Below are positions 1 to 64,000 of a DNA stretch of 64,000 nucleotides, one piece after another (positions within the stretch are counted from its first letter, which is position 1; the number at the start of each line of letters is the position of its first letter). The position numbers and the translations under genes were made by a program. The stretch spans positions 73,610 through 137,609 of the forward strand of contig JBEKJR010000008.1 in the NCBI GenBank assembly GCA_050011175.1. The letters are read 5' to 3'. This stretch comes from Terracidiphilus sp. (GTDB taxonomy: Bacteria; Acidobacteriota; Terriglobia; Terriglobales; Acidobacteriaceae). The notes below the pieces were generated by a model. It made no database searches, was not told where the DNA came from, and was given only the letters and a program-made list of their open reading frames with translations.

Positions 1-84
1 TGTGTGATCGAGCAGCGCAACGAATCCGATCAGCAGCAGAATGGCCGGGCCGCGCAGGCGGCGAATCATGATGTAATAGCTCAT
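1..84 (-). CDS. 5' part of a DUF5668/LiaF-like membrane protein, truncated by the window edge
   Basis: ATG at 84-82 overlaps the TGA of the upstream gene (ATGA coupling) and reads MSYYIMIRRLRGPAILLLIGFVALLDHT, a hydrophobic start. Confidence 0.6.
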   Translation of the reverse strand, partial: MSYYIMIRRLRGPAILLLIGFVALLDHT

Positions 85-881
85 TTGGAACCTCCTCTTG
101 AATCTTCGATACGGCGAATGATCAGCCAGACGCCGAGAGCAATCAGCAATAGCGGCCACGTTAACCCAAAGAAGCGGTCGCGGAAGACATCCAACTGTCC
201 CAGCAGGAACAAGATGCCCAGGGAAATCAGCACGATGGCGCCCACCGGCGCTCTACTCGGATAGCAAATGGGCGGCGGCGGAGGCACGGTTGGATCGACA
301 TAGCCGGCTGGCGGCGGCGTGAATGGGGCCGAATAAGGCGGCGGAGGCTGATAGCCCCCGGTTGGCGGCACTGGAGAAGCCTGACCGGCGGCGGGCTGGC
401 CGGGATTCCGCGGCCGCGGGCCCAGGTTGAGCACGTTGCTCAACTCGTTCAGCCCAAAGGGATCGGGCGGCGGCAGGCCATCGCGCAGCGCCTTGGCGGT
501 GTGATAGGCCTCAAAGGATTGGTATAGGATCCAGGCGGCGATGAAGATGCCAAAGATGCCGTAATAGCCGGCGAGGCTGACCAAGACGGCGAAGACGACC
601 ACATGGATAAACCCCTTGACGAACTGGCCGTTATACATGGCTCCCACGCCGGGAATGAGTCCCAGCACCGCGGCAGACGAGGGGTTGGGCCCACGGGCCG
701 GAGGCGGAATGAACGGCTGTTGATAGCTCTGCCATGCCGTCAAGCAAGGCTCGCAGAGAAGCTGACCTCCTGCCGCGTTGCGCACGCAACCGGCACAGAG
801 CGCTTTGCCGCAGCTTTGGCAGTAAGCCGTCGCGTTGATACCACTGTGATTTACGCAATCCATTTTGTGCTCCTTTCCCAT
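81..881 (-). CDS. B-box-like Zn-finger / TM / DUF5668 membrane protein
   Basis: N-terminal CxxH-x7-CxxC-x4-CxxC motif, central TM hairpins, Pro-rich linker, C-terminal GAIVLISLGILFLL...WPLLLIALG segment. Confidence 0.7.
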   Translation of the reverse strand: MGKEHKMDCVNHSGINATAYCQSCGKALCAGCVRNAAGGQLLCEPCLTAWQSYQQPFIPPPARGPNPSSAAVLGLIPGVGAMYNGQFVKGFIHVVVFAVLVSLAGYYGIFGIFIAAWILYQSFEAYHTAKALRDGLPPPDPFGLNELSNVLNLGPRPRNPGQPAAGQASPVPPTGGYQPPPPYSAPFTPPPAGYVDPTVPPPPPICYPSRAPVGAIVLISLGILFLLGQLDVFRDRFFGLTWPLLLIALGVWLIIRRIEDSRGGSK

Positions 882-1717
882 GTTTCGCTTCGGGAGCCGC
901 CGGAGTGCGCGGACCGGTACTGAGAGATCAGGGAAGTTTCTAAAAAGTCAGAATTGATGAGAGGTGGCTGAACAGCAGGGCCAGCAGCCAGACTGTCAGG
1001 ATGTTGCGGAGGAACTGTCTGCTGGCCCCCATTTCCAGGGCCCTGTTTTGATTCACCGGGCGCCAGGTCTTGCGGTTTTTGCGGGTTGTCTTCGCCCTCT
1101 CCCCGCTCGCCAACGCCGGTGGTCTGGCGCAGCTCGCGCATCGTGGACTGCACCTCGTAGGACAGCCGCGAGTTGTCGTAGTAGCGGATGATGGGGGTCG
1201 AGGCCATGGTGAGCTGCCGCTCCATGTAGGAGCGCATCGTGCTGGGCTGCAGATCGCTGAGCCGCAGGCTGCTCAACCGGACGCCGGTGATGTTGAGGGT
1301 CATGGCGACGGAAAAGAAGGCCATGGCCGCTGTCATCAGCAGGCGGGGCTCGGCAAAGCGCTGGACGCGGGCCATCAGGCCGGGACGCTGCCAGGGCGGA
1401 ACGGAGACTGGACGGATGGGGATTACATTACTGCCGGCGGTAGCCAGCCGGTAATTTTCTACCTGTCCCGGACCGGTGTGGGCCAGTATCTTGTCTAATA
1501 GCCCGGCCGGGACCTCCGGTTCCGGGGAAAGAAACACCAGCCACTCGCGGCCCCTGCGCGCCTCTTCAAAGAGGGCAGAGCAGGCCGGGCAGACGGCCCT
1601 GTGAGCGTTAAAGAGAGCCTCGTCCTGGGGCTTCAGCAGCCCGTCCAGCGCGTCCGCCAAAAGCATCTCCCACTCGCCGCAGGCGGGGGAGTTCGGATTG
1701 TGATTGCGCTCTGCCAT
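851..1717 (-). CDS. zf-HC2 (ZAS-type) anti-sigma factor
   Basis: CGEWEMLLADALDG...HRAVCPAC (HxxxCxxC), one TM segment, start overlaps the sigma stop. Confidence 0.85.
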   Translation of the reverse strand: MAERNHNPNSPACGEWEMLLADALDGLLKPQDEALFNAHRAVCPACSALFEEARRGREWLVFLSPEPEVPAGLLDKILAHTGPGQVENYRLATAGSNVIPIRPVSVPPWQRPGLMARVQRFAEPRLLMTAAMAFFSVAMTLNITGVRLSSLRLSDLQPSTMRSYMERQLTMASTPIIRYYDNSRLSYEVQSTMRELRQTTGVGERGEGEDNPQKPQDLAPGESKQGPGNGGQQTVPPQHPDSLAAGPAVQPPLINSDFLETSLISQYRSAHSGGSRSETWERSTKWIA

Positions 1718-2442
1718 TACATTACCTCCCGTCTATTACGTTCCAGGAGCCTCGCAAGTTCCGCGCGGCCCCGGCTGATGCGGGACTTGACCGTTCCTTC
1801 GGGAATTCCCAGCACGCAGGCAATCTCCTTGTAGTCCATATCCTGTAAATCGCGCAGAATGACGGCTTCACGGAGATCGACCGAGACGCGGGCCAAGGCG
1901 TCCTGCACCATCTTCGCCAATTCTTTGCTAGCGGCCGCCTCATGGGGCGAGATGCCGCGGGCGGTGAGCCTGTCGATAGGCTTGAATTCATCGGCCGACT
2001 CCCAACCATCGTCTAATGAAGAAGTTACGCGCTGGTTGCGGGTCCGGCGGTAGTTGTCCACCAGCAGGTTGCGGGTCATGGTGGTAATCCACACCTGCAG
2101 GGAGCCGCGCCCGGTGTCAAAGCTGGACAGGTTGGAGTAAATCTTCAGAAAAACGTCCTGGGCGAGGTCCTCGGCGTCGGTGGGGTTGCCGGTAAAGCGG
2201 TAGCAAAGCCCGTAGACGCGCCGGTGCTGCGCGCGGACCAGCTCGGTCCAGGCGCTGGAATCACCGTCCATGCAGCGGCGGACGATTTGGGACCAATCGA
2301 TCTCCAGAGAGGCAGCCTCCCCGCGCGACGGACGAACGGCTGGCGCAAGAGCCGGGGCTCCCGCGGACAGGCTGTCCGTGGGGTGGAGAGCCGGGGTTTC
2401 CAGCTCAACCTCGCTCCAGCTTAATGTACCCACGCCTGGCAT
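1717..2442 (-). CDS. ECF sigma-70 factor (RpoE-like)
   Basis: Region 2 DAEDLAQDVFLKIY and region 4 YKEIACVLGIPEGTVKSRISRGR. Confidence 0.95.
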   Translation of the reverse strand: MPGVGTLSWSEVELETPALHPTDSLSAGAPALAPAVRPSRGEAASLEIDWSQIVRRCMDGDSSAWTELVRAQHRRVYGLCYRFTGNPTDAEDLAQDVFLKIYSNLSSFDTGRGSLQVWITTMTRNLLVDNYRRTRNQRVTSSLDDGWESADEFKPIDRLTARGISPHEAAASKELAKMVQDALARVSVDLREAVILRDLQDMDYKEIACVLGIPEGTVKSRISRGRAELARLLERNRREVM

Positions 2443-2450
2443 ATTGCGAT

Positions 2451-2478
2451 AGTACGCAGGTATTTCCAGATTAGTTCC
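2451..2478 (-). promoter_or_regulatory. Putative autoregulatory ECF promoter GGAACT-N16-CGTACT
   Basis: Minus strand reads ggaact aatctggaaatacctg cgtact, ending 8 nt before the sigma ATG. Confidence 0.6.
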
Positions 2479-2507
2479 GTTGGCTGGAATATGCTGAAAT
2501 GAAACTG

Positions 2508-2542
2508 TCCCATCCTAGCAATATTTTGTCGCGAGGATGGGA
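2508..2542. repeat. Family A palindromic hairpin
   Basis: tcccatcct...aggatggga inverted repeat, related to the copies at 5191, 12954, 17655, 25260 and 60633. Confidence 0.6.
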
Positions 2543-2621
2543 TAAGAACTTGATCATGACTGGCACACACACCTGTAGGGTTTGAGTGGTTTTTTTGTCT
2601 TTATACTGTTACTCTCAAACT

Positions 2622-2888
2622 ATGCAGATCACCGTTCAACTTCCCGACGATCTGGTCCAGCACCCCAACCCAGGACGCGAGGCTCTGGAATCGCTGGCTA
2701 TAGAGGGATACCGCGCGGGAACGCTCTCTCATTTTCAGGCGAGCCAAGTGCTGGGAATGTCGCGTTTCGAGTTCGACAGCTTTCTCAAGGAGCGGCATAT
2801 CGACGACCACGCCTACGATGCGGATGACCTGGATGAGGATCGCAAGACCCTACGCGAACTCCAGGCCAAGGGACTTCTCCGGGCATGA
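2622..2888 (+). CDS. UPF0175-family protein, putative antitoxin
   Basis: MQITVQLPDD...LAIEGYRAGTLSHFQASQVLGMSRFEF; overlaps the downstream PIN-like gene. Confidence 0.8.
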   Translation: MQITVQLPDDLVQHPNPGREALESLAIEGYRAGTLSHFQASQVLGMSRFEFDSFLKERHIDDHAYDADDLDEDRKTLRELQAKGLLRA

Positions 2889-3367
2889 TCTTTGTTGCCG
2901 ACACTTCTCCCCTCAACTACCTGATTCAAATCGCTTGCGACAATCTCCTTCCTCAGCTTTACGGACGTATCGTTGTTCCCTCAGGGGTGATGAAGGAGTT
3001 GGGGCATCCTGGCGCCCCAGCGGCGGTGCGTGTGTGGCTGACGAAAGTTCCTGCCTGGATCGAGGTAAGCCTGACCAGTTCCTTGCCCAACGCAGAGCTT
3101 GCATTCTTGGGGCTAGGGGAACAAGAAGCAATTCAGCTTGCCGAAGAGCGACATGCAGACCTGCTGCTGATGGATGAACGCAAGGGACGCTTGGAAGCCA
3201 AGCGGCGCGGCCTCAGAACGACCGGAACGTTGGGCGTTTTGTTGAGTGCTGGAGAGTTGAGTTTGATTGAACCAGCGTCAGCCTATCGGCGGTTGCTCAC
3301 CGAGACCTCATTTCGCGCTTCTGCCGCACTGGAAGCGCATTTTCTACGGCAAATTAACACTAGATGA
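2885..3367 (+). CDS. DUF3368 PIN-like nuclease, putative toxin
   Basis: VADTSPLNYL, LGLGEQEAI, LLLMDERKGR and TTGTLGVL motifs. Confidence 0.85.
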   Translation: MIFVADTSPLNYLIQIACDNLLPQLYGRIVVPSGVMKELGHPGAPAAVRVWLTKVPAWIEVSLTSSLPNAELAFLGLGEQEAIQLAEERHADLLLMDERKGRLEAKRRGLRTTGTLGVLLSAGELSLIEPASAYRRLLTETSFRASAALEAHFLRQINTR

Positions 3368-3560
3368 TGAAATGTCGTGACTTTCCATCTAGGCTCCAAC
3401 AATGCAAACCACTGTGTAGAGGCCTGGCGCTAAACCCTATCAATGGAGTGCGTGAAATTGTGTAATCCGCGTAATCGCTTCATCGTTGAATTTGACAATC
3501 ATAAGATGGGGCAAACGATAATGCTGACACTGGGCAATGTCAGCATCACGGGAGTCCAGA

Positions 3561-4220
3561 ATGGATAAGAATCGGCCGAGTCGGCGGGATTTTCTGCTTG
3601 GTTTTCTGGTTGTGTTTTCGTTGTGCAGCGCCTGCCTGAACGTGATTCTGGTGTTGCACATATCCCACCCGACATTTTGGCGGGAATTCCAACTGAGCCG
3701 GCTTCACCCCGCGGCGATCAGCTCCAATGATCACGTTCGCGGCAGCGCGAATGCACCTATCACGGTGATTGAATACGCGGATTTTCAGTGTCCCTATTGC
3801 CGGCAGTTGCACGTTACGCTGCAGGCCGCGGCGAGCGAAGGAAAGATTCGCTGGGTGTACCGGGATTATCCGCTGTCCATGCACGAATTTGCTTTCAGGG
3901 AAGCTGAAGCCGCGCAATGCGCGGGGGCACAGGGGAAGTACTGGGAATTCGCAGATGCTCTTTATGCGAATCAGGCGGAAATTGTCTCATCGAAGGCCAT
4001 CGACCAGGAACTCAACACGTTGTCGCAAGCGGTACACGCCGATCCGGCCGCGTTGATGCAATGCATTCAATCCGCGCGGTTCAGAACGGTTGTTCAGGAC
4101 GAAGCAAACGAAGCTGATAAACTGCAAATTGCGGCGACTCCCACCATTTTCATCAACAACGAGCGGCATGAGGGGTCTGTGTCGTACAGTGAACTTATGA
4201 AGCTGATTGCAAATCATTAA
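3561..4220 (+). CDS. DsbA-family thiol-disulfide oxidoreductase with N-terminal anchor
   Basis: EYADFQCPYC active site, ATPT cis-Pro loop, N-terminal SRRDFLL plus hydrophobic stretch, GGAG RBS. Confidence 0.9.
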   Translation: MDKNRPSRRDFLLGFLVVFSLCSACLNVILVLHISHPTFWREFQLSRLHPAAISSNDHVRGSANAPITVIEYADFQCPYCRQLHVTLQAAASEGKIRWVYRDYPLSMHEFAFREAEAAQCAGAQGKYWEFADALYANQAEIVSSKAIDQELNTLSQAVHADPAALMQCIQSARFRTVVQDEANEADKLQIAATPTIFINNERHEGSVSYSELMKLIANH

Positions 4221-4246
4221 CCGTAAAAACAGAAGGCGAGGTCGAA

Positions 4247-4555
4247 ATGAAAAGTCAATGGATCATGCGGATTCTGGGCGGCGCCACGGCGTTGATTTTG
4301 GGCGTGATGGTCACGCTGGCGCTTGCGCAAACGGGGCTATTGAATGGGACTACAGCTCATGTCTATGCCAGTAATGGTTGCCCGGCGGGGATGCACGTCT
4401 GCGCGGACGACAAACACTGCTGTCCAGCAACGGCGGTATATGATTGCGTGGTCAACAGCTGCGACGCCAGCAAGAGCCGCACATGCTACACGAATACCGA
4501 CGATAATAACAAATACCTTTCACAGTGTTGCAGTCAGTTGATCAATTGCCCGTAG
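4247..4555 (+). CDS. Secreted cysteine-rich mini-protein (10 Cys)
   Basis: GAGG RBS, signal-peptide-like N-terminus, C-x6-C-x5-CC-x7-C-x4-C-x7-C-x13-CC-x5-C pattern. Confidence 0.75.
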   Translation: MKSQWIMRILGGATALILGVMVTLALAQTGLLNGTTAHVYASNGCPAGMHVCADDKHCCPATAVYDCVVNSCDASKSRTCYTNTDDNNKYLSQCCSQLINCP

Positions 4556-5045
4556 TCGCGCAGGAAGAGTGACTTTCCATCCAGGCGCCGACAATGCGAG
4601 CGGCTTCTTCAAGAAAGCTGCGGTCGGCCTCGGTGAAGGCGGCTGGGGTGTGGCTGTCGATGTCGATTTCGCCGACAACGCGGCCATGCGCGCGGATGGG
4701 GACGACAATCTCGGATTTTGTGCGGATGGAGCAGGAGAGATAGCGGGAGTCGGCGTTCACGTCGTCCACGACAACGGTCTCTCCGGTGGCCACAGCGGCA
4801 CCGCAGATGCCTTGCGTGACAGGGATGCGGATGTGCGGGGTGGGCTCGCCGACAAAGGCGCCCAGGAGCAGCGTCTGAGGGTCGCCGGGGTCGAGCATAT
4901 AGAAGCCGGTCCAGTTGTAATGGGGGAACCCGGCGGCGATGGCCGCGACGATGGCTTTCTCGAGGGCATCGAGAGAGGACGTAGTTGCGGTGAGTTCGCG
5001 GATGCGGGAGAGCAGGGAGAGCATCTGCGGGGTGAGGGCGGGCAT
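4542..5045 (-). CDS. GAF-domain protein, free methionine-R-sulfoxide reductase (MsrC-like)
   Basis: YNWTGFY, GICGAA and YLSCSIRTKSEIVVP motifs; start could be 5051. Confidence 0.8.
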   Translation of the reverse strand: MPALTPQMLSLLSRIRELTATTSSLDALEKAIVAAIAAGFPHYNWTGFYMLDPGDPQTLLLGAFVGEPTPHIRIPVTQGICGAAVATGETVVVDDVNADSRYLSCSIRTKSEIVVPIRAHGRVVGEIDIDSHTPAAFTEADRSFLEEAARIVGAWMESHSSCATTGN

Positions 5046-5157
5046 GTTCATCTCTTTCAGGTGTAGCACGGCGAACACAAACAAAGGCCCGGGCCTGAAG
5101 GCATCTGTGGTGCGACCAGTCGCTCGCTATTCGCGCGCATGGGCTTCTTATAAGGGC

Positions 5158-5272
5158 TAGAGCATTTTCACAGTTTCTGTGAGGCTGATTTTGTGGTTTC
5201 CCACCCATTTCACACAGAACGTGAAATGGATGGGGCACGGAGCTTCCTTACACTATCGGTGAAAATGCTCTA
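5158..5272. mobile_element. MITE-like element with perfect 14-bp terminal inverted repeats and an internal family A hairpin
   Basis: TAGAGCATTTTCAC ... GTGAAAATGCTCTA; near-identical copy at 12918-13066. Confidence 0.75.
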
Positions 5273-5297
5273 AAACTCCATGCTCCCTCTGGAATCT

Positions 5298-6374
5298 TCA
5301 ATGAAATTGTCTTCCTATCTTCATTGTGCGTGAGGCGTTGTGTGGCGCAATCGTTCCATCGGCGCGTATGACCGCCTCTTGCCCCGGCTCCATGAAAAAA
5401 GACGCGCCGCTAATCGGTGTAATCTCCAGCTCGCCGCGGGCCAGCTTGATGTATCCCTCAGCGCCCGGCTCGTACTTAAGGGAAAGATCCGTACCGCGGA
5501 CGCCGATCGTGCCTACTGGGAGATTGACCTTCATATGCGCGGGGTCTTTCCGAGCGACTTTGCCGGTGACAAAGCGGAAGATGCCCTTGGTAATCCGCGC
5601 GGTCACCACGCCGGCCGACGTGTTCGGATCGTAGACAAACTCATCCAACACCATATCGCTCTCCGGACCGATAGTGAAGACGGTTTCGTCCAGCAGCTGT
5701 ATCTGCATGTGTCCGTTCGGTCCTGTGATGATATTGTCGTAGAGCGACACCGTCATGCCAGAGGTGATGGGCTCTTGGCGGTTGCCGACGACCCGGTAGA
5801 CTTCGCCGTGGATTGCCGCCGCCGTCCCGATTCGCGTTCCCGCCACACTCCCGATCCGAGTCTGCGGCCCGGCCAGGACAGGCTGCGCCACCGAGGCGTT
5901 CAGCGAGCAGGTGGTGCGGGCGCTGGCCATCTCGTTCTGGACGGTCTGCTGGGTCTGCTGCTTGCGCGTCCGCATATAGGTATACAGGTTGTCGTAGTAA
6001 TTCCGGGGAGAGAAGTTCGGATACAAGTCGTCGAGATCCAACAGCCTTTGCGCCTTCCCCAAGGTTTCAATAGCCTGGCTGCACTTGCCTTTTTCGATCT
6101 CGTTCTGGCTCTTCTTGATGATGTCGTTGACGCTGCGAATCGTGGCATGGTCGCGGTCCCAGGCGTGCTGGTAGTGCTTGAACTGCCGGTCAATCTCAAT
6201 ATCCATCGCATCTTTCGGCAGGTTACGGGGAACGCTGTTATCGCGGCTGGGCCGGTTGCCGCCGCCGCAGCCGGAGACGCACTTGTGCCCATTCACTTCC
6301 TGCGCGTGTGACTGTATAGCGATAGAGAGCAGGATCGCGGCGGTGGCGAAAAGGAATCGACGTAAGGTCAACAT
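5298..6374 (-). CDS. Secreted FecR-domain protein
   Basis: Signal peptide MLTLRRFLFATAAILL and FecR-like core (ITGPNGHMQIQLLDETVFTIGPES...GIFRFVTG...TIGVRGT); the listed ORF's upstream extension is a shadow of glgC. Confidence 0.8.
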   Translation of the reverse strand: MLTLRRFLFATAAILLSIAIQSHAQEVNGHKCVSGCGGGNRPSRDNSVPRNLPKDAMDIEIDRQFKHYQHAWDRDHATIRSVNDIIKKSQNEIEKGKCSQAIETLGKAQRLLDLDDLYPNFSPRNYYDNLYTYMRTRKQQTQQTVQNEMASARTTCSLNASVAQPVLAGPQTRIGSVAGTRIGTAAAIHGEVYRVVGNRQEPITSGMTVSLYDNIITGPNGHMQIQLLDETVFTIGPESDMVLDEFVYDPNTSAGVVTARITKGIFRFVTGKVARKDPAHMKVNLPVGTIGVRGTDLSLKYEPGAEGYIKLARGELEITPISGASFFMEPGQEAVIRADGTIAPHNASRTMKIGRQFH

Positions 6375-6565
6375 TCTGTGCCTCCCTGGGAGCGGCCGCA
6401 ATGGGCGTACTCCCAAAGCGGTCGAAGAATTCTTCCCACAGTTGAGATCGATTTTCCGCCTAAATAATAAACCTGTTTCTCTTGCGCCGCAATCGAAAAA
6501 GAGGCGCAATCGCCAAGAGCGCCAGCTACAGCCGTCGCCCTTGAAAATAAACGAGGTGGATTTAC

Positions 6566-7819
6566 TTAGTACCGCTGCTCGAAGGCGGGATCGACAGGGT
6601 TTTCGAAGAGCGAGGCGTCGCGGGTGACGATGGTCAGCCCCGAGGGGGTGACGAAGTAGCGCTTCTTGTCCTCCACCGGGTCGTAGCCGATGACCGTGCC
6701 CTCGGGAATGTGGACATGGCGGTCGATGATGGCGCGGCGGATGCGGCAATGGCGGCCGATGTTGACGTGCGAAAAGATGATGCTGGCGTCCACGGTGGAG
6801 TAGGAGTTGACGCGCACATCCTGCGAGACCACGCAATTGGAGACCGTGGCGCCGGAGATGATGACGCCGGCGGTGATGACCGAATCGACCGCCATGCCGG
6901 AGCGGCCCGGCTCTGCAAAGACGAACTTGGCGGGCGGATACTGGCGCACGCGCGTGCGGATGGGCCAGTCCTTGTCGTAGAGGTTGAAGACCGGCGAAAC
7001 CGCGCAGAGGTCCATGTTGGCGTCGTAATAAGCGTCCAGCGTGCCCACGTCGCGCCAATAGAGCGCCTGCTGCTTGTTCTCGTCCACAAAGTTGTAGGCC
7101 ATCATTTTCTTCTTGCCCAGCATGTTGGGCAGGATGTCGTGGCCGAAGTCGTGTCTGGAGTCCGGAATCTCAGCGTCGGCGATCAGCGCCTTCAACAGAG
7201 TCTCGGTGTTGAAGATGTAAATGCCCATGGAGGCATCCACGGAGTCGGGGTTGAACGGCGAGCGGAAAGTGGTTGAGGCCGGTTTCTCCAGAAAGCCCAG
7301 GACCTCGCCTGTCTTGCCCACTTCCACAACGCCGAATTGCTTCACCTGGCCGGGCGAAATGGGCAGCGTAGCCAGCGTCACCTCCGCGCCGGTCTCCTTG
7401 TGCTGCTCCAGCATGCGGTTGTAGTTCATCTTGTAGATGGCGTCGCCCTGGAGGATGATCATGTACTTGGGCTGCTCGCTGCCGATGGAGTAGATATTCT
7501 GGTAAACCGCATCGGCGGTGCCCATGTACCAGTTGGCGCCGGTGCGCTGCATGGGTGGAAGCAGCTCGAAGAACTCGCCCAGCTCCTGGCCCACAATGCC
7601 CGTCCAGCCTTCGCGGATGTGCCGATTGAGCGAGAGGGCCTTGTACTGCGTGAGGATGAAAACCTTGCGCAGGCCGGAGTTGATGCAGTTGGAAAGGGTG
7701 ATGTCGATGATGCGGTAGTGCCCGCCAAAGGGCACGGCCGGCTTGGCGCGATCGCGGGTGAGGGGAAAGAGCCGTTCTCCCGCTCCGCCGGCAAGCAAAA
7801 CTCCAAGTGTTTCTCTCAT
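6566..7819 (-). CDS. glgC: Glucose-1-phosphate adenylyltransferase
   Basis: LAGGAGERLFPLTRDRAKPAVPFGG, WYMGTADAV and YWRDVGT motifs. Confidence 0.97.
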   Translation of the reverse strand: MRETLGVLLAGGAGERLFPLTRDRAKPAVPFGGHYRIIDITLSNCINSGLRKVFILTQYKALSLNRHIREGWTGIVGQELGEFFELLPPMQRTGANWYMGTADAVYQNIYSIGSEQPKYMIILQGDAIYKMNYNRMLEQHKETGAEVTLATLPISPGQVKQFGVVEVGKTGEVLGFLEKPASTTFRSPFNPDSVDASMGIYIFNTETLLKALIADAEIPDSRHDFGHDILPNMLGKKKMMAYNFVDENKQQALYWRDVGTLDAYYDANMDLCAVSPVFNLYDKDWPIRTRVRQYPPAKFVFAEPGRSGMAVDSVITAGVIISGATVSNCVVSQDVRVNSYSTVDASIIFSHVNIGRHCRIRRAIIDRHVHIPEGTVIGYDPVEDKKRYFVTPSGLTIVTRDASLFENPVDPAFEQRY

Positions 7820-7840
7820 CGCTGTTCAAACCTGCTTTCG

Positions 7841-7903
7841 CCCGGGTTATCACCCCAACGAGCAAAAATCGCTCGTTGGGGACCCCAGGTCGCCGGGGAC
7901 CCC
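7841..7903. repeat. Family B palindromic repeat
   Basis: ccccaacgagcaaaaatcgctcgttgggg hairpin plus ggacccc repeats; related to 32270, 33114 and 58026. Confidence 0.7.
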
Positions 7904-8125
7904 GAATTAAAAAGCGCCGACCTCCAAGCCGGCATATCCTCCGCGGACTCTGATTCTACAGGTACTGCCGAGGGGTGGAGAATACCACACCCTTTTGAAC
8001 TCGTCAGCCCCTTTCACTTTATCGAAGATGGCGGCCCCATGGGAGAAAACAGGAGCTACCGGCGCACAATTTGCGTCCCGGAAACTCCTGTTTTGGGAAG
8101 ATTGACGGATGGGAGCAGCGGCCTT

Positions 8126-8824
8126 CTACCGCTTCTTACTGAACTTGTACTCGACGCCCACCGAGATGGCGAAGTTGACATCGTTCTGGGTGATCAGGGG
8201 CGCATAGTTGGTGCTGTAGCGGGTAAGGACGGCATCGGGCGTGATGCGGAAGACCCAGTGCGCGGAGCGGTTCAGGTCCATGTGGCCGCCGATAATGGCT
8301 GCCGGAGCAATCTGGTTGTAGTAGAAATTTTCCACCTGCGGAGTGACATTGCCCAGATGCGCATCAAAGTATGCGCCGCCAAACATCGCGTGGGCAATCA
8401 GAGCGCCGTGCTTGTTGTGCGGACCCAGCCATTCGGGTCCGGCGGCAAACAAGTATTGGCTGACGAACGGCCCGTGGACAACCGAAGGGCCAGTAGCACC
8501 GGTGCCGCTGCTGCCCAGGTAGGCGCGCCCCGTGCCTTCCACGCCCCAGTGCTTCATGAGCCAATAGGAGGCGGAGAGATCGAGACCTCCCAAATTGGCT
8601 CCTTGCAGCACATTGGCTCCGGCTTTCATATGGTCGTAGGCCATGCCCAGGGAAACATCGAAGCGGTTATCGTAGCGCACACCGGCCAGCGGGTCGCTGG
8701 CGATGTAGGTGCCAGTACCGGTGGTTGGATTGGCGGTGCTTTGCGCCTGGGCGCGGGTTCCGGAAGGCAAAGCCAGGAGGGCAACGACGGCAAGAGCGAA
8801 GGGCAATTTCACTGAAATACGCAT
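8126..8824 (-). CDS. Outer-membrane beta-barrel protein
   Basis: Signal peptide, alternating amphipathic strands, C-terminal VGVEYKF. Confidence 0.7.
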   Translation of the reverse strand: MRISVKLPFALAVVALLALPSGTRAQAQSTANPTTGTGTYIASDPLAGVRYDNRFDVSLGMAYDHMKAGANVLQGANLGGLDLSASYWLMKHWGVEGTGRAYLGSSGTGATGPSVVHGPFVSQYLFAAGPEWLGPHNKHGALIAHAMFGGAYFDAHLGNVTPQVENFYYNQIAPAAIIGGHMDLNRSAHWVFRITPDAVLTRYSTNYAPLITQNDVNFAISVGVEYKFSKKR

Positions 8825-8886
8825 CGTTCTCAGCTTACATGAGGATACCGGCAGGGGACAACGCCAGCCGGGCGAGAAATTTGGCG

Positions 8887-9573
8887 CTACGGCTGACAAT
8901 GCTCTCTCCAGCGCGACCAGACAAGAAAGCGCACGGTCTTCAGGGTTTCAAGGGATGCCTCTGCCCAGGGGTGGGCAGAGGGCTCCGGCGCCAGCAGCGG
9001 GGCGGCATGGGTGCGCCACTCCAGGGGATATTCGTTGAAGATGATGCCGGCGCGAGGCAGGTGGCTGGCGCTGGAAACTACCTCGGCGGATCGCCAGCCG
9101 TGCGCCTTCATGATGCGGGCCGCGTAGCAGGCGTTCTGGATGGTGTCCCTGGCCTGGGGCTCTTCAAAAATGGCCGACTCGGGAATCCCCTGCGCGTGGG
9201 CGGTGGCCGCCATGACCCGCGCCTCCACAAACTGGTTGTGTGCTGCCGCTCCGGAGAGAATCAGACGGGGCGCCACGCCCCGTTCGTACTCATGGACGCC
9301 TTCAGTGACGCGGGCCAGCATCTCCGGCGTGGGGTTGCCGTCGCGGTCTGCGGGGTAGCCCAGCACGATGATGGCGTCAAAGCGGGTGAGCGAGGTGTTG
9401 GAAGTAGGAGCCAGAAGGCGGGCGAGGACTCCCCAGCCCAACAGGCCCAGAATCAACAGGATAGCTGCAAGAATCAGACGCCCACGCCAACCCAGCCGTC
9501 GCCGCCGCCGGGGGGCGCGCTGAGGGTTAGCCCGGCGGGAGGGCTTGCTGCGGATTGGGCGCGTCCTGGGCAT
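8887..9573 (-). CDS. YdcF/DUF218 family protein
   Basis: DAIIVLG, LILSG, EPQARDTIQNA and SHLPRA motifs. Confidence 0.9.
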   Translation of the reverse strand: MPRTRPIRSKPSRRANPQRAPRRRRRLGWRGRLILAAILLILGLLGWGVLARLLAPTSNTSLTRFDAIIVLGYPADRDGNPTPEMLARVTEGVHEYERGVAPRLILSGAAAHNQFVEARVMAATAHAQGIPESAIFEEPQARDTIQNACYAARIMKAHGWRSAEVVSSASHLPRAGIIFNEYPLEWRTHAAPLLAPEPSAHPWAEASLETLKTVRFLVWSRWREHCQP

Positions 9574-9612
9574 AGGCAACTCCCAGACACCACTTTAACG
9601 CGAAGGGCGGGG

Positions 9613-10236
9613 TTATCCCAGGTTTGCCGGCTCACCCCAGGCCGAGAAGACAAACTCGCTCAACGGCTTACGGGTGCGCGGCGCGATTTCCTGCGCAATC
9701 AGTTTCTCGTTACCGAGGGCGGAGGGTTCGCCCTGATATCCGAGGGCAATGACCGCGCCGAGCAGGTAATCCTCGGGGATTCCAAAGGCCTGGCGTGCGG
9801 CATTGTGGTCAAAGCCGGCCATTGAGTGGGTGGCGAGGCCGAGCGAAGCGGCCTGCAGGCAGAGGATGGCGGAGGCGGCGCCCAAATCATAGAGCGCGTA
9901 AGCGTTCGGGGAGCCGTTGCGGCTGAAGTTGCTGCCGGCTACGCCCAAAATTAAGACCGGCGCGGCGCCTGCCCAGCTCTGGTTGAAGCCGACCAGCGTC
10001 GAGAATATTTTCTGATGCGTCGATGAGTTGCGGAGTCCAACGAGAAAGCGCCAGGGCTGCTCGTTATTGGAAGAGGCTGCCCATCGGGCGGCTTCGAAGA
10101 CTCTCCTGAGGTCGGCGGGGCTTACGTCGCGATCGGTAAAGGAGCGCGGACTCCAGCGGGCGAGCACCACAGGCAGTACGCCATCGACGGCGGGAGCTTG
10201 CTTCAAGAGATTGACTTCACTAGCAGAGAGGGTCAT
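9613..10236 (-). CDS. Nitroreductase family protein
   Basis: RWSPRSF, ASSNNEQPWRF and THSMAGF motifs. Confidence 0.92.
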   Translation of the reverse strand: MTLSASEVNLLKQAPAVDGVLPVVLARWSPRSFTDRDVSPADLRRVFEAARWAASSNNEQPWRFLVGLRNSSTHQKIFSTLVGFNQSWAGAAPVLILGVAGSNFSRNGSPNAYALYDLGAASAILCLQAASLGLATHSMAGFDHNAARQAFGIPEDYLLGAVIALGYQGEPSALGNEKLIAQEIAPRTRKPLSEFVFSAWGEPANLG

Positions 10237-10290
10237 GGGGAAGACTCCGTAATGTTGGATGACCTGCCTGTGAGGCGCGCTTCAGATTTC

Positions 10291-11679
10291 TCACGGGTAG
10301 ATGCGGTGAAGCGTGCGGGCGAATGGGATGGTTTCGCGGACGTGGTCGAGACCGCAAATCCAGGTGACGACGCGCTCGATGCCCATTCCGAAGCCACTGT
10401 GAGGGACCGAGCCGTAGCGGCGCAGGTCGAGGTACCACTGGAAGGCTTCCTTGGGCAGCTTGTGGTGATCGATGCGGGAGTTGAGCAGCTCGAAGCTGGA
10501 GACGCGTTGCGAGCCGCCGATGATTTCGCCGTAGCCTTCGGGGGCGAGGACATCGACGCAGAGAGCGTAGCGCGGGTCGGCGGGATCGGGTTCCATGTAG
10601 AAGGCTTTGACGTCGGCGGGATAGCGGTGGACCATGACGGGCTTGTCGTATTGCGAACTAAGCCAGGTTTCGTCGGGTGAGCCGAAGTCGTTGCCATATT
10701 CAAAAGGCGCTTCGAGGTGGCCGTCCTTGTGGGCCTGGTTGAGCATCTTGCAGGCTTCGTCGTAGCGCAGGCGCGGGAAGGGCGGAGTGACGGATGCGAG
10801 CTTGGCGGGATCGCGGCCGATGACGGCGAGTTCTGGCGCGCGGTTCTTGAGGACGGACTGGACGATGTGGGAGATGAAGTTTTCGGCGAGTTCGAGGAGG
10901 CCGTCGAGGTCCATGAAGGCAACTTCGGGCTCAATCATCCAGAACTCGGTGAGGTGGCGGCGGGTTTTGGATTTTTCCGCGCGGAAGGTGGGGCCGAAGC
11001 TGTAGACCTTGCCCAGGGCGAGGGCGGTGGACTCGACGTAAAGCTGGCCGGATTGGGTGAGGAAGGCAGGGTCGCCGAAATAATCGACCGGGAAGAGGGT
11101 GGAGGTGCCCTCGCAGGCCGCGGGCGTGAGAATGGGCGGGTCGGTGCGGATATAGCCGTTGGTGTCGAAGTATTCGGCAGCCGCGCGCATGATCTCGGCG
11201 CGGATGCGGAGAATGGAGGCTTGGCGCGGGGAGCGGACCCAAAGATGGCGATGCTCCATGAGGAAGTCGACGCCATGCTCCTTGGGGGTGATGGGGTAGG
11301 GGTCGGACTCGGGGACGCGCTGGACGACCTGGAGATCGATGATGTCGAGCTCGTAGCCGCCGGGGGCGCGCTGGTCGGCGCGAACTTTGCCGGTGACGAT
11401 GACGCTGGATTCCTGGGTCAGATTTTTAAGGGCCTCGAAGACCTCAGGGGAGACGCTTTTTACGTGGGCCACGCCCTGGATGTTGCCGGTGCCGTCGCGA
11501 AAGATGGGGAAGAGAAGCTTGCCGCTCTCGCGAAGGTTGTAGAGCCATCCGCGCAGGGTAACGGATTGGCCTTCGTGCTGGCCGATGGTGGCGATGGTAG
11601 CGACGGGCGGTGGGGCAAACGGCACCTGCGGTGCGGCAGACGCGGCTTGCGCCGCCTTGTTGGTTTGATCTTCGGACAT
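10291..11679 (-). CDS. asnS: Asparagine--tRNA ligase
   Basis: OB-fold [43 protein letters not shown] and GFGMGIER motifs. Confidence 0.97.
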
Positions 11680-12147
11680 GGTGCTCCTAAAGGCTTAGAC
11701 AGCCGGACAGATTAGGATAGCGCGTGCGGCCACCGGAGTTTGGGGATGCGTCCAACCATACGATACGGCCTTGACGAGAACATGCAAGGAATAACATTTT
11801 CATTCACTCACTTATCCCAGCGTTGTCTTGGCCTTTTCGCAGGTTGCTTCTTTTTAGGCTCTGATCTTTTGTACAGTTCAGCCGTACACCAAGTGCGGAT
11901 TATTGGACCAAATACATACTGAACCAAAATCTTGAATACATTGAGAAAAAGCAAACGATCCATTGAAATTTCCCCTGGACCCTGATTAATTTCCGGTCTG
12001 GAGCCATTGTTTCTCCATACACCACAAATTCGTGACGTAGATGTCCTACCTGTCGTACTTGCCGAAGATGGAATAGATGGATCAGGTGGCGCATCAATCA
12101 GGGATTGCGGGAGCTCCTGGACTTTAGTAGGATGAGAATAGTTTTTG

Positions 12148-12915
12148 ATGCGCGCAACAATTCCAGGGGCCGAGCGCGTGCGGGCTGGAGGGCCGATGGC
12201 GGAGAAGGCGGTGGTTCGCAGCGATGAGACGCACAAGTCGCAGGTGGACGCGGAGACCACGGCGCGGGTGATTGCGGAGAAGCGGATCGGCGAGCGGATC
12301 AAGCGGCTGCGGCTGAAAAAGTCCATGGGGCTGGTGGAGTTGGGCAAGCTGACGGGGCTTTCGGCGAGCTTTTTGTCGCAGTTGGAGACGGGGCGGGTGG
12401 TGCCGACGCTGCGCAACCTGGCGCGGATCGCGATGGTGTTTTCCAAGGACCTGTCCTACTTCTTCGAGAGCGATGCGGCGGCGGTCTTCCGGATTCACCG
12501 GCGCAAGGAGCGGGTGAAGATGCCGCAGACGGGTGTGGATGTTCCGACCTACTTTTTTGAGAGCCTGGGCTACATGGTTCCTGACCGGCAGATGGACCCT
12601 TACTTTGCTGAGTTTGTTCCTCTGACCAAGGAGATGGAGCCGAAGGCGCACATGCACCCGGGGAGCGAGTTTCTGTATGTGCTGGAAGGGGAGCTGGAGA
12701 TTCGTCACGGGGAGCAGGGGTACATATTGGGAGCGGGGGACGCGGTGTACTTTGACGCGAGCACGCCGCACGCCTACCTGTGCGCGGGCCGGAAGCCTGC
12801 CGGGGCGATCATCGTAACCCTGAACCAGGCGCCGGTGGCGGGGCCGCCGCGGGCCGCGAATACACGGGTCGCAGCCAGCGGTCCGGCGCGGCCGGGCAGC
12901 GGAGAGAGCAAGTAA
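12148..12915 (+). CDS. XRE-family HTH-cupin transcriptional regulator
   Basis: IGERIKRLRL...LSASFLSQLETG HTH and HPGSEFLYVLEGEL cupin; start may be 12196. Confidence 0.92.
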   Translation: MRATIPGAERVRAGGPMAEKAVVRSDETHKSQVDAETTARVIAEKRIGERIKRLRLKKSMGLVELGKLTGLSASFLSQLETGRVVPTLRNLARIAMVFSKDLSYFFESDAAAVFRIHRRKERVKMPQTGVDVPTYFFESLGYMVPDRQMDPYFAEFVPLTKEMEPKAHMHPGSEFLYVLEGELEIRHGEQGYILGAGDAVYFDASTPHAYLCAGRKPAGAIIVTLNQAPVAGPPRAANTRVAASGPARPGSGESK

Positions 12916-12917
12916 AT

Positions 12918-13066
12918 CAGAGCATTTGTGCAGTTTCCGTGAGGCTGATTTTGTGGTTTCCCACCCATTTCACACATTGGAATAAACCACAGGTCCTTCG
13001 ACTCGCTGCGCTCGCTCAGGAGGATGGGGCACGGAGCTTCCTTACACTATCGGCGAAAATGCTCTA
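12918..13066. mobile_element. Second MITE copy with a family C element nested in its hairpin loop
   Basis: Shares flanks with 5158-5272 and is 34 bp longer, with caggtccttcgactcgctgcgctcgctcagga inside; the right TIR supplies the TAG stop of the adjacent gene. Confidence 0.75.
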
Positions 13067-13600
13067 GCCGGGAAGCGCGGCGAAGTAATCGGCTACCTGT
13101 TGCCAGTTATCCACGCGAACAAAGCCGGTGGCGGCCAGGTTGTGGGGAGCAGAGTAGAGCAGGCCCTGGCCCTCAAAAAGAAGTAGATTTTTAGGCTGGT
13201 CGTCGATGAGATAGTCGGCGCGAAGGATGGACTTGTCTCCGCAGAAGACGTAGTGACTGGGCGGAATGAAGGGGAAGTGGCGCTGCAGCCAGCGGAACTT
13301 GGAGCCGAGGGAGTTGGGGACAGCCATGGCCTGGGTGGCGATGAAGATTTCAAAGCGGCCAGATAGCTGGCGGAGCACCTCCTGAGAGCCGGGCATGAGG
13401 GCGAGATCCTCGAAAAAATCCTCGGCGTCGAGGAAGGCACGAAGCTGCTGCTGGCGGTCAGCGGGAGTGATCTCCCACAGGCCCTTGCCGGCCAGATCCT
13501 GGGGCGTGACGTCTTCATCGAAGGTCTGGTTGTAGCGGCGGAGGTATTCGGCGAGGGTATCCGCCATGACTTCATCCATGTCCACGCAGATGCGTTGCAC
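13064..13600 (-). CDS. 5'(3')-deoxyribonucleotidase, NT5C-type HAD family
   Basis: DMDEVMAD motif I, YVFCGDKS and ADYLIDD motifs. Confidence 0.9.
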   Translation of the reverse strand: MQRICVDMDEVMADTLAEYLRRYNQTFDEDVTPQDLAGKGLWEITPADRQQQLRAFLDAEDFFEDLALMPGSQEVLRQLSGRFEIFIATQAMAVPNSLGSKFRWLQRHFPFIPPSHYVFCGDKSILRADYLIDDQPKNLLLFEGQGLLYSAPHNLAATGFVRVDNWQQVADYFAALPG

Positions 13601-13602
13601 GG

Positions 13603-14379
13603 CTAATCCTCCATGGGGGGCTTGGAGATCTTGCGCTTAGGTTTGGCGGTTTTTTGCGGGAGATCGGGGACGGGGGCAAAGGCCGGGTCCCAATAGAGAA
13701 AGCGGGTGCAGCTATCGCAGGTGAGCAGTTCGCCCTCGCGGAGCTGGTTCCAGGTCTGGGGACGAACGCCCATGCGGCAGCCGGTACACTGCTGATTTTC
13801 AGCGCGGGCAATGCCGGTGCCGCGGGAGGCGCAGAGGCGGTCGAAGCGCGTGAGCAACTCCGGCTCGATGAGCGGACGGAGGGCTTCGCGCTGGGCGGCG
13901 AGGCCGGCCTGCTGGCGTTCGATCTCGGCCTGGCGAAGGAGGATGCGCTCGCGAGTTGCGTCGAGGGCTGCGGCCAGCGATTCGACCTGAGCGCGGGCAG
14001 CGGCGAGCACGGCTTCCTGGGCGTCGGTGCGCTCCAGGCTGGCAAAGGCCTCGTTTTCCAGGCGCTCGGCTTCGGCCTCGGCAAAGTGGAGTTCGTGCTC
14101 GATGGCCGTGGCCTGATCGGCGGTGTCGAGGGTTTTCTGCTGGGTGCTGTAACGGGCGGCCTTCTGGCGGTGGGTTGTGATTTCGCGCTCCAGGCGGGTG
14201 CGGAGGGATTCCTCGCGGCTGAGGGCTGAGGAAGCCTCGGCGGCCATACGCTGGGCGGCGGCAAGAGCGGCTTCTGCCTGGGCAATTTCAGCCGGCAGGG
14301 CGCGCGCGGCATGCGCAAGGCTCAAGCGTTCCAGCTCCACCGCTTGCAGCTTTACGAGATTTTCAATGTGCACTTGCAT
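13603..14379 (-). CDS. Coiled-coil protein with C4 zinc ribbon (DUF164-type)
   Basis: Long coiled coil and C-terminal CTGC...CDSC. Confidence 0.88.
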   Translation of the reverse strand: MQVHIENLVKLQAVELERLSLAHAARALPAEIAQAEAALAAAQRMAAEASSALSREESLRTRLEREITTHRQKAARYSTQQKTLDTADQATAIEHELHFAEAEAERLENEAFASLERTDAQEAVLAAARAQVESLAAALDATRERILLRQAEIERQQAGLAAQREALRPLIEPELLTRFDRLCASRGTGIARAENQQCTGCRMGVRPQTWNQLREGELLTCDSCTRFLYWDPAFAPVPDLPQKTAKPKRKISKPPMED

Positions 14380-14484
14380 CCGTGATTGAAGTTTACGGCA
14401 TTTGACGTGGATTCATAAAATGGATATATTGTCAGATTCTCGCGCAGAACCGTATAATTCGCCGTCAGGAACAGGAGGCTTCCA

Positions 14485-15042
14485 ATGACGTCTAGTGTTT
14501 TCGATACTGGCCTGCAAGAATTGCGCCGCAGCTGGGGATGGCATCTTGCGATGGGTATCGCCCTGATTCTTTTGGGCATCATCGCCGTAATCGACTCGGT
14601 TGCCGTTACCGTGATTTCGATGATGTTTTTCGGCTGGCTTCTGCTGTTCGGCGGCATCATCGAGGGGATGCAGGCATTCCGGCATCGCCGGGGCGGTCAC
14701 TTCTTCCTGCACCTGCTGAACGCGGCGTTTGCGATTGTTGTGGGCCTGATGCTGCTGCGGAACCCTCTGGCCGGTTCGCTGGTCATGACGCTGCTGATGG
14801 CCACGTACTTCCTGGTAGCCGGCGCCTTCCGTATTTTTACCGCCCTGACGGTGGATATTACCGGTTCAGGATGGATGCTGGTGGACGGCATCATCACCCT
14901 GATATTGGGAATCCTGGTCTGGGCACAGTGGCCGATGGCGGGATTGTGGATCATCGGTTTATTCATTGGCATCAACCTAATCACTTACGGGTGGTCGCAG
15001 ATGATGCTGGCCTTTGTATTGCGACGGCTTGGCGCAGAATAG
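14485..15042 (+). CDS. HdeD/DUF308 membrane protein
   Basis: Six TM segments; GWHLAMGIALILLGIIA and WIIGLFIGINLI repeats. Confidence 0.88.
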   Translation: MTSSVFDTGLQELRRSWGWHLAMGIALILLGIIAVIDSVAVTVISMMFFGWLLLFGGIIEGMQAFRHRRGGHFFLHLLNAAFAIVVGLMLLRNPLAGSLVMTLLMATYFLVAGAFRIFTALTVDITGSGWMLVDGIITLILGILVWAQWPMAGLWIIGLFIGINLITYGWSQMMLAFVLRRLGAE

Positions 15043-15144
15043 ACTGACGCTGGCCGCAGCAGAAGCTGAGTAAAAGCGCAACTTTGCCAACAGAAGCGAG
15101 GCGCGCCCGTCCAACCTGTCCGAACTTTCGATGAAAGAGATGGT

Positions 15145-15690
15145 ATGAAAAAATCTGTTGTTACGAAACAAAAGATGCAACGCATGCAAGAGGCTCCGCT
15201 GGTCACCCCCACCGACCTGAAACCGGCGGCAAGCAAGGACATCGCGGGAGCCATGAACGCCATTCTGGCGGACGTGTTCGCAATCTATCTGAAAACCAAA
15301 AACTTCCACTGGCACATGAGCGGGCCGCACTTCCGCGACTACCACTTGCTGTTGGACGAACAGGCCGATCAGCTCTTCGCCATGACCGACCCCATCGCTG
15401 AGCGCATTCGCAAGGTAGGAGGGACCACGCTCAGGTCCATCGGCCATATCGGCCGCATACAGCGTGTATTGGACAACGATGCCGACTACGTGGAGCCGGA
15501 GGACATGCTCGCCGAATTGCGCGAGGACAGCAAGACACTAGCCGCACGCCTGCGCGAGGCACACGGCGTCTGCGAAGCATACAACGATATCGCAACCGCG
15601 AGCCTGATCGAAGTCTGGATTGATGAGACCGAGCGGCGCACATGGTTCCTGTTCGAGGCAGGCCGCCGGGCGGATTCCGCCGGGCATTGA
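15145..15690 (+). CDS. dps: Dps DNA-protection ferritin
   Basis: KNFHWHMSGPHFRDYHLLLDEQ and DPIAERIR motifs. Confidence 0.95.
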   Translation: MKKSVVTKQKMQRMQEAPLVTPTDLKPAASKDIAGAMNAILADVFAIYLKTKNFHWHMSGPHFRDYHLLLDEQADQLFAMTDPIAERIRKVGGTTLRSIGHIGRIQRVLDNDADYVEPEDMLAELREDSKTLAARLREAHGVCEAYNDIATASLIEVWIDETERRTWFLFEAGRRADSAGH

Positions 15691-15809
15691 AACGCCGCAG
15701 GATAAGCAATACCGGCGCTTGCCGGTTTATTCCGCCGATAAGCGCCAGAAGCGCTGGAAACATACGCTGCATAGGCCATCGAAGTAGGCTTCAGGAAATA
15801 CGGAGCGGG

Positions 15810-16514
15810 TCACATCTTGAGAAGGCCGTCCTTGAATTTCATGCTGGCGTGTGCTCCGTTGCAAAACGGTTTGTTTTCGGATGCCCCACAGCGGCAGAGC
15901 GTAACGCGGTTTCGTTTTTCGTAGCGCTTGCCGTCGTGCGACTCAACGGTAATTCCCCCGCGCACCCAAAGCGGGCCACTGCATCCCAGCGCCGGATCTT
16001 CCACTACGCCAATCGAGGGCGGCAGAGGCGGTTCGATCTCCTGGTGCGTTTTCTTGTCGTGCAGGACCAAGCGGCCCGCCGGGCAATGCGTTGCTTCGTG
16101 GATGGTCAGTTGACGAACCTCGGGCTCATCGGTCCTTTCAATGAGCGACCAGATTTTTCCACCCGGATCGCAGAACCGGGCAAAGGCGCACAGGTTTTCA
16201 GCATCGCTCAGGACCATGGTGGGCCCATCAATGGTTTCTGCCTGCCGGGCGTAAGGCACGCGGCTTGCGGTCTCGCGGCCATCGAACCCGACTCTGGCAT
16301 GAGAACCGTCACAGAATGGTTTGGCCTTGGAATGGCCACAGCGACAAAGCGCGTAATCGGGTTTCACGTCGAATGTCTGGCCCTGCTCCCACTCCCAGGA
16401 CATTCCATCGCGGTCGGGCGCGATGACTTGAACAGTAATCGGCATATCTCCCGATACGATGTATGGACCATCCTTGCTCACAACAATTTTTACCTCTTGC
16501 GTTTTTTTCGTCAT
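15810..16514 (-). CDS. CDGSH iron-sulfur domain protein (two CDGSH-type motifs)
   Basis: CRCGHSKAKPFCDGSH and CRCGASENKPFCNGAH, with a central Cys-bearing domain. Confidence 0.88.
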   Translation of the reverse strand: MTKKTQEVKIVVSKDGPYIVSGDMPITVQVIAPDRDGMSWEWEQGQTFDVKPDYALCRCGHSKAKPFCDGSHARVGFDGRETASRVPYARQAETIDGPTMVLSDAENLCAFARFCDPGGKIWSLIERTDEPEVRQLTIHEATHCPAGRLVLHDKKTHQEIEPPLPPSIGVVEDPALGCSGPLWVRGGITVESHDGKRYEKRNRVTLCRCGASENKPFCNGAHASMKFKDGLLKM

Positions 16515-16736
16515 GTGCGGAGCTCCTTGATTGCAGCTTTTGGTAAATGGATGGTACACCTTTCTGCAATCCTCTGTGAAGGAATCTGAGTATTGGTTCG
16601 ATCAGATCCAATTGGGTCCGTTCGGGGCTTACGCCGGCGTTGTCTGGATTGCACCATTTTTCCCGCTTCACGGCGCGGCAATCGCGCTCCTGTATAATTC
16701 TCGGTTGCTTCAAAATGAGGCAACGGAGGAAGCGAA

Positions 16737-17645
16737 ATGGACCCACTTTATATGATTCTGCTGGGAGCCGCGGCTCTCATCGTTCTAATTCTGATACTGG
16801 GAAGCTTTTTCACCGTGAACACGGCGCAGGTGGCCGTTATCACGCGCTTCGGCAAGTTTCTCCGCGTCGCCGATCCAGGCCTGAACTGGAAGCTCCCATT
16901 CTTCGACACCGTGGCGGGCGTCGTGAGCCTGCGCGTCAACCAGATTTCGCTGACCATGGAGACTAAAACCAAGGACAACGTCTTCGTCACCATTCCCATC
17001 TCGGTGCAAAACCGCGTGCGCCCGGAAAAGGTTTTTGACGCTTACTACAAGTTGTCCGATCCAACGGCGCAGATACAGTCCTACGTGGAACAGGTGATTC
17101 TGGGCCACGTGCCGGGGATGACGCTGGATGAGGTCTTTGCCTCGCAATCATCGATTGCCGCGGCGGTGAAGCAGGAGCTGGACGCGGACATGGCCACCTT
17201 CGGCTTTGAGATCGTGAACGTGCTGGTGACCGACATCATTCCCGACCAGAAGGTGAAGTCGGCGATGAACGACATCAACGCGGCGCAACGCGAGCAGGTG
17301 GCGGCCAACGCGCGCGGCGAGGCGGAGAAGATTCTGGTGGTGAAGAAGGCCGAGGCCGAGGCGGAGAGCAAGGCTCTGCAAGGCCAGGGCATCGCCAATC
17401 AGCGCAAGGCCATCATCGAAGGCTTGCGGTCCTCTATCGAGCAGTTCCAGCAGGCCGTGGAAGGCACGTCGTCGCGAGAGGTCATGCAGTTAGTGCTGGT
17501 GACGCAGTACTTCGACACGCTGAAGTCGATTGGTGAGAGCGACAAGACCAACACGCTGTTTCTGTCGCACACTCCGGGGGCGGTGAAGGAGGTCGCGGAG
17601 CAGATCATGGAGTCGATGCTGGTGGCGGAGCGGGCGAAGGGATGA
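16737..17645 (+). CDS. SPFH/band-7 protein
   Basis: RFGKFLRVADPGL, TKTKDNVFV, AMNDINAAQRE and QYFDTL motifs. Confidence 0.93.
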   Translation: MDPLYMILLGAAALIVLILILGSFFTVNTAQVAVITRFGKFLRVADPGLNWKLPFFDTVAGVVSLRVNQISLTMETKTKDNVFVTIPISVQNRVRPEKVFDAYYKLSDPTAQIQSYVEQVILGHVPGMTLDEVFASQSSIAAAVKQELDADMATFGFEIVNVLVTDIIPDQKVKSAMNDINAAQREQVAANARGEAEKILVVKKAEAEAESKALQGQGIANQRKAIIEGLRSSIEQFQQAVEGTSSREVMQLVLVTQYFDTLKSIGESDKTNTLFLSHTPGAVKEVAEQIMESMLVAERAKG

Positions 17646-17654
17646 TGGAGGTAC

Positions 17655-17702
17655 GGGTTTCCCATCCTTTTGCCGGAAAATAGGCAAAAGGATGGGAAAC
17701 CC
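17655..17702. repeat. Family A-like perfect hairpin, possibly a terminator
   Basis: gggtttcccatccttttgcc...ggcaaaaggatgggaaaccc. Confidence 0.7.
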
Positions 17703-17746
17703 GGCATGACGGACCAGCTTCGGAAAGTATCTAACCTCGTGGAACT

Positions 17747-18052
17747 ATGGAAGTCCTACGAACGAGAGGCGGAAAGGCGGAGAAAATGATAGGTGACCTG
17801 CGATTTACTGGAGTATTGCTTTTCCTGTTCGCGGTGGGGGGATTATTTTTTGTATCTCGCTTCTGGCCAAAGGTGCCGCCGCATCCAATGTTAAATATGG
17901 TGCCGCGTGATACCATGCAGATCATTCTTAGTCTTGCTCTCACAGCAGCGTCGCTATACATAATTCTCTCTCATCAATACGAACCAAAAGATACACATTG
18001 GGCATACGGCACAATCGGAACCGTTCTAGGATTTTGGCTTCGAGCAAAATAA
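17747..18052 (+). CDS. Small membrane hypothetical protein
   Basis: 101 aa with three hydrophobic segments; AT-richer than its neighbours. Confidence 0.55.
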   Translation: MEVLRTRGGKAEKMIGDLRFTGVLLFLFAVGGLFFVSRFWPKVPPHPMLNMVPRDTMQIILSLALTAASLYIILSHQYEPKDTHWAYGTIGTVLGFWLRAK

Positions 18053-18131
18053 CCCATCTCCGCGGCTTCGACCCGCCTTGCCCGCGCACGGCCCCGCGTG
18101 TTTGACTGGATTGCGAAGGCGGACCTGACAA

Positions 18132-19640
18132 ATGGCTTACATTCTTGCACTGGACCAAGGGACGACAAGTTCCCGCGCAATTCTTTTTAACCAGGCGGGC
18201 GCGATTGCCGCCGTGGCGCAGCATGAGTTTGAGCAGTTCTTTCCGCAGGCGGGCTGGGTGGAACACGACCCCATGGAAATTCTGACCAGCCAGCTATCCT
18301 GTGCCGTCGAGGCGATGGGCAAGGTTGCCGCGCGCCCCCGCGATGTGGCGGCCATCGGCATCACCAACCAGCGCGAGACGGTGACAGTGTGGGAGCGGGC
18401 GACGGGCAAGCCGATTCACAAAGCCATTGTCTGGCAGGACCGGCGCACGGCCGCGCGATGCTCGGAGCTGAAGGCGAGCGGCGCGGAGGAGACGGTCTCC
18501 TCGAAGACCGGGCTGGTTCTGGACCCGTATTTTTCCGCGACCAAGGTGGGCTGGATTCTGGACAATGTTCCGGGAGCGCGGGCGCGAGCCGAGAAGGGCG
18601 AGCTGGCCTTCGGCACGGTGGACAGTTGGCTGATTTGGCGCCTGACCAGTGGGCAGAGGCACGTGACGGACGTGACGAATGCGTCCAGGACGTTGCTGTT
18701 CAACATCGTCAAGGGCGAGTGGGATGATGAGTTGCTGAAGATATTCAACATTCCCAGGAGCATGTTGCCTGAAGTTGTTTGGTCCAGCCAGAAGGTAGGC
18801 GAGGTGACGACCACGCTGGGCCTGGGCGGCGTGGCGATTGCGGGCATTGCCGGCGACCAGCAGGCGGCGCTCTTTGGGCAGTTGTGCTGGAAGGCGGGCG
18901 AGGCCAAGAACACCTACGGGACAGGCTGCTTCCTGTTGCAGAACATTGGCACCGGGCGTGACGGCAACGGGACGGGCTTCGTGCGCTCCAGGCACCGGCT
19001 GATTACTACACTGGCGGCCAGCGCCGAGAAGCGGCTGGAGTACGCGCTGGAAGGGAGCATCTTCATCGGCGGGGCGGTGGTGCAGTGGCTGCGCGACAAT
19101 TTGAAGCTCCTCGGTTCCTCGGCCGAAGTGGAGAAGCTGGCCGCTAGCGTACCGGATTCGGACGGAGTGGTGCTGGTGCCGGCGTTTGTGGGGCTGGGCG
19201 CGCCGCACTGGGACCCGCACGCCTCCGGAATGTTGATTGGCCTGGGCCGAGGAACGCAGCCGGGACACATTGCGCGAGCGGCATTGGAGAGCATCGCCTT
19301 TCAGGTGGCCGACGTGCTGCAGGCGGTGCAGAGCGAGACGGGCACGCCGCTGGCGGCGCTGCGCGTGGACGGCGGCGCGGCAGTGAACAACCTGCTCTTG
19401 CAGTTCCAGGCAGACGTGCTGGGCGTGCCGGTGGTGCGTCCACAGGTAACGGAGACGACCGCACTGGGCGCGGCTTACCTGGCGGGGCTGGCCACGGGAT
19501 TCTGGGCTGGGCCGGAGGATTTGCGCGCCATGCGGCAGAATGACGCGCGCTTTGAGCCGAAGATGGCGGCGAATGAGCGGGCCGAGCGGCGCGGGCAGTG
19601 GTCACGAGCCGTGGAGCGGGCGAAGGGCTGGACGGTCTGA
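18132..19640 (+). CDS. glpK: Glycerol kinase
   Basis: [36 protein letters not shown] and ETTALGAA motifs. Confidence 0.97.
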
Positions 19641-19655
19641 GGTAGGGCCAACTGC

Positions 19656-19958
19656 CTACTCTTTGAAAGCCGCCTCGAAGTCTTGTCCGCCATAGAAAAT
19701 GCCGAGGATGGTCACCACATCGGCAGTGACCTCGAAAGCGATGCTGACGCGCCTCCGGAATCCGAAGACACGCAAGCCGGAGCGGATGTCGTTTCGCAGT
19801 GCGCCGCGCATGGGGAAGGTCTTCAGGCTTTCGCATTGCTTCACGATAGCGTCGGTGTAGCGGGCGGCAATTTCCGGAGAGGCTGCCGCGGCAATATGGA
19901 AATAGATAGCCACCAGTTGGGCCTCAGCTTCCGGGGCATAGACGACGCTGTGCATCAT
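19656..19958 (-). CDS. RelE/ParE-family toxin
   Basis: VVYAPEAEAQL...FPMRGALRNDIRSGLR; overlaps the antitoxin stop. Confidence 0.88.
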   Translation of the reverse strand: MMHSVVYAPEAEAQLVAIYFHIAAAASPEIAARYTDAIVKQCESLKTFPMRGALRNDIRSGLRVFGFRRRVSIAFEVTADVVTILGIFYGGQDFEAAFKE

Positions 19959-20233
19959 CCAGCCCTGAGTGCGGATTTGCGGGCCGCCGCCAGAGAGGCG
20001 CGCACCTGGGCTGCCGAACGAGCGCGGGAGGGATTGGCTTTCATGGCGTCGTAGGCCGCGGCTACGTCTTTGCGCAGCCAGGCTTCGAGCGCGCGGTCGT
20101 GCATCTCCAGAGCACGAAGTCCATCGCGGATGACCTCGCTCTCCGAGGCATATTCGCCGGATTCGACTTTGATGCGGACCATATCGGCCATCTCATGGGT
20201 CAGGGTGATGCTGAATTGCTGAGTAGAGCGCAT
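19955..20233 (-). CDS. ParD-like RHH antitoxin
   Basis: FSITL...VESGEYASESEVIRDGLR. Confidence 0.88.
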   Translation of the reverse strand: MRSTQQFSITLTHEMADMVRIKVESGEYASESEVIRDGLRALEMHDRALEAWLRKDVAAAYDAMKANPSRARSAAQVRASLAAARKSALRAG

Positions 20234-20251
20234 GGATTCGCCTCCCTTCCG

Positions 20252-20268
20252 GTAGGATTTAATCCTAC
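20252..20268. promoter_or_regulatory. Probable TA operator palindrome
   Basis: GTAGGATT-T-AATCCTAC just upstream of the antitoxin. Confidence 0.6.
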
Positions 20269-20303
20269 TCTATTCTGCGACCATACTGCAAATCCGCAAA
20301 CTC

Positions 20304-22139
20304 CTACGCTAGCTCCACCTCAATCTTCTTTGCTTCCGCGTCGATCTTGGTGATTTTGAAGGTGCGGATTTGGCCTTCGGCAAGCGAATCGGACTTGGAT
20401 TGGGGCGCGGGGGAGTAGCCCTTCCAGCGGCTCTTTAACTGCGAGGAGAGCGCGGAGAGATCGACCACTTGCGGTGGGGCAGACGCCGCTTGCGCGGCAG
20501 TAGCACTTGATGAGGCCGATGTTCCTGCCGTCGCCGAAGGCATTCCGCCCGTACGGCAAGTACCTCGGATGCCGTCGCCCAGTTCGACCTGAGCAGATGA
20601 CTCCGTCACTTCGACGACGCGGCCGGAAACGGTGTCGCCGACCTTGTGCTCGGCGATGTACTCGTCGATGTCGCCGGGGACAAGCTGCTTCATGCTGAGC
20701 TTGATCTGGCGCTTTTCCGGATCGATGGCGAGGATTTGCGCTTTGACGATCTGGCCCTTGCGCAACATTTCCGAGGGGTGGTTGAGGCGGCGCTCGGCGG
20801 TGATCTCGCTGACGTGGACCAGGCCTTCTACGCCGTCGGTCAACTGCACGAAGGCTCCGAAGTTCATCAGCTTGGTGACGGGGCCGGTGATCATGGAGCC
20901 GATGGGGAAGGTACGCTCGACGTTGGTCCAGGGGTCGGCGAGGGTTTGCTTGAGACCGAGGGAGATGCGGCGCTCCTCCGGCTTGATGGCGAGGATGACG
21001 ACATCGACGCGGTCGCCTTGGCGGAGCAGGTCGGAGGGGTGGCGCAGCTTTTTGCCGTAGGACATCTCGGAGATGTGGATGAGGCCTTCGATGCCGGGCT
21101 CGATCTCGACGAAGGCGCCGAAGTCGGCCAGGCGGGTGACCGTGCCGGTGATGCGCTGGTTGACGGCGAGGCGGTCGGGAGCGGTCAGCCAGGGTTCGGG
21201 CTGAAGCTGCTTGAGGCCGAGGGAAATTTTCTGCGTTCCGGGATCGATTTTGAGGATTTTGAGTTGAAGTTCCTGGCCGAGGGCGAGGACGTCTTCAGGG
21301 CGGGCGATGCGGGCGTGGGAGATGTCAGAGACGTGCAGCAGGCCGTCGAGTCCGCCGAGGTCGATGAAGGCTCCGTAGGGCATGAGGGTGCGGACGGTGC
21401 CGGTGACGATGGCGCCCTCTTTCAACTCCTCGCGGCGGGCCTCGCTGAGGCCGCGGGCCTGCTCTTCGAGAACGACGCGGCGGTCGACGACCACGTCTTC
21501 ATCGGTGACGTCGAGCTTGGTGATACGGCAGGTGATTTCCGTGCCGACCAGCTTTTCCAGCTCGGCTGCGTCCTTGGTTCCGCTGCGGCTGGCGGGCATG
21601 AAGGCGCGCACGCCGACATCGACCGTGACGCCGCCCTTGCGGACTTCGGTGACGGTGCCGACGATGGCCAGCTTCTGTTGGAAGGCGGCTTCGAGGGCCG
21701 ACCAGTCGCGGGGCTGGGACACTTTGAAGCGCGAGAGCTCGTAGTAGCGCTCGACGTTGCGGCCAGTGACGGAGACGGGGAAGGTGTCGCCGGGGTGGAC
21801 GCCCTCGGCGTTGTTGGCGAAGGCCGAACGGGGCAGAACGCCCTCGGTTTTATAGCCGATGTCGAGGAAGACCTGGTCGGCGGAGAGGGAGATGACCGTG
21901 CCTATGAGCTGCTGCTGACCGGGCTCGGATTTGTGCGAGTGGCTGCGCTCGAAGTCGTTGAGCAGGTCGGCAAAGGATTCCTGCGGCTCGTCGGCGGAGG
22001 GTTCCTCGGCGATGGGTTCGGAGGGCAGAGAAGCGGACTCAGGAGCTGCCTCGGCGGCCTGCTCCGCAATGGATTCGGCGGCAGGCTCAGGCGTGATTTC
22101 GGGGGCGGGCTGGGACTCTTCGGGATTTTCGCTGGTCAT
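20304..22139 (-). CDS. rpsA: Ribosomal protein S1-like protein (six S1 repeats)
   Basis: Repeated GxV...YGAFIDLGGLDGLLHVSDIS and FGAFVEIEPGIEGLIHISEMS; start at 22139 or 22157; may be a paralog. Confidence 0.8.
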   Translation of the reverse strand: MTSENPEESQPAPEITPEPAAESIAEQAAEAAPESASLPSEPIAEEPSADEPQESFADLLNDFERSHSHKSEPGQQQLIGTVISLSADQVFLDIGYKTEGVLPRSAFANNAEGVHPGDTFPVSVTGRNVERYYELSRFKVSQPRDWSALEAAFQQKLAIVGTVTEVRKGGVTVDVGVRAFMPASRSGTKDAAELEKLVGTEITCRITKLDVTDEDVVVDRRVVLEEQARGLSEARREELKEGAIVTGTVRTLMPYGAFIDLGGLDGLLHVSDISHARIARPEDVLALGQELQLKILKIDPGTQKISLGLKQLQPEPWLTAPDRLAVNQRITGTVTRLADFGAFVEIEPGIEGLIHISEMSYGKKLRHPSDLLRQGDRVDVVILAIKPEERRISLGLKQTLADPWTNVERTFPIGSMITGPVTKLMNFGAFVQLTDGVEGLVHVSEITAERRLNHPSEMLRKGQIVKAQILAIDPEKRQIKLSMKQLVPGDIDEYIAEHKVGDTVSGRVVEVTESSAQVELGDGIRGTCRTGGMPSATAGTSASSSATAAQAASAPPQVVDLSALSSQLKSRWKGYSPAPQSKSDSLAEGQIRTFKITKIDAEAKKIEVELA

Positions 22140-22214
22140 GACGGTGTATATCTTCATTCTCCCATGATTGCGCGGGAGATGTACGCGGTCCGTAATTGGA
22201 TACACTGAATATGT

Positions 22215-25184
22215 ATGGAAAATCGCCCAAAAAACGTTATGACGGGGAACGAGATTCGCGAAGCGTTTCTGCGCTTTTTTGAGTCGAAGGGGCATCGGCG
22301 GGTGCATTCTTCTTCGCTGGTGCCGGCCAACGACCCGACGCTGCTGTTTACCAACGCGGGGATGAACCAGTTCAAGGACCTGTTTCTGGGAGCCGAGCGG
22401 CGGGAGTACACGCGGGCTACAACCTCGCAAAAGTGCGTGCGCGCCGGGGGCAAGCACAACGACCTGGAGAACGTGGGCTTCACGCGGCGGCATCATACGT
22501 TTTTTGAGATGCTGGGGAACTTCTCGTTCGGCGATTATTTCAAGCGGGAAGCGATCCACTACGCCTGGGAGCTGGTTACCGGCAAGAGGGCGAATGGCTG
22601 CTTCGAGATTCCGGTGGAGCGGCTGTACGTGACGATTTTTGAGGGAGCGGAGGGCGTTCCGCGCGATGACGAGGCGGAAAAGTTTTGGATCGAGGCGGGA
22701 GTGCCGAAGAATCGCATTCACGCATGCGGGATGAAGGACAACTTCTGGCAGATGGGCGAGACGGGGCCATGCGGACCTTGCTCGGAGATTTTCTACGACA
22801 TGGGGCTGGAGGCGGCGGAGACGCAGGGAGTGGATAAACCCTTTGGGCAGGATGAGGCGCGCTACGTGGAGATTTGGAACCTGGTCTTCATGCAGTTTGA
22901 TCGGGCGGCGGTGGCGGACGCGAAGGGAAAGACGACCGGGTACAAGCTGACTCCGCTGCCCAAGCCGTGCGTTGATACGGGCGCGGGGCTGGAGCGGCTG
23001 GCGGCGGTGCTGCAAGGGAAGGTTTCGAACTTCGAGACGGATTTGTTTGTGCCGTTGATTGAGAGAGCGGCGGAGCTGACGGGGCAGCGAGTTAGCGAGT
23101 CAGCAAGTCAGCAAGTTAGCAAGTTAGCGGGATTGGTGGGCAACGCCAGCTTGCGGATTATTGCCGACCATGCGCGGGCAGCGACGTTCCTGATTAACGA
23201 TGGCGTGCTGCCGTCGAATGAGGGGCGGGGCTATGTGCTCAGAAAGATTTTGCGGCGCGGGATTCGGCATGGGCGGCTGCTGGGGCAGGAAAAACCGTTC
23301 TTGTTTGAGATGGTTTATGCCGTGCGTGATTTGATGCAGGGCGCGTATCCGGAGTTGGTAGATACAGCAACTCGTGTGGCTAATACCATTGCTGCAGAGG
23401 AGCGTCAATTCTCTAGGATGATCAGCATTGGCTCGGTTCAATTGGAGCGAGCCCTTGAGCAGGCAAATGCACCATTCATCCAGACTTTATATGGTCTCTT
23501 AGAGCGTGCGTATCAGAAGCCACGTCCTGATCTAAGCGAGCCAGATTTAGCTATGGCAGTTCGCGAACTAATTCTCAAAAGGGACGCTAGTTTTCTTCTG
23601 CGACTACTTGATCGAATTCGAGAGACAGGAATCGAAATCGCTCAATTGAAGGAAGAAATTGCAAACTTTCAGACGCCCCCAATACTAAAAGGGACAGATG
23701 CTTTTCACCTATATGAGACATACGGCTTACCTAAGGATTTCATACAAGATACTTGCCATGACTTATTAATAGTTTTTGATGATGAGGGCTTTGAAGCTGC
23801 CCGCGCCGAGGAGCAGGCACGTGCCCGCGCATCGTGGAAAGGTGGGAGCCAGAAGTCGGCCAGTCCGGCTTATCGCGATTTGCAGAAGACGGAGTTTCTG
23901 GGTTATAAGACGCTCACTGCGAATGACGCTGAGGTTTTAGCGATTGTGAAAGACGGCGCGGGAGTTCCAGCGGCAAAAGCCGGCGATGTGGTAGAAGTGG
24001 TGCTGAATCAGACCAGCTTTTACGGCGACGCGGGCGGGCAGGCGGGCGATACAGGCTGGTTTACCTCGACGGACGGGAATACGACCGTGGCCGAGATTCA
24101 GGGCTGTGTGCTGCCGGTGCAGGGAGTGAGGGCGCACAAGGCTCTGCTCAAGGAGCCGCTGGCGGTCGGCGATCATGTGCGGACTGTCGTCGATCATGAG
24201 CGACGCGACGCGATCCGGCGGAATCATACGGGGACGCACTTGCTGCACGCGGCGCTGAGGCAGGTGTTAGGGACACATGTGAAGCAGGCTGGGTCGGCAG
24301 TCCATCCGGAGCGGTTTCGCTTTGACTTCTCGCATTTTGCGCCGGTGGCCGATGAGGAGTTGGCCGAGATTGAGACGATTGTGAACCGGCAGGTGCTGGC
24401 CGACACCAAGGTTGAAGCCATTGAGGACGTGCCCATCGACGTGGCGGTGAACGAGTACCACGCCATGGCGCTGTTCGGCGAGAAGTACGGCGACAAGGTG
24501 CGGGTGATCCGGGTGGGCGACTTTTCGACGGAGCTGTGCGGCGGGACGCATACGCGGGCCACGGGCGAGATTGGCCTGGTGAAGATTATGAGAGAGGAGT
24601 CGGTTTCGTCGGGAGTCAGAAGGCTGGAGGCGATCTCGGGCCTGGGCGCGCTGGAGGAGTTTCGGCGAGGCTTTGAGGTAGCGCAGATTGCGGCGCAGTT
24701 GGTTCCCTCGGTAGAGAACCTTCCGGAGGCCTTCCGCGGAAAGCTGGCCGCGCAGGAGGACGAACTGAAACGGCTACATCGAGAGTTGGACGAGGCGCGG
24801 ATGAAGGGGGCTGCCGGGGCGTTGGATGAGGCGATGGGGCGGACGGTGGAAGTGAAGGGCGTGCGGCTGGTGACGCTGCGGGCCGATGCGCTGGAACGCG
24901 GGCAGTTGCGGACGCTTGTCGATAATTTGAAGCAGAAGCTGGGCGAAGGCGTAGTGGTGGTGGCTTCCGCGCAACCCGATGAAAAAGTGGCGCTGATCGC
25001 CGGGGTGACGGCGGGGCTGACCAAGCGGATTCAGGCGGGCAAGCTGGTGGGTGCGGTGGCGAAACTTGTCGGCGGATCGGGCGGCGGCAAGCCGGAGATT
25101 GCCGAGGCGGGCGGGAAAGACCAGTCGCAGATTGATGCGGCGCTCAAGGCCGCGGCGGGGATTGTCGGGGAGTTGCTAGCATAA
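22215..25184 (+). CDS. alaS: Alanine--tRNA ligase with two insertions
   Basis: NDPTLLFTNAGMNQFK, HHTFFEMLGNFSFG, HTGTHLLH and ELCGGTH motifs, DHHA1 C-terminus. Confidence 0.98.
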   Translation: MENRPKNVMTGNEIREAFLRFFESKGHRRVHSSSLVPANDPTLLFTNAGMNQFKDLFLGAERREYTRATTSQKCVRAGGKHNDLENVGFTRRHHTFFEMLGNFSFGDYFKREAIHYAWELVTGKRANGCFEIPVERLYVTIFEGAEGVPRDDEAEKFWIEAGVPKNRIHACGMKDNFWQMGETGPCGPCSEIFYDMGLEAAETQGVDKPFGQDEARYVEIWNLVFMQFDRAAVADAKGKTTGYKLTPLPKPCVDTGAGLERLAAVLQGKVSNFETDLFVPLIERAAELTGQRVSESASQQVSKLAGLVGNASLRIIADHARAATFLINDGVLPSNEGRGYVLRKILRRGIRHGRLLGQEKPFLFEMVYAVRDLMQGAYPELVDTATRVANTIAAEERQFSRMISIGSVQLERALEQANAPFIQTLYGLLERAYQKPRPDLSEPDLAMAVRELILKRDASFLLRLLDRIRETGIEIAQLKEEIANFQTPPILKGTDAFHLYETYGLPKDFIQDTCHDLLIVFDDEGFEAARAEEQARARASWKGGSQKSASPAYRDLQKTEFLGYKTLTANDAEVLAIVKDGAGVPAAKAGDVVEVVLNQTSFYGDAGGQAGDTGWFTSTDGNTTVAEIQGCVLPVQGVRAHKALLKEPLAVGDHVRTVVDHERRDAIRRNHTGTHLLHAALRQVLGTHVKQAGSAVHPERFRFDFSHFAPVADEELAEIETIVNRQVLADTKVEAIEDVPIDVAVNEYHAMALFGEKYGDKVRVIRVGDFSTELCGGTHTRATGEIGLVKIMREESVSSGVRRLEAISGLGALEEFRRGFEVAQIAAQLVPSVENLPEAFRGKLAAQEDELKRLHRELDEARMKGAAGALDEAMGRTVEVKGVRLVTLRADALERGQLRTLVDNLKQKLGEGVVVVASAQPDEKVALIAGVTAGLTKRIQAGKLVGAVAKLVGGSGGGKPEIAEAGGKDQSQIDAALKAAAGIVGELLA
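23084..23131 (+). repeat. Six degenerate 8-bp tandem units in frame in alaS
   Basis: gcagcgag ttagcgag tcagcaag tcagcaag ttagcaag ttagcggg (48 bp). Confidence 0.85.
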
Positions 25185-25222
25185 GCACCTGCGGCGCGGG
25201 GACTTGCCGTCCAGGCAGACGG

Positions 25223-25315
25223 CGCTTGCGCGCCATAAATCGCTTGCGCGCCATAAATATTGTGGTTTCCCACCCATTCCGCAAAGTACGCAGAATGGAT
25301 GGGGCACGGAGCTTT
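25223..25315. repeat. 18-bp tandem duplication followed by a family A hairpin
   Basis: cgcttgcgcgccataaat twice, then tgtggtttcccacccattc...gaatggatggggcacggagc. Confidence 0.75.
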
Positions 25316-25339
25316 CTGTCTCGGAAGTGCGGGTAGCGC

Positions 25340-26110
25340 CTACTTATTGTCGTTGCCGATGAGGCGGAAGGTGATGGTGCCCCAGAAGAGGCGGGCGCGC
25401 ATCTGGACGGGCAGATGGCGCTCGTCGTCGGTGTACCAGATCCAAATGTTGCCGCGATTCTTGACCACGCCGGCATCGGCGGTGGGCTGCACGCGCAGGG
25501 TTTTGAAAACGCCGAGCGGGGTTTTAATCTCCTCGCGGCCTTCGATCTTCATGGTCACGGGCACGACGCGCATGTTGTCAAAGACCGGGATGACGAAGTT
25601 GTGTCCCAGGGCGATGGGCTGCGACGAAGCATAGTAGACGCCGGTGAGCAGGTCGGTGAGACAGGCGGGCGCAGTGGATTCGACGTGCTTGGTTTGCTTG
25701 TTGCCCAGGTTTTTCTCGTCCAGGATGGCGCGGTTTTGGGCGTAGTCGAGATGGAGCGTCGAGGTGATCTGGCGGCGGCCCTCGACGGTCTGCTTGTTGA
25801 AGTCGTAGGTGCAGCCGGTGGCGCGGTCGAAGCTGGACTGGAAGCGGTCGCTGACGTGGAAGATCAGGTTGATGGCGCCGCTGGTGTCGGCGCTGGCGGT
25901 GAGGTTCTCGCGGTCGCCGGCGGCCTCAAAGCGCAGCACGGCCGTTCCGGCGGGAAAGACCCGCCAGTCCACCGAGTAGGTGAGGGTTTGCTTGAGCGGA
26001 AAGCTATAGCCGGGGCGCGGGGGCAAGAGCGGGGGTGGCTGCTGGGCGGGAATCGCGGCGGCTAGAGCAAGTGCGCAAAGAACTGCGGTCAGGGTTAAGC
26101 GCGTTTTCAC
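25340..26110 (-). CDS. DUF3108-like secreted protein
   Basis: Signal peptide; GREEIKTPLGVFKTLRV and IWYTDDERHLPVQMR motifs. Confidence 0.8.
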   Translation of the reverse strand: MKTRLTLTAVLCALALAAAIPAQQPPPLLPPRPGYSFPLKQTLTYSVDWRVFPAGTAVLRFEAAGDRENLTASADTSGAINLIFHVSDRFQSSFDRATGCTYDFNKQTVEGRRQITSTLHLDYAQNRAILDEKNLGNKQTKHVESTAPACLTDLLTGVYYASSQPIALGHNFVIPVFDNMRVVPVTMKIEGREEIKTPLGVFKTLRVQPTADAGVVKNRGNIWIWYTDDERHLPVQMRARLFWGTITFRLIGNDNK

Positions 26111-26162
26111 CGGCGAGATGGCTCCTTGCTGAATTTACGGACTGCTCGAGCACTGTAACCGC

Positions 26163-26786
26163 TCATCGCGGCAGATTCACAAATGCGGCCACGAGCGGCC
26201 GCAGAAGGAGCAGGCTGAGGTAAAGCAACAGAGCCCCTATGCCTGCATTGTACTCGCGATGCTGGAGATAGAGCGACAGGGAGAAATGCCCCTTGTCGGG
26301 TTGACCGCCGGAGAGACGAGCCGGAGATAGCCTTGGAATCAGGCGCGGCACCTGTTGGCAATAGTCGTCGAAAGCGGGGAAAGCAGCGCGCAGAAAGCTC
26401 TCCTCGGAGGCTATGACGGGCACATAAATGGCCGCAAAACCAAGGGCGAGCACCAGCGCCACAAGCCAACTGAGCAACGCCAGGGCAAAACCGGCGGCGA
26501 TCAGCATGGAGCCCAGATAGAGCGGGTTACGGGTGTGGGCGTAAGGGCCGGTCACGGTGAGTTCGCGATTCTTTTTCACGACGCTGGCGGCGTAGGCTCG
26601 CAAAGCAAGGCCGGGCAGCACCAGCGCCAGGCTCCAGGCCACGGCAGCCAGCCGGGGCGCATGGCGGAGAAGCTCAAAAAGATAAAGCGCCGCAGTGAGA
26701 AAGCCCAACGGGACGCGGATGCGCCGGGCTACCTTCTGCCAGCGGGCGATCCAGTCGGGTTGCGATGCGGCGGTGGGCCTGGTCAT
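26163..26786 (-). CDS. ICMT/PEMT-family membrane methyltransferase
   Basis: LTVTGPYAHTRNPLYLGS and SEESFL motifs. Confidence 0.85.
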   Translation of the reverse strand: MTRPTAASQPDWIARWQKVARRIRVPLGFLTAALYLFELLRHAPRLAAVAWSLALVLPGLALRAYAASVVKKNRELTVTGPYAHTRNPLYLGSMLIAAGFALALLSWLVALVLALGFAAIYVPVIASEESFLRAAFPAFDDYCQQVPRLIPRLSPARLSGGQPDKGHFSLSLYLQHREYNAGIGALLLYLSLLLLRPLVAAFVNLPR

Positions 26787-27859
26787 GAGGCTGATTCAGG
26801 ATAAAGCAAGGCGTCGGCGGCGCGCAGGACGTCGGCGGGCTGGATGGTGAGCAAGCCGGACTCCGGCGCTGCGCGACGGGTGTGGTCGCGGCGGCTTTCC
26901 GGGCTGCGCAGGACGATAAAACGCATGCCGAAGGGGCCGTTGCGGCTGGGGTCGGTGGGTCCATAGATGCCCACCACCGGGCGGCCGAGCGCGCAGGCCA
27001 GGTGGAGCGGGCCGGTGTCTCCGGCAATGGCCAGAGCAATGCGGCGGGTGAGGGCGATGAGCTGGGGCAGCGTGCAGGCCAGCGGAATGGCCGCGCCGCC
27101 GGTGGCGCGAATAATGACTTCGGCGAGCAATTCTTCGCCGGGGCCAATGTTGATGAGCACGTGAAAACCGCGGGCAACCAGGTTTTGCGCCACGTCGGCG
27201 TAGCGCTCAATGGGCCAGCGCTTGGCGCCCCATCCGGCGCCGGGAGTGATGAGCACAACGGTCTTGTTGGTGATGGGAGGAAGGATTTCATCGGCCCAGG
27301 CCTCTGCGACGGGGTCCACGGGCAGCCAAGGCTCGACAGGCACGAGCGCATCGCCGGCGATGGATGAGACCATTTCCACGTCCTGCTCGATGACGTGAAC
27401 GCCATGGGTGACCACGCGCTCAGAAAAAAACCAGCGTGCGGCGCGTTCGCGAGGTTCGGCCTCGCCGATCAGGCGGCGGCAACCGGCGAGACGTGCGATC
27501 AGAGCCGAACGGATGGCTCCTTGCAGGTCGATCACGGTATCGTACTTTCCGGCCCGAAGCGCGGAGCGCAAAGCCATGAATTCATTGAGAGTCTGGCGGC
27601 TGAAGGGGGCTTTACGCCACTCTTTTGTGGCGGCAAAATGCAAGTGGTCGATCAGGGGCTGAGCGGAATTCTGAGAGGTTTGACGGCCGGTGCTGCCTTC
27701 AGCCGCCAGCAGCGCGCGCCAACGCGGCTCGACGACCCAGTCGATGACCCAATCGGGATGGGCCTGGCGCAGCGCCGTCACTGCCGGAAGGGCGTGCAGA
27801 ATGTCGCCCATGGCGCCGAGCCGGACCACCAGCAAGCGAAAGTTGGAGTATGTCCGCAA
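26783..27859 (-). CDS. GT9 LPS heptosyltransferase (WaaC-like)
   Basis: VRLGAMGDILH, DLQGAIRS, PGAGWGAKRWP and GDTGPLHLA motifs. Confidence 0.9.
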   Translation of the reverse strand: MRTYSNFRLLVVRLGAMGDILHALPAVTALRQAHPDWVIDWVVEPRWRALLAAEGSTGRQTSQNSAQPLIDHLHFAATKEWRKAPFSRQTLNEFMALRSALRAGKYDTVIDLQGAIRSALIARLAGCRRLIGEAEPRERAARWFFSERVVTHGVHVIEQDVEMVSSIAGDALVPVEPWLPVDPVAEAWADEILPPITNKTVVLITPGAGWGAKRWPIERYADVAQNLVARGFHVLINIGPGEELLAEVIIRATGGAAIPLACTLPQLIALTRRIALAIAGDTGPLHLACALGRPVVGIYGPTDPSRNGPFGMRFIVLRSPESRRDHTRRAAPESGLLTIQPADVLRAADALLYPESAS

Positions 27860-27893
27860 ACTCTGATTTTCTCACAGGGATGGATGGGGCGGA

Positions 27894-29006
27894 CTAGGAC
27901 GCAAGCCGGCTCACCAGCCAGTCGATGGCGGCCTGCTGGTCCTCGATCTCGATGCGCAGACGGGCAGTCTTGAGCGGCAGGGATGCGGGGAAAAAAGAAG
28001 CGAGCTTTCCCAGGCGGACCAAATCCTTTTCGGTGGTGATGATTGCGGTGGCTCCGGCGGCGCGAGCGGCGATTGTAATCCGATCGAGGTCGCGGGCGGT
28101 GTAGCGGTGATGGTCGGAAAAGACGGTTCGGGAGACGAGGCGCAGGCCAGCGGCTTCGAGGCCGGCGAAGAACTGCTCCGGACGGGCGATGCCGCAGAAG
28201 GCGGCTACGGGGCCGCTGACTGTGGGGATTTCCATGGAGCGGCGCAGGCGCCAGACGGGGCCTTGCCAGCCCCAGATTCGCAGTTCCGCCTCCAGCTCCG
28301 GCTCGTTGGCTGGAATGGCGATGACGCCGGCGCGACGAATGGCCGAAAGCGGTTCACGCAGATTGCCGGCTGGGAGTAGCCAGTCCTGCCAGCCGCGGCT
28401 GTCGAGGAGCAGAATGTCCACGTTGCGGGCGAGCTGGCGGTGCTGGAAGCCGTCGTCGAGGAGATGAACGATAGGCGGGTGGTTCTCATCATCAGCGGTA
28501 GTCGTTTGTCGTTTCCCACCCTTTCGCCAAAAAGCAAGAAGCAGGTCCTTCGACTCCCCCTCGCTGCACTCAGGGTCGCTCAGGATGACAGGGCACGGAG
28601 CATTTGCGCGAACATCAGCTTCGGCCAGCAGGCCGGCATCGTAGCGTTGGGGAGCCACATAGACGGGAAGGCCGGTTTCGCGGGCGATCAGGAGCGGCTC
28701 ATCGCCGAATTCTTCGACGGTCCCGTCCGGGTTAACGCGGCTGGCGAGTTTGCTCTTGCGGCCGTAACCGCGGCTGAGTACGTCCACGCGCAGGCCGCGT
28801 CCGGCGAGCGCCTTGGCCAGAACGATGGTCAGCGGCGTCTTGCCCGAGCCGCCAATTGAAAGGTTGCCGACGCTGACCACCGGAAAACGGAGACGGCGGA
28901 CTGGCTCAAGCCCGCAGCGGAGCCGGAGTTCGCGCAGGGTGAGCGCCAGCCGGTAGAGCGGGACCAGCGGAATCAGCAAGCGGCGAACTGAAAAGGACTG
29001 ATTCAT
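27894..29006 (-). CDS. lpxK: Tetraacyldisaccharide 4'-kinase with an in-frame repeat-derived insertion
   Basis: SVGNLSIGGSGKTP, LSRGYG, GDEP, DDGFQH and GNLREP motifs. Confidence 0.95.
   Translation of the reverse strand: MNQSFSVRRLLIPLVPLYRLALTLRELRLRCGLEPVRRLRFPVVSVGNLSIGGSGKTPLTIVLAKALAGRGLRVDVLSRGYGRKSKLASRVNPDGTVEEFGDEPLLIARETGLPVYVAPQRYDAGLLAEADVRANAPCPVILSDPECSEGESKDLLLAFWRKGGKRQTTTADDENHPPIVHLLDDGFQHRQLARNVDILLLDSRGWQDWLLPAGNLREPLSAIRRAGVIAIPANEPELEAELRIWGWQGPVWRLRRSMEIPTVSGPVAAFCGIARPEQFFAGLEAAGLRLVSRTVFSDHHRYTARDLDRITIAARAAGATAIITTEKDLVRLGKLASFFPASLPLKTARLRIEIEDQQAAIDWLVSRLAS
28510..28602. repeat. Nested family A::C repeat inside lpxK
   Basis: tttcccaccctttcgcc...[aagaagcaggtccttcgac...gctcaggatgaca]gggcacggagc. 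Confidence 0.8.
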
Positions 29007-30331
29007 ACAAATTTTCTCGTTCTTTTCTTCTTCGACAGCAACTCCTTGATTGCTTCAACGCAGCGGTCCGTTGCTCCCGCCTGCTGCTCGAAAACCTGCC
29101 GGGCACGCGCGCCCATGGCTTTGGCAGCCTTGGGGTCTCGGAGCAAACCGATCAGGGTTGCGGCCAGCTCCTCTTTGGCGGCGATGCGAAGGGCCTGGTG
29201 GGCCAGCAAATCCTCGGTAATGGCGCGGAAGTTGGCAAAGTGGGGGCCCATCACGATGGGAACGCCGAACTGCGCCGGTTCAAGCGGGTTGTGTCCTCCG
29301 GCGGGAATCAGGCTGCCGCCGATGAAGGCCACGAGGGCCAGAGAGTAGACCGAGGCCAATTCTCCGATGGTGTCAAGCAGGACGATTGTGCCGGGCTTCA
29401 GCGGCTTGAGGGAGCTATCTGGGGCGGAGAGCCAAACGGAGCGCTTAACCCAGGAAAAGCCGGATTTTTCCAGCAGCGCGGTCACCGCCACGAAACGCTC
29501 CGGATGGCGGGGCGCAAGGACCATCGCCATCTTCGGATTGGCCTGGAGCAGGCGCGGCCAGGCTTCGAGAAGCGCGGCCTCCTCGCCGTAAAGCGTGCTT
29601 CCGGCGACGATAAGGCGCAGATTGCGCGACAACTTCTTTAACTGACGAGTGGCGTCAGTTTCGCTCGCGGAGCGCACGTCAAATTTGAGGTTACCGGCGG
29701 ACGTAACGCGCTTCGGCGGGCAGCCGATGGCTTTGAGGCGAGCTGCGTCTGATTCGCTTTGGGCCAGCACCTGGCTTAACCGGCTGAGGAAAGGCTGCCA
29801 CAACCAGCGCAACCGCCGGTAGCGCGGCCAGGAGCGGTCAGAGATGCGCGCATTGACGACGGCCACGGGGATTTTGCGCCGATAACAGCCGCTGAGCAGA
29901 TTGGGCCAGAACTCGGTTTCTGCCAGTACGAAGAGGCGCGGCTGGAGGGCGTTAAGCCAGGCACGAACCGCCCAAGGCAGATCCAGCGGGCAATAGAAGA
30001 CGCGGTTGGCGCCAAAGCGCTCGCGGGCCAGCGCCTGGCCGGTGCGAGTGGTGGTGGAGAGGACGACAAATGATTTAGGCAGAGCGGCGTCCAGCGTTTT
30101 GACTAGGCGGCTGACGGCCAGAACCTCGCCGACGGAGACGGCATGAATCCAGATGAGAGGGCGTTCACGGTTCAATCCGGCAAGCTGCTTGCGGAGCCGG
30201 GAGGGGATGAGTCCCAGGCGTTCCAGCAGCCCCTGGCGGTACTTTTTTGTAGTGGCCATGCGGAAGAGCCACCAGGGCGCGCCCACGACCAGAACCACGA
30301 GCAAAGCCAGATTGTAGAAAAGCAGGATCAT
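29003..30331 (-). CDS. waaA: Kdo transferase
   Basis: IWIHAVSVGE, ETEFWPNL, GNLKFD, LAPRHPERF and GGHNPLEPA motifs. Confidence 0.96.
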   Translation of the reverse strand: MILLFYNLALLVVLVVGAPWWLFRMATTKKYRQGLLERLGLIPSRLRKQLAGLNRERPLIWIHAVSVGEVLAVSRLVKTLDAALPKSFVVLSTTTRTGQALARERFGANRVFYCPLDLPWAVRAWLNALQPRLFVLAETEFWPNLLSGCYRRKIPVAVVNARISDRSWPRYRRLRWLWQPFLSRLSQVLAQSESDAARLKAIGCPPKRVTSAGNLKFDVRSASETDATRQLKKLSRNLRLIVAGSTLYGEEAALLEAWPRLLQANPKMAMVLAPRHPERFVAVTALLEKSGFSWVKRSVWLSAPDSSLKPLKPGTIVLLDTIGELASVYSLALVAFIGGSLIPAGGHNPLEPAQFGVPIVMGPHFANFRAITEDLLAHQALRIAAKEELAATLIGLLRDPKAAKAMGARARQVFEQQAGATDRCVEAIKELLSKKKRTRKFV

Positions 30332-30407
30332 GAGGTTTGCTATAATCCTATTCCCGGCCCAATTCTCACATGATACAGGCGGGCCTCCAATAATGGAGTC
30401 GAGGACG

Positions 30408-31058
30408 ATGAAGGTTCTGCTTGCTACTCCGCTGCTTCTGCTTTGGCTGGCGCTTCCGGCCCTGGGCAGCGATCACACTCCGCCTCCGGTGCAGCCGGCC
30501 ACATCGTTTGCCGCAGTCGAAGTGCATGAGGACGAGAAGGTGGCTATCGCCGCCGAACCCTACGACACGCGCGAGAAAGAAGCGATTTTTCGCGTCGATT
30601 ATCTCAGCCACGACGTGATGCCCATCCGGCTGATTGTCACCAACAACGGCAACCGGCCGATCAGCCTGCGTGAGGCGCGAATCCTTTTCATTACGGCCGC
30701 CGGTGACAAGATTCAGGTTGCCGAGCCGGAGGACGTGGAGCGGCTGATGACACGCCATGAGCGCGAGGGCCGCAAGATTCCGCTGCCCAGCCCGTTGCCC
30801 AATATCAAGCTCAAGCCCACGGCCAGCATCGGAGAAATCGAAAAAGACTTCGACACCTTCGAGTACAGTGCCGGAACGGTTGAACCACACACCACCCGCG
30901 CGGGTTTCCTGTTCTACGATGTCTCCGGGCTCGATCATCCGCTGGAGGGCGCCAAGCTGCACCTGCGTAAGCTGCGCGATGCCGACGGCAATGAGCTGTT
31001 TTATTTTGAGATTCCCTTCGATAAATACCTCAAGTCGAAGTCCAGCCAGATGAACTGA
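30408..31058 (+). CDS. Secreted hypothetical protein
   Basis: GAGG RBS, signal peptide MKVLLATPLLLLWLALPALG, coding-like codon usage. Confidence 0.75.
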   Translation: MKVLLATPLLLLWLALPALGSDHTPPPVQPATSFAAVEVHEDEKVAIAAEPYDTREKEAIFRVDYLSHDVMPIRLIVTNNGNRPISLREARILFITAAGDKIQVAEPEDVERLMTRHEREGRKIPLPSPLPNIKLKPTASIGEIEKDFDTFEYSAGTVEPHTTRAGFLFYDVSGLDHPLEGAKLHLRKLRDADGNELFYFEIPFDKYLKSKSSQMN

Positions 31059-31085
31059 TGATATTGCATGTGATATACTTCCCTT

Positions 31086-31511
31086 GTGAGGATCGTACTC
31101 GACACCTCCGTCTTAGTTGCCGCTGTTCGCAGCCCAACGGGTGCATCGATGGCGCTGCTCGATACTGCTCTCAGTGGCAGGGTTGAAGTCCTGATTTCGA
31201 CGGCGTTAGTACTTGAGTACGAAGCGGTACTGACTCGCGCCGAACATTTGCGCGTTTCCGAGCTTACACGCGAAGAGGTCAATGGATTACTGGATGCGAT
31301 CTGCCGAAAGGCTACTCAAGTAACCATCCAATGGCAGTGGCGGCCACAATTACACGATCCGGACGATGAAATGGTGCTGGAAATTGCAATCAATGGCTAC
31401 GCGGACGCCATTGTTACATTCAATCGAGCTGACTTTATCCGCGCTACCAGAGAGTTTAATTTAAAAGTGCTCTCACCAAGAGAGGCTCTTGAAAGGGTGG
31501 ATGTTCAATGA
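31086..31511 (+). CDS. PIN-domain toxin, toxin-first order
   Basis: IVLDTSVLVAA, LEYEAVL, DPDDEMVLE and IVTFN motifs. Confidence 0.88.
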   Translation: MRIVLDTSVLVAAVRSPTGASMALLDTALSGRVEVLISTALVLEYEAVLTRAEHLRVSELTREEVNGLLDAICRKATQVTIQWQWRPQLHDPDDEMVLEIAINGYADAIVTFNRADFIRATREFNLKVLSPREALERVDVQ

Positions 31512-31825
31512 ACCGAAGCAACTTTGCGCTGCGTCTACAGCCGTCCTTGATGGAAGCGTCCCGCAAACTAGCGGAGTCGGAGGGGGTGGCGCTCAACCAG
31601 TTGTTCAACGTCGCCGTGGCTCAGATGATCGCATCTCACGGCACATTGGATTACATCGCACAAAGGTCTAAGCGGGCGAACGTACAAGGAGCGCTGGAAA
31701 TCCTGCGCAGGCCCAGAAAGGGCGAACCGCCGCGCGCGGGCGATGAGTTGCCGGAGTCGTGGAAGCGCCGTCGCACCACCGGTAGACAGGAGCCGCGAAC
31801 AAGGGTTGCTACTCGTAGTAAGTAG
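31508..31825 (+). CDS. Putative antitoxin (HicB-like RHH)
   Basis: FALRLQPSL...EGVALNQL; coupled to the PIN gene. Confidence 0.8.
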   Translation: MNRSNFALRLQPSLMEASRKLAESEGVALNQLFNVAVAQMIASHGTLDYIAQRSKRANVQGALEILRRPRKGEPPRAGDELPESWKRRRTTGRQEPRTRVATRSK

Positions 31826-32186
31826 CCGTACAGGTGTCCGTCTCCCAGATGGTTGCTTTCTTTACGCGGACGCGGCCCTGGGTCAGGGCGGCGAGTTGCT
31901 CGCTGGTTTGATCGTAAAAATATTTGGCCAGGTTCTCGGCCGAGGGGTTTAGCTCGTTGAAGGGCGCGAGGTCGTTGAGCATCTGGTGATCGATGCGGTC
32001 GATGACCGGGCGCAACAGATTCTTGAGCAGCTTGAAATCCACGAGCAGGCCGGCGGGGTCCAGCTCCGCCCCCGCCAGGGTGACGCGGACCTTGTAGTTG
32101 TGGCCGTGCGGATTCTCGCACTTGCCCTTGTAGTTGCGGAGGTAGTGTCCGGAGGAGAAACCGGCCTCCACGGTGATTTCAAACAT
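31809..32186 (-). CDS. queD: 6-carboxytetrahydropterin synthase
   Basis: HYLRNYKGKCENPHGHNY, IDHQMLND, SAENLA and WET motifs. Confidence 0.95.
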   Translation of the reverse strand: MFEITVEAGFSSGHYLRNYKGKCENPHGHNYKVRVTLAGAELDPAGLLVDFKLLKNLLRPVIDRIDHQMLNDLAPFNELNPSAENLAKYFYDQTSEQLAALTQGRVRVKKATIWETDTCTATYYE

Positions 32187-32269
32187 GATTGCCTGCTCGA
32201 TTCTGCGCGGGGAAGCGCCCCGGTTTCTATTTTAGTCCGCCGCTTTCGAATTTGCCGGGCGCTCCAGGT

Positions 32270-32435
32270 CCGGGATCCCCGGCGACTCGGGGTCCCCAAC
32301 GACCGGGGCCCCCAGGAAGCGAACTCTGCTTCTTGGGGTGGTAGCGAGCGATTTTTGCTCGTTGGGGGGAGGGAAGCGATCTTTGCTCAGAGGGGTGAGG
32401 GGACAGCTTTCGTCCGTGGGGTGGCCGGGCGAAGG
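32270..32435. repeat. Family B composite repeat, left of the vapBC-like pair
   Basis: About 90 bp nearly identical to 33175-33267. Confidence 0.8.
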
Positions 32436-32469
32436 TGCATTTTCTCCAAACTCCTGCTAGGCTTTATTC

Positions 32470-32703
32470 ATGCAGGTTCTGGTCAACATCCCGGATGAAC
32501 TGGCGGCGCAGCTCCAGGCGCGCGGTCTTGTTCTCGAAGCCTGTCTGCGCGATCTGATGGAAGAGAAGTTCTCCCAGGAGCCGGTTCGAGAGGAGCGGCG
32601 GCGTCAGGCAGTTGAGGCCATGCGCGGCTTTGCCGTGAAGCATGGCGCAACGCTGGGCGGGCTCGACCTCAAGAGCATGGTGCATGAAGGGCACAAATAC
32701 TGA
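32470..32703 (+). CDS. Putative antitoxin
   Basis: 77 aa, MQVLVNIPDEL...; its stop overlaps the PIN start. Confidence 0.75.
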   Translation: MQVLVNIPDELAAQLQARGLVLEACLRDLMEEKFSQEPVREERRRQAVEAMRGFAVKHGATLGGLDLKSMVHEGHKY

Positions 32704-33113
32704 TGCCGTTCGTTCTTGATGCTTCGATGACTATGAGCTGGTGTTTTGCCGATGAAAGCACACCCTACAGTCGCCGGGTGTTAGACTCGCTTCTCGATTC
32801 TTATGCCGAAGTACCCGCGCTGTGGCCTTTCGAGATTGCCAACGTATTGGCCGTCAGCGAGAAGAGGCTGCGGCTCACGAAAGCGGCCTCCGTCGAGTTT
32901 CTGCAAACCCTCTCCGGCCTCGATATTCGCATCGACAGATCATTTCCTGAGTTGGACGGCAAGGTTTTGCTGCCCTTGGTCTGGCGTCATGGCCTGACGG
33001 CCTATGATGCGGCCTATCTGGAATTAGCCAAGCGCAAGGGATTGCCGCTGGCTACCTTCGATAAAGAATTGATCGCTGCCGCCTCGCTCGAAGGAGTCAC
33101 ATTGGTTGGGTAG
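32703..33113 (+). CDS. VapC-like PIN toxin
   Basis: FVLDASM, LWPFEIANVL, LTAYDAAYLELA and LATFD motifs. Confidence 0.9.
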   Translation: MPFVLDASMTMSWCFADESTPYSRRVLDSLLDSYAEVPALWPFEIANVLAVSEKRLRLTKAASVEFLQTLSGLDIRIDRSFPELDGKVLLPLVWRHGLTAYDAAYLELAKRKGLPLATFDKELIAAASLEGVTLVG

Positions 33114-33270
33114 CCCGGGTGCCTGGGTGCCGATCCTTCGCTTTGCCGTGGTCCCCACGGACTCGGGGTCCCCGGCGAGCGATCTTTGCTCGTTGGGGTG
33201 AGGAAAGCGATCTTTGCTCGCACAGGTGAAGGGACAGCTCTTCGTCCGTGGGGTGGCCGGGCGAAGGCTG
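33114..33270. repeat. Family B composite repeat, right of the vapBC-like pair
   Basis: Direct repeat of 32345-32435. Confidence 0.8.
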
Positions 33271-33326
33271 GGAAACTGAGACCCTTCGTTCTCCCCGCCG
33301 AAGGCCGCTGGCCCCATCGCAGGTGG

Positions 33327-33357
33327 CTGACCACTGACCACTGATCACTGACCACTG
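33327..33357. repeat. Heptamer tandem array (CTGACCA) x4
   Basis: ctgacca ctgacca ctgatca ctgacca ctg. Confidence 0.8.
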
Positions 33358-33705
33358 TTCCAATGCAGATTATTACCCCACTTCGTCGCACAATGATTTT
33401 CAGAAGTCTTCCTTCAAATCGTCCCGGAACGTCCTTTTAGCGCCGCCATCCATCCGAAAGCGGCCAGAAGATGGAAAACCGTCCCGTAACTCCTTATCCT
33501 GGACGATTTTGCAGGGAACTCCTTTGTTTTGACGATTTTACAGCGCAACCCTGCCTGTAAACTCAAGAAAACAACGAATTTGCATCCAAAATAGGGGTGG
33601 GGGTACCCGAGGTGCCAGCTTTGCCGGCCTATCAAGACCAATGGACAGCGCTGCCAATCTCTGGCGAGTGGCCCCGCCGAAGGCGTCCGCCTGGACGGCC
33701 AGTCC

Positions 33706-34497
33706 TCATTTTTTGATGCGTTTCTCGGTTGCCTCCACGCTCCAGAAATCCGCCGGCAACTCCTGGTTGTACTTCACGTGAACCAAAAAGTACTGCCGCG
33801 TCATATCGTCGTTTTTGAAGCGCGTGATGGTGAACGCGGTGGGGAATCCGTCCATGGTGTGGTAGTCGTCGTACTCCTCCGCGTCCAGATTTTTGTCCTT
33901 ATAGACCAGGTCGCGCCACTGGAAGGTTCGCCGCAGCGGCAGGTGGGTCTGCACGTCCGTCAGAATCGTGACCGCCTCATTCTCCGCGGAGATCAGCGTC
34001 ACTTGGTCGGCCAGATGCCGCTCGGCCAGGTGCTGTCCCTCGTAAATCAGGATCGTCCGGGGATCTTTGAGCCAAACCTTGACGGCGGTCTCGATGGAAT
34101 GGTCGCGGTGGCGCAGGAAATCGTCCACCTGCTCCTGCGGCAGCGCCGCCTTGCCTTTATACGTCACCTCCGTGCCCGCGCGCCCCACGTAAAACTGCAC
34201 CACGTCGCGGTGCTTGGTGTACTCGATGCGGTCGTGATCGGGCCAGGCATGGTACTCCCAATACTCGGTGGTGCCGCCCGAGGGTTTGCCGTGAAAGAAG
34301 GCGGCAATGCGCCCCTCGCGCATTTGGTTGTTCATGTTGAGCCAGGTCTCGCCGCCCAAAGCCTTCACCATGGCGTCCAGCGCCGCCCGCGCCTGACGAG
34401 CGTTCTTCTGCCCGGCGTCTGCGGTGCTCTGCGGTCGCATAGTGAGCGGCGTAGCCAGCATGATCATGGCTAGCGCCACCCATAAAACTCTGCGCAT
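33706..34497 (-). CDS. Secreted hypothetical protein, possibly LolA/lipoprotein-sorting-like fold
   Basis: Signal peptide and beta-rich C-terminus (EEYDDYHTMDGFPTAFTITRF). Confidence 0.65.
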   Translation of the reverse strand: MRRVLWVALAMIMLATPLTMRPQSTADAGQKNARQARAALDAMVKALGGETWLNMNNQMREGRIAAFFHGKPSGGTTEYWEYHAWPDHDRIEYTKHRDVVQFYVGRAGTEVTYKGKAALPQEQVDDFLRHRDHSIETAVKVWLKDPRTILIYEGQHLAERHLADQVTLISAENEAVTILTDVQTHLPLRRTFQWRDLVYKDKNLDAEEYDDYHTMDGFPTAFTITRFKNDDMTRQYFLVHVKYNQELPADFWSVEATEKRIKK

Positions 34498-34555
34498 CTA
34501 TCTCTCCTCCAACAGGTTGGACGTATTCCGGTGGCCAACGCCTCTTCGGCTCATG

Positions 34556-34990
34556 CTATCTCTGCCAGCCTGGCGTGGCCAACTGCTTCCTGCGTTCTCG
34601 AATCACTCGAGCTCGCTCCTTCTCGGGCAATGCCAGCACCGTCTTGGTTCGTTTGGGCAGCTTTGCGTAGATCAGCGCATGGGCGCGGGCCAGCTCCTCC
34701 TCAATCTCGCGCGGCTTGAGCGCATCCCACCGCTCCAGCGCGACCCAATAGGCTCTGGCCAGGTGCGGCGCGGGGTAGACTCCCTCGTTCTCCAGCAGCT
34801 CGTCGTAGCGCTCGGCCCCGCAGTGGAAGCTGAGGACGGGGGTCTCCATGCCGTCGGCGTTGGTCAAGGCAAACATCTTGCCGCCAATCGCCCGGTCGCC
34901 CACCCAGTAGACCAGAACCTGCCCCCAGTTCAGCGTCTCCGCCGTGTGCGGCAGCGCCAGGCAGATCTCGCGAATGCGCTCGTTGTCCAT
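34556..34990 (-). CDS. MmcQ/YjbR family protein
   Basis: IREICLALP, GGKMFAL and PAPHLARAYWV motifs. Confidence 0.9.
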   Translation of the reverse strand: MDNERIREICLALPHTAETLNWGQVLVYWVGDRAIGGKMFALTNADGMETPVLSFHCGAERYDELLENEGVYPAPHLARAYWVALERWDALKPREIEEELARAHALIYAKLPKRTKTVLALPEKERARVIRERRKQLATPGWQR

Positions 34991-35128
34991 GCGTTTCAGT
35001 GTAGGAGGAAAACCGGCGGCGAGGGAAGACAGAAGCCGTGCAAAACATGACACGTTAATGGAGGAGCGGCGTACACCCTCCCAATGCTTGATTGCGTCAA
35101 GGTTGAAACCAAATCACACTACAGCCTG

Positions 35129-37588
35129 CTAAGCGACTTTTGGTCGTAACGCCAGCAGGACGAAGCTCGTAGGGATCACCAGGAAATAGCATGCAGCAGA
35201 GATCAGCATGGTCACATTGATGCCAAACGACATGCTGAAGATCACGCCCAGTACAGAGGCCAGAACGCCGGTAGCGCCGTTGATACCCCAAAACCAAGGT
35301 GTTGGCTGAGTGTTGATCGCTGATACCAGCCGCATCCCCGTGGGGAAGGCGAAGCCGAGCAGAAAGCCCAGCGGCATGATTGCCGCCAGCGATATGACGA
35401 TGCGCACCAGCCGTTCCCGATTCGTCGTGACTTGAAAGATCGACGGCAAAACCCATTGCATGACCACGAGGTAGGCCCCGACTATACTGCCCCACACTAG
35501 CAGTTTTCCTCGCCTGTTCAGCTTGAGCCAATCCGAGGTGAGGCTGCCCAAACCGGAGGCCAGAATCAGGCTGAACAGGCACACGCCCAAGGAGTAGATA
35601 GGGTGGCCCAGATACACGCTGAAATACTGCAGCAGCGCAATCTCGGCTAACATGAAGCCCATCCCGATGAAAGAAAAATACAGACTGCCGGCTATAGCCA
35701 GGGACCGCGGACACTCGCGCGCCGCGCTGCGCAGAGGCACCAGGATTGTCAGGATCACCGCGACAATCGAGATGAGCAGAATCATCAGCAGCACGACGGA
35801 GGCAAGCAGATTGCCCACACTGGAGCCACTTGTAACCTGTCCGGTCACCCTGCGTTGCACGACGGTTATGAGGCTCGGGATATCGAAGATACGCAGTTGG
35901 TTGAAGAAAAACGGTCGGGAGTCGGTCGGCACGGAGAGATCTAGGTAGGTAGAACCCAGTACGCGATTCAAGGAGGCTAGGTCCTGACTCTCGATGATCT
36001 GGCGCAGTAGTTTGGAATCCGGAGGACGGTCCGGCGATAATAGTACGGTGAATCCGCCGTTTCGCACCGCGTCATGCAGTGCGCGCAACTGTTCCTCTGA
36101 AAAAGGCGTCTTGGACAGCACCATGGTGGCAATGTTGCCGGCGCTCGCGACGAACAGATGCGGGCGGGCGTCTTTGACGCCGATATCCAGCAAAGCGGCC
36201 GTCGCCAAACCGATCATGCGTCCAGTCTCGTTGACGTCGCTAGGGCTGTACCAACGGCTCACTGTGAAGATGCCATTGCCGTTGAGGGTCTTGAGAAAGG
36301 CCCGCCAACCCTCCAGAGTGTAGAGACCGTTCTCGCTCAGGCTAAACGCGCCTGCGCCGGTTGCCGCCCAGGTGTCGATCATGCTCATCTGCACAAGATC
36401 GAACTTTTCGTTCGTGGCTGCAAACCAGCTGCGAGCATCGTCCACGTGCAGCTTCAGATTCGGCAGAGCCGTCAGATTGGAAAAGTTCTTGTAAAAAGGG
36501 TTGCGCGTGTGCAGATCGATGAAGATAGGATTCAGCTCCACGCCGGTGATGTCTGTTACTCCAAACAGATGAGCCGACAAAACGTCGCGGCCGCCGCCGA
36601 CGCCGATCACCGCGGATTTGTGGATGCCAGGAAGGTGATAGGCCAGGTTGACCAGATCGTACTGGAGAAAGGCAATAGAGTTGCGCGTATCATCGTAGTG
36701 GAACATGAAGGTGCCGGCGTCGCCATCGATATTCATCAGAGACTCGGGAACGCGTATGTCCGCAGGTAGCTTGGGAGACGGGCCCCACATGGTAGGGGGT
36801 TCCGTGATGGGTCGCCCCGCTCTGATACGGGAATAGGAGTTCCACCTCTCGTAATGGCCATATCTGCCCGAACTATCGATAGAATTCTTGACCAGGATTG
36901 GCCTGAAACCTAAAGGCGATAGCGCATTGAATAGAGCTAACGCCAGCAATGCGACCACCACCGTCGCCGGCTGTCGCCACCTGGGCTTTGACTTGAGGCG
37001 CTGCCGGTCTTCGACACCGGCGCTGGCGGCAAAGGCCAGCGAGGACAGGCCGGAAATGGCGCCGGCCACGATGACTGCGGTCGGACCGTCCAGAACATTC
37101 AGCAAACCAAGTACCGCTATACATCCCAGTGCCGCGCCGAGAAGGTCCACGCCGTAAACCTGTCCAGTACGGAACGGACTGCGCGTCAGCGCCAGACTCA
37201 CCACCACCCCAGCGAATACATACGGAACGGCCATGACAGTCAACAGCAAAGCCCACGCGACCACCGTGGTGAGCGATAACGCAGGTGCAGTGACAAGGCA
37301 AAACTGCAACACGATGGATCCGGGCATGGCCAGCGAAGTAAGGAGCGCGAAGTTGGACAGGGTAACGGGCAGTTGTGCGGGCTGGAAGCGCTCACGCCAA
37401 AGATAGACCCAGACGGCGCCAACGGTCATGCCCAGCATGGCTACGCTGATCGCAAAGAAGGCCAGGTAATACCAGGCGATCACCGACATGATGCGGGTCT
37501 GCAGGATTTGAAATAGTAGCGAGGAGAAGGTGATTAGAAAAACACCGGAGAGAAACGGAGTCTTACGCAAGCCGCCCGTGTATTCCAT
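35129..37588 (-). CDS. Large multi-TM protein with a spermidine-synthase-like SAM-dependent domain
   Basis: N- and C-terminal TM bundles; central VIGVGGGRD, VELNP and DDARS motifs. Confidence 0.8.
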   Translation of the reverse strand: MEYTGGLRKTPFLSGVFLITFSSLLFQILQTRIMSVIAWYYLAFFAISVAMLGMTVGAVWVYLWRERFQPAQLPVTLSNFALLTSLAMPGSIVLQFCLVTAPALSLTTVVAWALLLTVMAVPYVFAGVVVSLALTRSPFRTGQVYGVDLLGAALGCIAVLGLLNVLDGPTAVIVAGAISGLSSLAFAASAGVEDRQRLKSKPRWRQPATVVVALLALALFNALSPLGFRPILVKNSIDSSGRYGHYERWNSYSRIRAGRPITEPPTMWGPSPKLPADIRVPESLMNIDGDAGTFMFHYDDTRNSIAFLQYDLVNLAYHLPGIHKSAVIGVGGGRDVLSAHLFGVTDITGVELNPIFIDLHTRNPFYKNFSNLTALPNLKLHVDDARSWFAATNEKFDLVQMSMIDTWAATGAGAFSLSENGLYTLEGWRAFLKTLNGNGIFTVSRWYSPSDVNETGRMIGLATAALLDIGVKDARPHLFVASAGNIATMVLSKTPFSEEQLRALHDAVRNGGFTVLLSPDRPPDSKLLRQIIESQDLASLNRVLGSTYLDLSVPTDSRPFFFNQLRIFDIPSLITVVQRRVTGQVTSGSSVGNLLASVVLLMILLISIVAVILTILVPLRSAARECPRSLAIAGSLYFSFIGMGFMLAEIALLQYFSVYLGHPIYSLGVCLFSLILASGLGSLTSDWLKLNRRGKLLVWGSIVGAYLVVMQWVLPSIFQVTTNRERLVRIVISLAAIMPLGFLLGFAFPTGMRLVSAINTQPTPWFWGINGATGVLASVLGVIFSMSFGINVTMLISAACYFLVIPTSFVLLALRPKVA

Positions 37589-37748
37589 TGAATAGGAACC
37601 TCCTCTGAACTCAGATGTGGGCTCATTATAGCCGTCTGACCGTGCCCATTCAGCGCGTATTTTCCTTCGAGAGAATGCTGAAGGCTCACCGTCGCCGGAA
37701 GAATCTCTTCCGCATCCACCCACTGGGCAGGGTTAATCGCCGGGCGCC

Positions 37749-37800
37749 CCAGAGCCTGCCCTGAGCTTGCCGAAGGGGATCTCGCTTCCAAGACCTGGAT
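37749..37800. repeat. REP-like element (family D)
   Basis: gagcctgccctgagcttgccgaaggg motif; single copy in the window. Confidence 0.4.
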
Positions 37801-37819
37801 TTTCATCTCGACTCAGAGG

Positions 37820-39364
37820 TCAGAACTTCTTTTCAAACGCCCTGAATCGCCGCTCCAGCTCCCACTGCGCTGCCGCTTTCTCGCTGCCGTCGAGAAACCT
37901 CTTGCATTCCATGGTGGGCTTGTCGGAGCCAGGCGTCTGCCCCATGCAGGCGGCGGCAGGAGTGGTGAAGGCATCCGGCACAGCCCAAAGGCTCGCGCCG
38001 GGCAGGAAGTTGTGCTCCATCCCGGTGCGGACTAACTGCTTTAGATCTTTATAGTTGAGGTGGTAATCCTGGGTGGCGCGCACATATTCATTGGTAATAT
38101 CAATGCGTCCGACGCCTTCATCGTCGGTGGAGAGCGCCACCGGAACGTGGGCGGCGCGGTAAATCGGAAACGGGTGCTCCGCGCCTTTCACGCCCAGAAT
38201 GCTTTCGTTGGAGCTGAGGTTGATCTCCACCATCACATGCTTTTGGGCCATCTCCTTCAGCAGGCCGCGGGCGTCCTCCTCGTACATCACGTCCACGCCG
38301 TGGCCGATGCGCTCGGCGTGTCCCAGTTCGACAGCCTGACGAATGTGGAAGCGCAGCCCCTCGGGCGGCACCAGGCCCAGCGTCAGTTCGCCGGCATGCA
38401 GGCTGATGTGGACTTTGGGATAGACCGAGTGCAGGTACTCCAGCATCTTCATCTGCAAGGTGTAATCGCGCATGGAGATGAAGCCATCCTCCGGCATGAC
38501 GAAGTTGATGCCCACAAAGCCGGGATCATGCGCGTCCAGGCTGGCCTGGACGGTCTCAAAGCCCAGCAGCGTCTGCGCAAAGACCTGTTCTGGCGGGAAC
38601 CCGCGCAGCACCTGGTAGATGTAGCGCACCTCGACCTGGCAGGCGGGCATTGCCTGCGGCGTTCCGCAATGTTCAATCTGGCGGCGGCTTGTCTCGGCAG
38701 CGCGCACATGCTCGCGGTCGGTTGTTACCTCGTCGCGCAGCCCGTGGTCGAGTAGCGTCTGCCGGTACTGCGCAAAATCCGGGCTCAATGGATTCTCATG
38801 TGCAATCTGCACGGCATGGCTAAAGGTGGGCGTCTCCATAAGCTCCACGTATTGTTGGTTTTGCGTGGCAGCGCGGCTGGCCACCTCGTCCACCCACTCG
38901 CCCATGTGCCGCTTGTTCAGCCCGCCAAAGCGGTCAAAGGTTGCAAAAAACTGGTCATGGGCGCTGAAGCCGGAACTGGGCACAAAGCTGCGTATGGAGA
39001 AGGCGTCCACCAGCCGGTCGTAGAGCTTCTGGTTGGCCGGAAGCTGCGCGGCCTCCACCAGCGGCGGCGCGCACGGAGGCTTGGTAAAGCTGAGAGCCGC
39101 CGGGTCCACGCACAGCCCATCCTCGCCGGCGTCGCGGATGAATGTTTCGGCGTAGACCGCTCCGGATAGGTGGATGTGCAGGTCCGCGCCCTTGGGAAAC
39201 AGGTCCAGAAAAGCGCGCAGCGCCAGCGGACCCTCGCGCAGGGCGGTCTGGTAGGCGCGGGCGGCGCGGGTCTCCCCAATCTGCGATTGAGCAGGCTTCT
39301 GTGCGTGGAGGGTGGCGGCATGGGCGAGGACAAAGCAGGCGAGAAGACAGACGAGTCGGCGCAT
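37820..39364 (-). CDS. Adenosine deaminase with signal peptide
   Basis: DLHIHLSG, HAGE, RIGHG and STDD motifs; N-terminal MRRLVCLLACFVLAHAATLHAQ. Confidence 0.9.
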   Translation of the reverse strand: MRRLVCLLACFVLAHAATLHAQKPAQSQIGETRAARAYQTALREGPLALRAFLDLFPKGADLHIHLSGAVYAETFIRDAGEDGLCVDPAALSFTKPPCAPPLVEAAQLPANQKLYDRLVDAFSIRSFVPSSGFSAHDQFFATFDRFGGLNKRHMGEWVDEVASRAATQNQQYVELMETPTFSHAVQIAHENPLSPDFAQYRQTLLDHGLRDEVTTDREHVRAAETSRRQIEHCGTPQAMPACQVEVRYIYQVLRGFPPEQVFAQTLLGFETVQASLDAHDPGFVGINFVMPEDGFISMRDYTLQMKMLEYLHSVYPKVHISLHAGELTLGLVPPEGLRFHIRQAVELGHAERIGHGVDVMYEEDARGLLKEMAQKHVMVEINLSSNESILGVKGAEHPFPIYRAAHVPVALSTDDEGVGRIDITNEYVRATQDYHLNYKDLKQLVRTGMEHNFLPGASLWAVPDAFTTPAAACMGQTPGSDKPTMECKRFLDGSEKAAAQWELERRFRAFEKKF

Positions 39365-39575
39365 ATTGCCTTCCAGTGTAGAACAGTCATAGCCTGCGCG
39401 GGCAGGGCTGAGCAATCGCCGCCAAGCTCGTTGAGACGCCTCTGGGTTCTCTGGCGCGGAAACCGGCAAGTTGGTATACTGACACAAGTTGTTGCAGCCA
39501 ACTGTATTTGGATTCGCCCACCAGCCCGGCTTGCCGGAATCCGCACAGGAAATTGCAACGCGATGTTTGCCCTGA

Positions 39576-39650
39576 GGCCAGATAGCTCAGTGGTAGAGCG
39601 CGGCCCTGAAAAGGCCGGCGTCGGCGGTTCAATCCCGTCTCTGGCCACCA
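39576..39650 (+). tRNA. tRNA-Phe(GAA)
   Basis: GGCCAGA/TCTGGCC acceptor stem, CTGAAAA anticodon loop, GGTTCAATCC T-loop, encoded CCA. Confidence 0.95.
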
Positions 39651-39686
39651 CTTTAAACGCGGATACTTAGAACCTGATATCGACAC

Positions 39687-39771
39687 GTCGGGATGGCGGA
39701 ACTGGCAAACGCAGCGGACTCAAAATCCGCCGGCCCTCGCGGCCATGGGGTCTCGCCCCCTCCCGGCACCA
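39687..39771 (+). tRNA. tRNA-Leu(CAA) with a shortened, non-canonical T-arm (possible pseudo-tRNA)
   Basis: Acceptor stem, D-arm, CTCAAAA loop, long variable arm and CCA are intact; the T-arm reads GGGG-TCTCG-CCCCC and lacks TTCG. Confidence 0.75.
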
Positions 39772-39911
39772 AACAAAACATTGATAATCAACAACTTAAT
39801 ACTTTTAACTGCCAATTCTTGTAGTGGTCAGATGAGTGAACTTGCGCCACAAATCAATGATCCCGGTATACTCTGTAGAGCGGAAATCAATCACACAAGA
39901 GGAGTCATGCC

Positions 39912-40436
39912 GTGAAAATGAGATTGGCAATGGCGTTGTTGTTCGTTTTATACGTGCCCAAGGTGTTCGCTCAAGATCATCCGAATCAACTCTTACTGGG
40001 TTATGACGGCGAGTGGACACATGTATCCCAGCAGTTGATTGCGCTGGCCGAGGCAACCCCAGCCGAGAAGTTTGCCTGGCGACCGGCTCCGGGAGTGCGC
40101 TCAACCAGCGAGGTCTATATGCACATCGTGACGGCTAACTTCATCTTGCTGAAAATCACTGGTTCTAAAATGCCGCCAGACCTCAAGGAGGACTCCGAAA
40201 GAACCGTTACATCCAAGGCAGAGGTAATCAGTTGGCTCAAGCGCTCCTTGGACGCTGTAAAGCAAGCACATTTGGCGGAGAGCCCGCAAGATCTTGTCCG
40301 CAAGGTTCGCTTTATGGGCCGGGATGCCACGGTAGACGATGTGTATCTCCGCATCATCCTTCATGCAAACGAGCACATGGGGCAATTGGTCGCATACGCG
40401 CGAATGACGGGCGTCGTGCCGCCTTGGTCAAAATGA
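39912..40436 (+). CDS. DinB-family protein with signal peptide
   Basis: FAWRPAPGVRSTSEVYMH and HANEHMGQLVAYARM motifs. Confidence 0.88.
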   Translation: MKMRLAMALLFVLYVPKVFAQDHPNQLLLGYDGEWTHVSQQLIALAEATPAEKFAWRPAPGVRSTSEVYMHIVTANFILLKITGSKMPPDLKEDSERTVTSKAEVISWLKRSLDAVKQAHLAESPQDLVRKVRFMGRDATVDDVYLRIILHANEHMGQLVAYARMTGVVPPWSK

Positions 40437-40591
40437 ATCACTATTTTAACGCCAATCCTATCGATTCGAGCGGGTGACGGACAATCCGGAAGTTGACCGC
40501 GTTGCCAACACCATATGCTGTAATATCGCCTTCGCAAAACTGCCAACCGGACCGGCTCGCATCACTATGATGGGAAGAGCGCACGCTCCCC

Positions 40592-42637
40592 ATGCCCTCC
40601 AACGAAAACCCAACCCGCGCCCTTCCCTCGCTGCACGAGTTCTTCTCCCCCGGCGGCATCCTGGCGGATTCTTCTCTGCCTTATGAGTACCGCACCGGCC
40701 AACTGCAGATGGCCCGGGCCGTCGAGCAGGCTCTCGAAGAGCGCCGCCACCTGATCGTCGAGGCCGGCACCGGAACCGGTAAAACCCTCGCCTACCTGCT
40801 GCCCGCCTTGCGCACAGGACAGCGCATCATCGTCTCCACCGGCACCAAGGCCCTGCAGGATCAACTCTACTTCCGCGACGTTCCCTTCCTTGAAACGCTG
40901 GTCGGCGAACTGCGCGTCTGCTACATGAAGGGCCGCGCCAACTACCTCTGCCGCCACAAGCTGGTCTCGCTGCGCAACCAGCCCATTCTTTCGGGATTGG
41001 AAGAGATCGATCAGTACCGCCAAATCTCCGAGTGGGAGAAAACCACGGAGACCGGCGACCGCGCCGAACTCTCCGGAATGCCCGAGTCCAGCGCCCTCTG
41101 GCAAAAGCTTGACGCGCGCACCGAGGCTTGCCTGGGCTCCTCCTGTCCCGACTACCACCACTGCTTCATCACCGAGATGCGCCGCAAAGCCCTCGAGTCG
41201 GACATCATCATCATCAACCACCACCTCTTCTTCGCTGACCTTGCCGTCAGGCGCGAGGCCGCCGGCGCGCCCGATGCCGGCATCCTTCCCGAGGCCGCGG
41301 CCGTGGTCTTCGATGAAGCCCACGAGCTGGAAGAAATTGCCTCGAATTACTTCGGCCTGTCGGTCAGCAATATTCGCTTTGAAGAACTGGCCCGCGACAC
41401 CGACGTCCTGCTGCGCGGCAAGCAGGGCGCGGAGAGACTGCCCGCCCTCACCCAGCAACTCCGCGACCGCGCCCGATTGTTTTTTGCCGGACTGCCCATG
41501 ACCGGCGACGGCCGCCAGCCTTTCACCGAGCGCGAGCAGTTTCTGGAAACCTCCGGCGACCTTTACCTGGCCGTGCGCACCACACTCCAACGCATGGAAG
41601 CGGAGATGGACGCTCTCGACGGCATTGACGAAGCGCCGGGACTCAAGAAGCGTGTCGCCCGCCTCCGCTCCGAGTTTGAATTTCTGCTCGAATCGAACGC
41701 GGCCAACATGGTCTATTGGATGGAGCGCCGCATCTTTGGAGGCTTGGACAGGTCTTCGTCCGGCGGCAAAGCTGGCGCCGCCGGCCGGGCCGCGGAACGG
41801 GCTTCCAGTCGCCACCAATCGCGCACCACCTACCTGCAAGCCACGCCCATCGATGTCTCCGAGCTTGTCCACGAGCTGGTCTTCGAGCAGATTCCCACCG
41901 TCGTGCTCACCTCGGCCACGCTCACCGTGCAGGGCGGCTTCGAGCATATCCGCAAGCGCCTGGGCCTCAGCGAAGCGCGCGAGCTGGTCGTGCCCTCTCA
42001 CTTCCGCTACGGCGAGCAGGCCCTTCTCTATCTGCCTCCGGAGATGCCTGATCCCCGCGACCCTGAATTTCCCGAGGCCGCCACTCGCTGCATCCAGCGC
42101 GTTCTCGAGATTACCCGTGGCCGCGCCTTCTGCCTCTTCACCAGCTACGCCCAGATGCACGTCGTCTACGAGCGCCTGATGCCGGTGCTCGACTTCCCCA
42201 TCCTGCTGCACGGCACGGCTCCGCGCAAAGCTCTCCTGGAGCAGTTCCGCGCGACGCCTAACGCCGTCCTCTTCGGCACGTCGAGCTTCTGGCAGGGCGT
42301 GGACGTGCAGGGCGAGGCGCTGAGTTGCGTCATCATCGACCGCCTGCCCTTCGCCGTTCCCAGCGACCCGGTCATCCAGGCGCGCATGAAGGCAATTGAA
42401 GAAGCCGGCGGCAATCCCTTCTCCGACTATCAGGTCCCCTCCGCTGTCCTCACCCTCAAGCAAGGCTTCGGCCGCCTCATCCGCTCGCTCGAAGACCGCG
42501 GCGTGCTGGTCCTCCTCGACCCCCGCGTCACCCGCCAACGATACGGCCAGACCTTCCTCACGAGCCTCCCGCCTTACCGCATGACGGCGTCGATTACGGA
42601 TGTGGAGGAGTTTTTTACAGACGAACACCGGCCTTAA
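40592..42637 (+). CDS. DinG/YoaA-family ATP-dependent helicase
   Basis: EAGTGTGKT, KGRANYLC, DEAH, TSATL, FWQGVDV and QGFGRLIR motifs. Confidence 0.95.
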   Translation: MPSNENPTRALPSLHEFFSPGGILADSSLPYEYRTGQLQMARAVEQALEERRHLIVEAGTGTGKTLAYLLPALRTGQRIIVSTGTKALQDQLYFRDVPFLETLVGELRVCYMKGRANYLCRHKLVSLRNQPILSGLEEIDQYRQISEWEKTTETGDRAELSGMPESSALWQKLDARTEACLGSSCPDYHHCFITEMRRKALESDIIIINHHLFFADLAVRREAAGAPDAGILPEAAAVVFDEAHELEEIASNYFGLSVSNIRFEELARDTDVLLRGKQGAERLPALTQQLRDRARLFFAGLPMTGDGRQPFTEREQFLETSGDLYLAVRTTLQRMEAEMDALDGIDEAPGLKKRVARLRSEFEFLLESNAANMVYWMERRIFGGLDRSSSGGKAGAAGRAAERASSRHQSRTTYLQATPIDVSELVHELVFEQIPTVVLTSATLTVQGGFEHIRKRLGLSEARELVVPSHFRYGEQALLYLPPEMPDPRDPEFPEAATRCIQRVLEITRGRAFCLFTSYAQMHVVYERLMPVLDFPILLHGTAPRKALLEQFRATPNAVLFGTSSFWQGVDVQGEALSCVIIDRLPFAVPSDPVIQARMKAIEEAGGNPFSDYQVPSAVLTLKQGFGRLIRSLEDRGVLVLLDPRVTRQRYGQTFLTSLPPYRMTASITDVEEFFTDEHRP

Positions 42638-42651
42638 TGCGGTATGATAAA

Positions 42652-42669
42652 AGCACCTAATTAGGTGCT
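42652..42669. promoter_or_regulatory. Perfect 18-bp palindrome, probable TA operator
   Basis: AGCACCTAATTAGGTGCT between a TATGAT -10-like box and the antitoxin RBS. Confidence 0.7.
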
Positions 42670-42685
42670 CGAAATGGAGGCGCAT

Positions 42686-42976
42686 ATGCTCAATATTGCT
42701 AAAGATATTCAATCGTTGACCACATTCCGCCGCTCTTCCCGCGACTTAATGAAGCAGCTCAGGAAGAGCAAGCGACCCATGGTGCTCACCGTGAACGGGA
42801 AGGCCGCAGCCGTTGTGCAGGACGCCGAGGCTTATCAGCGCCTGCTGGACATTGCCGCGCAAGCCGATGCCGAGGAAGGCATCCGTCAAGGCCTGGAAGA
42901 CGAAAAGAATGGAAGGCTCCGGCCAGCCAGAGAGTTTTTTGCCGAGTTTGAAGCCACCCATGGCCTATCTCGTTAA
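42686..42976 (+). CDS. Phd/YefM-family antitoxin
   Basis: DIQSLTTF, PMVLTVNGKAAAVVQD motifs. Confidence 0.9.
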   Translation: MLNIAKDIQSLTTFRRSSRDLMKQLRKSKRPMVLTVNGKAAAVVQDAEAYQRLLDIAAQADAEEGIRQGLEDEKNGRLRPAREFFAEFEATHGLSR

Positions 42977-43274
42977 ATTCACGCCGCGGGCGGAGCGCGA
43001 CTTTGCGATCCTGTTCGAGGATATCCACGCCGAGGATTCCGATGCGGCGCTGAAGTGGTACGAGGGACTCAAAGAAGCTGTTCTGGCCCTTGGAAGACTT
43101 CCCAACCGCTGCCCATTGACTCGCGAGAACCCCAACCTCAGGCACTTGCTGTACGGCCACAAGCCGCACGTCTATCGTGTGATCTACCGCGTTCTGGAAA
43201 AGCAGATGCAGGTTAATGTACTCTATATCCGCCACGGCGCCAGACGGGAATTTACTGCATCCGAACTTGAATGA
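42960..43274 (+). CDS. RelE/ParE-family toxin
   Basis: VKFTPRAERD, LPNRCP, LRHLLYG and YRVIYR motifs. Confidence 0.9.
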   Translation: MAYLVKFTPRAERDFAILFEDIHAEDSDAALKWYEGLKEAVLALGRLPNRCPLTRENPNLRHLLYGHKPHVYRVIYRVLEKQMQVNVLYIRHGARREFTASELE

Positions 43275-43433
43275 CCGATGCCGTCGGTGGCACTTCCCGC
43301 ATCGAATCAGCGGGGCAGTCAGTGGTTTGTGTGTCAGAACCGCGCGCTCAGGCTGAACGAAGCTGACCGCTCACGCCCTGTCAGCGGATTGATCGCGCTC
43401 GTTCGGCCGCCGCCTCGACCTCCACACCGGTTC

Positions 43434-43802
43434 TTACCGGCCAAAGCGCAGAGTTACATTGACGGTTGTCTCTTTGCCCGCAACTACGGCAATATCTCGA
43501 ATGATGACGATTTGAAAACCGGAGACAATGACAGTTGCGTCATAGCGGCCCGCGGGAAGGCCATCGAAGGCGAAGCGGCCCGCGTGGCTGGTGGTAACGG
43601 ATTTTATCAGTCCGGTGGATTGGCTTCTGACTTCGACCTTCGCCCCGGGCACAACCGCGCCGGTAGGGTCGCGCAACACTCCAGCGATACTGCCCGTGGC
43701 AACTGGGCTTGTGGTATCCGGGCTTTGTTGGACAATAATCGGATGCGCCGGTCCGCAGGTGCAGGCCGCGAGCAACAACGTCAGCAACAGCCGGGCTTTC
43801 AT
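43434..43802 (-). CDS. Stand-alone carboxypeptidase-regulatory-like domain, possibly a truncated remnant
   Basis: Signal peptide, GSIAGVLRDPTGAVVPGAKV...GRFAFDGLPAGRY; stops right after the domain. Confidence 0.7.
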   Translation of the reverse strand: MKARLLLTLLLAACTCGPAHPIIVQQSPDTTSPVATGSIAGVLRDPTGAVVPGAKVEVRSQSTGLIKSVTTSHAGRFAFDGLPAGRYDATVIVSGFQIVIIRDIAVVAGKETTVNVTLRFGR

Positions 43803-44102
43803 AACGACTCCTTTGCAGGCAGGAAGATTTTCCTCCGCATCGGCGCGGCAAGCGGCGCAATCAGCTTCCAGCCGAACCGTATTATCAGCGAGATGGCGGC
43901 GGCGCGGCGAATAATCATACCGACAGTATAGTTGGTGGCTGCTTCGCGCTTATGCAAGGTTGGTTGGTGGGGCGTAATGCCCGCCGAATGGTGATGCAGC
44001 GTGAATCTACCAGGGTTTTGGTCCTCAACCCCCTCTGGCCGGATGAGCGGTGCTGACACACTGCAAGGGGTACTGCGCCTTGACAAAGCCTTCGTTCTTA
44101 TC

Positions 44103-44171
44103 GAGGGGCACCCGGGTTTCGTGGAATCCCACCCTGGCCGCAAAATTGCAAGAAGCAAGTCCTTCGACTGC
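44103..44171. repeat. Partial nested family A::C repeat
   Basis: cccaccct...aagaagcaagtccttcgac, the same junction as in lpxK. Confidence 0.6.
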
Positions 44172-44308
44172 ATAGGCCACAAAAAGCGCGACCTATTTGC
44201 ACAAAAAGACATCCAAGATAGGGCGCTTAAAATGACTGAAAAAGGGCAGCTATGCAGCGCCGCGGATTGGTACAATTCGAGCGAGTCATTCCTTAGAAGG
44301 AGATTCTA

Positions 44309-46042
44309 ATGAACATGAATCTTATGAAAAAGCGTTGGGTAAAGGTCGTTGTCGCGGCCGTTGCCCTGATTATCGTCGTTGTTGTGCTGGTTCCGCTGTT
44401 TATCAACGTGGATGCATTCCGGCCCAAGGCGGAGGACGAAATCTCCAGCTCACTGGGACGCAACGTTACGTTGGGGCACCTGGACCTCTCCCTGATCACC
44501 GGCAGCCTGGTTGCGGATAACATCGTTGTGGCCGACGATCCGGCCTTTGCGAAAGAGCCGTTTCTCGAGGCCAAGGAACTGCGCATTGGCGTTTCACTGC
44601 TGAATTTAATCTTCCAGCAAAAGGTGCGGATCACGAGCTTCACCGTCGATTCCCCGTCGATTCATCTCATCCAGGCCAAGAACGGCACGTGGAACTTCTC
44701 CAGCCTGGGGAGCGGCGCGGAGAAACCCGCGGCAGAGAAAACTGCGGCCCAGAAACCTGCGAAGCAAAAAGCCGCGCCTCCGAATTCAGCGGCCCAGGAA
44801 GCCGCAGCCCAGCAGGGGAGCATGCTCTCAAGCGTGAGCATTGGCGAAATCAAGATCAAGAACGGGAGCGTCACGGTCGCCTCCAAACCCGAGGCCGGCA
44901 AGCCGTTCACGTGTACGGATGTCAACCTCTCCGTCCAACAGCTTTCGGCCACAACGCAGTTTCCCTTCAAACTTTCGCTCAAGGTGCCGGGCGGGGGATC
45001 GTTCCAACTTGACGGAACGGCGGGGCCGTTGGCGCAGAAGGACATGTCCCAAACACCCTTGCAGGCGACGCTACAGCTCAAGCATTTCAATCCGGTGGCG
45101 GCGGGCGCGGTTGAGCCAAGCCAGGGGGTCTCCATGATCGCCGACTTCGATGTGCAACTTAGCTCGGACGGAACCACCCTGACGAGCAAAGGAAAACTTG
45201 TAGCGAACAAGCTTCAGTTGGCGCGCGGCGGATCTCCTGATCCAAAGCCGGTGGATATCGACTACACGATCACCGACAACCTGGTGGAGCGCACGGGAAA
45301 GGTTCACGATATCGCGATCCACAGCGGGACGGCGGTGGCGCATTTGACGGGCAGCTTCCGGAGTACAGAGAAGGACACCGTGCTGGACATGCATTTTTCC
45401 GCGCCCGGCCTCTCTATCGACCAACTTGAGCCGTTGCTGCCGGCCGCCGGCATCACCATGCCCAAAGGGTCCAAACTGCAAGGGGGCACGCTGACCGCCA
45501 ATATCGCCATCACCGGCCCAGTGAACGCGCTGGTCATCAGCGGGCCTGTTTCGGTGGACAACACCGAACTGGCCGGCTATGACCTGGGCTCGAAGATTGA
45601 GGGCCTCAATCCTTTCAAATCCAAGACGGGCGGCACGGCAATCCAGAAGCTGAGCGCAGAATTGAAGTCATCTCCGCAGATGACGGAGATCAACAATATT
45701 GACGCCTCGGTTCCCTCGATTGGAACCGCTACCGGCAGCGGCACCATTTCTCCCGCTGACGCGCTGAACTTCAACCTGGTGGCGAAGTTCAATAATTCGT
45801 CGGCACTCGGCCTTGGCGCGATCGCCAACGGAGGCACAGGGGTGATGCACTTTGTCGGCAGTGGCGCGCAGAGCGCGTCGAGCAACGGCATCCCGCTGAC
45901 TATTACGGGGACCACGTCGGATCCAAAAATCCGCGCCGACGTCAAAGCCATGCTGAAAGGACAAGCGGGCGGACTGCTGGGGACATCCTCCGGTCAGAAA
46001 AGCAACCCAGCCGGAGCAGTGAAAGGGCTGTTCCACAAATAA
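44309..46042 (+). CDS. AsmA-family protein
   Basis: N-terminal TM, INVDAFRP...SSLGRNV, C-terminal IPLTITGTTSDP. Confidence 0.85.
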   Translation: MNMNLMKKRWVKVVVAAVALIIVVVVLVPLFINVDAFRPKAEDEISSSLGRNVTLGHLDLSLITGSLVADNIVVADDPAFAKEPFLEAKELRIGVSLLNLIFQQKVRITSFTVDSPSIHLIQAKNGTWNFSSLGSGAEKPAAEKTAAQKPAKQKAAPPNSAAQEAAAQQGSMLSSVSIGEIKIKNGSVTVASKPEAGKPFTCTDVNLSVQQLSATTQFPFKLSLKVPGGGSFQLDGTAGPLAQKDMSQTPLQATLQLKHFNPVAAGAVEPSQGVSMIADFDVQLSSDGTTLTSKGKLVANKLQLARGGSPDPKPVDIDYTITDNLVERTGKVHDIAIHSGTAVAHLTGSFRSTEKDTVLDMHFSAPGLSIDQLEPLLPAAGITMPKGSKLQGGTLTANIAITGPVNALVISGPVSVDNTELAGYDLGSKIEGLNPFKSKTGGTAIQKLSAELKSSPQMTEINNIDASVPSIGTATGSGTISPADALNFNLVAKFNNSSALGLGAIANGGTGVMHFVGSGAQSASSNGIPLTITGTTSDPKIRADVKAMLKGQAGGLLGTSSGQKSNPAGAVKGLFHK

Positions 46043-46065
46043 CGGGGAGCGGGGCAGCGAGCACC

Positions 46066-46113
46066 ACATCCCACCCTAGCCGCAAAAACAAAAACGCGGC
46101 GAGAGTGAGGCAC
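46066..46113. repeat. Degenerate family A hairpin
   Basis: atcccaccctagccgc...gcggcgagagtgaggcaccc. Confidence 0.5.
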
Positions 46114-46200
46114 CCTTTATTGAGCAAGGATGTTGCGGGCCGTTCGATATAATCCAGAGGAGCGTTTGAGCAGCTACGCCGCTGCTCACTGGAGACCTGC

Positions 46201-46686
46201 ATGACCTTTGATATCCAGGAGATCCTGGGTTTACTTCCCCATCGCTACCCCTTTCTGCTGATTGACAGAGTGGTTGAGTTTGAGCGCCGCAAGCGCCTGG
46301 TGGCCATCAAGAATGTCACCGTGAACGAGCCTTTTTTCCAGGGCCACTTCCCCGATTACCCCATCATGCCCGGCGTGCTGGTGATTGAGGCGATGGCGCA
46401 AGCCGGCGCAATCATCATGATGAACGAGATTCCCGACCGGGAGAAGAAGCTAGCGGTCTTCACGGGCATTGAGAAGGCCAAGTTCCGCCGCCCGGTGGCG
46501 CCGGGAGATCAACTGCGCATCGAGGTGAACGTGCTGGCGTTCAAGAGCCGGTTTGGCCGCATGGAGGCCAACGCTTTTGTGGACGGGAAGCTGGCCTGCC
46601 AGGCGATTCTGATGTGCTCGATTGTGCCCAAGGCGCGCGAGACCGCGGCGGAGACTGGCGAAGCGCAAACAGAGGCCGCGGAGTGA
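46201..46686 (+). CDS. fabZ: 3-hydroxyacyl-ACP dehydratase
   Basis: LPHRYPFLLIDR and FFQGHFP...MPGVL motifs. Confidence 0.97.
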   Translation: MTFDIQEILGLLPHRYPFLLIDRVVEFERRKRLVAIKNVTVNEPFFQGHFPDYPIMPGVLVIEAMAQAGAIIMMNEIPDREKKLAVFTGIEKAKFRRPVAPGDQLRIEVNVLAFKSRFGRMEANAFVDGKLACQAILMCSIVPKARETAAETGEAQTEAAE

Positions 46687-47453
46687 GCATCCATCCCAGC
46701 GCGGTGATTGCCGCGGGCGCGGTGGTGCCGGCTTCATGCACTGTGGGGCCGTTTTGCACGATTGGGCCGGAGGTCGTGCTAGGAGAAGATTGCACGCTGA
46801 TCTCTCACGTGGTGCTCGATGGCCGCACGCGGATCGGCGCGCGCAACGTCTTTCATCCGTTTTGCGCGGTGGGCGTGGCGCCGCAGGATTTGAAGTACGG
46901 CGGCGAGCCGACGGCGCTGGAGATGGGCAACGGCAACACGATTCGCGAGTGCGTGACCATCAGCCGCGGGACGGCGGGCGGCGGAGGGGTGACGCGCGTC
47001 GGGTCGGATTGCCTGCTGATGACCGGCGTGCATATCGGCCATGACAGCCAGGTGGGCAGCCACTGCATCCTGGCCAACTGCGCCACGCTTGCCGGACACG
47101 TGATCATCGAGGACTACGCGACGTTGGGGGCGTTTTGCCCGGTGCATCAGCACTGCGTGGTCGGCAAGTATGCTTTTATCGGCGGCGGGACGATTGTAAC
47201 CCAGGACGTGCTGCCGTTTTCGCTGACCTCGTCGCGGCGGGAGAACAAAGCCTTCGGGATTAACAAGATTGGACTCGCGCGGCGCGGGTTCTCGCCGGAG
47301 CGCTTGCAGGTGCTGCAGAAAGCCTTCCGGCTGCTGCTGGCGGCGAAGATGAATACGACGCAGGCGCTCGAAAAGATCAAGGAGCTGGAGGGCGAGGACG
47401 CTGCGCTGCTGGCGGCGTTCCTTTCACGCAGCGAGCGCGGGGTGATCAAGTAG
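46683..47453 (+). CDS. lpxA: UDP-N-acetylglucosamine acyltransferase
   Basis: GTG start overlapping the fabZ stop; hexapeptide repeats, PQDLKYGGE and HIGHD motifs. Confidence 0.95.
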   Translation: MSIHPSAVIAAGAVVPASCTVGPFCTIGPEVVLGEDCTLISHVVLDGRTRIGARNVFHPFCAVGVAPQDLKYGGEPTALEMGNGNTIRECVTISRGTAGGGGVTRVGSDCLLMTGVHIGHDSQVGSHCILANCATLAGHVIIEDYATLGAFCPVHQHCVVGKYAFIGGGTIVTQDVLPFSLTSSRRENKAFGINKIGLARRGFSPERLQVLQKAFRLLLAAKMNTTQALEKIKELEGEDAALLAAFLSRSERGVIK

Positions 47454-47455
47454 CC

Positions 47456-48301
47456 ATGAAACTCGGCCTGATTGCCGGCAATGGGCGGTTTCCGTTTTTG
47501 CTGTTGGATGCGGCGCGGGCGCAGGGGCTGGCGGTGGTGGTGGCGGCCATCCGCGAGGAGACGGACGCAAAGATCGACCGGCGCGCGGCCGCCGACAGCG
47601 GCATCAGCGTCTATTGGCTTTCGCTGGGCGAGCTGTCGCGGCTGATTGAGACTTTTCACAACGAAGGCGTCAAGAAGGCGGTGATGGCCGGGCAGGTGAA
47701 GCACAAGCAGATTTTTTCCAGCATCCGGCCGGACTGGCGGCTGGCCAAACTGCTGCTGAATTTGCCGGTGCGCTCGACGGACAGGCTGATAGGCGCGGTG
47801 GCCAAGGTGCTGGAGGATGAGGGCATTGAGCTGATCAGTTCAACGGCATTTCTGGAGCCGCTGCTGGCGCAGGAGGGCGTGCTGACGGAGCGCGCTCCGG
47901 ACGAGGAGGAGCGCAGGAACATCGAGTACGGGCTGGAAGTGGCGCGCGCCGTGGCGGGATTCGACATTGGGCAGACGGTGGTGGTGGCGGCGCAGGCCTG
48001 CGTGGCGGTGGAGGCGATGGAAGGGACCGACGCGGCCATTGAGCGGGCCGGGCGGCTGATGCAGACGTTGGAAGCAGATGCGTCAACGCTGGAGCGGCGG
48101 CTGACGGTGGTCAAGGTGGCCAAGCCCAATCAGGATATGCGCTTCGACGTGCCGGTGATCGGGATGGCAACTATCGAGACGATGATTCACGCCGGGGCGA
48201 GTTGCCTTTCGGTCGAGGCTGGGCGGACTTTGCTTTTTGACCGTGAGGCTCTGCTGAAGAAGGCTGCGGAGGCGGGGATTGCGATTATCAGTGGACAGTG
48301 A
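47456..48301 (+). CDS. lpxI: UDP-2,3-diacylglucosamine pyrophosphatase
   Basis: LIAGNGRFP, DIGQTVVV, AMEGTD and DMRFDVP motifs; follows lpxA. Confidence 0.93.
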   Translation: MKLGLIAGNGRFPFLLLDAARAQGLAVVVAAIREETDAKIDRRAAADSGISVYWLSLGELSRLIETFHNEGVKKAVMAGQVKHKQIFSSIRPDWRLAKLLLNLPVRSTDRLIGAVAKVLEDEGIELISSTAFLEPLLAQEGVLTERAPDEEERRNIEYGLEVARAVAGFDIGQTVVVAAQACVAVEAMEGTDAAIERAGRLMQTLEADASTLERRLTVVKVAKPNQDMRFDVPVIGMATIETMIHAGASCLSVEAGRTLLFDREALLKKAAEAGIAIISGQ

Positions 48302-48316
48302 ACAGTGGACAGTGAA
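48289..48316. repeat. Heptamer array CAGTG(G/A)A x4 containing the lpxI stop
   Basis: cagtgga cagtgaa cagtgga cagtgaa. Confidence 0.8.
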
Positions 48317-48340
48317 TCGTGGCTGGCGGACGGCAACAGA

Positions 48341-48410
48341 CAAAAACAACCGCAGGTCCTTCGACTGCGTTTGGTGCATCAACGCACCAAATTCCGCTCA
48401 GGATGACAGC
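48341..48410. repeat. Free-standing family C element
   Basis: gcaggtccttcgactgcg...gctcaggatgaca. Confidence 0.75.
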
Positions 48411-48507
48411 TTTGTTATTGTGGAATCGTTTGGGGCCAGATCAAGCATTACAAAACTCTCTGCGTCCCGATTGGCACATTTCCCATCCAACGGAGCGGAG
48501 GATCCCC

Positions 48508-49080
48508 ATGAGAATTCCCCTTCTCTTTATCCTTTTTGCGGTTGCTGTGGTTGTGGTTGCGTTCGTCGCCGTCCGAGCGGCTGGACAAAATGGACAAAAT
48601 GAACAAGTTCTGCCCACGGCCGGGCAGGTTGCGCCCGGCTTTACGCTTCCCTCGCAGGACGGCTCCGAGATTTCATTGGCGAGCTTTCGCGGCAAGTGGG
48701 TGGTGCTTTATTTCTATCCCAAGGACATGACCTCGGGCTGCACCATCGAAGCGCACAACTTTCAGCGCGACCAGGCGCAATATGACGCCGCCAACGCGGT
48801 GATTCTTGGCGTGAGCGTGGATACGCCCGACAGCCACAAACAGTTCTGCACCAAAGAGGGGCTGACCTTCCGCCTGCTGGCCGATCCGGAGCACAAGGTG
48901 GTGGAGGTCTACGGGTCGCTAGGCAACTATATGGGAATCAAGATCGCCAACCGGCATACCTTCCTCATTGACCCGGCGGGCAAGATTGCCAGGGTGTGGA
49001 CCAAGGTTGAGGTCCACCAGCACTCCGCGGAGGTGCTGGCGGCGCTGGCCGAACTCGAAAAGGCCGAACCCAGGAAATAG
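48508..49080 (+). CDS. bcp: Peroxiredoxin (BCP/PrxQ) with N-terminal signal or anchor
   Basis: YFYPKDMTSGCTIEA and GVSVD motifs. Confidence 0.88.
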   Translation: MRIPLLFILFAVAVVVVAFVAVRAAGQNGQNEQVLPTAGQVAPGFTLPSQDGSEISLASFRGKWVVLYFYPKDMTSGCTIEAHNFQRDQAQYDAANAVILGVSVDTPDSHKQFCTKEGLTFRLLADPEHKVVEVYGSLGNYMGIKIANRHTFLIDPAGKIARVWTKVEVHQHSAEVLAALAELEKAEPRK

Positions 49081-49099
49081 ATCACCGGAGTCCAGGCGC

Positions 49100-49129
49100 A
49101 AAAAAGCCCAGCGCGAGCCGGGCCTTTTT
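49100..49129. terminator. Bidirectional intrinsic terminator
   Basis: A-tract, GC hairpin and T-tract between convergent genes. Confidence 0.6.
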
Positions 49130-49205
49130 GCTTGCCTCAAATTTCAGGCTGCCACTGCTACATGGTTGCCTACTTAGCAGGGGCCTACTTCTTCTTCGCA
49201 GTAGC

Positions 49206-49670
49206 CTACTTCTTCTTCTTCTTGGCAACTGCCTTCTTGGCCTTGCCCTTCTTGGCAGGCTTCTTCTTTGCTGCTTTCTTAACGGCCAACTTTTTACCTC
49301 GTTTGTTGGATTTTCCGGCGCTCTTCTTGCGCGCAGCGGCCTTTTTAGCCCCTGCCCTTCCGCCCTTTGCGCCAGCCTTTCTCTTCTTTGCGGCGGACTT
49401 CTTTGCAGCCTTTTTGGCCACAACCTTTTTCCCGGCTGCTTTCTTTGCCTTTTTCTTCGCGGCCTTTCGGGGGGCCGGTTTCGATGCTGGTTTTGCCACG
49501 CCCACAATCACCGACTCTGCAACTACTCCCTCATCATCGTCCGAGGAGGTAAGCACGCTGTAGGATTCAATCTCTTCATCCTCTTCAAAGTCGTTGTGAC
49601 CGGACTCAAACGCGCCCGGCTTATAATTCGATTCGCCGTCGCTCATTGCGTACATCTTGAACTCTTCCAT
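49206..49670 (-). CDS. Acidic-N / Lys-Ala-rich histone H1-like protein
   Basis: Asp/Glu-rich N-half followed by AAKK/KKAA repeats. Confidence 0.75.
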   Translation of the reverse strand: MEEFKMYAMSDGESNYKPGAFESGHNDFEEDEEIESYSVLTSSDDDEGVVAESVIVGVAKPASKPAPRKAAKKKAKKAAGKKVVAKKAAKKSAAKKRKAGAKGGRAGAKKAAARKKSAGKSNKRGKKLAVKKAAKKKPAKKGKAKKAVAKKKKK

Positions 49671-49824
49671 CCCATTGCCTCCAGCGGCCTGCCGCTGCCC
49701 AAATTTTTCATTTACATTTTCACGTAACGGAAAAACCCTGGTTCCGCCCGCGTAAGTATTCTAGCAATAGATTGCACGCAAACACCAGCAATTGACAAGC
49801 ACGAAATGCAGATTTTGAAAAATA

Positions 49825-51759
49825 TTATTTTGCCGTATGATCCCTGGCGGCAGCGGCTGGTTTCCTGGCGGGGGATTTTCCGGCGTTCGCGGCCCCGGAT
49901 TTCTTGGCAGCGGGAGCGGTGGCGGGGTGTTTCAGGGGCGCTTTTTTCGGGGCCGGGGCGCTGTTATTCTTCGGCGCGGCCGGCGGCGCGGCTTTATTTA
50001 CAGCGCCTTTTGCAGGCGCGGACTGGCCTGTATTGGCGCCCGTATGAGCGCCGGCGCCGCGATGCGCGCGAGCGGCAGTGTGGTGAATAGTGGAGGGATC
50101 GGCCACATACAGCCGCTGACCGGGCTGAACTTTGGTCCCGGTGACCTTATTCCAGCGGCGCAACTGGTTCAGTGAGACGCCGAAACGGTCAGAGATGGTG
50201 ACCAGCGTATCGCCTTTGCGCGCCGTGTAGAGCCGCGGATGGGTCACGGGCTCGGCGACCGGCGGCGTAGGCACAAGCAGAGCCTCGAGGCCGTCGATGC
50301 CATCGCGCACGCGCAAATGATTGGCCGCGGCCAGCGCCACTTCCGTCACGCGATACTTAAGCGCCACCGACGCCAGCGTATCCTCAGGCGCAACGCGATG
50401 GTAGCGCCAGGCATTCCGCTTGCCTTCCGGAACCGTCGCAATGAGCTGCTCAAAGACCGCCGACGCACCGCCGGGCAGATGCAGGTCGAACGACGTGTCG
50501 GGCGGCGTTGTCATGCGCAACAGGCTGGGGTTCAGCGCCGTAAGCTCATCCACCGGCACGCCTACAATATCCGAGACCAGCCGCAGGTTTACCGGGTAGT
50601 TGATGGTCACCGTGTCGGTCAAAACGGGGGGATCAAGCGTGACATCGTCAAAGCCGTACCGCGCGGGATTGTTGGCGATTATGATGGCGGCCAGAATCTC
50701 GGGCACGTAATTTCTGGTTTCCCGGGGAAATTCGCCGCGCTTATAAAGCTCCCAGTAGTCGGCATAACCGGTCTTCTGCACCTCTCGCTGGATGTTGCCG
50801 GTGCCATGGTCGTAGGCGGCCATGGACAAATACCAGTCGCCGAGTTGTTCGTAGATGAACTTCATGTAGCGGGCGTAGGCGCGGGTGGATTTTTCCGGAT
50901 CGAAGCGCTCGTCCACATAAGCGTTGCGGACCAGCCCGTAGTTTCCGCGCGGCATGAACTGCCACATACCGCCGGCCCGGGAGCGGCGATTGACCGCGCG
51001 GGGCTGAAAGCCGGACTCGGCGACCGCCAGGTAGATAAGATCCTGGGGCACGCCCTCCTCGGCCAGGATGCGCTGGATCATGGCCTTATAGCGGCCGGCG
51101 CGCTCGAAGGAGTGGAGCAGAGTGTAGTGGCCGCGCTGCGTAGTGGAGAAAAAGCTTATGTAGGCGGCCACGTATTCGTTGACCACCAGCGGCAGGTCGG
51201 ATTTGGTGGTAGCCAGATCGGCCCTGGCTTTGGCCACGATGTTGGGGTCCACCGCAAAGGTCACGTCCTCGGCCACGTCGGCGGGCGTCTCCTCTTCCCT
51301 GGGGACAAATCCATTGCCCTGCTTGAGGGCCTCCATCTCCAGCGCATTGATCGCGTCTACGATGCGGTCGAACTCCTCCTGCAACTCGGGAGTGCTCTTG
51401 ATGTCGATGCCGCAGGTAAGCATCAGGTCCACGGCGCGATCGAACTGCTGCTTGGCCTCGCGCAATCGTCCCTTGCGATACTCAGCCTGGCCGCCGGCGT
51501 AGGCGTCCTCCACCTGCTGGATGAGCAAACGGACCTGCTGCTGCTGACGGGTAAGCGTGCGCGGCGCTGGAGCGGGAGCCGGGAGGGCTTGCGCGGGCGC
51601 AGCCGAGTTTGCGTTCGCTCCCAACGTGAGCGCGGGCGCCGTAGCTTGTGGCTGTGTGCCCCGCGGGGCGCCCGCGGGCGTAGTGGGGTAGCAGCCTGCC
51701 AGCGAGAGAGCCAGCACGGAACATCCGAAGGGTCGATACCACATTCTGCCAAGGCGCAT
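49825..51759 (-). CDS. mltD: Lytic transglycosylase with LysM domains (MltD-like)
   Basis: LAVAESGF, GMWQFM, AAYDHG and ETRNYVP motifs, LysM repeats, Ala/Pro/Lys tail. Confidence 0.88.
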   Translation of the reverse strand: MRLGRMWYRPFGCSVLALSLAGCYPTTPAGAPRGTQPQATAPALTLGANANSAAPAQALPAPAPAPRTLTRQQQQVRLLIQQVEDAYAGGQAEYRKGRLREAKQQFDRAVDLMLTCGIDIKSTPELQEEFDRIVDAINALEMEALKQGNGFVPREEETPADVAEDVTFAVDPNIVAKARADLATTKSDLPLVVNEYVAAYISFFSTTQRGHYTLLHSFERAGRYKAMIQRILAEEGVPQDLIYLAVAESGFQPRAVNRRSRAGGMWQFMPRGNYGLVRNAYVDERFDPEKSTRAYARYMKFIYEQLGDWYLSMAAYDHGTGNIQREVQKTGYADYWELYKRGEFPRETRNYVPEILAAIIIANNPARYGFDDVTLDPPVLTDTVTINYPVNLRLVSDIVGVPVDELTALNPSLLRMTTPPDTSFDLHLPGGASAVFEQLIATVPEGKRNAWRYHRVAPEDTLASVALKYRVTEVALAAANHLRVRDGIDGLEALLVPTPPVAEPVTHPRLYTARKGDTLVTISDRFGVSLNQLRRWNKVTGTKVQPGQRLYVADPSTIHHTAARAHRGAGAHTGANTGQSAPAKGAVNKAAPPAAPKNNSAPAPKKAPLKHPATAPAAKKSGAANAGKSPARKPAAAARDHTAK

Positions 51760-51850
51760 AAGGGAACCTGTTGCTCTATGCCGATGATAAGCTATGGCCT
51801 GAGGACATGCGCGCCGCAAGAGCGTGAAAAGCCTCTTTCACCAAGCCAAA

Positions 51851-53662
<1,812 letters not shown>

Positions 53663-53671
53663 GCGCCGATT

Positions 53672-53923
53672 TGTGATGCAATTCACAATTATTTAATCAG
53701 GATATGTGGATAACCCCGAAAAGCCCGCAAACATGCCCCTGCAACTAGCGTCTGCACCTAGAACAGGGCATTCTCCTGATGGTGATTGATAAATAAGGGG
53801 TTGCGTTGTGTATCAAAAGAATCAGTTCTTGGCAAGAGGATTTTTTTTGAATTAATTGATAGGGTTCGCGAAAGTGATCCACAGGTTTTTCCACAGCACA
53901 GTATGGGAAGAAGCGGTGGATAG
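53672..53923. promoter_or_regulatory. CRP/FNR-type palindrome plus a cluster of DnaA-box-like 9-mers in an AT-rich spacer
   Basis: TGTGA-N6-TCACA at 53672; TGTGGATAA at 53705, TGTGTATCA at 53807, TGATCCACA at 53875, TTTTCCACA at 53887. Confidence 0.6.
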
Positions 53924-53974
53924 TTCAAATGACGGACAGCCGTTGCGGAGGAGATGAAATGCGCCGCAGAACGG

Positions 53975-54001
53975 CAAGAGCCCCGTAATGCGGGGCTCTT
54001 G
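53975..54001. terminator. Hairpin terminator downstream of skp
   Basis: caagagccccg-taatg-cggggctcttg. Confidence 0.7.
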
Positions 54002-54028
54002 TGCCATTGTCTTTGGGCGGTGAAGCCT

Positions 54029-54649
54029 TTAGTTGGCGGGAGGCTTTGCGGTCGGCCGGGCCGGCGCTGCCGGCGGGGCCGGAGGAGCGGGCACGCCCGA
54101 CTTCAGGTTGTAGGCATCGATGATCTGCTTGGTGATGTTGGTGGACTCACTGGCGTAGAGCACAACGGGAGCCTGCTGCTGGCTGCCGGTTACGTCAAAG
54201 ACCACCGTGTAGCCCTGCTGCTGTGCGTAGTTGGCCAAAACATCGTAGACCTTGGCGGCCAGGCTGTTGTAAATCTCCGACATCTCCGCTTGGAAGTCGT
54301 TTTGGGCGTCCTCGGCGGCGCGATCCAACTGCTTCTTTTTGTCATCGATAGCCTTGGCGCGGCTGGCGCGTTCAGTATCGCTCAACTTGTCGGCCTGCGC
54401 CTGGAGCTGTTTGGTCAGGCCGTCGATCTCATCGCTCAGGGCCTTGAGCTGCTGGCGCTTGGGATCGTACTTCTTTTGCAGGTCAGAGAAGTTGCGCTGG
54501 CCCTCATTGGTTTGGGCAACGGCCACCTGAAAGGCGATCACAGCAATCTTTGCCGGGCCGGCAGGGGCAGCAGTGGCGGGAGTTTGGGCAGCGGCGCTCA
54601 GGACAAAACCAGAGGCCAGCGTAACGATAAGTGCAAGCGAACGCTTCAT
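54029..54649 (-). CDS. skp: OmpH/Skp periplasmic chaperone
   Basis: Signal peptide, KIAVI...coiled coil...YTVVFD...NITKQII; downstream of bamA. Confidence 0.92.
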   Translation of the reverse strand: MKRSLALIVTLASGFVLSAAAQTPATAAPAGPAKIAVIAFQVAVAQTNEGQRNFSDLQKKYDPKRQQLKALSDEIDGLTKQLQAQADKLSDTERASRAKAIDDKKKQLDRAAEDAQNDFQAEMSEIYNSLAAKVYDVLANYAQQQGYTVVFDVTGSQQQAPVVLYASESTNITKQIIDAYNLKSGVPAPPAPPAAPARPTAKPPAN

Positions 54650-54811
54650 GCGAGTGTAATGCTCCTTCGGAGTTCCTGTGAGTCTGCCTGCGTTTAGCGC
54701 GACAGCAGACTGGCGCCTCCTGAGCAACCTCCCGGTCTATTCAAAACCCCGCGCCGGAAGGAGCAGAGGCAGGAAAAGACATGGACGAAGACGTCAGCAG
54801 GAACTAGATGG

Positions 54812-54840
54812 ATTATAGGAGCCGGGGGTGAGAGCGTCAA
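54812..54840 (-). promoter_or_regulatory. Sigma-70 promoter for skp
   Basis: TTGACG-N17-TATAAT on the minus strand. Confidence 0.75.
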
Positions 54841-54942
54841 ACCGGCCGGGCGTCAAAAAAGGGTAAAACAACAAAAATCCGCGAAAAGTAGAGGCTGCAG
54901 GCCGGCCTCCTCAGTTGAAATCCCGCCTATAGCCACGCCAGC

Positions 54943-54969
54943 AAAAGGGCCGCTCCTGTCGAGCGGCCC
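54943..54969 (-). terminator. Intrinsic terminator after bamA
   Basis: gggccgctc-gacag-gagcggccc-tttt on the minus strand. Confidence 0.75.
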
Positions 54970-54995
54970 TGGATATTGCTTACTGAAAGTTGCGC

Positions 54996-57965
54996 CTAGA
55001 ATGTGGTGGAAATGGTCAGGCGGAAGGTTTTGCGCGGCTCCCGGAAGATGTCGCGCGCGCCGTAAGCAGAGATGACCTCGCCGTAGGTGTAGTCGCCTGC
55101 GCCACCCTGCGGGAACATGGAGCGAGTGATCAGTTCAGCCGAACAGCTCTGGCTCCTGCTTCCAATACCAAGGTCGCAGTAGGGCTTGTCATAGAGCCGC
55201 ATCGGGTTGAAGGCGTAGAAGAGGCGGAAGGGGGCGTTGATGACCGGCATGATGACGGAAAGCTCGACACCAGTGGACATGCGAGGAACGAAGTTGGTTC
55301 CGGCGAGGGGGTGGATATCGCGTTGGAAGCCGACCTGCGATCCGGGAATGCCGCCCTGGCAGGCGCCGTTATTCCACACCGGGCAACCGTAGAGGGGCGC
55401 GGTGAGCGAGGCAAAACCTTCCGGGCTCTGCTTTAACTGCCCCTTATTCAGGATCACATTGAGGCCGAAGTCATTAAAGAAGGAGAAGGTAACCGGTCCG
55501 GCGATGGGAATGCGGTACTCGACATTGGTTGTAAAGTTGGTGTCGCCGCCGATGGAGGCGATGCCGTAGACCGGAATCGGCACCTGGATGCACTGATTCA
55601 ACTGGGGATTGGTTGGGTCACGCGGCACGCAGGTTCCATCCGGATTGGTCAACTGCACATTAACGCGAGTGGGCACATATCCGTAGGGGGTTGCGGCACG
55701 AACGTCAAATCCGCGCAAGTCCATCTCGCCGCCGGCGTAGAAGCGGTTGTTGGGCGGGGCCACATCGCCGCCGTATCCCTGCACGTAGCCCAACTGCGCG
55801 CGCACGCCGAGCACGTTGCGCCCGGTGGACGAGGGTATCAGGTAGTGCATGGGCAGGTACTGTTTATAGGCCACCATGGGCGCGAAATAACGCACATTGC
55901 CCCAGATGCCGGAGGTCTGGAACACGGCAGTGTATTCCTTGCCGGTGCGCGGGCGCATGGGGTTGTTGACGGTGTTGTACATGTAGCTAATGGAGGCAAG
56001 GCTGTTGACGATGCCGGCCAGCGCATTGGACCCCTGAATGCCCGAGCGGAAGCTAATGGTCTGGAAATAGGTCTGTGAGGCGGTGCTGAATGCGGTAATC
56101 GTCGCCCTGCTCAACGAATAGGTAAATCCAACGCGCTGAAAGGCATGGCGCTTGAGCGGATAGCTGACCGAAAAGGATATGCCGGTGGCGGCCTGGTTGT
56201 AGTTCTGGATCATCGATTCCTGCGCCGAGGTCAGGTTAGCCGACTGGCCGGTGGTGGCCTGGTAGTTCTTTGCCGCGTTATAGTCCTGCTTGTTGTTGTA
56301 GATCTGAAAGCCTATGTTAATGGGGCGATTGCGGACATAGGGTTGGGTGAAGCCGAACATGAAGGTGCGGCTGACGTTGCCCAGATTGCCTTGCAGGCTA
56401 AGGGTTTCTCCCAGGCCCAGGAAGTTGTTGGTCTGGTAGTTGATGCCGATGAATGCGCCGGAGAGGCCGCTCAAGCCGCCGTTCATGCCGATGGAGTTCT
56501 TGCCTTTCTCCTTGACCTTGAGCAGCAGTTCCACGGTGCCGGCATCAGCATCCTGGTGGGCCTCCGAGTCCTGATCCACTTTGAGGGGTTCAAAGTACTC
56601 AAGCTGGTTGAGGCGGAGCAGGCTGTACTCCCAGAGTTGCGAGTTGTATACCTGGCCTTCTTCCAGCATCAGTTCGCGGCGAATGACCTTGTCGCGGGTG
56701 ATGCGGTTGCCCTGGAACTCGATGCGCGAGACGTAAAAGGGCTTGCCCTCGTCAATGTCGATGTTGAGCGAGACGGTCTTTTTCTGGTCGTCAAAGAGGG
56801 GTTTGGGGATGGCGCCGAAGTTGATATAGCCCAATTGCCCGTATGCCTTCTTGAGGTTCTCCAGCCCCTTGCCGATCAGCGTGGCGTTGAACCAGTCGCC
56901 GTCCTTAACGGCAAAAGTAGCGCGCAGGGCCCTGACGTTCGTCACCGCCTTGTTGCCGGTGAAGGTGATGGATCCGAGCCGGTAGCGCGCGCCCTCTTCA
57001 ATGGGCATGAGAATATCGATGCGCTTGCCCTTTCTGGGGCGGAAGGTGAACCAATTAAGCCCGCCTTCGTCACGAATCTGCGTCTTGGGCTCCTCGACAG
57101 CGGTGTTGTAATAGCCTTTGTCGCGGAAGGCCTGGCGTACCCGCTCGGTATCCTCCTCGAGCTTGGTGGCGTCGAAGGTCTGGGCGAACAAATTCTCGAA
57201 GATAATCGAATAGGGAATGCCGATGGGCTTCAGGTTCTTCATGGAGCGGCGCAAGGGCAGGTAGCCCAGGTGCTGGTTTCCCGTGAACTTGATCTGGCCC
57301 ACCTTGACCGTGGGGCCTTCCTTGATGTTGAAGTTGACCTGCACCGAAGCCGGAGGGATGGTCTTCACCTCGGTTTTGATGGTGGCAAACTGGTGGCCGT
57401 GCTCGGAGAGGATGTCCTTGAGGACGGTCTCGGCCCGCTTGATTTTGGTCGGATCGTACTGGCTCTCCACCGAGAGCGGAACCTTTTCCTTCTTAAAGCG
57501 GTCGAGCACGTCCGACACGGAAACGGCGTTGAGGCCTTTGTAGTTAATCTCACGGATGGTGGGCCTCTCCACGACGAAGATATTCAGGATGATGCCCTTT
57601 TCCGAGTCCTCTCGCTCAATGCGCACATTGTCGAAGTACGACGTGTTCCACAGCGAGTTGAAGTCGCGCTCAATGGAGATTGGGTCGTAGGCGTCGCCAG
57701 GGTGGGTAAAGAGCCGGGCCAGGATGGTCTCTTTGGGGATGCGCCGGTTGCCGATGACGCGAATGGATTCAATGGTCTGCGGCTGCTGGGCCAGGGCTGC
57801 GGCGGCGGAGAGCGCCAGCGCGAGCACAAGCATCGTATACGCCAGACGGCTTGTGATCCGCAGGGCGCGGGAGATGGAAATGTGCTCGATCTTCACCGGG
57901 CGAGAGCCCTGTGCTGAGCACACATACTGGTGCGGTCCATAGTTCGCCATCACGTTCGGCTTCAC
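54996..57965 (-). CDS. bamA: Outer membrane assembly factor
   Basis: POTRA repeats (GNRRI, GNKAV, GNRITRDKVIRRE), FYAGGEMDLRGF and C-terminal Phe; exact start uncertain. Confidence 0.96.
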   Translation of the reverse strand: MKPNVMANYGPHQYVCSAQGSRPVKIEHISISRALRITSRLAYTMLVLALALSAAAALAQQPQTIESIRVIGNRRIPKETILARLFTHPGDAYDPISIERDFNSLWNTSYFDNVRIEREDSEKGIILNIFVVERPTIREINYKGLNAVSVSDVLDRFKKEKVPLSVESQYDPTKIKRAETVLKDILSEHGHQFATIKTEVKTIPPASVQVNFNIKEGPTVKVGQIKFTGNQHLGYLPLRRSMKNLKPIGIPYSIIFENLFAQTFDATKLEEDTERVRQAFRDKGYYNTAVEEPKTQIRDEGGLNWFTFRPRKGKRIDILMPIEEGARYRLGSITFTGNKAVTNVRALRATFAVKDGDWFNATLIGKGLENLKKAYGQLGYINFGAIPKPLFDDQKKTVSLNIDIDEGKPFYVSRIEFQGNRITRDKVIRRELMLEEGQVYNSQLWEYSLLRLNQLEYFEPLKVDQDSEAHQDADAGTVELLLKVKEKGKNSIGMNGGLSGLSGAFIGINYQTNNFLGLGETLSLQGNLGNVSRTFMFGFTQPYVRNRPINIGFQIYNNKQDYNAAKNYQATTGQSANLTSAQESMIQNYNQAATGISFSVSYPLKRHAFQRVGFTYSLSRATITAFSTASQTYFQTISFRSGIQGSNALAGIVNSLASISYMYNTVNNPMRPRTGKEYTAVFQTSGIWGNVRYFAPMVAYKQYLPMHYLIPSSTGRNVLGVRAQLGYVQGYGGDVAPPNNRFYAGGEMDLRGFDVRAATPYGYVPTRVNVQLTNPDGTCVPRDPTNPQLNQCIQVPIPVYGIASIGGDTNFTTNVEYRIPIAGPVTFSFFNDFGLNVILNKGQLKQSPEGFASLTAPLYGCPVWNNGACQGGIPGSQVGFQRDIHPLAGTNFVPRMSTGVELSVIMPVINAPFRLFYAFNPMRLYDKPYCDLGIGSRSQSCSAELITRSMFPQGGAGDYTYGEVISAYGARDIFREPRKTFRLTISTTF

Positions 57966-58025
57966 GGGAAGAATATCGACACCCTCGTTGCTGAAAATCT
58001 GGTCCTGCCTAGAGGAAAAACCAAT

Positions 58026-58150
58026 TTTACCACCCCAGCGACATGACTCGTCTTACCACCCCAGGAAGCAAAGCTCGCTTCCTGGGACCTTGTCGCCGGA
58101 ACCCGGCAATCACCCCAGCGAAAAAGACCAGTCTCCGGGGGGTCCAGGAG
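58026..58150. repeat. Family B repeat fragments
   Basis: ccaccccaggaagcaaagctcgcttcctggg resembles the reverse complement of 32311-32341. Confidence 0.6.
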
Positions 58151-58541
58151 AATTGGAACCTATTCCACAGTCTAACGGACGCAGGCGGGTTGGGAGGCCT
58201 TCCCCTACCGCCGGACGGTACAACGTCTATTTTTAGACGCAATCCGGGCGCACAGGACACCCTCTCCAGGTTGAGGTTTTAAGGAGATGGCGGAGGCGGC
58301 AGTCGGCTTGCTGCGATTACGGCTCACGACATAACCGGAGTAGGGGCCTGCGCCTGGTCAGTCTGGAACGGCACCAGGGCGCGCATTCTCCCAAAAATAA
58401 ACCGGCCATTTGGAATTAATTTGCAAATATTCACTTTTTCCCCGTTGCGATTGGCCTCTGCGGTATGCTTCTCCATAACCGGCTTGCAATCCGGCCTTGA
58501 CCAGCGCGAGGGGAAAAGGCCATGCCGGAGGAGGCCGGAGA

Positions 58542-59012
58542 ATGGAGATGGAGACAGAAGGGCGCCGAGATCTTTCCATGATCCTGATCCGGGTGTCGAT
58601 GGGCCTGGTCTTTCTGCTGGAAGGCAGCCTCAAGTTTTTCCGTCCCGAGGAGTTGGGCGCGGAACGTTTCGAGGCGCTTGGCCTGCCCTTCCCTCATTAC
58701 CTGGCGCAGCTTGTAGGGGTGATTGAAATCGGCGGCGGCGCGGCCATTCTGCTGAACGTTTACGCCGGCGATGCCGCGTTCGCGCTGCTGGTGATCATCG
58801 TCACGGCCCTGCTTGCCACCAAGTTCCCCATCCTGCTGGGCAGGCCCCTTGGGCCGTTCCCGCTGGAAAAGCTCAAGGAGTACGGGTGGCTAAGCTTTTT
58901 CCACCAGGCGCGCGCGGATTTTTGCCTAATCTTCTGCCTGCTGGCCATTGTGATTGACTCCGGCCTCAGGTTGGGCCGTAAAAGGCGCTGGTACCAGACC
59001 GGGCCGAATTAG
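58542..59012 (+). CDS. DoxX-family membrane protein
   Basis: LIRVSMGLVFLLEGSLKF and IEIGGGAAILL motifs. Confidence 0.85.
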   Translation: MEMETEGRRDLSMILIRVSMGLVFLLEGSLKFFRPEELGAERFEALGLPFPHYLAQLVGVIEIGGGAAILLNVYAGDAAFALLVIIVTALLATKFPILLGRPLGPFPLEKLKEYGWLSFFHQARADFCLIFCLLAIVIDSGLRLGRKRRWYQTGPN

Positions 59013-59037
59013 CCGGCCGCGGCCAGGCAGGGCGGTG

Positions 59038-59472
59038 TCACTGGTGGGCGATGGCCGGAAGAAAGCTTATCCGGAACGCCAGGAATTGCAGGATTCCGAA
59101 TAGAACGATCAGGGCAGCGCCGGGCGCCGACCATCGAGCCCGGCTCAGGCACAGCCAGATGCCCGCCGAGCTTGCAGTTCCGATAATGAGCGACAAGGCA
59201 ATTTCGACCGGCGAGTAATGCCCGTAGGTGAGATGCGCCCATCCCAGAAGAAGAAGCCAGATCATCACCATGATGCCCAGCCAAAAGAAAAGGCAGGGCA
59301 GAGCGCACCAGCGGGCGATCTCCCGCCGGTTGAAGCCCAGCACAATAGGAAACCAGAGAGGAAGCGTCTGCACCTCGTGGCGCAGCGAGCCGTGGCTGAC
59401 CGCGCCCACAATATAGAGCGCGATCAGCACGGCGAGAGAGCAAATTCCAATCCCCTTCAGATTGCTGGTCAT
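59038..59472 (-). CDS. Membrane hypothetical protein
   Basis: Four to five TM segments. Confidence 0.65.
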   Translation of the reverse strand: MTSNLKGIGICSLAVLIALYIVGAVSHGSLRHEVQTLPLWFPIVLGFNRREIARWCALPCLFFWLGIMVMIWLLLLGWAHLTYGHYSPVEIALSLIIGTASSAGIWLCLSRARWSAPGAALIVLFGILQFLAFRISFLPAIAHQ

Positions 59473-59490
59473 GACGGGATTTCCTTTCTG

Positions 59491-59904
59491 TTACTCGACC
59501 GGCGCGGCCAGAAGGTAGACGTAGGCCAGCAGGGCCACGCCGATGAGGCCGGGGATCAGGCCGACCAAATAAGGAATGTCTGGATCAGTTTTGGATATGG
59601 CCCACATAAAGATCACCATCGCCACTCCTACGGCAACGCAGATCAGGCCGCCAATCTTCATGCCTTCGCGAGATTTGATCCGGTTGAGCCGATCCTCTTC
59701 CTTCAGCAGCTCAATGGCGGCCTTGGCGCCCTCGCCCGAGGACTCGGTAATCCGCCGCAGGTTCTCAGACCTGTAAAACGCCTCACGATCCTTTTGCTGA
59801 GAACTGAAGCGAACGGAGAAGATTAAAAACGTAAACACCGCCACGGTGCCCACTATCGGGATACAAACGCCGAGAATCGGAATCAGAATGCCAAAATGTT
59901 CCAT
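59491..59904 (-). CDS. DUF6249-like membrane protein
   Basis: AAGGAGG RBS; TM, charged linker, then GGLICVAVGVAM...GLIPGLIGVALL. Confidence 0.7.
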   Translation of the reverse strand: MEHFGILIPILGVCIPIVGTVAVFTFLIFSVRFSSQQKDREAFYRSENLRRITESSGEGAKAAIELLKEEDRLNRIKSREGMKIGGLICVAVGVAMVIFMWAISKTDPDIPYLVGLIPGLIGVALLAYVYLLAAPVE

Positions 59905-59943
59905 TTCTTCCTCCTTGCCGGGGAGTCTTCCCCATGCGATTGG

Positions 59944-60036
59944 TAGGACAGGCGGCAGGTGAAACCGGTTGCATAATTTCAAAAAAAGAGCGATTTCAAG
60001 AGAAAATGCAACCAGAGCGGGAGAGAGCGGGTCATA
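59944..60036. promoter_or_regulatory. Back-to-back ECF promoters TGCAACC-N17-GTC(A/C)TA
   Basis: Minus strand 59973-59944 and plus strand 60007-60036. Confidence 0.7.
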
Positions 60037-60061
60037 CTATCCGCAGAGGCATGACCTCAGG

Positions 60062-60724
60062 ATGAAAACCGCAACCAGCGCCGACAACAACCAGGCCGAC
60101 CTTGCGGACGTTGCGCGCGTGCTGGACGGCGATGTGCAGGCCTTCGAGGGAATCGTTCGCCGCTGGCAGGGACCGCTCGTTAACATGGCCTGGCGTTACT
60201 GCCGCGATCGCGGGCGCGCCGAGGAGATGGCCCAGGAGGCTTTTCTGCGCGCCTGGCGAGGGTTGAGCCGCTGGCGGCGGGAGTCGAGTTTTTCCACCTG
60301 GCTGTTCGCGCTTGCGGCCAACGTCTATCGCACAGAATTGAAGCGATTCCCCACAGAGACACTGCCTCTGGAGGCTGCGCCCGAGCCGGCCGGCCCGGCC
60401 ACACAGCACAATGAAATGGCCGCGCAGTTGAGCCACGATGCGGTGCGACGGGCCGTTCTAACGCTGCCTCTGCGCTACCGCGAACCGGTGGTTCTCTTCT
60501 ATTTTCACGAGATGGACGTGGCCGCGGCAGCGCGCACGCTGGGGATGCCGGAAGGAACGTTGAAGGCTCGCCTCTCCCGGGCGCGGGAGCTGTTGCGACA
60601 GCGATTTCCGAAGCTGGAAGAGGAGCATGATTCCCACCCATCGCAAAGAACGCGATGGATGGGGCACCAACATTTCGGTCAGGATGAAATAACTGAAGAC
60701 ATAGGAAAGGAGGCCGCACGATGA
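60062..60724 (+). CDS. ECF sigma-70 factor
   Basis: AEEMAQEAFLRAW, FSTWLF and LGMPEGTLKARLSRAR motifs. Confidence 0.93.
   Translation: MKTATSADNNQADLADVARVLDGDVQAFEGIVRRWQGPLVNMAWRYCRDRGRAEEMAQEAFLRAWRGLSRWRRESSFSTWLFALAANVYRTELKRFPTETLPLEAAPEPAGPATQHNEMAAQLSHDAVRRAVLTLPLRYREPVVLFYFHEMDVAAAARTLGMPEGTLKARLSRARELLRQRFPKLEEEHDSHPSQRTRWMGHQHFGQDEITEDIGKEAAR
60633..60668. repeat. Family A hairpin in frame in the sigma C-terminal tail
   Basis: cccacccatcgcaaagaacgcgatggatggggcacc. Confidence 0.8.
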
Positions 60725-61173
60725 AACGAGCCAGAACAGAGCGCAACGAAGCCGAGAATACGAGGATTGAGACGGAGATCAACCACATTCTGGCGACGGA
60801 AGAGGAGTTAATGCCCTCCTCGGGCTTTGCGAGCGCGGTGATGGACCGTGTGCGGCAAGAGACCGCGTTGCCTGCGCCGATTCCCTTTCCGTGGAAGCGG
60901 GCGATTCCCCTACTGCTGCTGGCCTGCGGAGGCATCGTCTGGAGCACACTAGAGTTGGTTCGTATCGGCCTGCCGGGGCTCGGCCTGATCACGCGCGGGC
61001 AGGCTGGACTCAGTCAACCTGGGCTGAGCTGGCTGACGAATCCTCTGGCAAATCTTTCCGCAGTGCAAGCGCGTCCCGTCGAGCAGGCGGGTTGGGTGGC
61101 TCTGGCGCTGGGCATTTCGCTGCTCTCCTGGCTGCTGTCGCGCCGCCTGGCCGGGCGCGGCGGGCTGCTGTAG
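60721..61173 (+). CDS. Putative anti-sigma membrane protein
   Basis: ATGA overlap with the sigma gene; PSSGFASAVMDRV helix followed by two TMs. Confidence 0.65.
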   Translation: MKRARTERNEAENTRIETEINHILATEEELMPSSGFASAVMDRVRQETALPAPIPFPWKRAIPLLLLACGGIVWSTLELVRIGLPGLGLITRGQAGLSQPGLSWLTNPLANLSAVQARPVEQAGWVALALGISLLSWLLSRRLAGRGGLL

Positions 61174-61211
61174 CATCGAAGGCAATGGACTCTTCGCAGG
61201 AGGCAACCGTA

Positions 61212-61640
61212 ATGGCCGACCCTCTGGAACGCTTTGTGAGCGCCCAGGCGGCGGTCTTTCCGCAGGTTCTGGAGGAGTTGCGCGCAGGCGAAAAGCGCAG
61301 TCACTGGATTTGGTTCATCTTTCCGCAGATGAAGGGGCTGGGACACAGCTCGCAGTCGGAGTATTACGGCATCGGCTCGCTGGAAGAGGCGGCGGCTTAT
61401 CTGCGGCATCCGGTTCTGGGCGCGCGACTGCGGCAATGCACGCTGTTGGTGACACAGGTGGAGGGACGCGCCATCAGCCGGATTCTCGGGTATCCCGACG
61501 ATCTGAAGTTCCGCTCGTCGATGACGCTCTTTGCCCGCGCCGCCGTAGAGGCCGGGCTGGACGGCACGGAGTTCAACGACGCGCTGAAGAAATACTTCAA
61601 CAGCGAGGGCGATCCGCTGACGGTGGCGATGCTGCGCTAG
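61212..61640 (+). CDS. DUF1810-family protein
   Basis: LERFVSAQ, KRSHWIWFIFPQ, YLRHPVLGARL and DDLKFRSSMTLF motifs. Confidence 0.92.
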   Translation: MADPLERFVSAQAAVFPQVLEELRAGEKRSHWIWFIFPQMKGLGHSSQSEYYGIGSLEEAAAYLRHPVLGARLRQCTLLVTQVEGRAISRILGYPDDLKFRSSMTLFARAAVEAGLDGTEFNDALKKYFNSEGDPLTVAMLR

Positions 61641-61642
61641 AG

Positions 61643-62374
61643 TTACTCGATGGCAAAGACGGCGTAGACGGTGGCTATGCAACTCACCTTGCGCGGCTCA
61701 ATGGCTAAAGGCGCTGATAGTTGAGCGAGTCTGCCTGCAACTGGCCCGGAACTGTTGGCAACCACCTCTCGCGACCTACCAAGAGCACTGTAAGGTGTAG
61801 AGATCTCATTAGTCACATAAATTAGTGCACCGAGTTTGACGCCCATGCCTTTGGCCAGCACGGTGGCATTCGCCCTGGCTCTTGCGGCTGCCTGGTCAAG
61901 CGCCTGATCTTCAAGCGCCTTCTCGTCCTTCACCGTCCAATCGATCTGGCCACTATCGGTAGCGCCCGCGGTGATTGCCACGTCCAAAATCTCGGCGGCT
62001 CGTTCCGGCGGAGTCTTCACCGTCCATTCCTGCACCAGCTTGAACTTGTGCATCTTGTCATACATGCGCTCCAATCGCTGACTCTCGCTGCGGATCGAAG
62101 TCTCCGGAATTCCGGCCTGCTTGAGCGCAGCCACAATCACGTTGGATGTCTTTGCGCCATTGGCATAGGCGGTTTTGGCGTCGTAGGCCAGCGTCTCAAA
62201 GCCTATATGCAGAATGGCGATCTCTGGATCGGTGATCACACGCGCCTCAGCGTTGACGGTGAGGGTGCGGTTCGTGGGCTCGATCTTGAGTTGAACCTGA
62301 CTGGTTTGCTGCGCTGCGGCTGCCGCACAGTTGACGATGAGCGCAAATGCAGCGATTACTTGCTTTAGAGACAT
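61643..62374 (-). CDS. SIMPL (DUF541) domain protein
   Basis: Signal peptide, RTLTVNAEARV...DPEIA and AAARARANATVLAKGMGVKLG motifs. Confidence 0.88.
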   Translation of the reverse strand: MSLKQVIAAFALIVNCAAAAAQQTSQVQLKIEPTNRTLTVNAEARVITDPEIAILHIGFETLAYDAKTAYANGAKTSNVIVAALKQAGIPETSIRSESQRLERMYDKMHKFKLVQEWTVKTPPERAAEILDVAITAGATDSGQIDWTVKDEKALEDQALDQAAARARANATVLAKGMGVKLGALIYVTNEISTPYSALGRSREVVANSSGPVAGRLAQLSAPLAIEPRKVSCIATVYAVFAIE

Positions 62375-62579
62375 AAAATGACTCCTTTCATCCCTTGGAC
62401 GTATAGCATACAGAAACTTGCAGAATATTTGGAAGTTTTTCATTCTCTGTGACAGGATGGAAGCAGTGGCTGGGGCAGGATTCAGAACCGCTGTAAATAT
62501 GTTCGCGAACGATCGCAACTCCTGACAATATCCGTGGTCTAACAGGATGGATATCCCTATTCAATTACGAGGAAGGCCG

Positions 62580-64000
62580 ATGATGAAGAAAGCCGCCCTG
62601 ATTGTTCTGCTTGCCGGCATTGCCCTGACGCAGTTGCCCGCTCAACAACCGGAGACAGCCCCGCCTGTGCAACCGCAACCGGCGGCGCAGGAAGCGCCCG
62701 CGCAGGCTCCGAACGCGGCGCAGACCCCCTCGCCGGTACAAGCACCGAGCTCAGGGCAGGAAACGCCTGCACAACCAACCCCGCCGGCACAAACTCCAAA
62801 TGCGGCACAGCCTCCGAATACGGCACAACCTGCCAATAGCAATTACACGCTGCGTATCATGGCGCGCCTGGTCATACTCGACATGGTTGTGGTGGACAAA
62901 AAGGGCGTAGTGGTCAAGGGCCTGAAGCGCGATGATTTCAAGGTGGAGGAAGTTGGGGAGCCGCAGACCATTCTGAACTTTGAAGAGGCCGGCGCGCATA
63001 CTCCCAAGCCGGAGATCACCATCGACTCCACTGCCGATCTCGACCGGCTCGCTCCGCGCGCTCCCGTCGACATCATTCTTCTCGACGAGTTCAACACCCG
63101 CTTTGAGGACATGGCATTCGCGCGCTATTCGCTGAAGAAGTATCTGGACAAGCAGCCGGAAAAACTCGCTACGCCGACGATGCTGATCGCGGTCGACTTG
63201 CAGCACTTTACCGTGTTGCACGACTACACGCAAAACAAGGAAGAGATCCTATCCGCGCTCAATCATCACTTTGTGGCATATCCCTGGCAGGTTCACCAGG
63301 GCGCCTGGGTGGCCGAGCGCTACGCCACCGCCTTCATTACCTTGCGGCGCGTGGCGCAGGCGGTGATGGGCCATCCGGGGCACAAGAACATGATCTGGAT
63401 CGGGCGCGGTTTTCCGCCGACGCGCCGCATAATGAACGGCTGGTCTCTCGACACGGAAAACCGCATTCACAACGCCGTGCAGGATTGCGTGAATGTGTTG
63501 CGAGATGCGCGGGTGACGCTTTACACCATTGATCCGGCGGGCGTGATGGTGGACCCAGGCGTTTACGGCGGCGACCCCATGGCCGATCCGTTTGGGGGCA
63601 ACTACGAGTTCAATCGGATGGCGAAGGCGACTGGCGGCCGGACCCTCTATGGCCGGAACGATGTGGATGCGGAGGTCCAGACCGCCATTCAAGACGGAGC
63701 GAACTTCTATACACTCACTTACCGGCCAACGAATACTTCGTACGATCCGCAGAAATTTCGCAAAATCAAGGTCACCGTGAATCAGCCTGATCTCAAGGTC
63801 ATTACGCGGGAGGGCTATTACCTGGAATATGGTCCGGGGAGGGTGAATCCGGAGAACCCGTCGCGGCGTCTGCTCACTGATCTGGCTGCCGCCGATTCCA
63901 GCAACATGGTCTATGACGGCGTTCCCATTACGATACGGCAGGTAGCCAACGAACCGGATTCGTTCGCGGTGCATGTCGATGGCCGCGGGTTGGTATGGTC
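62580..64000 (+). CDS. Acidobacterial VWA-domain protein, 3' truncated by the window
   Basis: Signal peptide, Pro/Gln/Ala linker, LVILDMVVVDKKG...GLKRDDF, ILLDEFNT, KNMIWIGRGFP and ATGGR motifs. Confidence 0.88.
   Translation, partial: MMKKAALIVLLAGIALTQLPAQQPETAPPVQPQPAAQEAPAQAPNAAQTPSPVQAPSSGQETPAQPTPPAQTPNAAQPPNTAQPANSNYTLRIMARLVILDMVVVDKKGVVVKGLKRDDFKVEEVGEPQTILNFEEAGAHTPKPEITIDSTADLDRLAPRAPVDIILLDEFNTRFEDMAFARYSLKKYLDKQPEKLATPTMLIAVDLQHFTVLHDYTQNKEEILSALNHHFVAYPWQVHQGAWVAERYATAFITLRRVAQAVMGHPGHKNMIWIGRGFPPTRRIMNGWSLDTENRIHNAVQDCVNVLRDARVTLYTIDPAGVMVDPGVYGGDPMADPFGGNYEFNRMAKATGGRTLYGRNDVDAEVQTAIQDGANFYTLTYRPTNTSYDPQKFRKIKVTVNQPDLKVITREGYYLEYGPGRVNPENPSRRLLTDLAAADSSNMVYDGVPITIRQVANEPDSFAVHVDGRGLVW

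Follow-up and report, generated by a model that had tools for sequence, protein, structure and literature searches.

A DsbA paralogue and a ten-cysteine mini-protein encoded as a probable two-gene unit in Acidobacteriaceae

In a 64,000-nt stretch of DNA (the window) from Terracidiphilus sp., a soil acidobacterium, a gene for a DsbA-family protein (3561-4220, + strand) is followed after 26 nt by an ORF for a protein of 102 residues (4247-4555, + strand), the C-terminal part of which carries ten cysteines. The two probably form an operon, inherited as a unit, for a dedicated DsbA and its Sec-exported, disulfide-locked client, a reading to which we give a probability of about 0.6; related bacteria inherit the two together, and the enzyme thus probably folds that one client. 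In the proposed mechanism, the thiol-disulfide oxidoreductase would be fixed to the inner membrane, on its outer face, by its own N-terminal transmembrane anchor, and the pre-protein of the client would be exported by a family-specific Sec-type leader, which would probably be cleaved near residue 27-29. The C-terminal 58-residue domain would then be locked by five disulfides, introduced or proof-read by the co-encoded DsbA, to yield an extracytoplasmic mini-protein that is compact and very stable. This could act as an antimicrobial of the defensin kind, as an inhibitor or in the protection of the periplasm. The analysis shows that the gene is real and its domain conserved, that peptide and DsbA are linked and diverge together, that cysteine counts are even and that a compact fold is confidently predicted; Sec export, cleavage of the leader, disulfide formation by the co-encoded DsbA and any activity of the peptide are inferred.

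The 26 nt between the genes (CCGTAAAAACAGAAGGCGAGGTCGAA) include the ribosome-binding site of the mini-gene (GAAGGCGAGG, 4232-4241, + strand), which ends 5 nt before the ATG and the GAGG of which is kept in orthologues. A CPYC DsbA gene with a 102-residue ORF 26 bp downstream, provided with its own ribosome-binding site, is what the preliminary description of this DNA had reported, and direct reading of the sequence agrees with it in each point. The gaps are short at all loci (13-26 bp, with a 1-bp overlap in locus L103), which implies that the pair is co-transcribed. For dsbA, the start is placed at 3561 and not at the upstream ATG at 3537, since the former is conserved at orthologous loci together with its ribosome-binding site, GGGAG. 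Further upstream, the alignment of six orthologous loci brings out a promoter-like element (3492-3522, + strand), with TTGACA at 3492-3497 and GATAAT at 3517-3522, in which both hexamers and the intervening sequence are conserved and which would act as the dsbA promoter; the consensus scan for promoters and terminators was uninformative and missed this element because its spacer is 19 nt long. Between the -10-like box and the dsbA ribosome-binding site lies a perfect 9-bp hairpin (ATGCTGACA and TGTCAGCAT around an 8-nt loop; 3521-3546, + strand), which may serve as an operator or as a structural element of the 5'-UTR; relatives keep part of it, with no compensatory changes in the orthologue alignment. 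Both genes stand out in composition: the GC content of the pair is 53.8%, against 59.9% for the window, which places it among the lowest 2% of 1-kb windows, and its GC3 is 0.62-0.67, against 0.75-0.86 in the adjoining core genes.

The 219-residue product of the first gene belongs to the DsbA-like Thioredoxin_4/DSBA group, both by its profile scores, which lie above threshold, and by its CPYC motif and cis-Pro loop. It matches Thioredoxin_4 (PF13462) with 116.9 bits (cut-off 23.2; E=1.4e-33) over profile positions 4-163 of 165, and DSBA (PF01323) with 51.4 bits (cut-off 25.6; E=1.5e-13). The CPYC active site is at residues 77-80 (3789-3800), and the cis-Pro-type loop, T193-P194-T195, shows no variation when the subclade is aligned. 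ScsC and DsbG have CPYC in their active sites as well, and the motif by itself cannot tell oxidases from ScsC/DsbG-type reductases. The best match among solved structures is 3gyk, titled '27kDa outer membrane protein' (5.3e-12); 4pwo and 4pwp, titled 'DsbA', match at about 1e-11 and Bacillus subtilis BdbD (3eu3) at 9.2e-10. Weak matches (5e-4 to 8e-4) are found to 4xvw ('DsbA-like protein'), 6nen ('Copper resistance protein') and 6mhh ('Metal resistance protein'), which we take to be ScsC-type proteins, and the NCBIfam DsbG model also matches weakly. At the N-terminus, S-R-R-D-F-L (residues 7-12) accompanies a hydrophobic segment of 22 residues, after which there is no AxA site; a signal anchor is predicted at about residues 11-33, and the pattern RDFLxGFL…LN is conserved across the subclade. 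The arginine pair had earlier been read as a twin-arginine-like motif, but in 4 of the 12 distinct N-termini its place is taken by WR, KR or GR, which makes Tat export of this DsbA unlikely.

The second ORF is, by its conservation, a real gene under constraint: dN/dS among its orthologues is 0.07-0.34 and all ten cysteines are kept in homologues, which is more than chance would leave. Its first 27 residues (4247-4327, + strand) form a predicted Sec signal peptide, with an n-region of charge +2, an uncharged h-region of 19 residues (ILGGATALILGVMVTLALA) and A-L-A before Q28. The consensus of this leader across the family is MxxRWLxRIxGG…SGILNG, and R4, R8, G11, G12 and L16 hardly vary among 37 members; the 8-Cys members show a signal-peptidase-I site of the type P-I-A-x-S|G, and in most members the site is textbook-like, with Pro at position -5, Ala at -3 and Ser at -1. 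Export through Sec and cleavage would follow from these features, although the length of the h-region means that the leader could instead be an uncleaved anchor. A linker (QTGLLNGTTAHVYASN, residues 28-43; 4328-4375, + strand) contains a G-I/L-L-N-G motif that is conserved in the whole leader family. The cysteine-rich domain comprises residues 44-102 (4376-4555 with the stop codon, + strand); its cysteines are at positions 45, 52, 58, 59, 67, 72, 80, 94, 95 and 101. This is exactly the arrangement noted beforehand, ten cysteines in the last 58 residues with spacings of 6, 5, 0, 7, 4, 7, 13, 0 and 5, and all ten are retained in 16 homologues at identities down to 29%. Three further candidates from the exhaustive phmmer search were rejected as homologues: P0009 and P0010 were matched through repeats in the low-complexity linker and are artefacts, and P0018 is an animal protease with LDLa, CUB and MAM domains.

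AlphaFold2 models the full-length protein poorly when given eight close orthologues (pLDDT 54.8), so that an alignment of the domain alone, with distant homologues included, was needed; from this the domain is predicted with confidence (pLDDT 94.0, pTM 0.73) as a compact fold of five strands and one helix, the latter at domain residues 42-51. Foldseek searches of PDB and BFVD with this model gave nothing significant, all 50 listed PDB matches having E≥0.89, and the best of these 50, itself non-significant, is the copper chaperone NosL (E=0.89). A sequence-profile search of the PDB gave chance matches only (E≥0.5, all to NMDA-receptor chains), no Pfam or NCBIfam family was found for the mini-protein, and a literature search covering DUF3624, DsbA-linked bacterial disulfide-rich peptides and acidobacterial Cys-rich secreted proteins returned nothing on the family. 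Two peptide classes were also considered and rejected. A class II bacteriocin or microcin with a double-glycine leader does not fit, as G11-G12 stand where the hydrophobic h-region starts and do not close a hydrophilic leader, and as none of the neighbourhoods read has a transporter or a conserved third gene; nor does a RiPP precursor (lanthipeptide, DUF692-modified or the like), as no gene but dsbA is conserved together with that of the peptide.

The association of the two genes extends well beyond the window. There are about 45 sequence clusters of leader-bearing peptides, with 8-Cys or 10-Cys cores, and wherever the neighbourhood of such a peptide can be read (P0005, P0007, P0017, P0021, P0037 and ORFs in L020, L022 and L100-L104) it lies 13-26 bp downstream of a DsbA of the same subclade, or, in L103, overlaps the stop of the latter by 1 bp. 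Conversely, the DsbAs of the subclade that were examined (52-90% identity) all have a leader-bearing Cys-rich ORF just downstream except in L021, where dsbA is present (90% identity) and the mini-gene is missing; the DsbA can thus persist without its mini-protein client. Only a few lineages of Acidobacteriaceae have this subclade. Outside it, among DsbA loci of at most 42% identity to the query, about 2 of some 125 evaluable ones have a comparable ORF downstream, namely L077 among the genome loci and L171 among the 70 metagenome loci evaluated. The neighbourhoods of the pair are unrelated and number at least five: ECF-sigma/GAF, regions marked by a CHAT protease, by Sel1 and by RES-Xre, and L103 and L104, which are counted here as separate contigs only. 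Over 28 locus pairs the identity of the DsbA and that of the leader are correlated with r=0.91. The preliminary description had proposed an accessory two-gene unit in which a Cys-rich mini-protein has its own DsbA, and had suggested looking for homologues located beside dsbA; the linkage in all readable loci and the co-divergence of enzyme and leader support this proposal, in which export is predicted.

What the leader is joined to is less uniform. Among 37 members the mature part has nine cysteine spacing patterns, eight of them even-numbered, and 36 of the 37 have an even number of cysteines, 8 or 10, as would be expected if all of them pair in disulfides. When the 10-Cys domain and the 8-Cys cores are compared as profiles, no more than 13 columns align, around C-x5-CCP (E=1.3e-3, probability 19%); we thus claim homology for the leaders and not for the two core types. 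In these alignments the cargo varies and the leader is conserved, and 'DsbA plus leader' might serve as an export-and-folding platform for various cargoes, either 8-Cys cores, of which there are at least three types, or the 10-Cys domain. No transporter, outer-membrane exporter, immunity, maturation or other third gene is conserved with the pair in the neighbourhoods read, which weakens the view of the product as a secreted toxin; the role of toxin, antimicrobial or signal put forward in the preliminary description has no support here.

Both kinds of core also occur in other architectures. The 10-Cys domain recurs in proteins of about 180 residues with a DUF3624-like N-terminus (P0008, P0011-P0016, P0019 and P0020), at 29-53% identity to the domain in the window and with all cysteines kept; in P0016 the match to DUF3624 (PF12292) reaches 34 bits (cut-off 27). 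The N-terminal domain of these long forms is made up of two helices and bears a CxxC; ahead of the third helix they have an invariant RR motif, in the form S/T-R-R-x-hydrophobic-L before the last membrane segment. As a more speculative possibility, their 10-Cys domain could reach the periplasm by a second route, through this internal twin-arginine helix, in a dual Sec/Tat insertion. The mini-protein in the window shares the homologous 10-Cys domain with them but has no DUF3624 domain, only its 27-residue leader, and a DsbA next to it. The 8-Cys core is also found behind other, unrelated signal peptides (P0057 and P0064). In the loci that could be read, there is no DsbA near P0008, P0059 or P0064, so that the domain does not strictly need a private DsbA. 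One long form, P0059, adjoins a DoxX-HvfC-DUF692 (MbnB/TglH) operon, the sole case with DUF692.

Several of these observations could be read differently. It is fairly unlikely that the pair handles metal in the periplasm, the peptide being a metallothionein-like binder or chaperone (of Cu, for example) and the CPYC protein an ScsC/DsbG-like enzyme that keeps thiols reduced or deals with metal-damaged proteins. The 8-Cys cores are rich in CxC, CC and CxxC, with eight cysteines in about 30 residues; H50 and H57 are invariant in the close 10-Cys orthologues; and the shared CPYC motif, the weak DsbG match, the copper- and metal-resistance titles, the DUF692 neighbour of P0059 and the NosL match all point in this direction, as would the S/T-R-R motif of the long forms, which suits Tat export of a pre-folded, cofactor-bound domain. 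Metal ligation, however, does not require the even cysteine counts seen here, and the model of the domain is confidently folded; the NosL match is non-significant, the copper- and metal-resistance structures match at about 5e-4, while those named DsbA or BdbD do so at about 1e-11 to 1e-9, in no locus was a DsbD/ScsB-type supplier of reductant seen beside the pair, and the leader of the DsbA-linked forms is of Sec type, without RR. It is distinctly unlikely that the small protein is instead a membrane-tethered partner of the DsbA (a regulator, redox relay or specificity subunit) whose uncleaved helix pairs with the DsbA anchor. Such a role would explain a degree of leader conservation that is unusual for a signal peptide, the 19-residue hydrophobic stretch, the conservation of the DsbA anchor and the tight co-divergence, and genes next to dsbA often do encode redox partners, as in bdbC-bdbD and dsbL-dsbI. 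But the known re-oxidisers of DsbA (DsbB, VKOR) are polytopic and quinone-binding, and nothing like them is seen here; most members have the textbook signal-peptidase site, and the same cores stand behind unrelated signal peptides.

That a lineage-specific DsbA lies by chance beside an unrelated small secreted protein is very unlikely. L021 has kept dsbA alone, the 10-Cys orthologues all come from closely related genomes, in which synteny by itself could preserve the adjacency, and Cys-rich cores exist without a DsbA nearby; against this, the adjacency has survived moves into at least four other neighbourhoods and a change of cargo, the gaps are of 26 bp or less, and low GC and GC3 are common to both genes. 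The origin of the domain as a eukaryote-type module (granulin or LDL-receptor class A) by horizontal transfer is effectively refuted. The resemblance to granulin pointed out in the preliminary description comes down to a sub-threshold half-motif: the local pattern C-x-D-x2-H-C-C-P-x(4-7)-C, with xCxDxxHCCP like the second half of the granulin motif, and a C-x6-C-x5-CC start are shared, and 6 of 14 domain sequences match the Pfam Granulin model (PF00396) weakly, but at 7-14 bits (best 14.1) they stay below the gathering score of 20.9 and cover no more than HMM positions 21-41, and the sequence in the window itself does not match. Granulins have 12 cysteines, four CC pairs and an all-beta fold of stacked hairpins, the mini-protein has ten cysteines and two CC pairs, a helix is predicted in it, and none of the 50 listed Foldseek PDB matches is a granulin. 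As for the LDLa class, the phmmer match to P0018 (E=4e-4) is summed over five repeats, Foldseek gives E≥2.9 and Pfam Ldl_recept_a does not match; the true homologues, without exception, are proteins of bacterial type and come from metagenomes of soil and peat.

Read as a dedicated enzyme with its client, the pair has partial counterparts elsewhere. Enterobacteria have substrate-dedicated DsbAs, DsbL/DsbI with the arylsulfate sulfotransferase AssT and the plasmid-borne SrgA with the fimbrial subunit PefA; as there, an extra DsbA is encoded beside the protein it would oxidise. DsbL and SrgA, however, act on large enzymes or on pilins, which contain one disulfide or a few, in place of a family of mini-proteins with 8-10 cysteines, and DsbL has its own re-oxidiser of DsbB type, while none is linked to the pair. 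With the membrane-anchored or lipoprotein DsbA-like oxidases of the Thioredoxin_4 group that presumably stand behind the PDB titles (B. subtilis BdbD, actinobacterial MdbA and Staphylococcus aureus DsbA), which are among the best solved matches (about 1e-11 to 3e-5), the enzyme shares the Pfam family, the architecture of CxxC and T-cisPro, and membrane tethering. Those are general housekeeping oxidases, whereas the subclade is found in few lineages, has a low GC compared with the DNA around it and goes with a single family of clients. The glycocin clusters of sublancin and pallidocin have thiol-disulfide oxidoreductases of their own (BdbA/BdbB and PaldbA/PaldbB), and thus likewise place a small exported Cys peptide beside a private thioredoxin-like or Dsb enzyme that is thought to make its disulfides (PMC6405829). 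They differ in their Gram-positive hosts, in needing a glycosyltransferase, an ABC exporter with C39 peptidase, a DsbB-like partner and an immunity gene, and in peptides with a double-glycine leader and two disulfides; the pair consists of two genes only, has a Sec-type leader and 4-5 predicted disulfides in a diderm host, and its product is no more than a candidate antimicrobial.

Should the proposed reading be right, the cassette would represent a new, uncharacterised family of some 45 sequence clusters, for which the searches brought up neither a Pfam or NCBIfam family nor a solved structure or a paper, and its 10-Cys member a confidently predicted small fold without a solved relative. To our knowledge, bacterial mini-proteins with four or five disulfides have rarely been described, and the literature search found no Gram-negative one that is provided with a private folding catalyst. 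More speculatively, and as an idea we regard as doubtful though worth stating, the cassette could be an unrecognised route of Gram-negative soil bacteria to defensin-like multi-disulfide mini-proteins, without RiPP enzymes or an ABC exporter, in which the leader steers Cys-rich cargoes to a private membrane oxidase and the 10-Cys domain is a new fold. On the proposed reading itself, the two genes would make up a natural 'expression kit' for peptides rich in disulfides, of possible use in recombinant production, and the pair offers a clean system for how a DsbA paralogue acquires client specificity; if it were a metal-binding pair after all, it would constitute a new periplasmic metal-buffering system. 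Since Acidobacteria are abundant in soil and peat and poorly understood, any family of secreted effectors from them is of ecological interest.

The surroundings of the pair had been described as an AT-richer islet between a toxin-antitoxin (TA) pair and a MITE. The low GC and both flanking elements are there: a UPF0175 gene and a DUF3368/PIN-like gene at 2586-3367, and a MITE-like inverted-repeat element at 5158-5272, with a second copy near 13040. A GAF gene (4542-5045, minus strand) separates the pair from the element at 5158-5272. The notion of a mobile islet, by contrast, is unsupported, since related genomes without the TA pair (genomes near Terracidiphilus, filed at NCBI under Occallatibacter) have the DsbA and mini-protein genes in the same place, between an ECF-sigma operon and GAF/glgC; judged by this synteny it is of low GC but is not a fresh island. 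The peptide has no match in plasmid or phage collections, and the 64-kb window holds no further paralogue of either gene. A direct repeat of 29 nt flanks the pair (3377-3405 and 4569-4597); its copies were rejected as attachment sites, the upstream one being missing from all relatives with the same pair. This upstream copy duplicates the GAF gene's 3' end in degenerate form and is probably linked to the insertion of the TA pair.

The dsbA-family gene (3561-4220, + strand) encodes 219 residues, with the N-terminus MDKNRPSRRDFLLGF, a following 22-residue hydrophobic segment and CPYC at residues 77-80; its product matches the Pfam families Thioredoxin_4 (1.4e-33) and DSBA (1.5e-13). After a 26-nt spacer containing GAAGGCGAGG follows the mini-protein ORF (4247-4555, + strand; 102 aa), with cysteines at 45, 52, 58, 59, 67, 72, 80, 94, 95, and 101; enzyme, gap, and spacing are thus as the preliminary description had read them. 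A TTGACA-N19-GATAAT element conserved across relatives lies upstream of dsbA, and both genes have an RBS. Between the -10-like box and the RBS of dsbA there is also a perfect 9-bp stem with an 8-nt loop (3521-3546), which the relatives keep in part. The mini-protein matches no model in Pfam or NCBIfam and nothing in plasmid and phage collections. A word-indexed search finds seven orthologues (71-91% identity), and phmmer, run exhaustively against 1.84 billion representatives, adds nine more distant proteins with a homologous C-terminal domain (29-53%); all ten cysteines are kept in every one of them. Selection is purifying, not diversifying, with pairwise dN/dS values of 0.07-0.34 in leader and Cys domain alike (five distinct orthologous DNA sequences). 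Judged by its sequence, the 102-aa ORF is a real gene.

The S-R-R-D-F-L motif of the DsbA, previously taken to signal Tat export, is present in the window protein, but the twin-arginine position is RR in only eight of the 12 distinct N-termini of the subclade, the others having WR (2), KR (1), or GR (1). The invariant portion is R-D-F-L-x-G-F-L, and no cleavage motif follows the anchor. The Tat reading is thus not borne out; the segment resembles an ordinary signal anchor of the N-in type.

The association of the two genes extends well beyond the window. Two proteins matched by phmmer, P0017 (73 aa) and P0021 (81 aa), have only their N-terminal ~35 residues in common with the window protein; their C-termini, with eight cysteines each, are unlike it. 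Both are encoded 13-14 bp behind a DsbA gene, amid entirely different neighbors, and these DsbAs are 54-61% identical to that of the window, RDFLxGFL…LN anchor included. A further member of the leader family, P0037, lies 14 bp behind a DsbA in yet another context. A metagenome scan with the DsbA profile yields five relatives of at least 53% identity, all five followed by a leader-type Cys-rich ORF (gaps of -1 to 26 bp); among 70 more distant metagenome DsbAs, a single one (locus L171) has a comparable ORF downstream. Leader identity follows DsbA identity with r=0.91 over 28 locus pairs, which are not independent of each other. The exception is L021 (2606-2700; an uncultured Acidobacteriaceae MAG), where a dsbA of 90% identity lacks the mini-gene and its stop codon directly abuts the 3' end of the GAF gene; this naturally occurring presence/absence difference lends itself to tests of dependence. 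In the genome set, the sole unrelated DsbA with a Cys-rich ORF is found in L077 (Anaerolineales). In L077 (4689-4943) and L171, unrelated DsbA genes are each followed by an unrelated signal-peptide ORF with 7-8 cysteines; such pairings may have arisen more than once.

The leader profile matches ~45 clusters of 66-104-aa peptides. The leader, of consensus M-x-x-R-W-x-x-R-I-x-G-G-x-A-A-L…, has a net charge of +2 to +3, an uncharged stretch of ~19 residues, and then a candidate signal peptidase I site, P-I-A-x-S↓G in most 8-Cys members and A-L-A↓Q in the window, after which G-I/L-L-N-G is conserved. Nine patterns of Cys spacing occur among the mature parts, eight with an even number, and 36 of 37 members have an even count (8 or 10). 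The 10-Cys domain and the 8-Cys cores have only the stretch C-x5-C-C-P in common (hhalign E=1.3e-3, probability 19%); conservation across the family therefore resides in the leader and not in the cargo.

The window domain has its true relatives in long forms of ~180 aa, built from a DUF3624-like N-terminus (CxxC and two helices; 34 bits in P0016 against a cut-off of 27), an S/T-R-R motif, a third helix, and, behind an AxA-type site, the domain. Directly before the third hydrophobic helix, S/T-R-R-x-hydrophobic-L is invariant (P0008, P0011-P0016, P0019, P0020, P0059); together with the AxA-type site, this is reminiscent of the Tat motifs that occur internally in membrane proteins with dual Sec/Tat insertion. 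No DsbA is found near P0008, the 10-Cys long-form locus with readable flanks, nor near P0059 (an 8-Cys long form) or P0064 (an 8-Cys peptide with an unrelated signal peptide). The gene of P0059 (L184, 3856-6513; DUF3624-like N-terminus, RR helix, 8-Cys core) and a DoxX-HvfC-DUF692 (MbnB/TglH family) operon are convergent neighbors. Such operons make metal-binding modified peptides; the proximity may be coincidence.

From a domain-only alignment, AlphaFold2 predicts with confidence (pLDDT 94.0, pTM 0.73) strands at domain residues 6-8, 15-17, 20-27, 36-39, and 52-57 and a helix at 42-51. Among the Foldseek matches listed against the PDB none is significant (top match NosL, E=0.89; TM-scores at most 0.44), and a BFVD search with the model yields nothing significant either. 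Granulin, to which the peptide had been likened, is the Pfam family most often touched, by six of 14 domain sequences, yet the scores reach only 7-14 bits (cut-off 20.9) and are confined to HMM positions 21-41; for the window sequence there is no match. Cys count, number of CC pairs, predicted helix, and lack of a structural match all speak against membership; the likeness is one of motif only.

The best-supported model, to which we assign a probability of about 0.6, is a bicistronic unit in which a membrane-anchored DsbA paralogue would oxidatively fold the co-encoded, Sec-exported mini-protein. Because the cargo varies behind a constant leader, leader and DsbA may together form a platform for Cys-rich cargo. 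A pair dedicated to metal handling is unlikely: the solved structures closest to the window DsbA carry DsbA/BdbD-type names, and copper/metal-resistance entries, which we take to be ScsC-type proteins, come far behind, even if a metal binder is among the candidate roles of the mature protein. That the mini-protein is a membrane-tethered partner of DsbA is less likely still; the uncharged stretch of the leader could serve as a tether, and the candidate signal peptidase I site speaks for release. Mere adjacency, for which L021 might be cited, is the least likely of the three given the recurrence of the leader behind close DsbA relatives. The mature protein may act in the periplasm or at the surface, for example as an inhibitor, protective factor, or metal binder; a classical bacteriocin is less likely, because the neighborhoods of the pair contain no conserved exporter, immunity, or modification gene and selection is purifying. 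Substrate-dedicated DsbA paralogues of enterobacteria are among the nearest systems in function. The same applies to glycocin clusters, which encode Bdb/thioredoxin enzymes of their own (PMC6405829). The present unit stands apart as a minimal cassette of two genes in a diderm host, with a family-specific Sec-type leader and clients with 4-5 predicted disulfides. A literature search found no paper on the leader-peptide family.

The preliminary description is thus partly supported: as far as sequence can tell, a dedicated DsbA-client pairing holds, and Tat export, granulin kinship, and a recent islet fall away. For the islet, its components are real: the pair has 53.8% GC (window, 59.9%), within the lowest 2% of 1-kb windows, and a GC3 of 0.62-0.67 against 0.75-0.86 in flanking core genes, and it does lie between a toxin-antitoxin-like pair and a MITE-like element. 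The pair is, however, syntenic in relatives. Among GTDB species representatives, the nearest DsbAs (86-90% identity) are from Terracidiphilus sp. SPRUCE 289 and two uncultured Acidobacteriaceae MAGs, all remaining matches being at most 41% identical; NCBI now places Terracidiphilus within Occallatibacter, family Acidobacteriaceae. There the pair sits where it does in the window, between a divergent operon (ECF sigma factor, anti-sigma factor, LiaF-like proteins, DUF4097 protein) and a convergent gene pair (GAF gene, then glgC). The toxin-antitoxin-like genes upstream, UPF0175 (2586-2888) and DUF3368/PIN-like (2885-3367; 4-nt overlap), are an insertion specific to the window: at this position the syntenic loci L001 and L021 carry msrA, a PAF-AH gene, and msrB, and L005 carries nothing, which makes the stretch from the ECF sigma gene to dsbA an insertion hotspot. 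The pair is therefore, by synteny, low in GC yet old in the lineage, not a recently arrived islet.

A 29-nt direct repeat (3377-3405 and 4569-4597; 26/29 identical) flanks the pair. Its downstream copy is formed by the 3' end of the GAF gene. The other, a degenerate duplicate (TGG to TAG), occurs in the window only, is absent from relatives with the same pair, and was probably left behind by the rearrangement that introduced the toxin-antitoxin-like genes. The convergent GAF-domain gene (4542-5045, - strand) overlaps the mini-gene stop by 14 nt, and its product is homologous to free methionine-(R)-sulfoxide reductase (PDB 3mmh, 4e-22; YebR 1vhm, 1.6e-18), which, with msrA and msrB in relatives, gives the locus a thiol/redox-repair flavor. 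Upstream, the ECF sigma operon (81-2442, - strand) comprises the sigma factor gene (1717-2442), a putative anti-sigma ORF (851-1717) in which an H-x3-C-x2-C (ZAS-type) motif was recognized by eye, and a membrane-protein ORF (81-881); in syntenic relatives its genes carry LiaF-TM and DUF4097 domains, and where the toxin-antitoxin insertion is missing it is divergent from dsbA. Past the GAF gene lies the MITE-like element (5158-5272; 27-nt terminal inverted repeats, TAGAGCATTTTCAC…), one of two copies in the window, the second (~12968-13066) with a 34-nt internal insertion. Between GAF gene and glgC, the window further carries a gene for a FecR-domain secreted protein (5298-~6400, - strand), which is missing from L005.

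Follow-up and report, generated by a model that had tools for sequence, protein, structure and literature searches.

A low-GC patch inside the alaS gene of a Terracidiphilus sp. is probably one allele, F10, of a multi-allelic segment that is exchanged by recombination in Acidobacteriaceae of the Terracidiphilus/Occallatibacter group.

The alaS gene and its product

alaS lies at 22215..25184 on the plus strand of the window, the whole 64-kb stretch of DNA that was analysed, and encodes an alanine--tRNA ligase (AlaRS) of 989 aa in an intact reading frame. The assignment was based on the ORF list, Pfam, and the closest homologues, which are annotated as alanine--tRNA ligase of Terracidiphilus sp. 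The product matches tRNA-synt_2c (PF01411, 6.6e-183), tRNA_SAD (PF07973), and DHHA1 (PF02272) in Pfam, and the catalytic/tRNA-recognition, editing (tRNA_SAD), and C-terminal DHHA1 domains of a class IIc AlaRS are all found in one intact ORF. The tRNA-synt_2c match is made up of two stretches, with a break after residue 418. PDB matches were obtained with the catalytic fragments of the E. coli and Aquifex enzymes. The host is a soil acidobacterium, and its clade is known mostly from metagenomes.

Scans with Rfam (E up to 1) and for promoters and terminators gave zero matches at 22000-25400, so that an embedded RNA gene or an internal promoter is unsupported. A second, smaller length-variable loop at 23075..23150 (plus strand) was recognized by comparison with relatives, among which it measures 13-94 aa. 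It holds an 8-nt tandem repeat, AGCAAGTT, present in 5.4 copies at 23086-23128.

A low-GC3 tract within alaS

The borders of the patch were set by a two-change-point likelihood scan of third-position GC (GC3), which was tested against 200 permutations. The scan delimited codons 382-528 (23358..23798, plus strand), where GC3 is 0.35 compared with 0.76 in the rest of the gene, and the log-likelihood ratio of this tract was 45, against a permutation maximum of 11.4. The original prediction had placed a low-GC patch at 23360-23790, which agrees almost to the base with the single segment recovered here. The tract consists of an insertion of ~71 aa, predicted to be helical, together with about 37 conserved codons upstream and 41 downstream, and it corresponds to the putative exchangeable segment, that is, the insert and its co-inherited flanks. 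The upstream flank (23358..23462, plus strand) is written in AT-ending codons and has allele-specific residues in common with a relative, P0002 (RVAN, RMI..GSVQLERAL). The downstream flank (23694..23798, plus strand), which begins with DAFHLYETYGLPKDFIQDTCHD, is likewise written in AT-ending codons and belongs to the KDFIQD.CHD allele type. The conserved motif DAFHLYETYGLP had been described as written in A/T-ending codons, and this was confirmed.

Expected GC3 was computed from the per-amino-acid codon preferences of the backbone. Observed values were 0.35 against an expected 0.77 in the insert, 0.44 against 0.77 in the upstream flank, and 0.39 against 0.74 in the downstream flank; this deficit relative to an amino-acid-matched expectation means that the patch is not an amino-acid effect. 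Across the tract, P0030, P0003, and P0008, which have the closest backbones, drop in nucleotide identity from ~0.9 to 0.35-0.68, and identity is restored after ~23793. Among 21 genes of the window that were tested, no other has a comparable internal patch, and true internal segments reached ratios of at most 7.4. Two ratios of 15-18 were obtained elsewhere in the window, both at the start of overlapping frames (their initial ~50-60 codons), where they probably reflect non-coding 5' extensions.

The F10 cassette

The cassette proper (23463..23693, plus strand; aa 417-493) was delimited by alignment to no-insert alleles, by the split Pfam and PDB matches, and by AlphaFold2 (AF2) modelling. It takes the place of the basal 6-aa loop QGSFTG. 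Compared with the no-insert allele P0030, the net gain is ~71 aa; the original prediction had put it at about 65 aa. The insertion point falls between residues ~381 and ~391 of E. coli AlaRS in the PDB alignment, and F10 is predicted to be an appendage that interrupts a surface loop in Mid2, the helical portion of the tRNA-recognition domain. A domain-level AF2 model was used (mean pLDDT 81; 73-87 over the insert), as the full-length model was poor (pLDDT 50). The modelled helices (381-433, 442-455, 458-471, and 475-485) lengthen one long helix and add three short ones. F10 is predicted to be a four-helix, slightly acidic surface module of ~71 aa.

A PDB fold search with the domain model returned AlaRS fragments only, with no match for the insert, and no Pfam family corresponds to the F10 cassette. 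A protein search with the insert alone gave zero candidates sharing enough 5-mers. When the 161-aa patch was searched, the only matches were six alaS fragments, all short and frameshifted and from assemblies prone to error; none of the six is a free-standing cassette. Among the matches listed, the relatives of the F10 cassette are P0002 and, weakly, P0070, both of the same clade; a scan of JGI metagenomes with the F10 profile yielded the P0002 contig alone among the matches listed.

Between the window and P0002, dN/dS is 0.35 in the insert and 0.06-0.10 in the backbone, and insert dN is 5-10 times backbone dN. The dS of the insert (0.83) is only a little above that of the backbone (0.50-0.71), and vertical descent may explain F10 in this particular pair. 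Close relatives lack the insert, so basic AlaRS function evidently does not depend on it. The substitution pattern of the insert argues that it is retained under moderate purifying selection as a predicted folded surface module.

Position relative to the G3:U70 readers

Tyr399, Asp400, and Gly403 of E. coli AlaRS take part in reading the G3:U70 pair; Asp400 reads the 2-amino group of G3, and Asn303 is the major-groove reader of U70 (PMC6055181). PDB alignment to the E. coli enzyme places Asn335 of the window protein (codon AAT, 23217..23219, plus strand) at the conserved Asn303 position and Glu501 (codon GAG, 23715..23717, plus strand) at the Asp400 position, 8 residues past the cassette. The cassette lies ~10 residues ahead of the Tyr-Asp/Glu-Thr-Tyr-Gly motif, the predicted reader of the G3:U70 identity pair. 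At the Asp400 position, Glu occurs in 198 of 199 clade members and Asp in 113 of 118 representatives from outside the clade. Most cassettes have a neutral to acidic net charge, a property that speaks against an arm dedicated to binding RNA.

Hypervariability among relatives

The site was compared across about 200 alaS genes of the Terracidiphilus/Occallatibacter group, mostly MAGs or metagenome contigs, which can be strain mosaics. The 6-aa loop is present in 26 of about 190 sequences, and the loop measures 14-117 aa in the rest. The inserts sort into 51 families that are mutually unrelated by BLASTP, and the best hhalign probability between families was 12.8% among the 16 largest. The interval is therefore hypervariable across relatives and does not hold one conserved, vertically inherited insert; the 51 unrelated families and the no-insert state among close relatives agree with the earlier description of a hypervariable, exchangeable module that keeps the reading frame. 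In other phyla, an extended form of this loop is found now and then (14/111 representatives). Local duplications or expanded repeats occur in some inserts, as in L027, L080, and the Gly/Ser-rich family F06. Conservation within families can be strong, with a dN/dS of 0.10 in F26 and a dN of 0.05 between two F03 members (L007 and L036). No description of hypervariable AlaRS inserts was found in literature searches.

Recombination and decoupling from the backbone

Insert family and backbone are decoupled. P0030, at a backbone amino acid distance of 5.2% from the window, has no insert, and P0003-6 (4.4%) and P0008 (5.0%) carry other cassettes, while families F01, F02, and F04 occur on backbones that are 20-27% apart. 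The fraction of pairs sharing an insert family is 0.92 at a distance of <1% and stays flat at 0.03-0.06 beyond 6%. Recombination was followed by sliding-window and change-point comparisons. In the cleanest swap pair, P0020 (87-aa cassette) and P0011 (26-aa cassette) are 100% identical in nucleotide sequence over codons 1-346 and 625-1011, with dense differences confined to the region around the cassette site, although P0020 is a 3.4-kb metagenomic contig that could be a chimeric assembly. Differences in L052 and P0104 are likewise limited to a tract with tight borders.

The window gene is itself a mosaic, sharing its site-1 allele with P0002 and its site-2 allele with P0003 and matching P0008 best at 23829-24200; identity changes abruptly between segments that have different nearest relatives. 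Among six close relatives, silent third-position diversity rises from ~0.25-0.30 to 0.45-0.61 around the cassette and falls off on both sides. The marks of a long-lived polymorphism are present, namely alleles older than the gene, a peak of silent diversity, and families shared across backbones diverged by 20-27%. The decoupling of family from backbone, together with the silent-diversity peak, indicates allelic cassette replacement by homologous recombination, and the clean tracts are in line with the expectation that the insert is exchanged as a block. No conserved DNA motif or inverted repeat was found at the cassette borders across 59 loci, which leaves site-specific recombination unsupported.

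The moving unit is the insert with some tens of conserved alaS codons on each side. These conserved flanks host general homologous recombination, through which an allele is exchanged for another allele or for an insert-free one. The alleles are older than the remainder of the gene, where recombination continually homogenises the backbone, and the cassette region for this reason retains deep, saturated silent divergence.

Low GC3 as a property of the alleles

GC3 of the insert is lower in 59/59 insert-bearing loci (mean -0.26, sd 0.08). The flanks of these loci are lowered by -0.15 and -0.14, against only -0.08 in no-insert loci, and the effect holds across nearly all amino acid classes. Although silent divergence within an insert family has reached saturation, GC3 is low in its members. 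Low GC3 in all 59 loci despite such saturation indicates a standing property of the cassette alleles rather than a mark of recent foreign origin. We infer that each allele recombines only with its own rare kind and that the alleles would be shielded from the force that favours GC in the backbone (biased gene conversion, codon selection, or both); this would leave their third positions AT-rich.

Alternative explanations

The original prediction had attributed the patch to a foreign donor of lower GC. A one-off block replacement of this kind would account for the sharp borders, for the AT-ending codons of the conserved flanks, and for the collapse of nucleotide identity to the closest backbones. 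It is nevertheless very unlikely, since low GC3 is common to all 59 cassettes and outlasts the saturation of silent sites, two features of the clade, Glu501 and the KDFIQD.CHD allele, are present in the flanks, the cassette relatives P0002 and, weakly, P0070 belong to the same clade (among the matches listed), and a low-GC3 alaS backbone was found in 0/80 related genomes. Still less credible is a translated mobile element, whether a decayed intein, a MITE inserted in frame in the manner of the Rickettsia palindromic elements, or the target of a diversity-generating retroelement, although the insert is as AT-rich as the intergenic DNA of the genome, lies in frame, and is variable in presence. 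Inteins begin with Cys, Ser, or Thr, end with His-Asn followed by Cys, Ser, or Thr, have the Hint fold, and measure at least about 130 aa. As anticipated, intein hallmarks were lacking: the insert has ANAP after Q418 and ends in ...PILKG, so that neither border has splice residues, ~71 aa is too short, and neither Hint nor any other Pfam domain was detected in 50 cassette representatives, which gave weak noise of coiled-coil type only. Elements of the Rickettsia palindromic type are recognized by terminal inverted repeats or a palindrome and by multiple genomic copies. No inverted repeats flank the insert, no second copy was detected in the 64-kb window by blastn and tblastn, and no border DNA motif is conserved over the 59 loci. 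The targets of diversity-generating retroelements have a nearby template repeat, a reverse transcriptase, and variation confined to adenines at a fixed length; in alaS, no repeat of the region occurs in the window, and variation takes the form of length and unrelated sequence instead of A-specific substitution. In addition, a Smith-Waterman comparison of the insert with the rest of AlaRS scored at the shuffle mean, giving no sign of internal duplication. An artefact from a chimeric contig deserves next to no credence, even though the clade is mostly metagenome-derived. Misassembly had been named at the outset as an objection to the patch; it is unlikely, given that alaS DNA with 0 differences was recovered in L090-L092, three further JGI assemblies of separate samples (contigs of 14-180 kb), and an ENA contig is also identical over the patch.

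A single insertion that was inherited vertically and evolved fast at a permissive loop, so that the apparent families are one lineage without exchange, is quite unlikely. The high insert dN relative to P0002, the duplications or repeat expansions in L027, L080, and F06, and the occasional expansion of the site in other phyla speak for it. Against it, unrelated cassettes sit on identical or 99% identical backbones, a family can be recognized on backbones diverged by 20-27%, conservation sometimes equals that of the backbone (F26 and the L007-L036 pair), and silent divergence is raised in the conserved flanks too. The original prediction had suggested that phage, toxins, or inhibitors may exert diversifying pressure on the site; dN/dS within the cassette family is 0.35 and does not exceed 1. 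Negative frequency-dependent selection could also maintain the diversity, with the module as the contact site of an antagonist, either an AlaRS-binding phage or toxin protein or parasitic G3:U70 allo-tRNAs. The abundance of old alleles, the swaps within species, and the peak of silent diversity are classic signs of a balanced polymorphism, the site lies close to a G3:U70 reader that changed from Asp to Glu in this clade, and Acidobacteria possess G3:U70 allo-tRNAs that can be charged by AlaRS (PMC5389517). This explanation is doubtful, because no antagonist is known, values of dN/dS within families lie below 1, insert-free alleles coexist in close relatives, and the inserts vary in structure and in most cases are neutral to acidic, unlike RNA-binding parts. 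Moreover, heterology that simply blocks homogenising recombination yields the same population-genetic picture. It is similarly a tentative and rather improbable suggestion that the site is an arms-race locus in a core translation enzyme and that the clade-wide Asp-to-Glu change at the G3 reader belongs to the same adaptation.

Comparison with known systems and implications

The penicillin-binding protein genes penA and pbp2x are mosaics that arise through homologous recombination between related species. They resemble the alaS site in having blocks within a gene that differ in nearest relative, sharp breaks of identity, and homology arms provided by the gene's own conserved parts, but in the alaS block a single fixed codon position receives non-homologous insertions of 0-117 aa, of which there are dozens of unrelated forms. 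The middle domain of flagellin (fliC) and the target-recognition domains of type I restriction HsdS resemble the alaS site in that conserved flanks enclose unrelated centres whose length varies, and in being incongruent with the strain phylogeny and lower in GC than the genome. The products of these genes face the outside world or define DNA specificity, which gives their diversity a clear rationale, whereas AlaRS is a cytoplasmic, essential translation enzyme, and its insert appears to be dispensable. Conserved signature indels in aminoacyl-tRNA synthetases and RNA polymerase subunits are also in-frame additions to surface loops of conserved enzymes, yet they are stable markers of whole clades, while the insert state of alaS varies even where the remainder of the gene, beyond the tract, is up to 100% identical. 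Inteins, too, lie in frame near critical conserved sites of essential proteins, and their flanks are co-converted upon transfer; the alaS inserts differ from them in being too short, without splicing residues or a Hint domain, wholly different in sequence, and bound to stay in the mature protein.

Aminoacyl-tRNA synthetases are usually regarded as slowly evolving, vertically inherited core genes. In this clade, an essential synthetase carries more than 50 unrelated peptide modules, or none, which appear to be swapped between near-identical genes beside the residues for alanine identity. If the diversity is neutral, it would be a natural catalogue of loop tolerance in a synthetase that is useful for engineering, and a clean case of heterology creating an island of old, AT-drifted alleles in a recombining gene; it would also call for caution in the use of alaS as a marker in phylogenies and MAG quality checks. 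Selected diversity would instead suggest that AlaRS has an antagonist, or that the site is connected with the unusual tRNAs found in Acidobacteria.

The alaS Gene and Its Low-GC3 Segment

The alaS gene (22215-25184, + strand) is intact and encodes 989 amino acids with the usual three Pfam domains. Its neighbors are rpsA and a DUF3108 gene, an arrangement common to relatives. The Pfam catalytic-domain match of the protein is broken after residue 418. In an alignment with the E. coli catalytic fragment, the extra residues (the insert, or cassette) fall between positions ~381 and ~391 of the E. coli protein. When third-position GC was scanned for change points by likelihood, one low segment emerged in the gene, at codons 382-528 (23358-23798, + strand), which recovers the patch originally predicted at 23360-23790. 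GC3 is 0.35 inside and 0.76 outside this segment, with a log-likelihood ratio of 45 against a maximum of 11.4 in 200 permutations. Amino-acid composition was ruled out as the cause, since observed GC3 is far below that expected from the codon preferences of the backbone (alaS outside its variable sites) in the insert (0.35 versus 0.77), the upstream flank (0.44 versus 0.77), and the downstream flank (0.39 versus 0.74). Among 21 window genes tested, no comparable internal segment with a ratio above 7.4 was found; two higher ratios, at the starts of overlapping frames (initial ~50-60 codons), are probably due to non-coding 5' extensions.

Of 16 AT-rich stretches in the window, the patch is one, and almost all the rest are intergenic or at gene ends. 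The 15 others (e.g., 11728-12162, 39737-40041, and 53621-53991) have a GC of 0.39-0.46, and the patch in alaS is similar to this intergenic DNA in composition. Directly 3' of the alaS stop is a perfect direct repeat of 18 nt (CGCTTGCGCGCCATAAAT x2; 25223-25258). A small ORF of the ParD/RHH antitoxin family (19955-20233, - strand; PF03693, 6.5e-7) sits just past rpsA. In the contig of the comparison sequence P0104 (locus L088, 4024-4717), an HTH_37 and Gp49 (HigBA-like) pair lies between alaS and the DUF3108 gene; it is absent at this spot in the window and the other loci examined.

Misassembly of the window alaS is unlikely because contigs of 14-180 kb from three further JGI assemblies carry the same DNA with 0 differences, and an ENA contig is also identical across the patch. 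Another locus, L089 (ENA contig k141_374967), matches the window alaS except for 27 differences within the last 130 nt (window 25052-25181), which reflect a further recombination tract or else an artefact of the contig end.

Insert Diversity Among Relatives

The site, bounded by the motifs EEKQFDRVLKIGLTRLNEEL and G.KAFHLYETFGLP, both conserved, was measured in the 120 closest proteins (identity 72-86%; several are labelled Terracidiphilus sp.) and 80 genome loci from Acidobacteriaceae MAGs. A 6-aa loop, e.g., QGSFTG, occurs in 26 sequences, and all others have 14-117 aa. BLASTP clustering of 164 inserts (at least 15 aa) gave 51 families. Profile-profile comparison of the 16 largest revealed no relationship between families (best probability 12.8%), and no Pfam domain was found among 50 representatives. 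The window family, F10, has only two further members among the sequences compared, P0002, whose insert is 53% identical to that of the window, and P0070, a weak match. The L027 insert opens with a copy of the helix before it (VLKTGLVKLDELIA / MLKAGLSKLDELIA), the L080 insert is a tandem array of about LQPYQNAMQEMQKAQEA, and inserts of family F06 are Gly/Ser-rich low complexity; these show how new cassettes may arise.

In a domain-level AlphaFold model (mean pLDDT 81; insert 73-87), the helix before the loop is predicted to continue through residues 381-433. Predicted short helices follow (442-455, 458-471, and 475-485), and then the conserved helix with Tyr500-Glu501-Thr-Tyr-Gly504. A fold search with this model returned AlaRS fragments only. 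Between the window and P0002, dN/dS is 0.35 in the insert and 0.06-0.10 in the backbone, and insert values in other families go down to 0.10. Inserts are thus constrained, not junk. Because close relatives have insert-free alleles, the insert is dispensable. Cassettes come in different structural types (helical, Gly/Ser-rich, and tandem-repeat) and are mostly neutral to acidic; this speaks against a shared role in RNA binding. An intein, an in-frame mobile element, and a retroelement target were rejected as far as could be tested: there are no border inverted repeats, no Pfam match, and no second copy in the window. The absence of intein hallmarks, noted in the original prediction, was borne out.

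Cassette Exchange, Probably by Recombination

Backbone distances were computed over 776 alignment columns, with both variable sites left out. Relatives close to the window differ in insert state: P0003-6 (4.4% aa distance) carry family F02, P0008 (5.0%) a singleton insert, and P0030 (5.2%) no insert. Families F01, F02, and F04 are each found on backbones 20-27% apart. Pairs with inserts of the same family make up a fraction of 0.92 at <1% distance, ~0.10 at 4-6%, and a flat 0.03-0.06 beyond. Between L052 and P0104, scattered differences run the length of the gene, and the whole cassette is swapped, the tract borders lying no more than ~25 codons from the insert. P0020 (87-aa cassette) and P0011 (26-aa) are nucleotide-identical at codons 1-346 and 625-1011, with dense differences only between, a pair that may reflect a chimera, as the P0020 contig is just 3.4 kb. 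The window alaS is itself a mosaic. Its cassette allele is common to P0002, its second variable loop (about 23040-23130) to P0003 (identity 0.88-0.93), and the best match of 23829-24200 is P0008. In six close relatives, silent third-position diversity is ~0.25-0.30 along the gene and 0.45-0.61 around the cassette, decaying on both sides, with a smaller peak at the second loop. The predicted hypervariable module, exchanged with the frame kept, is supported by the number of families, the decoupling of insert state from backbone, and the swap tracts.

No conserved DNA motif or inverted repeat was found at cassette borders. General homologous recombination within the conserved alaS flanks best accounts for the exchange. 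The length of the second loop ranges across relatives from 13 to 94 aa. In the window, this loop holds an 8-nt tandem repeat, AGCAAGTT (23086-23128, 5.4 copies, 91% matches), in which gain or loss of one unit by slippage would shift the frame, as eight is not divisible by three.

Origin of the AT-Richness and Allele Persistence

The low GC3 had been attributed to a foreign low-GC donor, a reading that was not supported. In 59/59 insert-bearing loci, the insert has a GC3 below that of the remaining gene (mean -0.26, sd 0.08), and their flanks are also lowered (-0.15 and -0.14), whereas no-insert loci shift by just -0.08. Almost all amino acid classes show the lowering. The window, L068, and L004 have the most extreme shifts (-0.41, -0.30, and -0.37 in the window), and the window flanks are clade-typical in protein, with Glu501 and the KDFIQD.CHD allele common to many relatives. 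Within one family, silent divergence is saturated, yet all members are still AT-shifted; the composition therefore looks like an equilibrium of the alleles and not like the waning trace of a recent foreign import. Heterologous cassettes and their immediate flanks would recombine only with their own rare kind and would so escape a GC-favoring force acting on the backbone. We infer that this escape explains the AT-richness; selection for slow or unstructured mRNA may instead be responsible.

Phages, toxins, or inhibitors had been suggested as a possible diversifying pressure. In population-genetic terms, the data fit long-lived alleles, and a recombination barrier from heterology yields the same picture without selection. 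penA and pbp2x are mosaic genes, and flagellin and HsdS have conserved flanks and a variable core. alaS resembles the former pair in its mode of working and the latter in architecture. Unlike all four, alaS encodes an essential cytoplasmic synthetase, its insertions are non-homologous and share a single codon position, and we know of no selective agent for its insert diversity. Literature searches found no prior description of hypervariable AlaRS inserts.

Proximity to tRNA Identity Recognition

In E. coli, the counterparts of Tyr500, Glu501, and Gly504 (Tyr399, Asp400, and Gly403) contact G3:U70 on its minor-groove side; the D400A and D400N mutants retain almost no activity (PMC6055181). Glu501 (codon 23715-23717, + strand) aligns with Asp400, the G3 minor-groove reader, so the cassette ends 8 residues upstream of the identity-reading residue. 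This position, called strictly conserved, is Glu in the window clade (198/199 sequences) and Asp in 113/118 outside representatives. Acidobacteria have unusual allo-tRNAs, some with G3:U70, chargeable by AlaRS (PMC5389517), and a link between these and the cassettes is speculative.

Outside the clade, the loop is usually short: 97/111 representatives (50% cluster level) have 27-38 residues between the anchors, and a few lineages have longer versions of up to 189 residues. The loop is thus permissive in general and exceptionally active in the clade of the window.

Follow-up and report, generated by a model that had tools for sequence, protein, structure and literature searches.

The lpxK gene of a Terracidiphilus-like acidobacterium probably holds, within its codons, a composite of two dispersed non-coding repeats that is read by the ribosome and forms a disordered loop in a working enzyme. 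The gene lies in a stretch of 64,000 nucleotides (the window, counted from its first letter; Table 1). An initial sequence-only reading had placed about 40 extra in-frame residues at 28470-28615. The insertion is real, but it comprises 36 residues, encoded at 28497-28604, as the segment from RYDAG to DDGFQH measures 69 amino acids in the window LpxK vs. 33 in insert-free orthologues, and the interval first given encloses the insert plus native loop codons.

Table 1. Features of the lpxK locus and copies of repeat families A and C in the window.
Feature	Position	Strand	Basis and remarks
lpxK CDS (tetraacyldisaccharide 4'-kinase), 370 aa	27894..29006	-	ORF list, Pfam PF02606, AlphaFold and Foldseek
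kdtA/waaA, upstream of lpxK	29003..30331	-	ORF list, synteny
Glycosyltransferase family 9 (GT9) gene, heptosyltransferase-like, downstream of lpxK	26783..27859	-	ORF list; Pfam PF01075 neighbours in L003, L155, L156
In-frame insertion vs. empty orthologues, 108 nt, residues 135-170 NAPCPVILSDPECSEGESKDLLLAFWRKGGKRQTTT	28496..28604	-	DNA comparison of empty, A-only and A[C] alleles
Family A 5' half TTTGTCGTTTCCCACCCTTTCGCC: TTTGTCG tag, outer arm CCCACCC, inner arm TTTCGCC	28505..28528	+	Alignment with A copies at 5196, 12956, 25265
A-rich leader AAAAAGCAAGAAGC	28529..28542	+	Comparison with nested C copies
Family C 5' box AGGTCCTTCGACTC	28543..28556	+	Also matched exactly in 120 metagenome loci
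Family C variable centre CCCCTCGCTGCACTCAGGGT	28557..28576	+	Same centre in L002, L034; longer variant in L033
Family C 3' box CGCTCAGGATGACA	28577..28590	+	Comparison of C copies
Family A 3' stub GGGCACGGAGCATT, without inner right arm and without GGATGG of outer arm	28591..28604	+	Same shortened junction in L002, L033, L034
Plain A hairpin inside outer palindrome 5158-5272	5196..5243	+	Fold z = -3.1; empty-site paralogue of 12956 copy
Intergenic A[C] inside same outer palindrome as 5196 copy (here 12919-13069)	12956..13037	+	C replaces A loop and right inner arm
Plain A hairpin, intergenic	25265..25312	+	Alignment of A copies
Degenerate nested copy: A 5' arm (CCCACCC 44128-44134), leader, C 5' box (44157-44170)	44121..44170	+	Motif matches
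Solo C element (leader, boxes, own central hairpin), outside any A	48340..48409	+	Motif matches, fold
A hairpin read through by 3' end of ECF sigma-factor ORF (59963-60724), beyond region 4	60629..60670	+	ORF list and A alignment

The lpxK ORF matched Pfam PF02606 with an E-value of 9.8e-81 (about 1e-80), the match being split into two stretches by the insert, and PDB entries 4ehw/4ehx matched its product at E 1e-34. The AlphaFold model (pTM 0.80) has the two-domain LpxK fold, and the top six Foldseek matches of this model were A. aeolicus LpxK (4lkv/4ehx, E 1e-21; TM normalised to the target 0.76-0.80). The motifs GGSGKT (52-57, P-loop), GDEP (101-104) and LLDDGFQH (182-189) are invariant in the orthologue alignment (A2), as are the catalytic equivalents K56/T57, D102/E103, D184/D185 and H189, whose roles are described in PMC6286764. 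The start of lpxK overlaps the kdtA stop by 4 nt, and the gene order kdtA-lpxK-GT9 is the same in insert-free relatives; the operon position is canonical.

That lpxK is a pseudogene or the insertion an assembly artefact is scarcely credible. Nothing beyond the mere location of repeat DNA inside a gene speaks for it, while the reading frame is open and stop-free, the motifs and the operon position are intact, an identical 701-nt stretch emerged from the assemblies of separate peat runs, and the contigs of several independent runs and studies are identical. Furthermore, the flanks of the insert evolve under purifying selection (dN/dS 0.22-0.41, insert-bearing pairs included; 0.2-0.4 between insert-bearing alleles), which speaks against the loss of function that had been considered at the outset. 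The gene is therefore very probably functional, given its intact motifs, the flank dN/dS and the identical sequence in independent peat metagenomes; judged from the sequence, the insert is presumably translated and the enzyme active.

The insert, whose boundaries are good to about 3 nt, is made up of a family A 5' half, a complete family C element and an A 3' stub. Its A-rich leader probably combines what is left of the A loop with the C leader, and its C centre was also found at other loci of the peat runs with different flanks. The claim that a C element sits in the loop of an A hairpin is borne out by an 84%-identical orthologue (L001), which has an intact A hairpin alone at the window's insert site, and by others in which the site is empty. 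It does not extend to an intact nested palindrome: the A right arm is shortened, its inner part is gone and the copy is now a poor palindrome. No inverted repeat matching the A arms was found locally around the insert, and the composite folds no better than shuffled sequence on either strand (z = +1.2 and +2.3); for both reasons, an RNA structure in the lpxK mRNA was dropped as a candidate. With Rfam 15 only two tRNAs reached the gathering score in the window, nothing credible was found over 28300-28800 at E up to 10, and no family covers A or C. A hammerhead-like reading of the C boxes (CUGAGCG...CGAAG, reverse strand) was dropped likewise, as it disagrees at the core positions and is without a match in Rfam.

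Alignment of LpxK orthologues, one of the checks proposed at the outset, revealed three states of the same site at the DNA level: empty (L003, L007, L156, L158), A only with an additional 63 nt (L001, L005, L155, L159-L161), and a C element nested in A, referred to as A[C], with a further 45 nt and identical junctions (window, L002, L033, L034). Among the 113 nearest LpxK orthologues the loop is empty in 75, while 13 carry A, nine the same hairpin in another frame, four A[C], 11 a third family and one another insert, i.e., about one third have a repeat-derived insert in this loop. The other-frame hairpin insertion is accompanied by an imperfect 14-nt direct repeat (L157 vs. L158). When the fetched loci were scanned for ORFs spanning the repeats and these were assigned with Pfam, in-frame C and A also turned up in PyrB, TsaD (two contigs), the CCA-adding enzyme and RlmN of related contigs. 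The LpxK case is thus no singular event but one of many in this lineage, which comprise A, A[C], the third family and other genes. All orthologues that share the insert peptide also carry the repeat DNA, which leaves its derivation from a repeat unrefuted. A HMMER search of the 36-residue insert peptide against 1.84 billion representatives returned only two matches at E up to 1e-3, the query being too short for this library, and a word-index protein search with a 42-residue insert peptide gave no candidates. Conceptual peptides of the insert junctions read ANAPCPVILSDPECSEGESK, DLLLAFWR and QTTTADDENHPPIVHLLDDGFQHR.

In the protein model, which had also been suggested as a check, the insert follows helix 121-134 and precedes the Walker-B strand 179-184. 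Residues 136-174 have a pLDDT below 50, and the insert is modelled as a disordered loop of 36 residues. LpxK from Aquifex has only about four residues at the same loop.

Family A is a REP-like hairpin composed of a TTTGTGG tag, the outer stem CCCACCC/GGATGGGG, an inner stem, an AAAGAAC-type loop and the tail CACGGAGC. The stem-loop spans 34-45 nt and its modal 5' flank is TTTGTGGTTT, i.e., GTGG is set apart from the stem by TTT. In 1.35 Mb 48 copies were found, also in intergenic DNA, and most copies of the window are intergenic. The inner stem is variable between copies yet self-complementary: over the 48 copies it forms on average 5.0 contiguous pairs vs. 0.45 when shuffled, i.e., its sequence varies and covaries. 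The sequence GTTTCCCACCC occurs eight times in the window at up to one mismatch, with 1.06 occurrences expected, and none of 100 shuffles reached eight. A target-site duplication for A was not found in the comparison of L155 and L156, and across the fetched loci neither A nor C showed IS-type terminal inverted repeats or a clear target-site duplication. No RAYT or TIRYT gene was found adjoining A or C here, and no transposase in the window, for which the one ORF checked, at 32703-33113 and flanked by repeat clusters, was rejected as a candidate, as by eye it looks like a PIN-domain protein.

Family C is a widespread soil-bacterial element with an A-rich leader and the two boxes AGGTCCTTCGACTC and CGCTCAGGATGACA around a variable centre. 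It was counted in 121 copies, also in intergenic DNA; at up to two mismatches the 5' box occurs four times in the window vs. 0.54 expected, and none of 100 shuffles reached four. The sequence-only reading had pointed to two intergenic A[C] copies. The one near 12954 is real and has a C-free paralogue at 5196, whereas the one near 44128 contains an A 5' arm and a C 5' box and nothing more, with no recognisable C 3' box or A 3' arm. From such copies it had been suggested that C targets A. In support, 12 independent nestings were found among roughly 100 C copies, with about 0.1 expected, and all 12 have one orientation; both A arms are intact in several of the nested copies (L016, L071, L078, L123 and L124). 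However, only about 10% of the C copies are nested and about 90% are solo, as exemplified by the copy at 48340. C prefers A loops, without needing them.

C might also not have been inserted in place in lpxK: A[C] could have come ready-made, or the lpxK A could have been converted from another genomic A[C] via the homologous A ends, with the reverse route restoring plain A in L001. We regard this as rather unlikely, although several observations suit it. A leader of the form CAAGAAGCA is present in most nested and absent from most solo C copies, which suggests an A[C] subfamily, and the junctions of the four lpxK A[C] alleles are identical despite distant flanks. Moreover, on a bootstrapped LpxK tree the A-only allele L001 sits within the A[C] clade (bootstrap 100% and 75%), which requires that C was lost and the hairpin restored, or else transfer or conversion. 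On the other side, nested copies carry different A inner stems (TTTCGCC, TGGCCGC, ATTCGCC, ATTTCAC, TTGCCG), as insertion of C into various resident A copies would predict, and the pair 5196/12956 of the window shares outer palindrome and inner stem, without and with C.

The element is more conserved than its surroundings. Between lpxK alleles the identity of the A hairpin is 0.84-0.96 vs. 0.69-0.78 in the remainder of the gene; at third positions the values are 0.71-1.00 in the hairpin vs. 0.51-0.66 in the rest of lpxK. Window and L034 differ at 3 of 84 nt of A[C], with a flank identity of 0.64-0.78; just upstream of the element 6 of 18 nt differ, i.e., the high identity stops at the element edges. 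Judged from these comparisons, conservation is higher in the element than in the gene that surrounds it, which would not be expected of a merely tolerated passenger. Collapse of repeats in short-read assemblies is an unlikely cause of the excess, as L005 and L034 show it too, and their contig names point to long-read assemblies. On the LpxK tree the insert state is polyphyletic and well-supported sister pairs differ in state. Together with the conservation excess, this does not fit simple vertical descent after one insertion, and a single ancient insertion followed by vertical descent was rejected as sufficient.

It is a serious possibility, although one that falls short of being probable, that the resident element is not passive. 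Its nucleotide sequence would then be selected in place, as a DNA or RNA hairpin or as a protein-binding site in the kdtA-lpxK-GT9 operon, or the element would be much younger than its host lineages and would time and again re-enter or be copied into this one site by homing-like, site-specific insertion or element-bounded gene conversion. The conservation far above that of synonymous sites in the essential gene around it, seen also in putatively long-read MAG contigs, the sharp edges of the high identity and the polyphyletic distribution with unlike sister pairs all point in this direction. The same applies to the hairpin being read in two frames across orthologues, APCPILSRSMRKGGKPQ and GAPSLRVLCARVGN, which argues that the DNA is kept and not the peptide. 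Conversely, two thirds of the close orthologues are without any insert, so that the element is dispensable, the A[C] fold in lpxK is not better than shuffled sequence, the stem changes among A-only alleles are few and uncompensated, and neither a homing enzyme nor a conserved target motif was found. An element of this kind is compatible with a translated insert.

Conservation of the peptide itself could be explained by co-option, e.g., if the basic RKGGKRQ stretch of the insert aids membrane or partner binding by this peripheral membrane enzyme. A basic patch lets LpxK act at the membrane interface (PMC6286764), and the peptide core of the A-type alleles is 82-94% identical vs. 67-75% for the remaining sequence. 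We consider co-option improbable: third positions are conserved as well, which places the constraint elsewhere than at the peptide level, other orthologues read this DNA in a different frame, the model shows the insert as disordered, and most orthologues do without it.

For the preferred reading, a translated composite in a functional LpxK, we infer the following order of events and mobilising machinery. First, an A hairpin of 63 nt would have inserted into the coding sequence for a surface loop that varies naturally and separates the RYDAGLLAE helix from the strand ending in the Walker-B DD. A C element would then have landed in the loop of this hairpin, in the single orientation of all nested copies. 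Subsequent loss of the right inner arm of A would have left the 108-nt, stop-free and frame-preserving insert. Its translation would yield a disordered loop of 36 residues where the Walker-B strand begins, and the allele would be maintained. The insert would be located at the strand end opposite the catalytic DD, which is proposed to be the reason why the enzyme still works. The most plausible type of mobiliser would be a transposase targeting single-stranded hairpins.

The likeness to Rickettsia palindromic elements (RPEs), drawn from the outset, is apt. As far as they are described where PMC3733652 cites Ogata et al. (2000), RPEs are short dispersed palindromic repeats lying in frame in functional, often essential protein genes. 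In both cases dispersed palindromic repeats lie in frame within protein genes and, if translated here as well, add a peptide at a structurally permissive place. However, the host here is a free-living soil/peat member of the Acidobacteriaceae and not an obligate intracellular bacterium, and since it is an acidobacterium the elements are treated as analogues and not as members of the RPEs, the sequence families being presumably unrelated, judged from lineage alone. They are also shorter (A about 50-63 nt), one family is nested in another, one loop holds several families and two reading frames, and the element is more conserved than its host gene and not decaying. The REPs tagged with GTAG/CGTC are stem-loops of 20-40 bp that are mostly intergenic, with a minority wholly inside known genes (Di Nocera et al., 2013; PMC3733652). 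REP clusters inside ORFs can encode 43-82 residues, recB of two Xanthomonas species has different REPs at about the same site, and a distinct group of tyrosine transposases (TIRYTs) exists in Acidobacteria (PMC3733652). Like REPs, A is a short imperfect palindrome with many, mostly extragenic copies; unlike REPs, it has no GTAG/CGTC tag abutting the stem but GTGG followed by TTT, and C, in which two conserved boxes enclose a variable centre, is no simple palindrome. Insertion sequences are known to land in REP hairpins, such as the IS110-family element ISPpu9 of Pseudomonas putida (PMC12288879), and REPs were described as IS targets (PMC3733652). C similarly lands preferentially, in a defined orientation, inside a repeated extragenic hairpin. 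Yet it is only about 50-85 nt long and without coding capacity, and would therefore have to be mobilised in trans, and its targeting is a preference and no rule. MITEs of Coxiella burnetii are reported to contribute protein segments (PMC5896051); there, as here, small non-autonomous repeats end up in coding sequences and alter proteins. A and C would differ from MITEs in that neither IS-type terminal inverted repeats nor a clear target-site duplication was found for them in the fetched loci.

Palindromic elements read in frame have so far been regarded mainly as an oddity of reduced intracellular genomes. The same phenomenon is now found in free-living soil and peat bacteria, for which public metagenomes already hold many states of one site (empty, single, nested and other frame). 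Three long-standing questions can now be tested by comparison: how the elements choose their targets, why they are tolerated by proteins, and whether they decay or are maintained. In annotation, these repeats lead to inflated and split gene and domain calls in Acidobacteria, and recurrent "hypothetical" peptides of the types CHPERS..., VILS...SKDL, ...LRMT and ...AQDD should be recognised. Tentatively, small non-coding elements may form an active system in Terriglobia-type Acidobacteria, in which C is directed in fixed orientation to single-stranded A loops. Both families would then invade, or be copied into, the same loop-coding sites of essential genes (LpxK, TsaD, PyrB, RlmN, CCA-adding enzyme) again and again, and would be kept there at the nucleotide level without decaying. 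If so, new protein loops would arise naturally and continually in free-living bacteria, and the process would have a homing-like or selected component absent from the Rickettsia paradigm.

The lpxK gene is found in the order kdtA, lpxK, family-9 glycosyltransferase, as in relatives; its start overlaps the kdtA stop and its reading frame is open. Its nearest genomic relatives are peat and bog MAGs of Acidobacteriaceae with at most 74% identity, the source is a Terracidiphilus-like member of this family, and the stretch is essentially complete in at least nine peat/wetland metagenome runs. A. aeolicus LpxK is the closest solved relative by sequence and also the closest fold to the AlphaFold model (pTM 0.80). 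The segment from RYDAG to DDGFQH comprises 69 residues compared to 33 in insert-free orthologues, and the loop proper is only about four residues long in Aquifex LpxK. The 36 extra residues (135-170) are coded by 28497-28604, which holds parts of a hairpin repeat of family A and a two-box element of family C; the motifs of both are strongly over-represented within the window.

Coordinates of lpxK and of the repeat parts inserted in it
Feature	Position	Strand	Remark
lpxK	27894..29006	minus	Pfam PF02606, E 1e-80, match broken into two stretches
family A hairpin, 5' half	28505-28528	read on plus strand	
A-rich leader	28529-28542	read on plus strand	
family C 5' box	28543-28556	read on plus strand	
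family C centre	28557-28576	read on plus strand	
family C 3' box	28577-28590	read on plus strand	
family A 3' stub	28591-28604	read on plus strand	

Alignment of LpxK orthologues, a check proposed in the sequence-only reading, revealed three states of one site among related loci: empty (L003, L007, L156, L158), with A only (L001, L005, L155, L159-L161; +63 nt, an intact hairpin encoding NAPCPILSRSMRKGGKPQTTT), and with C nested in A, termed A[C], with the same junctions as in the window (L002, L033, L034). The description of C placed in frame within an A site was borne out by these intermediate states, with one qualification: the right inner arm of A is gone from the lpxK copy, the A[C] composite folds no better than shuffled sequence, and it is no longer a good palindrome. 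In the peat metagenome runs X1 and X3, a short contig links the conserved sides of 28462-28684 through 89 unrelated nt where the window has 221, consistent with a co-occurring relative with a short loop. On L034, which carries an A[C]+A allele, the neighbours kdtA, PTPS and helicase are broken into pieces, which suggests frameshift errors from long-read assembly; lpxK is intact there.

The P-loop, GDEP and LLDDGFQH motifs, whose catalytic roles were described for Aquifex LpxK (PMC6286764), are invariant in the alignment, dN/dS outside the loop is 0.22-0.41 with insert-bearing allele pairs included, and a 701-nt stretch shows zero differences among contigs from independent runs. We infer that the insert is translated and LpxK active. 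Modelling of the loop, as had been suggested, placed the insert in a low-confidence segment (residues 136-174, pLDDT <50) between the confident helix 121-134 and strand 179-184, which terminates in the Walker-B aspartates; by P-loop topology the insert would lie at the active-site-distal end of this strand.

The lpxK loop is a hot spot, and insertions of this kind are general. The 113 nearest LpxK sequences that could be classified were ordered by their similarity to a query carrying the insert, which biases the proportions upward; the loop was empty in 75 and held A in 13, the same hairpin in the other frame (GAPSLRVLCARVGN...) in nine, A[C] in four (one having a further A hairpin), a third dispersed repeat family (GQGFSP...ALAPEV; GGGCTTTAGCCCC palindromes) in 11, some with nested inserts, and a long Pro/Ala-rich segment in one. 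In L029 and the protein P0083 the same loop contains a Pro/Ala/Gln-rich low-complexity segment of 90-100 residues with no recognisable repeat element. Further in-frame C/A elements were found on the fetched contigs in the Pfam-confirmed genes for PyrB, TsaD, CCA-adding enzyme and RlmN (L064 10104-10890; L081 8589-9098; L035 8271-8304; L064 8384-8438; L072 10184-10283), in PyrB in the linker between its two domains and in TsaD in two loops, on two contigs and in both orientations. All four stop-free frames of C occur in real proteins (CHPER...VEGP, VILS...ESKDL, RSFDS...LRMT, VLRL...AQDD). An ECF sigma-factor ORF (59963-60724) runs at its 3' end through an A hairpin (60629-60670), which lies past sigma region 4 and so appears to supply the C-terminal tail and stop of that ORF.

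The description of family A draws on 48 different copies, spread over 1.35 Mb of related DNA. The element has a 5' tag TTTGTGG, an outer stem CCCACCC/GGATGGGG, an inner stem that varies in sequence with complementarity kept (mean 5.0 contiguous pairs vs 0.45 shuffled), an AAAGAAC-like loop and a tail CACGGAGC or CACCC. It is REP-like but, unlike the described REP superfamilies, has no GTAG or CGTC tag. Family C is common in soil and peat metagenomes (at least 120 loci with the 14-nt box; about 85 of the matches listed are genuine elements) and has two conserved boxes flanking a variable centre, which frequently has its own hairpin and at times hosts yet another repeat. No Rfam model matches either family and no published description was found in the literature searched; the window's only Rfam matches are tRNA genes at 39576-39647 and 39687-39768. 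An outer palindrome TAGAGCATTTTCAC...GTGAAAATGCTCTA at 5158-5272 and 12919-13069, with flanks 93-98% identical between the copies, encloses the A hairpins 5196 and 12956; since A and C lie inside it, 12919-13069 has three nesting levels. Directly past an ORF end at 17645, a near-perfect 46-nt palindrome (17656-17701, GGTTTCCCATCCTTTTGCC...GGCAAAAGGATGGGAAACC) is an A-like variant with CCCATCC in both arms. Two clusters of other palindromic repeats at 32270-32435 and 33146-33267, in direct orientation and of GGGGACCCC-type and CGAGCAAAAATCGCTCG-type repeats that also occur at 7850-7904 and 58054-58086, flank a short ORF at 32703-33113, whose product resembles a PIN-domain protein.

It had been proposed that C targets A. 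In the fetched DNA, 12 of about 100 independent C copies are nested in A (window 12956 and 44128, the lpxK lineage, L016, L027, L071, L078, L082, L087, L112, L123, L124), all 12 in identical orientation relative to A, whereas about 0.1 would be expected by chance given that A hairpins make up about 0.1% of the DNA. Several nestings retain both A arms, so C sits precisely in the A loop, and the A pair at 5196 (empty) and 12956 (filled) lies in near-identical surroundings. About 90% of the C copies are solo, and A is thus a preferred but not an obligatory target. The third family in the lpxK loop has its own nested inserts of 20-50 residues (L016 from about 10358 onward, P0040, P0057, P0058, P0107, P0119), so nesting is not special to the A/C pair.

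Loop state is polyphyletic when LpxK, its loop masked, is placed on a bootstrapped neighbour-joining tree: the A-only P0003 falls within the A[C] clade (supports of 100% and 75%), two sister pairs (100% each) join A[C] P0012 to A-only P0071 and A-type P0035 to empty P0111, and one clade (97%) mixes A, empty and third-family alleles. Even so, the four A[C] alleles are identical in junctions, leader and centre and therefore share one origin. In the six A-only alleles, nucleotide identity is 0.84-0.96 in the element vs 0.69-0.78 in the rest of the gene, and third-position identity 0.71-1.00 vs 0.51-0.66; the A[C] elements of the window and L034 differ at 3 of 84 nt, compared to a flank identity of 0.64-0.78 and 6 of 18 nt differing directly upstream. 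Short-read repeat collapse is an unlikely cause, since L005 and L034, long-read assemblies as their contig names suggest, show the same excess. Different orthologues read the same hairpin DNA in two frames; the peptide is thus not what is constrained. A simple passenger model accounts for neither the polyphyly nor the excess conservation. The excess may come from selection on the nucleotide sequence of the element in place or from conversion toward the family A consensus, in favour of which the inner stem of the lpxK hairpin is close to the family A modal sequence; a third explanation may be a recent spread bounded by the element itself, through homing-like re-insertion or gene conversion via the repeat ends. 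Between the L157 and L158 lpxK loops the other-frame hairpin is a clean 87-nt gain with an imperfect direct repeat of 14 nt at its borders (GAGAACCACCAGCC / GAGAATAGTCCGCC), either a long target duplication or a trace of unequal exchange between empty and A-type alleles.

In behaviour the lpxK insert matches both the Rickettsia palindromic elements, the likeness drawn in the sequence-only reading, and the REPs within genes that Di Nocera et al. (PMC3733652) catalogued; REP clusters coding for 43-82 residues and different REPs occupying the same site in recB were already on record there. IS elements inserting into REP hairpins are known (PMC3733652; PMC12288879). In contrast to these systems, the hosts here are free-living Acidobacteria, the non-coding C targets another element's loop in a fixed orientation, one loop is occupied by several families in several frames, and the element is conserved beyond its host gene. 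The initial observation is confirmed and its interpretation supported with the corrections made here: the lpxK insert is probably a tolerated translated loop and, as an overlapping and more tentative explanation, the resident element might additionally be selected or actively homing at the lpxK site.

Follow-up and report, generated by a model that had tools for sequence, protein, structure and literature searches.

The spacer between lepA and skp in a Terracidiphilus genome holds a conserved arrangement of three predicted DnaA boxes. We lean towards reading it as an origin-like DnaA-assembly site that has no DNA-unwinding element and acts on the availability or activity of DnaA, in the way of datA, DARS or the DnaA-box clusters of Bacillus subtilis. 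Judged from the sequence, DnaA very probably binds the three boxes; a regulatory role for the element is a conjecture, and one that we infer weakly. Non-origin DnaA control loci are understood in few model bacteria, namely datA and DARS in Escherichia coli and the DnaA-box clusters in B. subtilis, and the literature searched yielded nothing on replication control in Acidobacteriota. The element is a precise candidate for such a locus, with three boxes in a fixed geometry and at a known anchor in the genome.

Three predicted DnaA boxes between lepA and skp

The element lies in a window of 64 kb, by which we mean the whole stretch of DNA analysed. On its left is lepA (EF4; 51824–53662, plus strand; Pfam GTP_EFTU and LepA_C), whose TAG stop ends at 53662, and on its right is skp (OmpH family; 54029–54727, minus strand; Pfam OmpH), with bamA (54996–57965, minus strand; Pfam POTRA and Omp85) behind it. 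The two flanking genes converge on a spacer of 366 bp. The first-pass annotation had both genes ending here, which gene calls and Pfam confirmed, and a re-scan of the sequence recovered all the motifs it had listed, each in its place.

Box 1 (53705–53713) is inverted: TGTGGATAA on the plus strand is a perfect TTATCCACA on the minus strand. It is followed 170 bp on by a pair of boxes in the same orientation on the plus strand, box 2 (53875–53883; TGATCCACA, with the consensus TAATCCACA across relatives) and, 3 bp past it, box 3 (53887–53895; TTTTCCACA), and the layout spans 191 bp overall. Perfect matches to TTWTNCACA occur twice in the 64 kb, both inside the spacer, and 3 of the 11 window matches to TTATCCACA at no more than one mismatch fall in the spacer. 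When first-order Markov samples were drawn with the spacer's own composition, three such boxes were reached in 3 of 20,000 trials. The earlier description of the spacer as a DnaA-box cluster is thus strongly supported, since the three boxes match both the universal consensus and the boxes of dnaN-linked modules in relatives (see below) and the gap within the pair is 3 bp. The accompanying list of boxes held up in part. The sites at 53705, 53875 and 53887 are conserved; at 53807 only a TA.CA part is, and the weak box GGTGGATAG (53915–53923, minus strand) is kept only by the closest relatives and is probably incidental.

Conservation of the boxes and their geometry

Scanning reference genomes with LepA yielded ten Terriglobales loci, from Terracidiphilus (91-92% LepA identity), other Acidobacteriaceae and one Granulicella metagenome-assembled genome (MAG). 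A Skp-based scan of metagenomes added eighty further loci, most with the same convergence of skp and lepA; having been collected via Skp, this set is biased toward the lepA-skp arrangement. The name Terracidiphilus leads in the NCBI taxonomy to the genus Occallatibacter (Acidobacteriaceae, Terriglobales), and the closest loci are titled Terracidiphilus. In nearly all related loci, lepA adjoins the element.

Across about 60 distinct syntenic spacers from Terracidiphilus-like Acidobacteriaceae, boxes 1, 2 and 3 are nearly invariant. Box 1 reads TGTGGA[T/A]A and lies 40-54 nt past the lepA stop in most distinct relatives; independently of any pattern search, the alignment columns over its TGTGGA show at least 90% identity (62 sequences). 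The pair has the consensus TAATCCACA-N3-TTTTCCACAG in relatives. Of 62 distinct sequences, 60 have a 3-bp gap within the pair, and 54 of 56 place box 2 at 169-173 bp from box 1. Conservation of the spacer in relatives was what the first-pass annotation had suggested looking at, and the boxes, the gap and the spacing are what these roughly 60 spacers have kept. Much of the sequence between the boxes drifts, and in close relatives one-base indels are offset by a second indel that restores the length. Variation within the boxes falls at positions 1, 3 and 5, with position 4 and CACA fixed; the degenerate consensus TTWTNCACA leaves positions 3 and 5 free.

In four loci (L003, L004, which is the Granulicella MAG, L007 and L010) the interior cannot be aligned, and an inverted box is again followed by a pair about 175 bp on, to within a few bp. 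Box 1 of L007 and L010 is TGTGCAAAT, which has one mismatch to TTWTNCACA. The conserved layout spans relatives in which identity to the window's proteins is down to 79% for LepA and about 50% for Skp. L006, L008 and L009 showed no copy of the element up to 4 kb from lepA, and none was seen in the nine further Acidobacteriota loci inspected (L011-L019). Searched for with an nhmmer profile, the element matched 74 loci, once in each, and in 839 kb of related sequence the generic double-box pattern was almost exclusive to the element. A mobile element or MITE with inverted ends was rejected, as there is one copy per locus and it is always syntenic.

Interior motifs and the possibility of a transcription element

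Besides the boxes, the alignment of 62 sequences shows a block TCAC..N..TT.AT just left of box 1 (53683–53697; columns of at least 90% identity). Between the boxes there are three more: (i) TTGATAAATAAGGGGTTG (53786–53803; consensus TTGATAAATAAGGAGTT), which is unique in the window, reaches at least 80-90% identity within the lepA-skp group and is not clearly retained in L003, L004, L007 and L010; (ii) TA.CA(G)AA (53811–53818), overlapping the formerly annotated TGTGTATCA (53807), whose TGTG part varies; and (iii) TTGGCAAGAGGA (53829–53840), which has TTGACA in some relatives. These interior blocks (53786–53840) are conserved only within the lepA-skp group.

The spacer has further structures. 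A GC-rich hairpin, CAAGAGCCCCG-TAATG-CGGGGCTCTTG (53975–54001), is conserved in near relatives, with a folding energy of -25.4 kcal/mol (z -5.7) on one strand and -26.5 kcal/mol (z -6.6) on the other; it is probably a bidirectional terminator for skp and any lepA read-through. This sole strong hairpin lies beyond the element, and after the lepA stop there is only a weak one. The palindrome TGTGATGCAATTCACA (53672–53687), a perfect TGTGA-N6-TCACA with CRP/FNR-type half-sites, occurs once in the window against 0.05 expected, and as RNA it forms a weak hairpin followed by UUAUUUAAU (-5.8 kcal/mol, z -1.7). It is perfect in 18 of 59 distinct spacers, all from one short-form subgroup that includes the window, and near-perfect in 3; at least 13 other relatives carry a wider-spaced GTGAC..GTCAC-like form with half-sites about ten bp further apart. 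The perfect CRP-type site of the first-pass annotation is therefore real and unique in the window, with its perfection confined to those 18 spacers. By its sequence, the palindrome may be a CRP/FNR-family operator or the stem of a weak lepA terminator.

The spacer could instead be a DnaA-controlled transcription element, where bound DnaA would drive or repress a small transcript so far hidden, or would keep the convergent lepA and skp units apart as a roadblock or terminator. We consider this alternative unlikely. The conserved interior blocks call for an explanation, which it would offer, and it fits with the lack of a strong terminator between lepA and the element, the one strong hairpin being at 53975–54001. 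Against it, the deep core of the element retains the boxes and their spacing only, and searches for a transcript, a reading frame or a promoter gave the following results.

A known RNA family was rejected because Rfam at gathering thresholds gave no match in the spacer; a search of 53550–54100 at a permissive E-value returned only sub-threshold terminator-like matches. A structured RNA was likewise rejected: RNAalifold on 61 spacers gave a consensus of -4.7 kcal/mol that consists only of pairs between the invariant boxes 1 and 3 and shows no covariation, and in L007, L010 and L114 this pairing is broken (G to C) without compensation. Among sliding sub-windows, none was structured on the plus strand and one was marginal on the minus strand (-8.6 kcal/mol). 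Hairpin potential did not rise above shuffled controls, either for a candidate lepA terminator between box 1 and the TTGATAAAT block (mean z -0.46 against mononucleotide shuffles) or for lineage-specific palindromes between TTGGCAAGAGGA and box 2 that looked compensatory by eye (mean z -0.28 against dinucleotide shuffles). A small ORF after an AAGGAG-like block has no conserved start codon, and its frame is broken by the one-base indels that compensate in length. Scanning revealed no sigma-70-like promoter on either strand, with no conserved -10 element 16-18 nt from the TTGGCA/TTGACA at 53829, and a sigma-54 site was dismissed for want of the -12 GC. With no RNA, ORF or promoter signal, what is conserved is read at the DNA level.

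Evidence on a chromosomal origin at the spacer

The first-pass annotation had also likened the spacer to an oriC, while noting against it the convergent flanks, the lack of a clear skew switch and the lack of a DnaA-trio tract. Those reservations were correct, and an oriC at this place in the genome found no support. That the spacer is this genome's oriC, or half of a split or bipartite origin, is very unlikely. Its layout does resemble the DnaA-assembly region of an origin, and a box cluster is the one origin feature that it has; an unwinding module, a skew switch and an origin-gene neighbourhood with divergent flanks are absent, the neighbourhood being found only in L004.

Left of the spacer, over 53 kb, third-codon G/C skew in plus-strand terms is +0.16, and right of it, over 10 kb, +0.19; it is positive in genes of both orientations, and the raw skew profile of the window shows no switch at the spacer. 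In L173, L174 and L175, which share the arrangement and have 10-kb flanks, the raw skew has the same sign on both sides, and per-gene third-codon skew is mostly positive on both sides in L173 and L175. A switch is therefore missing in four of four genomes, as judged on flanks of 10-53 kb. The flanking genes converge, and the 64 kb of the window hold no homologue of dnaA, dnaN or dnaB, no other origin-proximal genes and no origin-type module.

The sequences 3' of the pair and 5' of box 1 contain neither DnaA-trios nor an AT-rich tract; the DNA 3' of the pair is variable and of ordinary GC content. The AT-rich core proposed earlier did not stand: the run gattttttttgaattaattgata (53839–53861) is on the 5' side of the pair, which is the wrong one, its sequence varies among relatives, it shows no surplus of hairpin potential, and mean AT in the region is 0.60-0.66 across relatives.

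Relatives carry a complete origin-type module elsewhere. We fetched 13 dnaN loci from Acidobacteriaceae with the DnaN of L004 as query, and all 13 have a strongly conserved block upstream of dnaN. It consists, in order, of an inverted box CCTGTGAAGAAG; 130-134 bp of intervening DNA; TAATCCACA abutting TTTCCAGCG; ACAAC; GGCTGCTACTACT; an AT-rich tract; and a box GCGCTTTCCACAAAG. The GGCTGCTACTACT part is a run of CTG/CTA repeats, the complement of 3'-GAT-5' DnaA-trios. The module lies at 3454–3730 in L004, 9489–9900 in L164 and 9520–9850 in L162, and just upstream of dnaN (10001) in L161, L167, L169, L170, L172, L176 and L177. It matches the basal unwinding system of Pelliciari et al., in which two boxes no more than 3 bp apart come before a short spacer, three or more trios and then an AT-rich tract (PMC8287927); in the supplement of that paper, the unwinding element predicted for Granulicella tundricola within its DoriC oriC (2737–2780) is the same module.

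The 9-mer TAATCCACA is common to the lead box of the lepA element and the head of the dnaN module. Since unwinding is placed 3' of 5'-TAATCCACA-3' in the dnaN modules, these provide a within-clade control for the orientation of the lepA element. On the side where unwinding would then be expected, the element has ordinary, unconserved sequence, and none of its boxes has trios or a conserved AT-rich tract on the correct side. Without an unwinding module or a polarity switch, the chromosome would not start replicating at the element.

The skew at the dnaN modules leaves the true origin of these genomes uncertain, which counts in favour of an origin at the spacer. In none of the 13 dnaN loci (L004, L161-L172, L176, L177) is dnaN beside dnaA; its upstream neighbours are NmrA-like/lpdA genes, yidC (with rnpA-yidD) or lepA, and in several loci parAB, gidB, HU or mnmE is found within 10 kb. 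Only L161 and L170 show a clear skew switch at the module. Skew is negative on both sides in L162, L164, L167 and L176 and positive on both sides in L172. Either the origin lies elsewhere in such genomes or something unusual shapes their skew, and skew is an imperfect guide in this clade. We leave a small residual probability on an origin at the spacer because the origin of these genomes is not securely located. The dnaN-linked module is nonetheless a lineage-specific origin-type module that can be used for origin annotation in Terriglobales genomes.

In one well-sampled arrangement (lpdA/NmrA, module, dnaN, mutS2, hemB and further on parBA), nearly all genes on either side of the module have a third-codon skew of -0.1 to -0.7.

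Rearrangement of the right flank

In L004 the order is lepA, element, about 280 bp, dnaN module and dnaN. The element is thus physically part of the origin region there and, given its distance of about 280 bp from the dnaN module, could be an origin accessory in that genome. In L007 (7520–7710) and L010 (6434–6626) the neighbour of the box layout is dnaB instead of skp, with the 3' end of dnaB about 70-100 bp away; both the dnaN module in L004 and dnaB as right-hand neighbour in these two loci are points for the oriC alternative. Extra genes, including one with a TonB_C domain, are inserted between lepA and the element in L007, and in L010 the gap between the two is 0.6 kb. The right flank is a rearrangement breakpoint, with lepA constant on the left. 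One history consistent with this would be an inversion that separated the element from the dnaN module by breaking the DNA between them, which would have left lepA co-oriented with the replication fork, as the skew of the window shows. That one lineage has the element beside the dnaN module suggests how control loci may evolve out of parts of an origin.

Last, it is highly improbable that some protein other than DnaA binds the 9-mers, or that they are a functionless, decaying relic of an old origin: a rearrangement that split an origin, as L004 may suggest from its gene order, could leave such a relic, but the motif is the DnaA consensus and recurs in the boxes of related dnaN modules, and in a relic the three boxes, the gap of 3 bp and the fixed spacing of 170 bp would not have persisted across genomes with LepA identity down to 79% and Skp identity of about 50%.

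Comparison with known DnaA-binding systems

The outer boxes R1 and R4 of the E. coli oriC face inward and are about 180 bp apart. The element resembles this assembly region, and also the dnaN module, in having inward-facing outer boxes over a similar span (170-182 bp in the element, 130-134 bp in the dnaN module). The element has no unwinding module of trios and AT-rich tract and no skew switch.

Boxes 2 and 3, in the window and in 60 of 62 relatives, form a double DnaA box in the sense of Stringer et al. 2024 (same orientation, 2-3 bp apart). By ChIP-seq in E. coli, DnaA binds box pairs 2-3 bp apart in vivo, and altered spacing abolishes binding (PMC11317965).

The core of DARS1 and DARS2 has three boxes, one opposed to two of the same orientation, with boxes I and II 5 bp apart (PMC6868365). 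The element shares the number of boxes and the opposition of one to two, and the same-orientation pair is present. What is absent is the opposed arrangement at about 5 bp: in DARS the distance of 5 bp allows a head-to-head dimer on the opposed boxes, whereas here 161 bp separate the opposed box from the pair, so the DARS mechanism cannot apply without DNA looping.

datA is a non-origin DnaA-box cluster that stimulates the hydrolysis of DnaA-ATP and is reached by read-through from glyVXY (PMC10950094). In both cases non-coding, non-origin boxes are found directly downstream of a translation-related unit, lepA here and glyVXY there (PMC10950094). We saw no sequence homology of the element to datA, and none was expected. 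Unlike datA, which needs an IHF site, the element has none that is recognisable, the conserved interior blocks containing no full match to the IHF consensus WATCARNNNNTTR by eye; its three conserved boxes in a 191-bp span also make a different layout. As its geometry is not that of DARS and it has no recognisable IHF site, the element falls into the general class of non-origin DnaA-box clusters and into neither E. coli family.

In B. subtilis, intergenic DnaA-box clusters outside oriC restrain initiation through interaction with DnaA (PMC3245932). The element is likened to them by place and proposed function, both being intergenic, non-origin DnaA boxes, and not by size or layout; it has only three boxes, in fixed spacing and conserved across genera. 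A further parallel is the oriCII of Pseudomonas aeruginosa, a second, origin-named DnaA-box cluster where, as far as the account in PMC13438810 indicates, bound DnaA regulates transcription. By the same account oriCII lies upstream of gidA and regulates that promoter; in the window, by contrast, both flanking genes end at the element.

Proposed mode of action

As the alternative to oriC, the first-pass annotation had named a datA-like or titration locus. Given the missing unwinding module and switch, this is the better half of its interpretation, and one that we still infer. In the favoured reading, an assembly site acting on DnaA, DnaA would bind the double box and box 1 and assemble a defined complex. 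The fixed length of the spacer between them implies that both ends have to stay in register, in a complex that is probably bent or looped and is possibly assisted by an architectural protein on the conserved blocks at 53786–53840. With no DNA-unwinding element, such a complex could only sequester DnaA or alter its nucleotide state, as datA, DARS and the B. subtilis clusters do. It would thereby lower or reset the level of free active DnaA, through either (i) titration or (ii) conversion of the bound nucleotide of the datA or DARS type. Three conserved boxes are a small sink, which counts against pure titration. In the absence of a strong terminator between lepA and the element, lepA read-through may pass through; it may then modulate occupancy, as glyVXY read-through does at datA.

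A bolder version of this proposal is possible but doubtful. Here the element would be a dedicated datA-/DARS-like locus of the Acidobacteriaceae, derived from the DnaA-assembly half of an origin and placed at the 3' end of lepA, where lepA read-through would couple translation capacity to the pool of active DnaA. If so, the L004 arrangement in Granulicella would hint at how control loci arise from origins by rearrangement.

Other features of the locus and the window

Some relatives have two tandem OmpH/skp genes between bamA and the element, where the window has one. In L174 these are at 9081–9692 and 10001–10657, and second Skp-like matches were also seen in L128, L131, L142 and L155. Long ORFs run on the plus strand opposite skp (53954–54697) and opposite a 664-aa gene upstream of lepA (50239–51870) that is an SLT/LysM protein in relatives. 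Both are shadow ORFs typical of GC-rich DNA; the one of the two that was tested against Pfam, 50239–51870, had no match.

The sole Rfam and ARAGORN matches in the window are tRNA-Phe(GAA) and tRNA-Leu(CAA), side by side at 39576–39770. From 33700 to 46000 third-codon G/C skew is near zero (-0.13 to +0.10), and in the 33 kb preceding 33700 most genes have clearly positive values (up to +0.56). The segment from 33700 to 46000 may have been acquired more recently or inverted.
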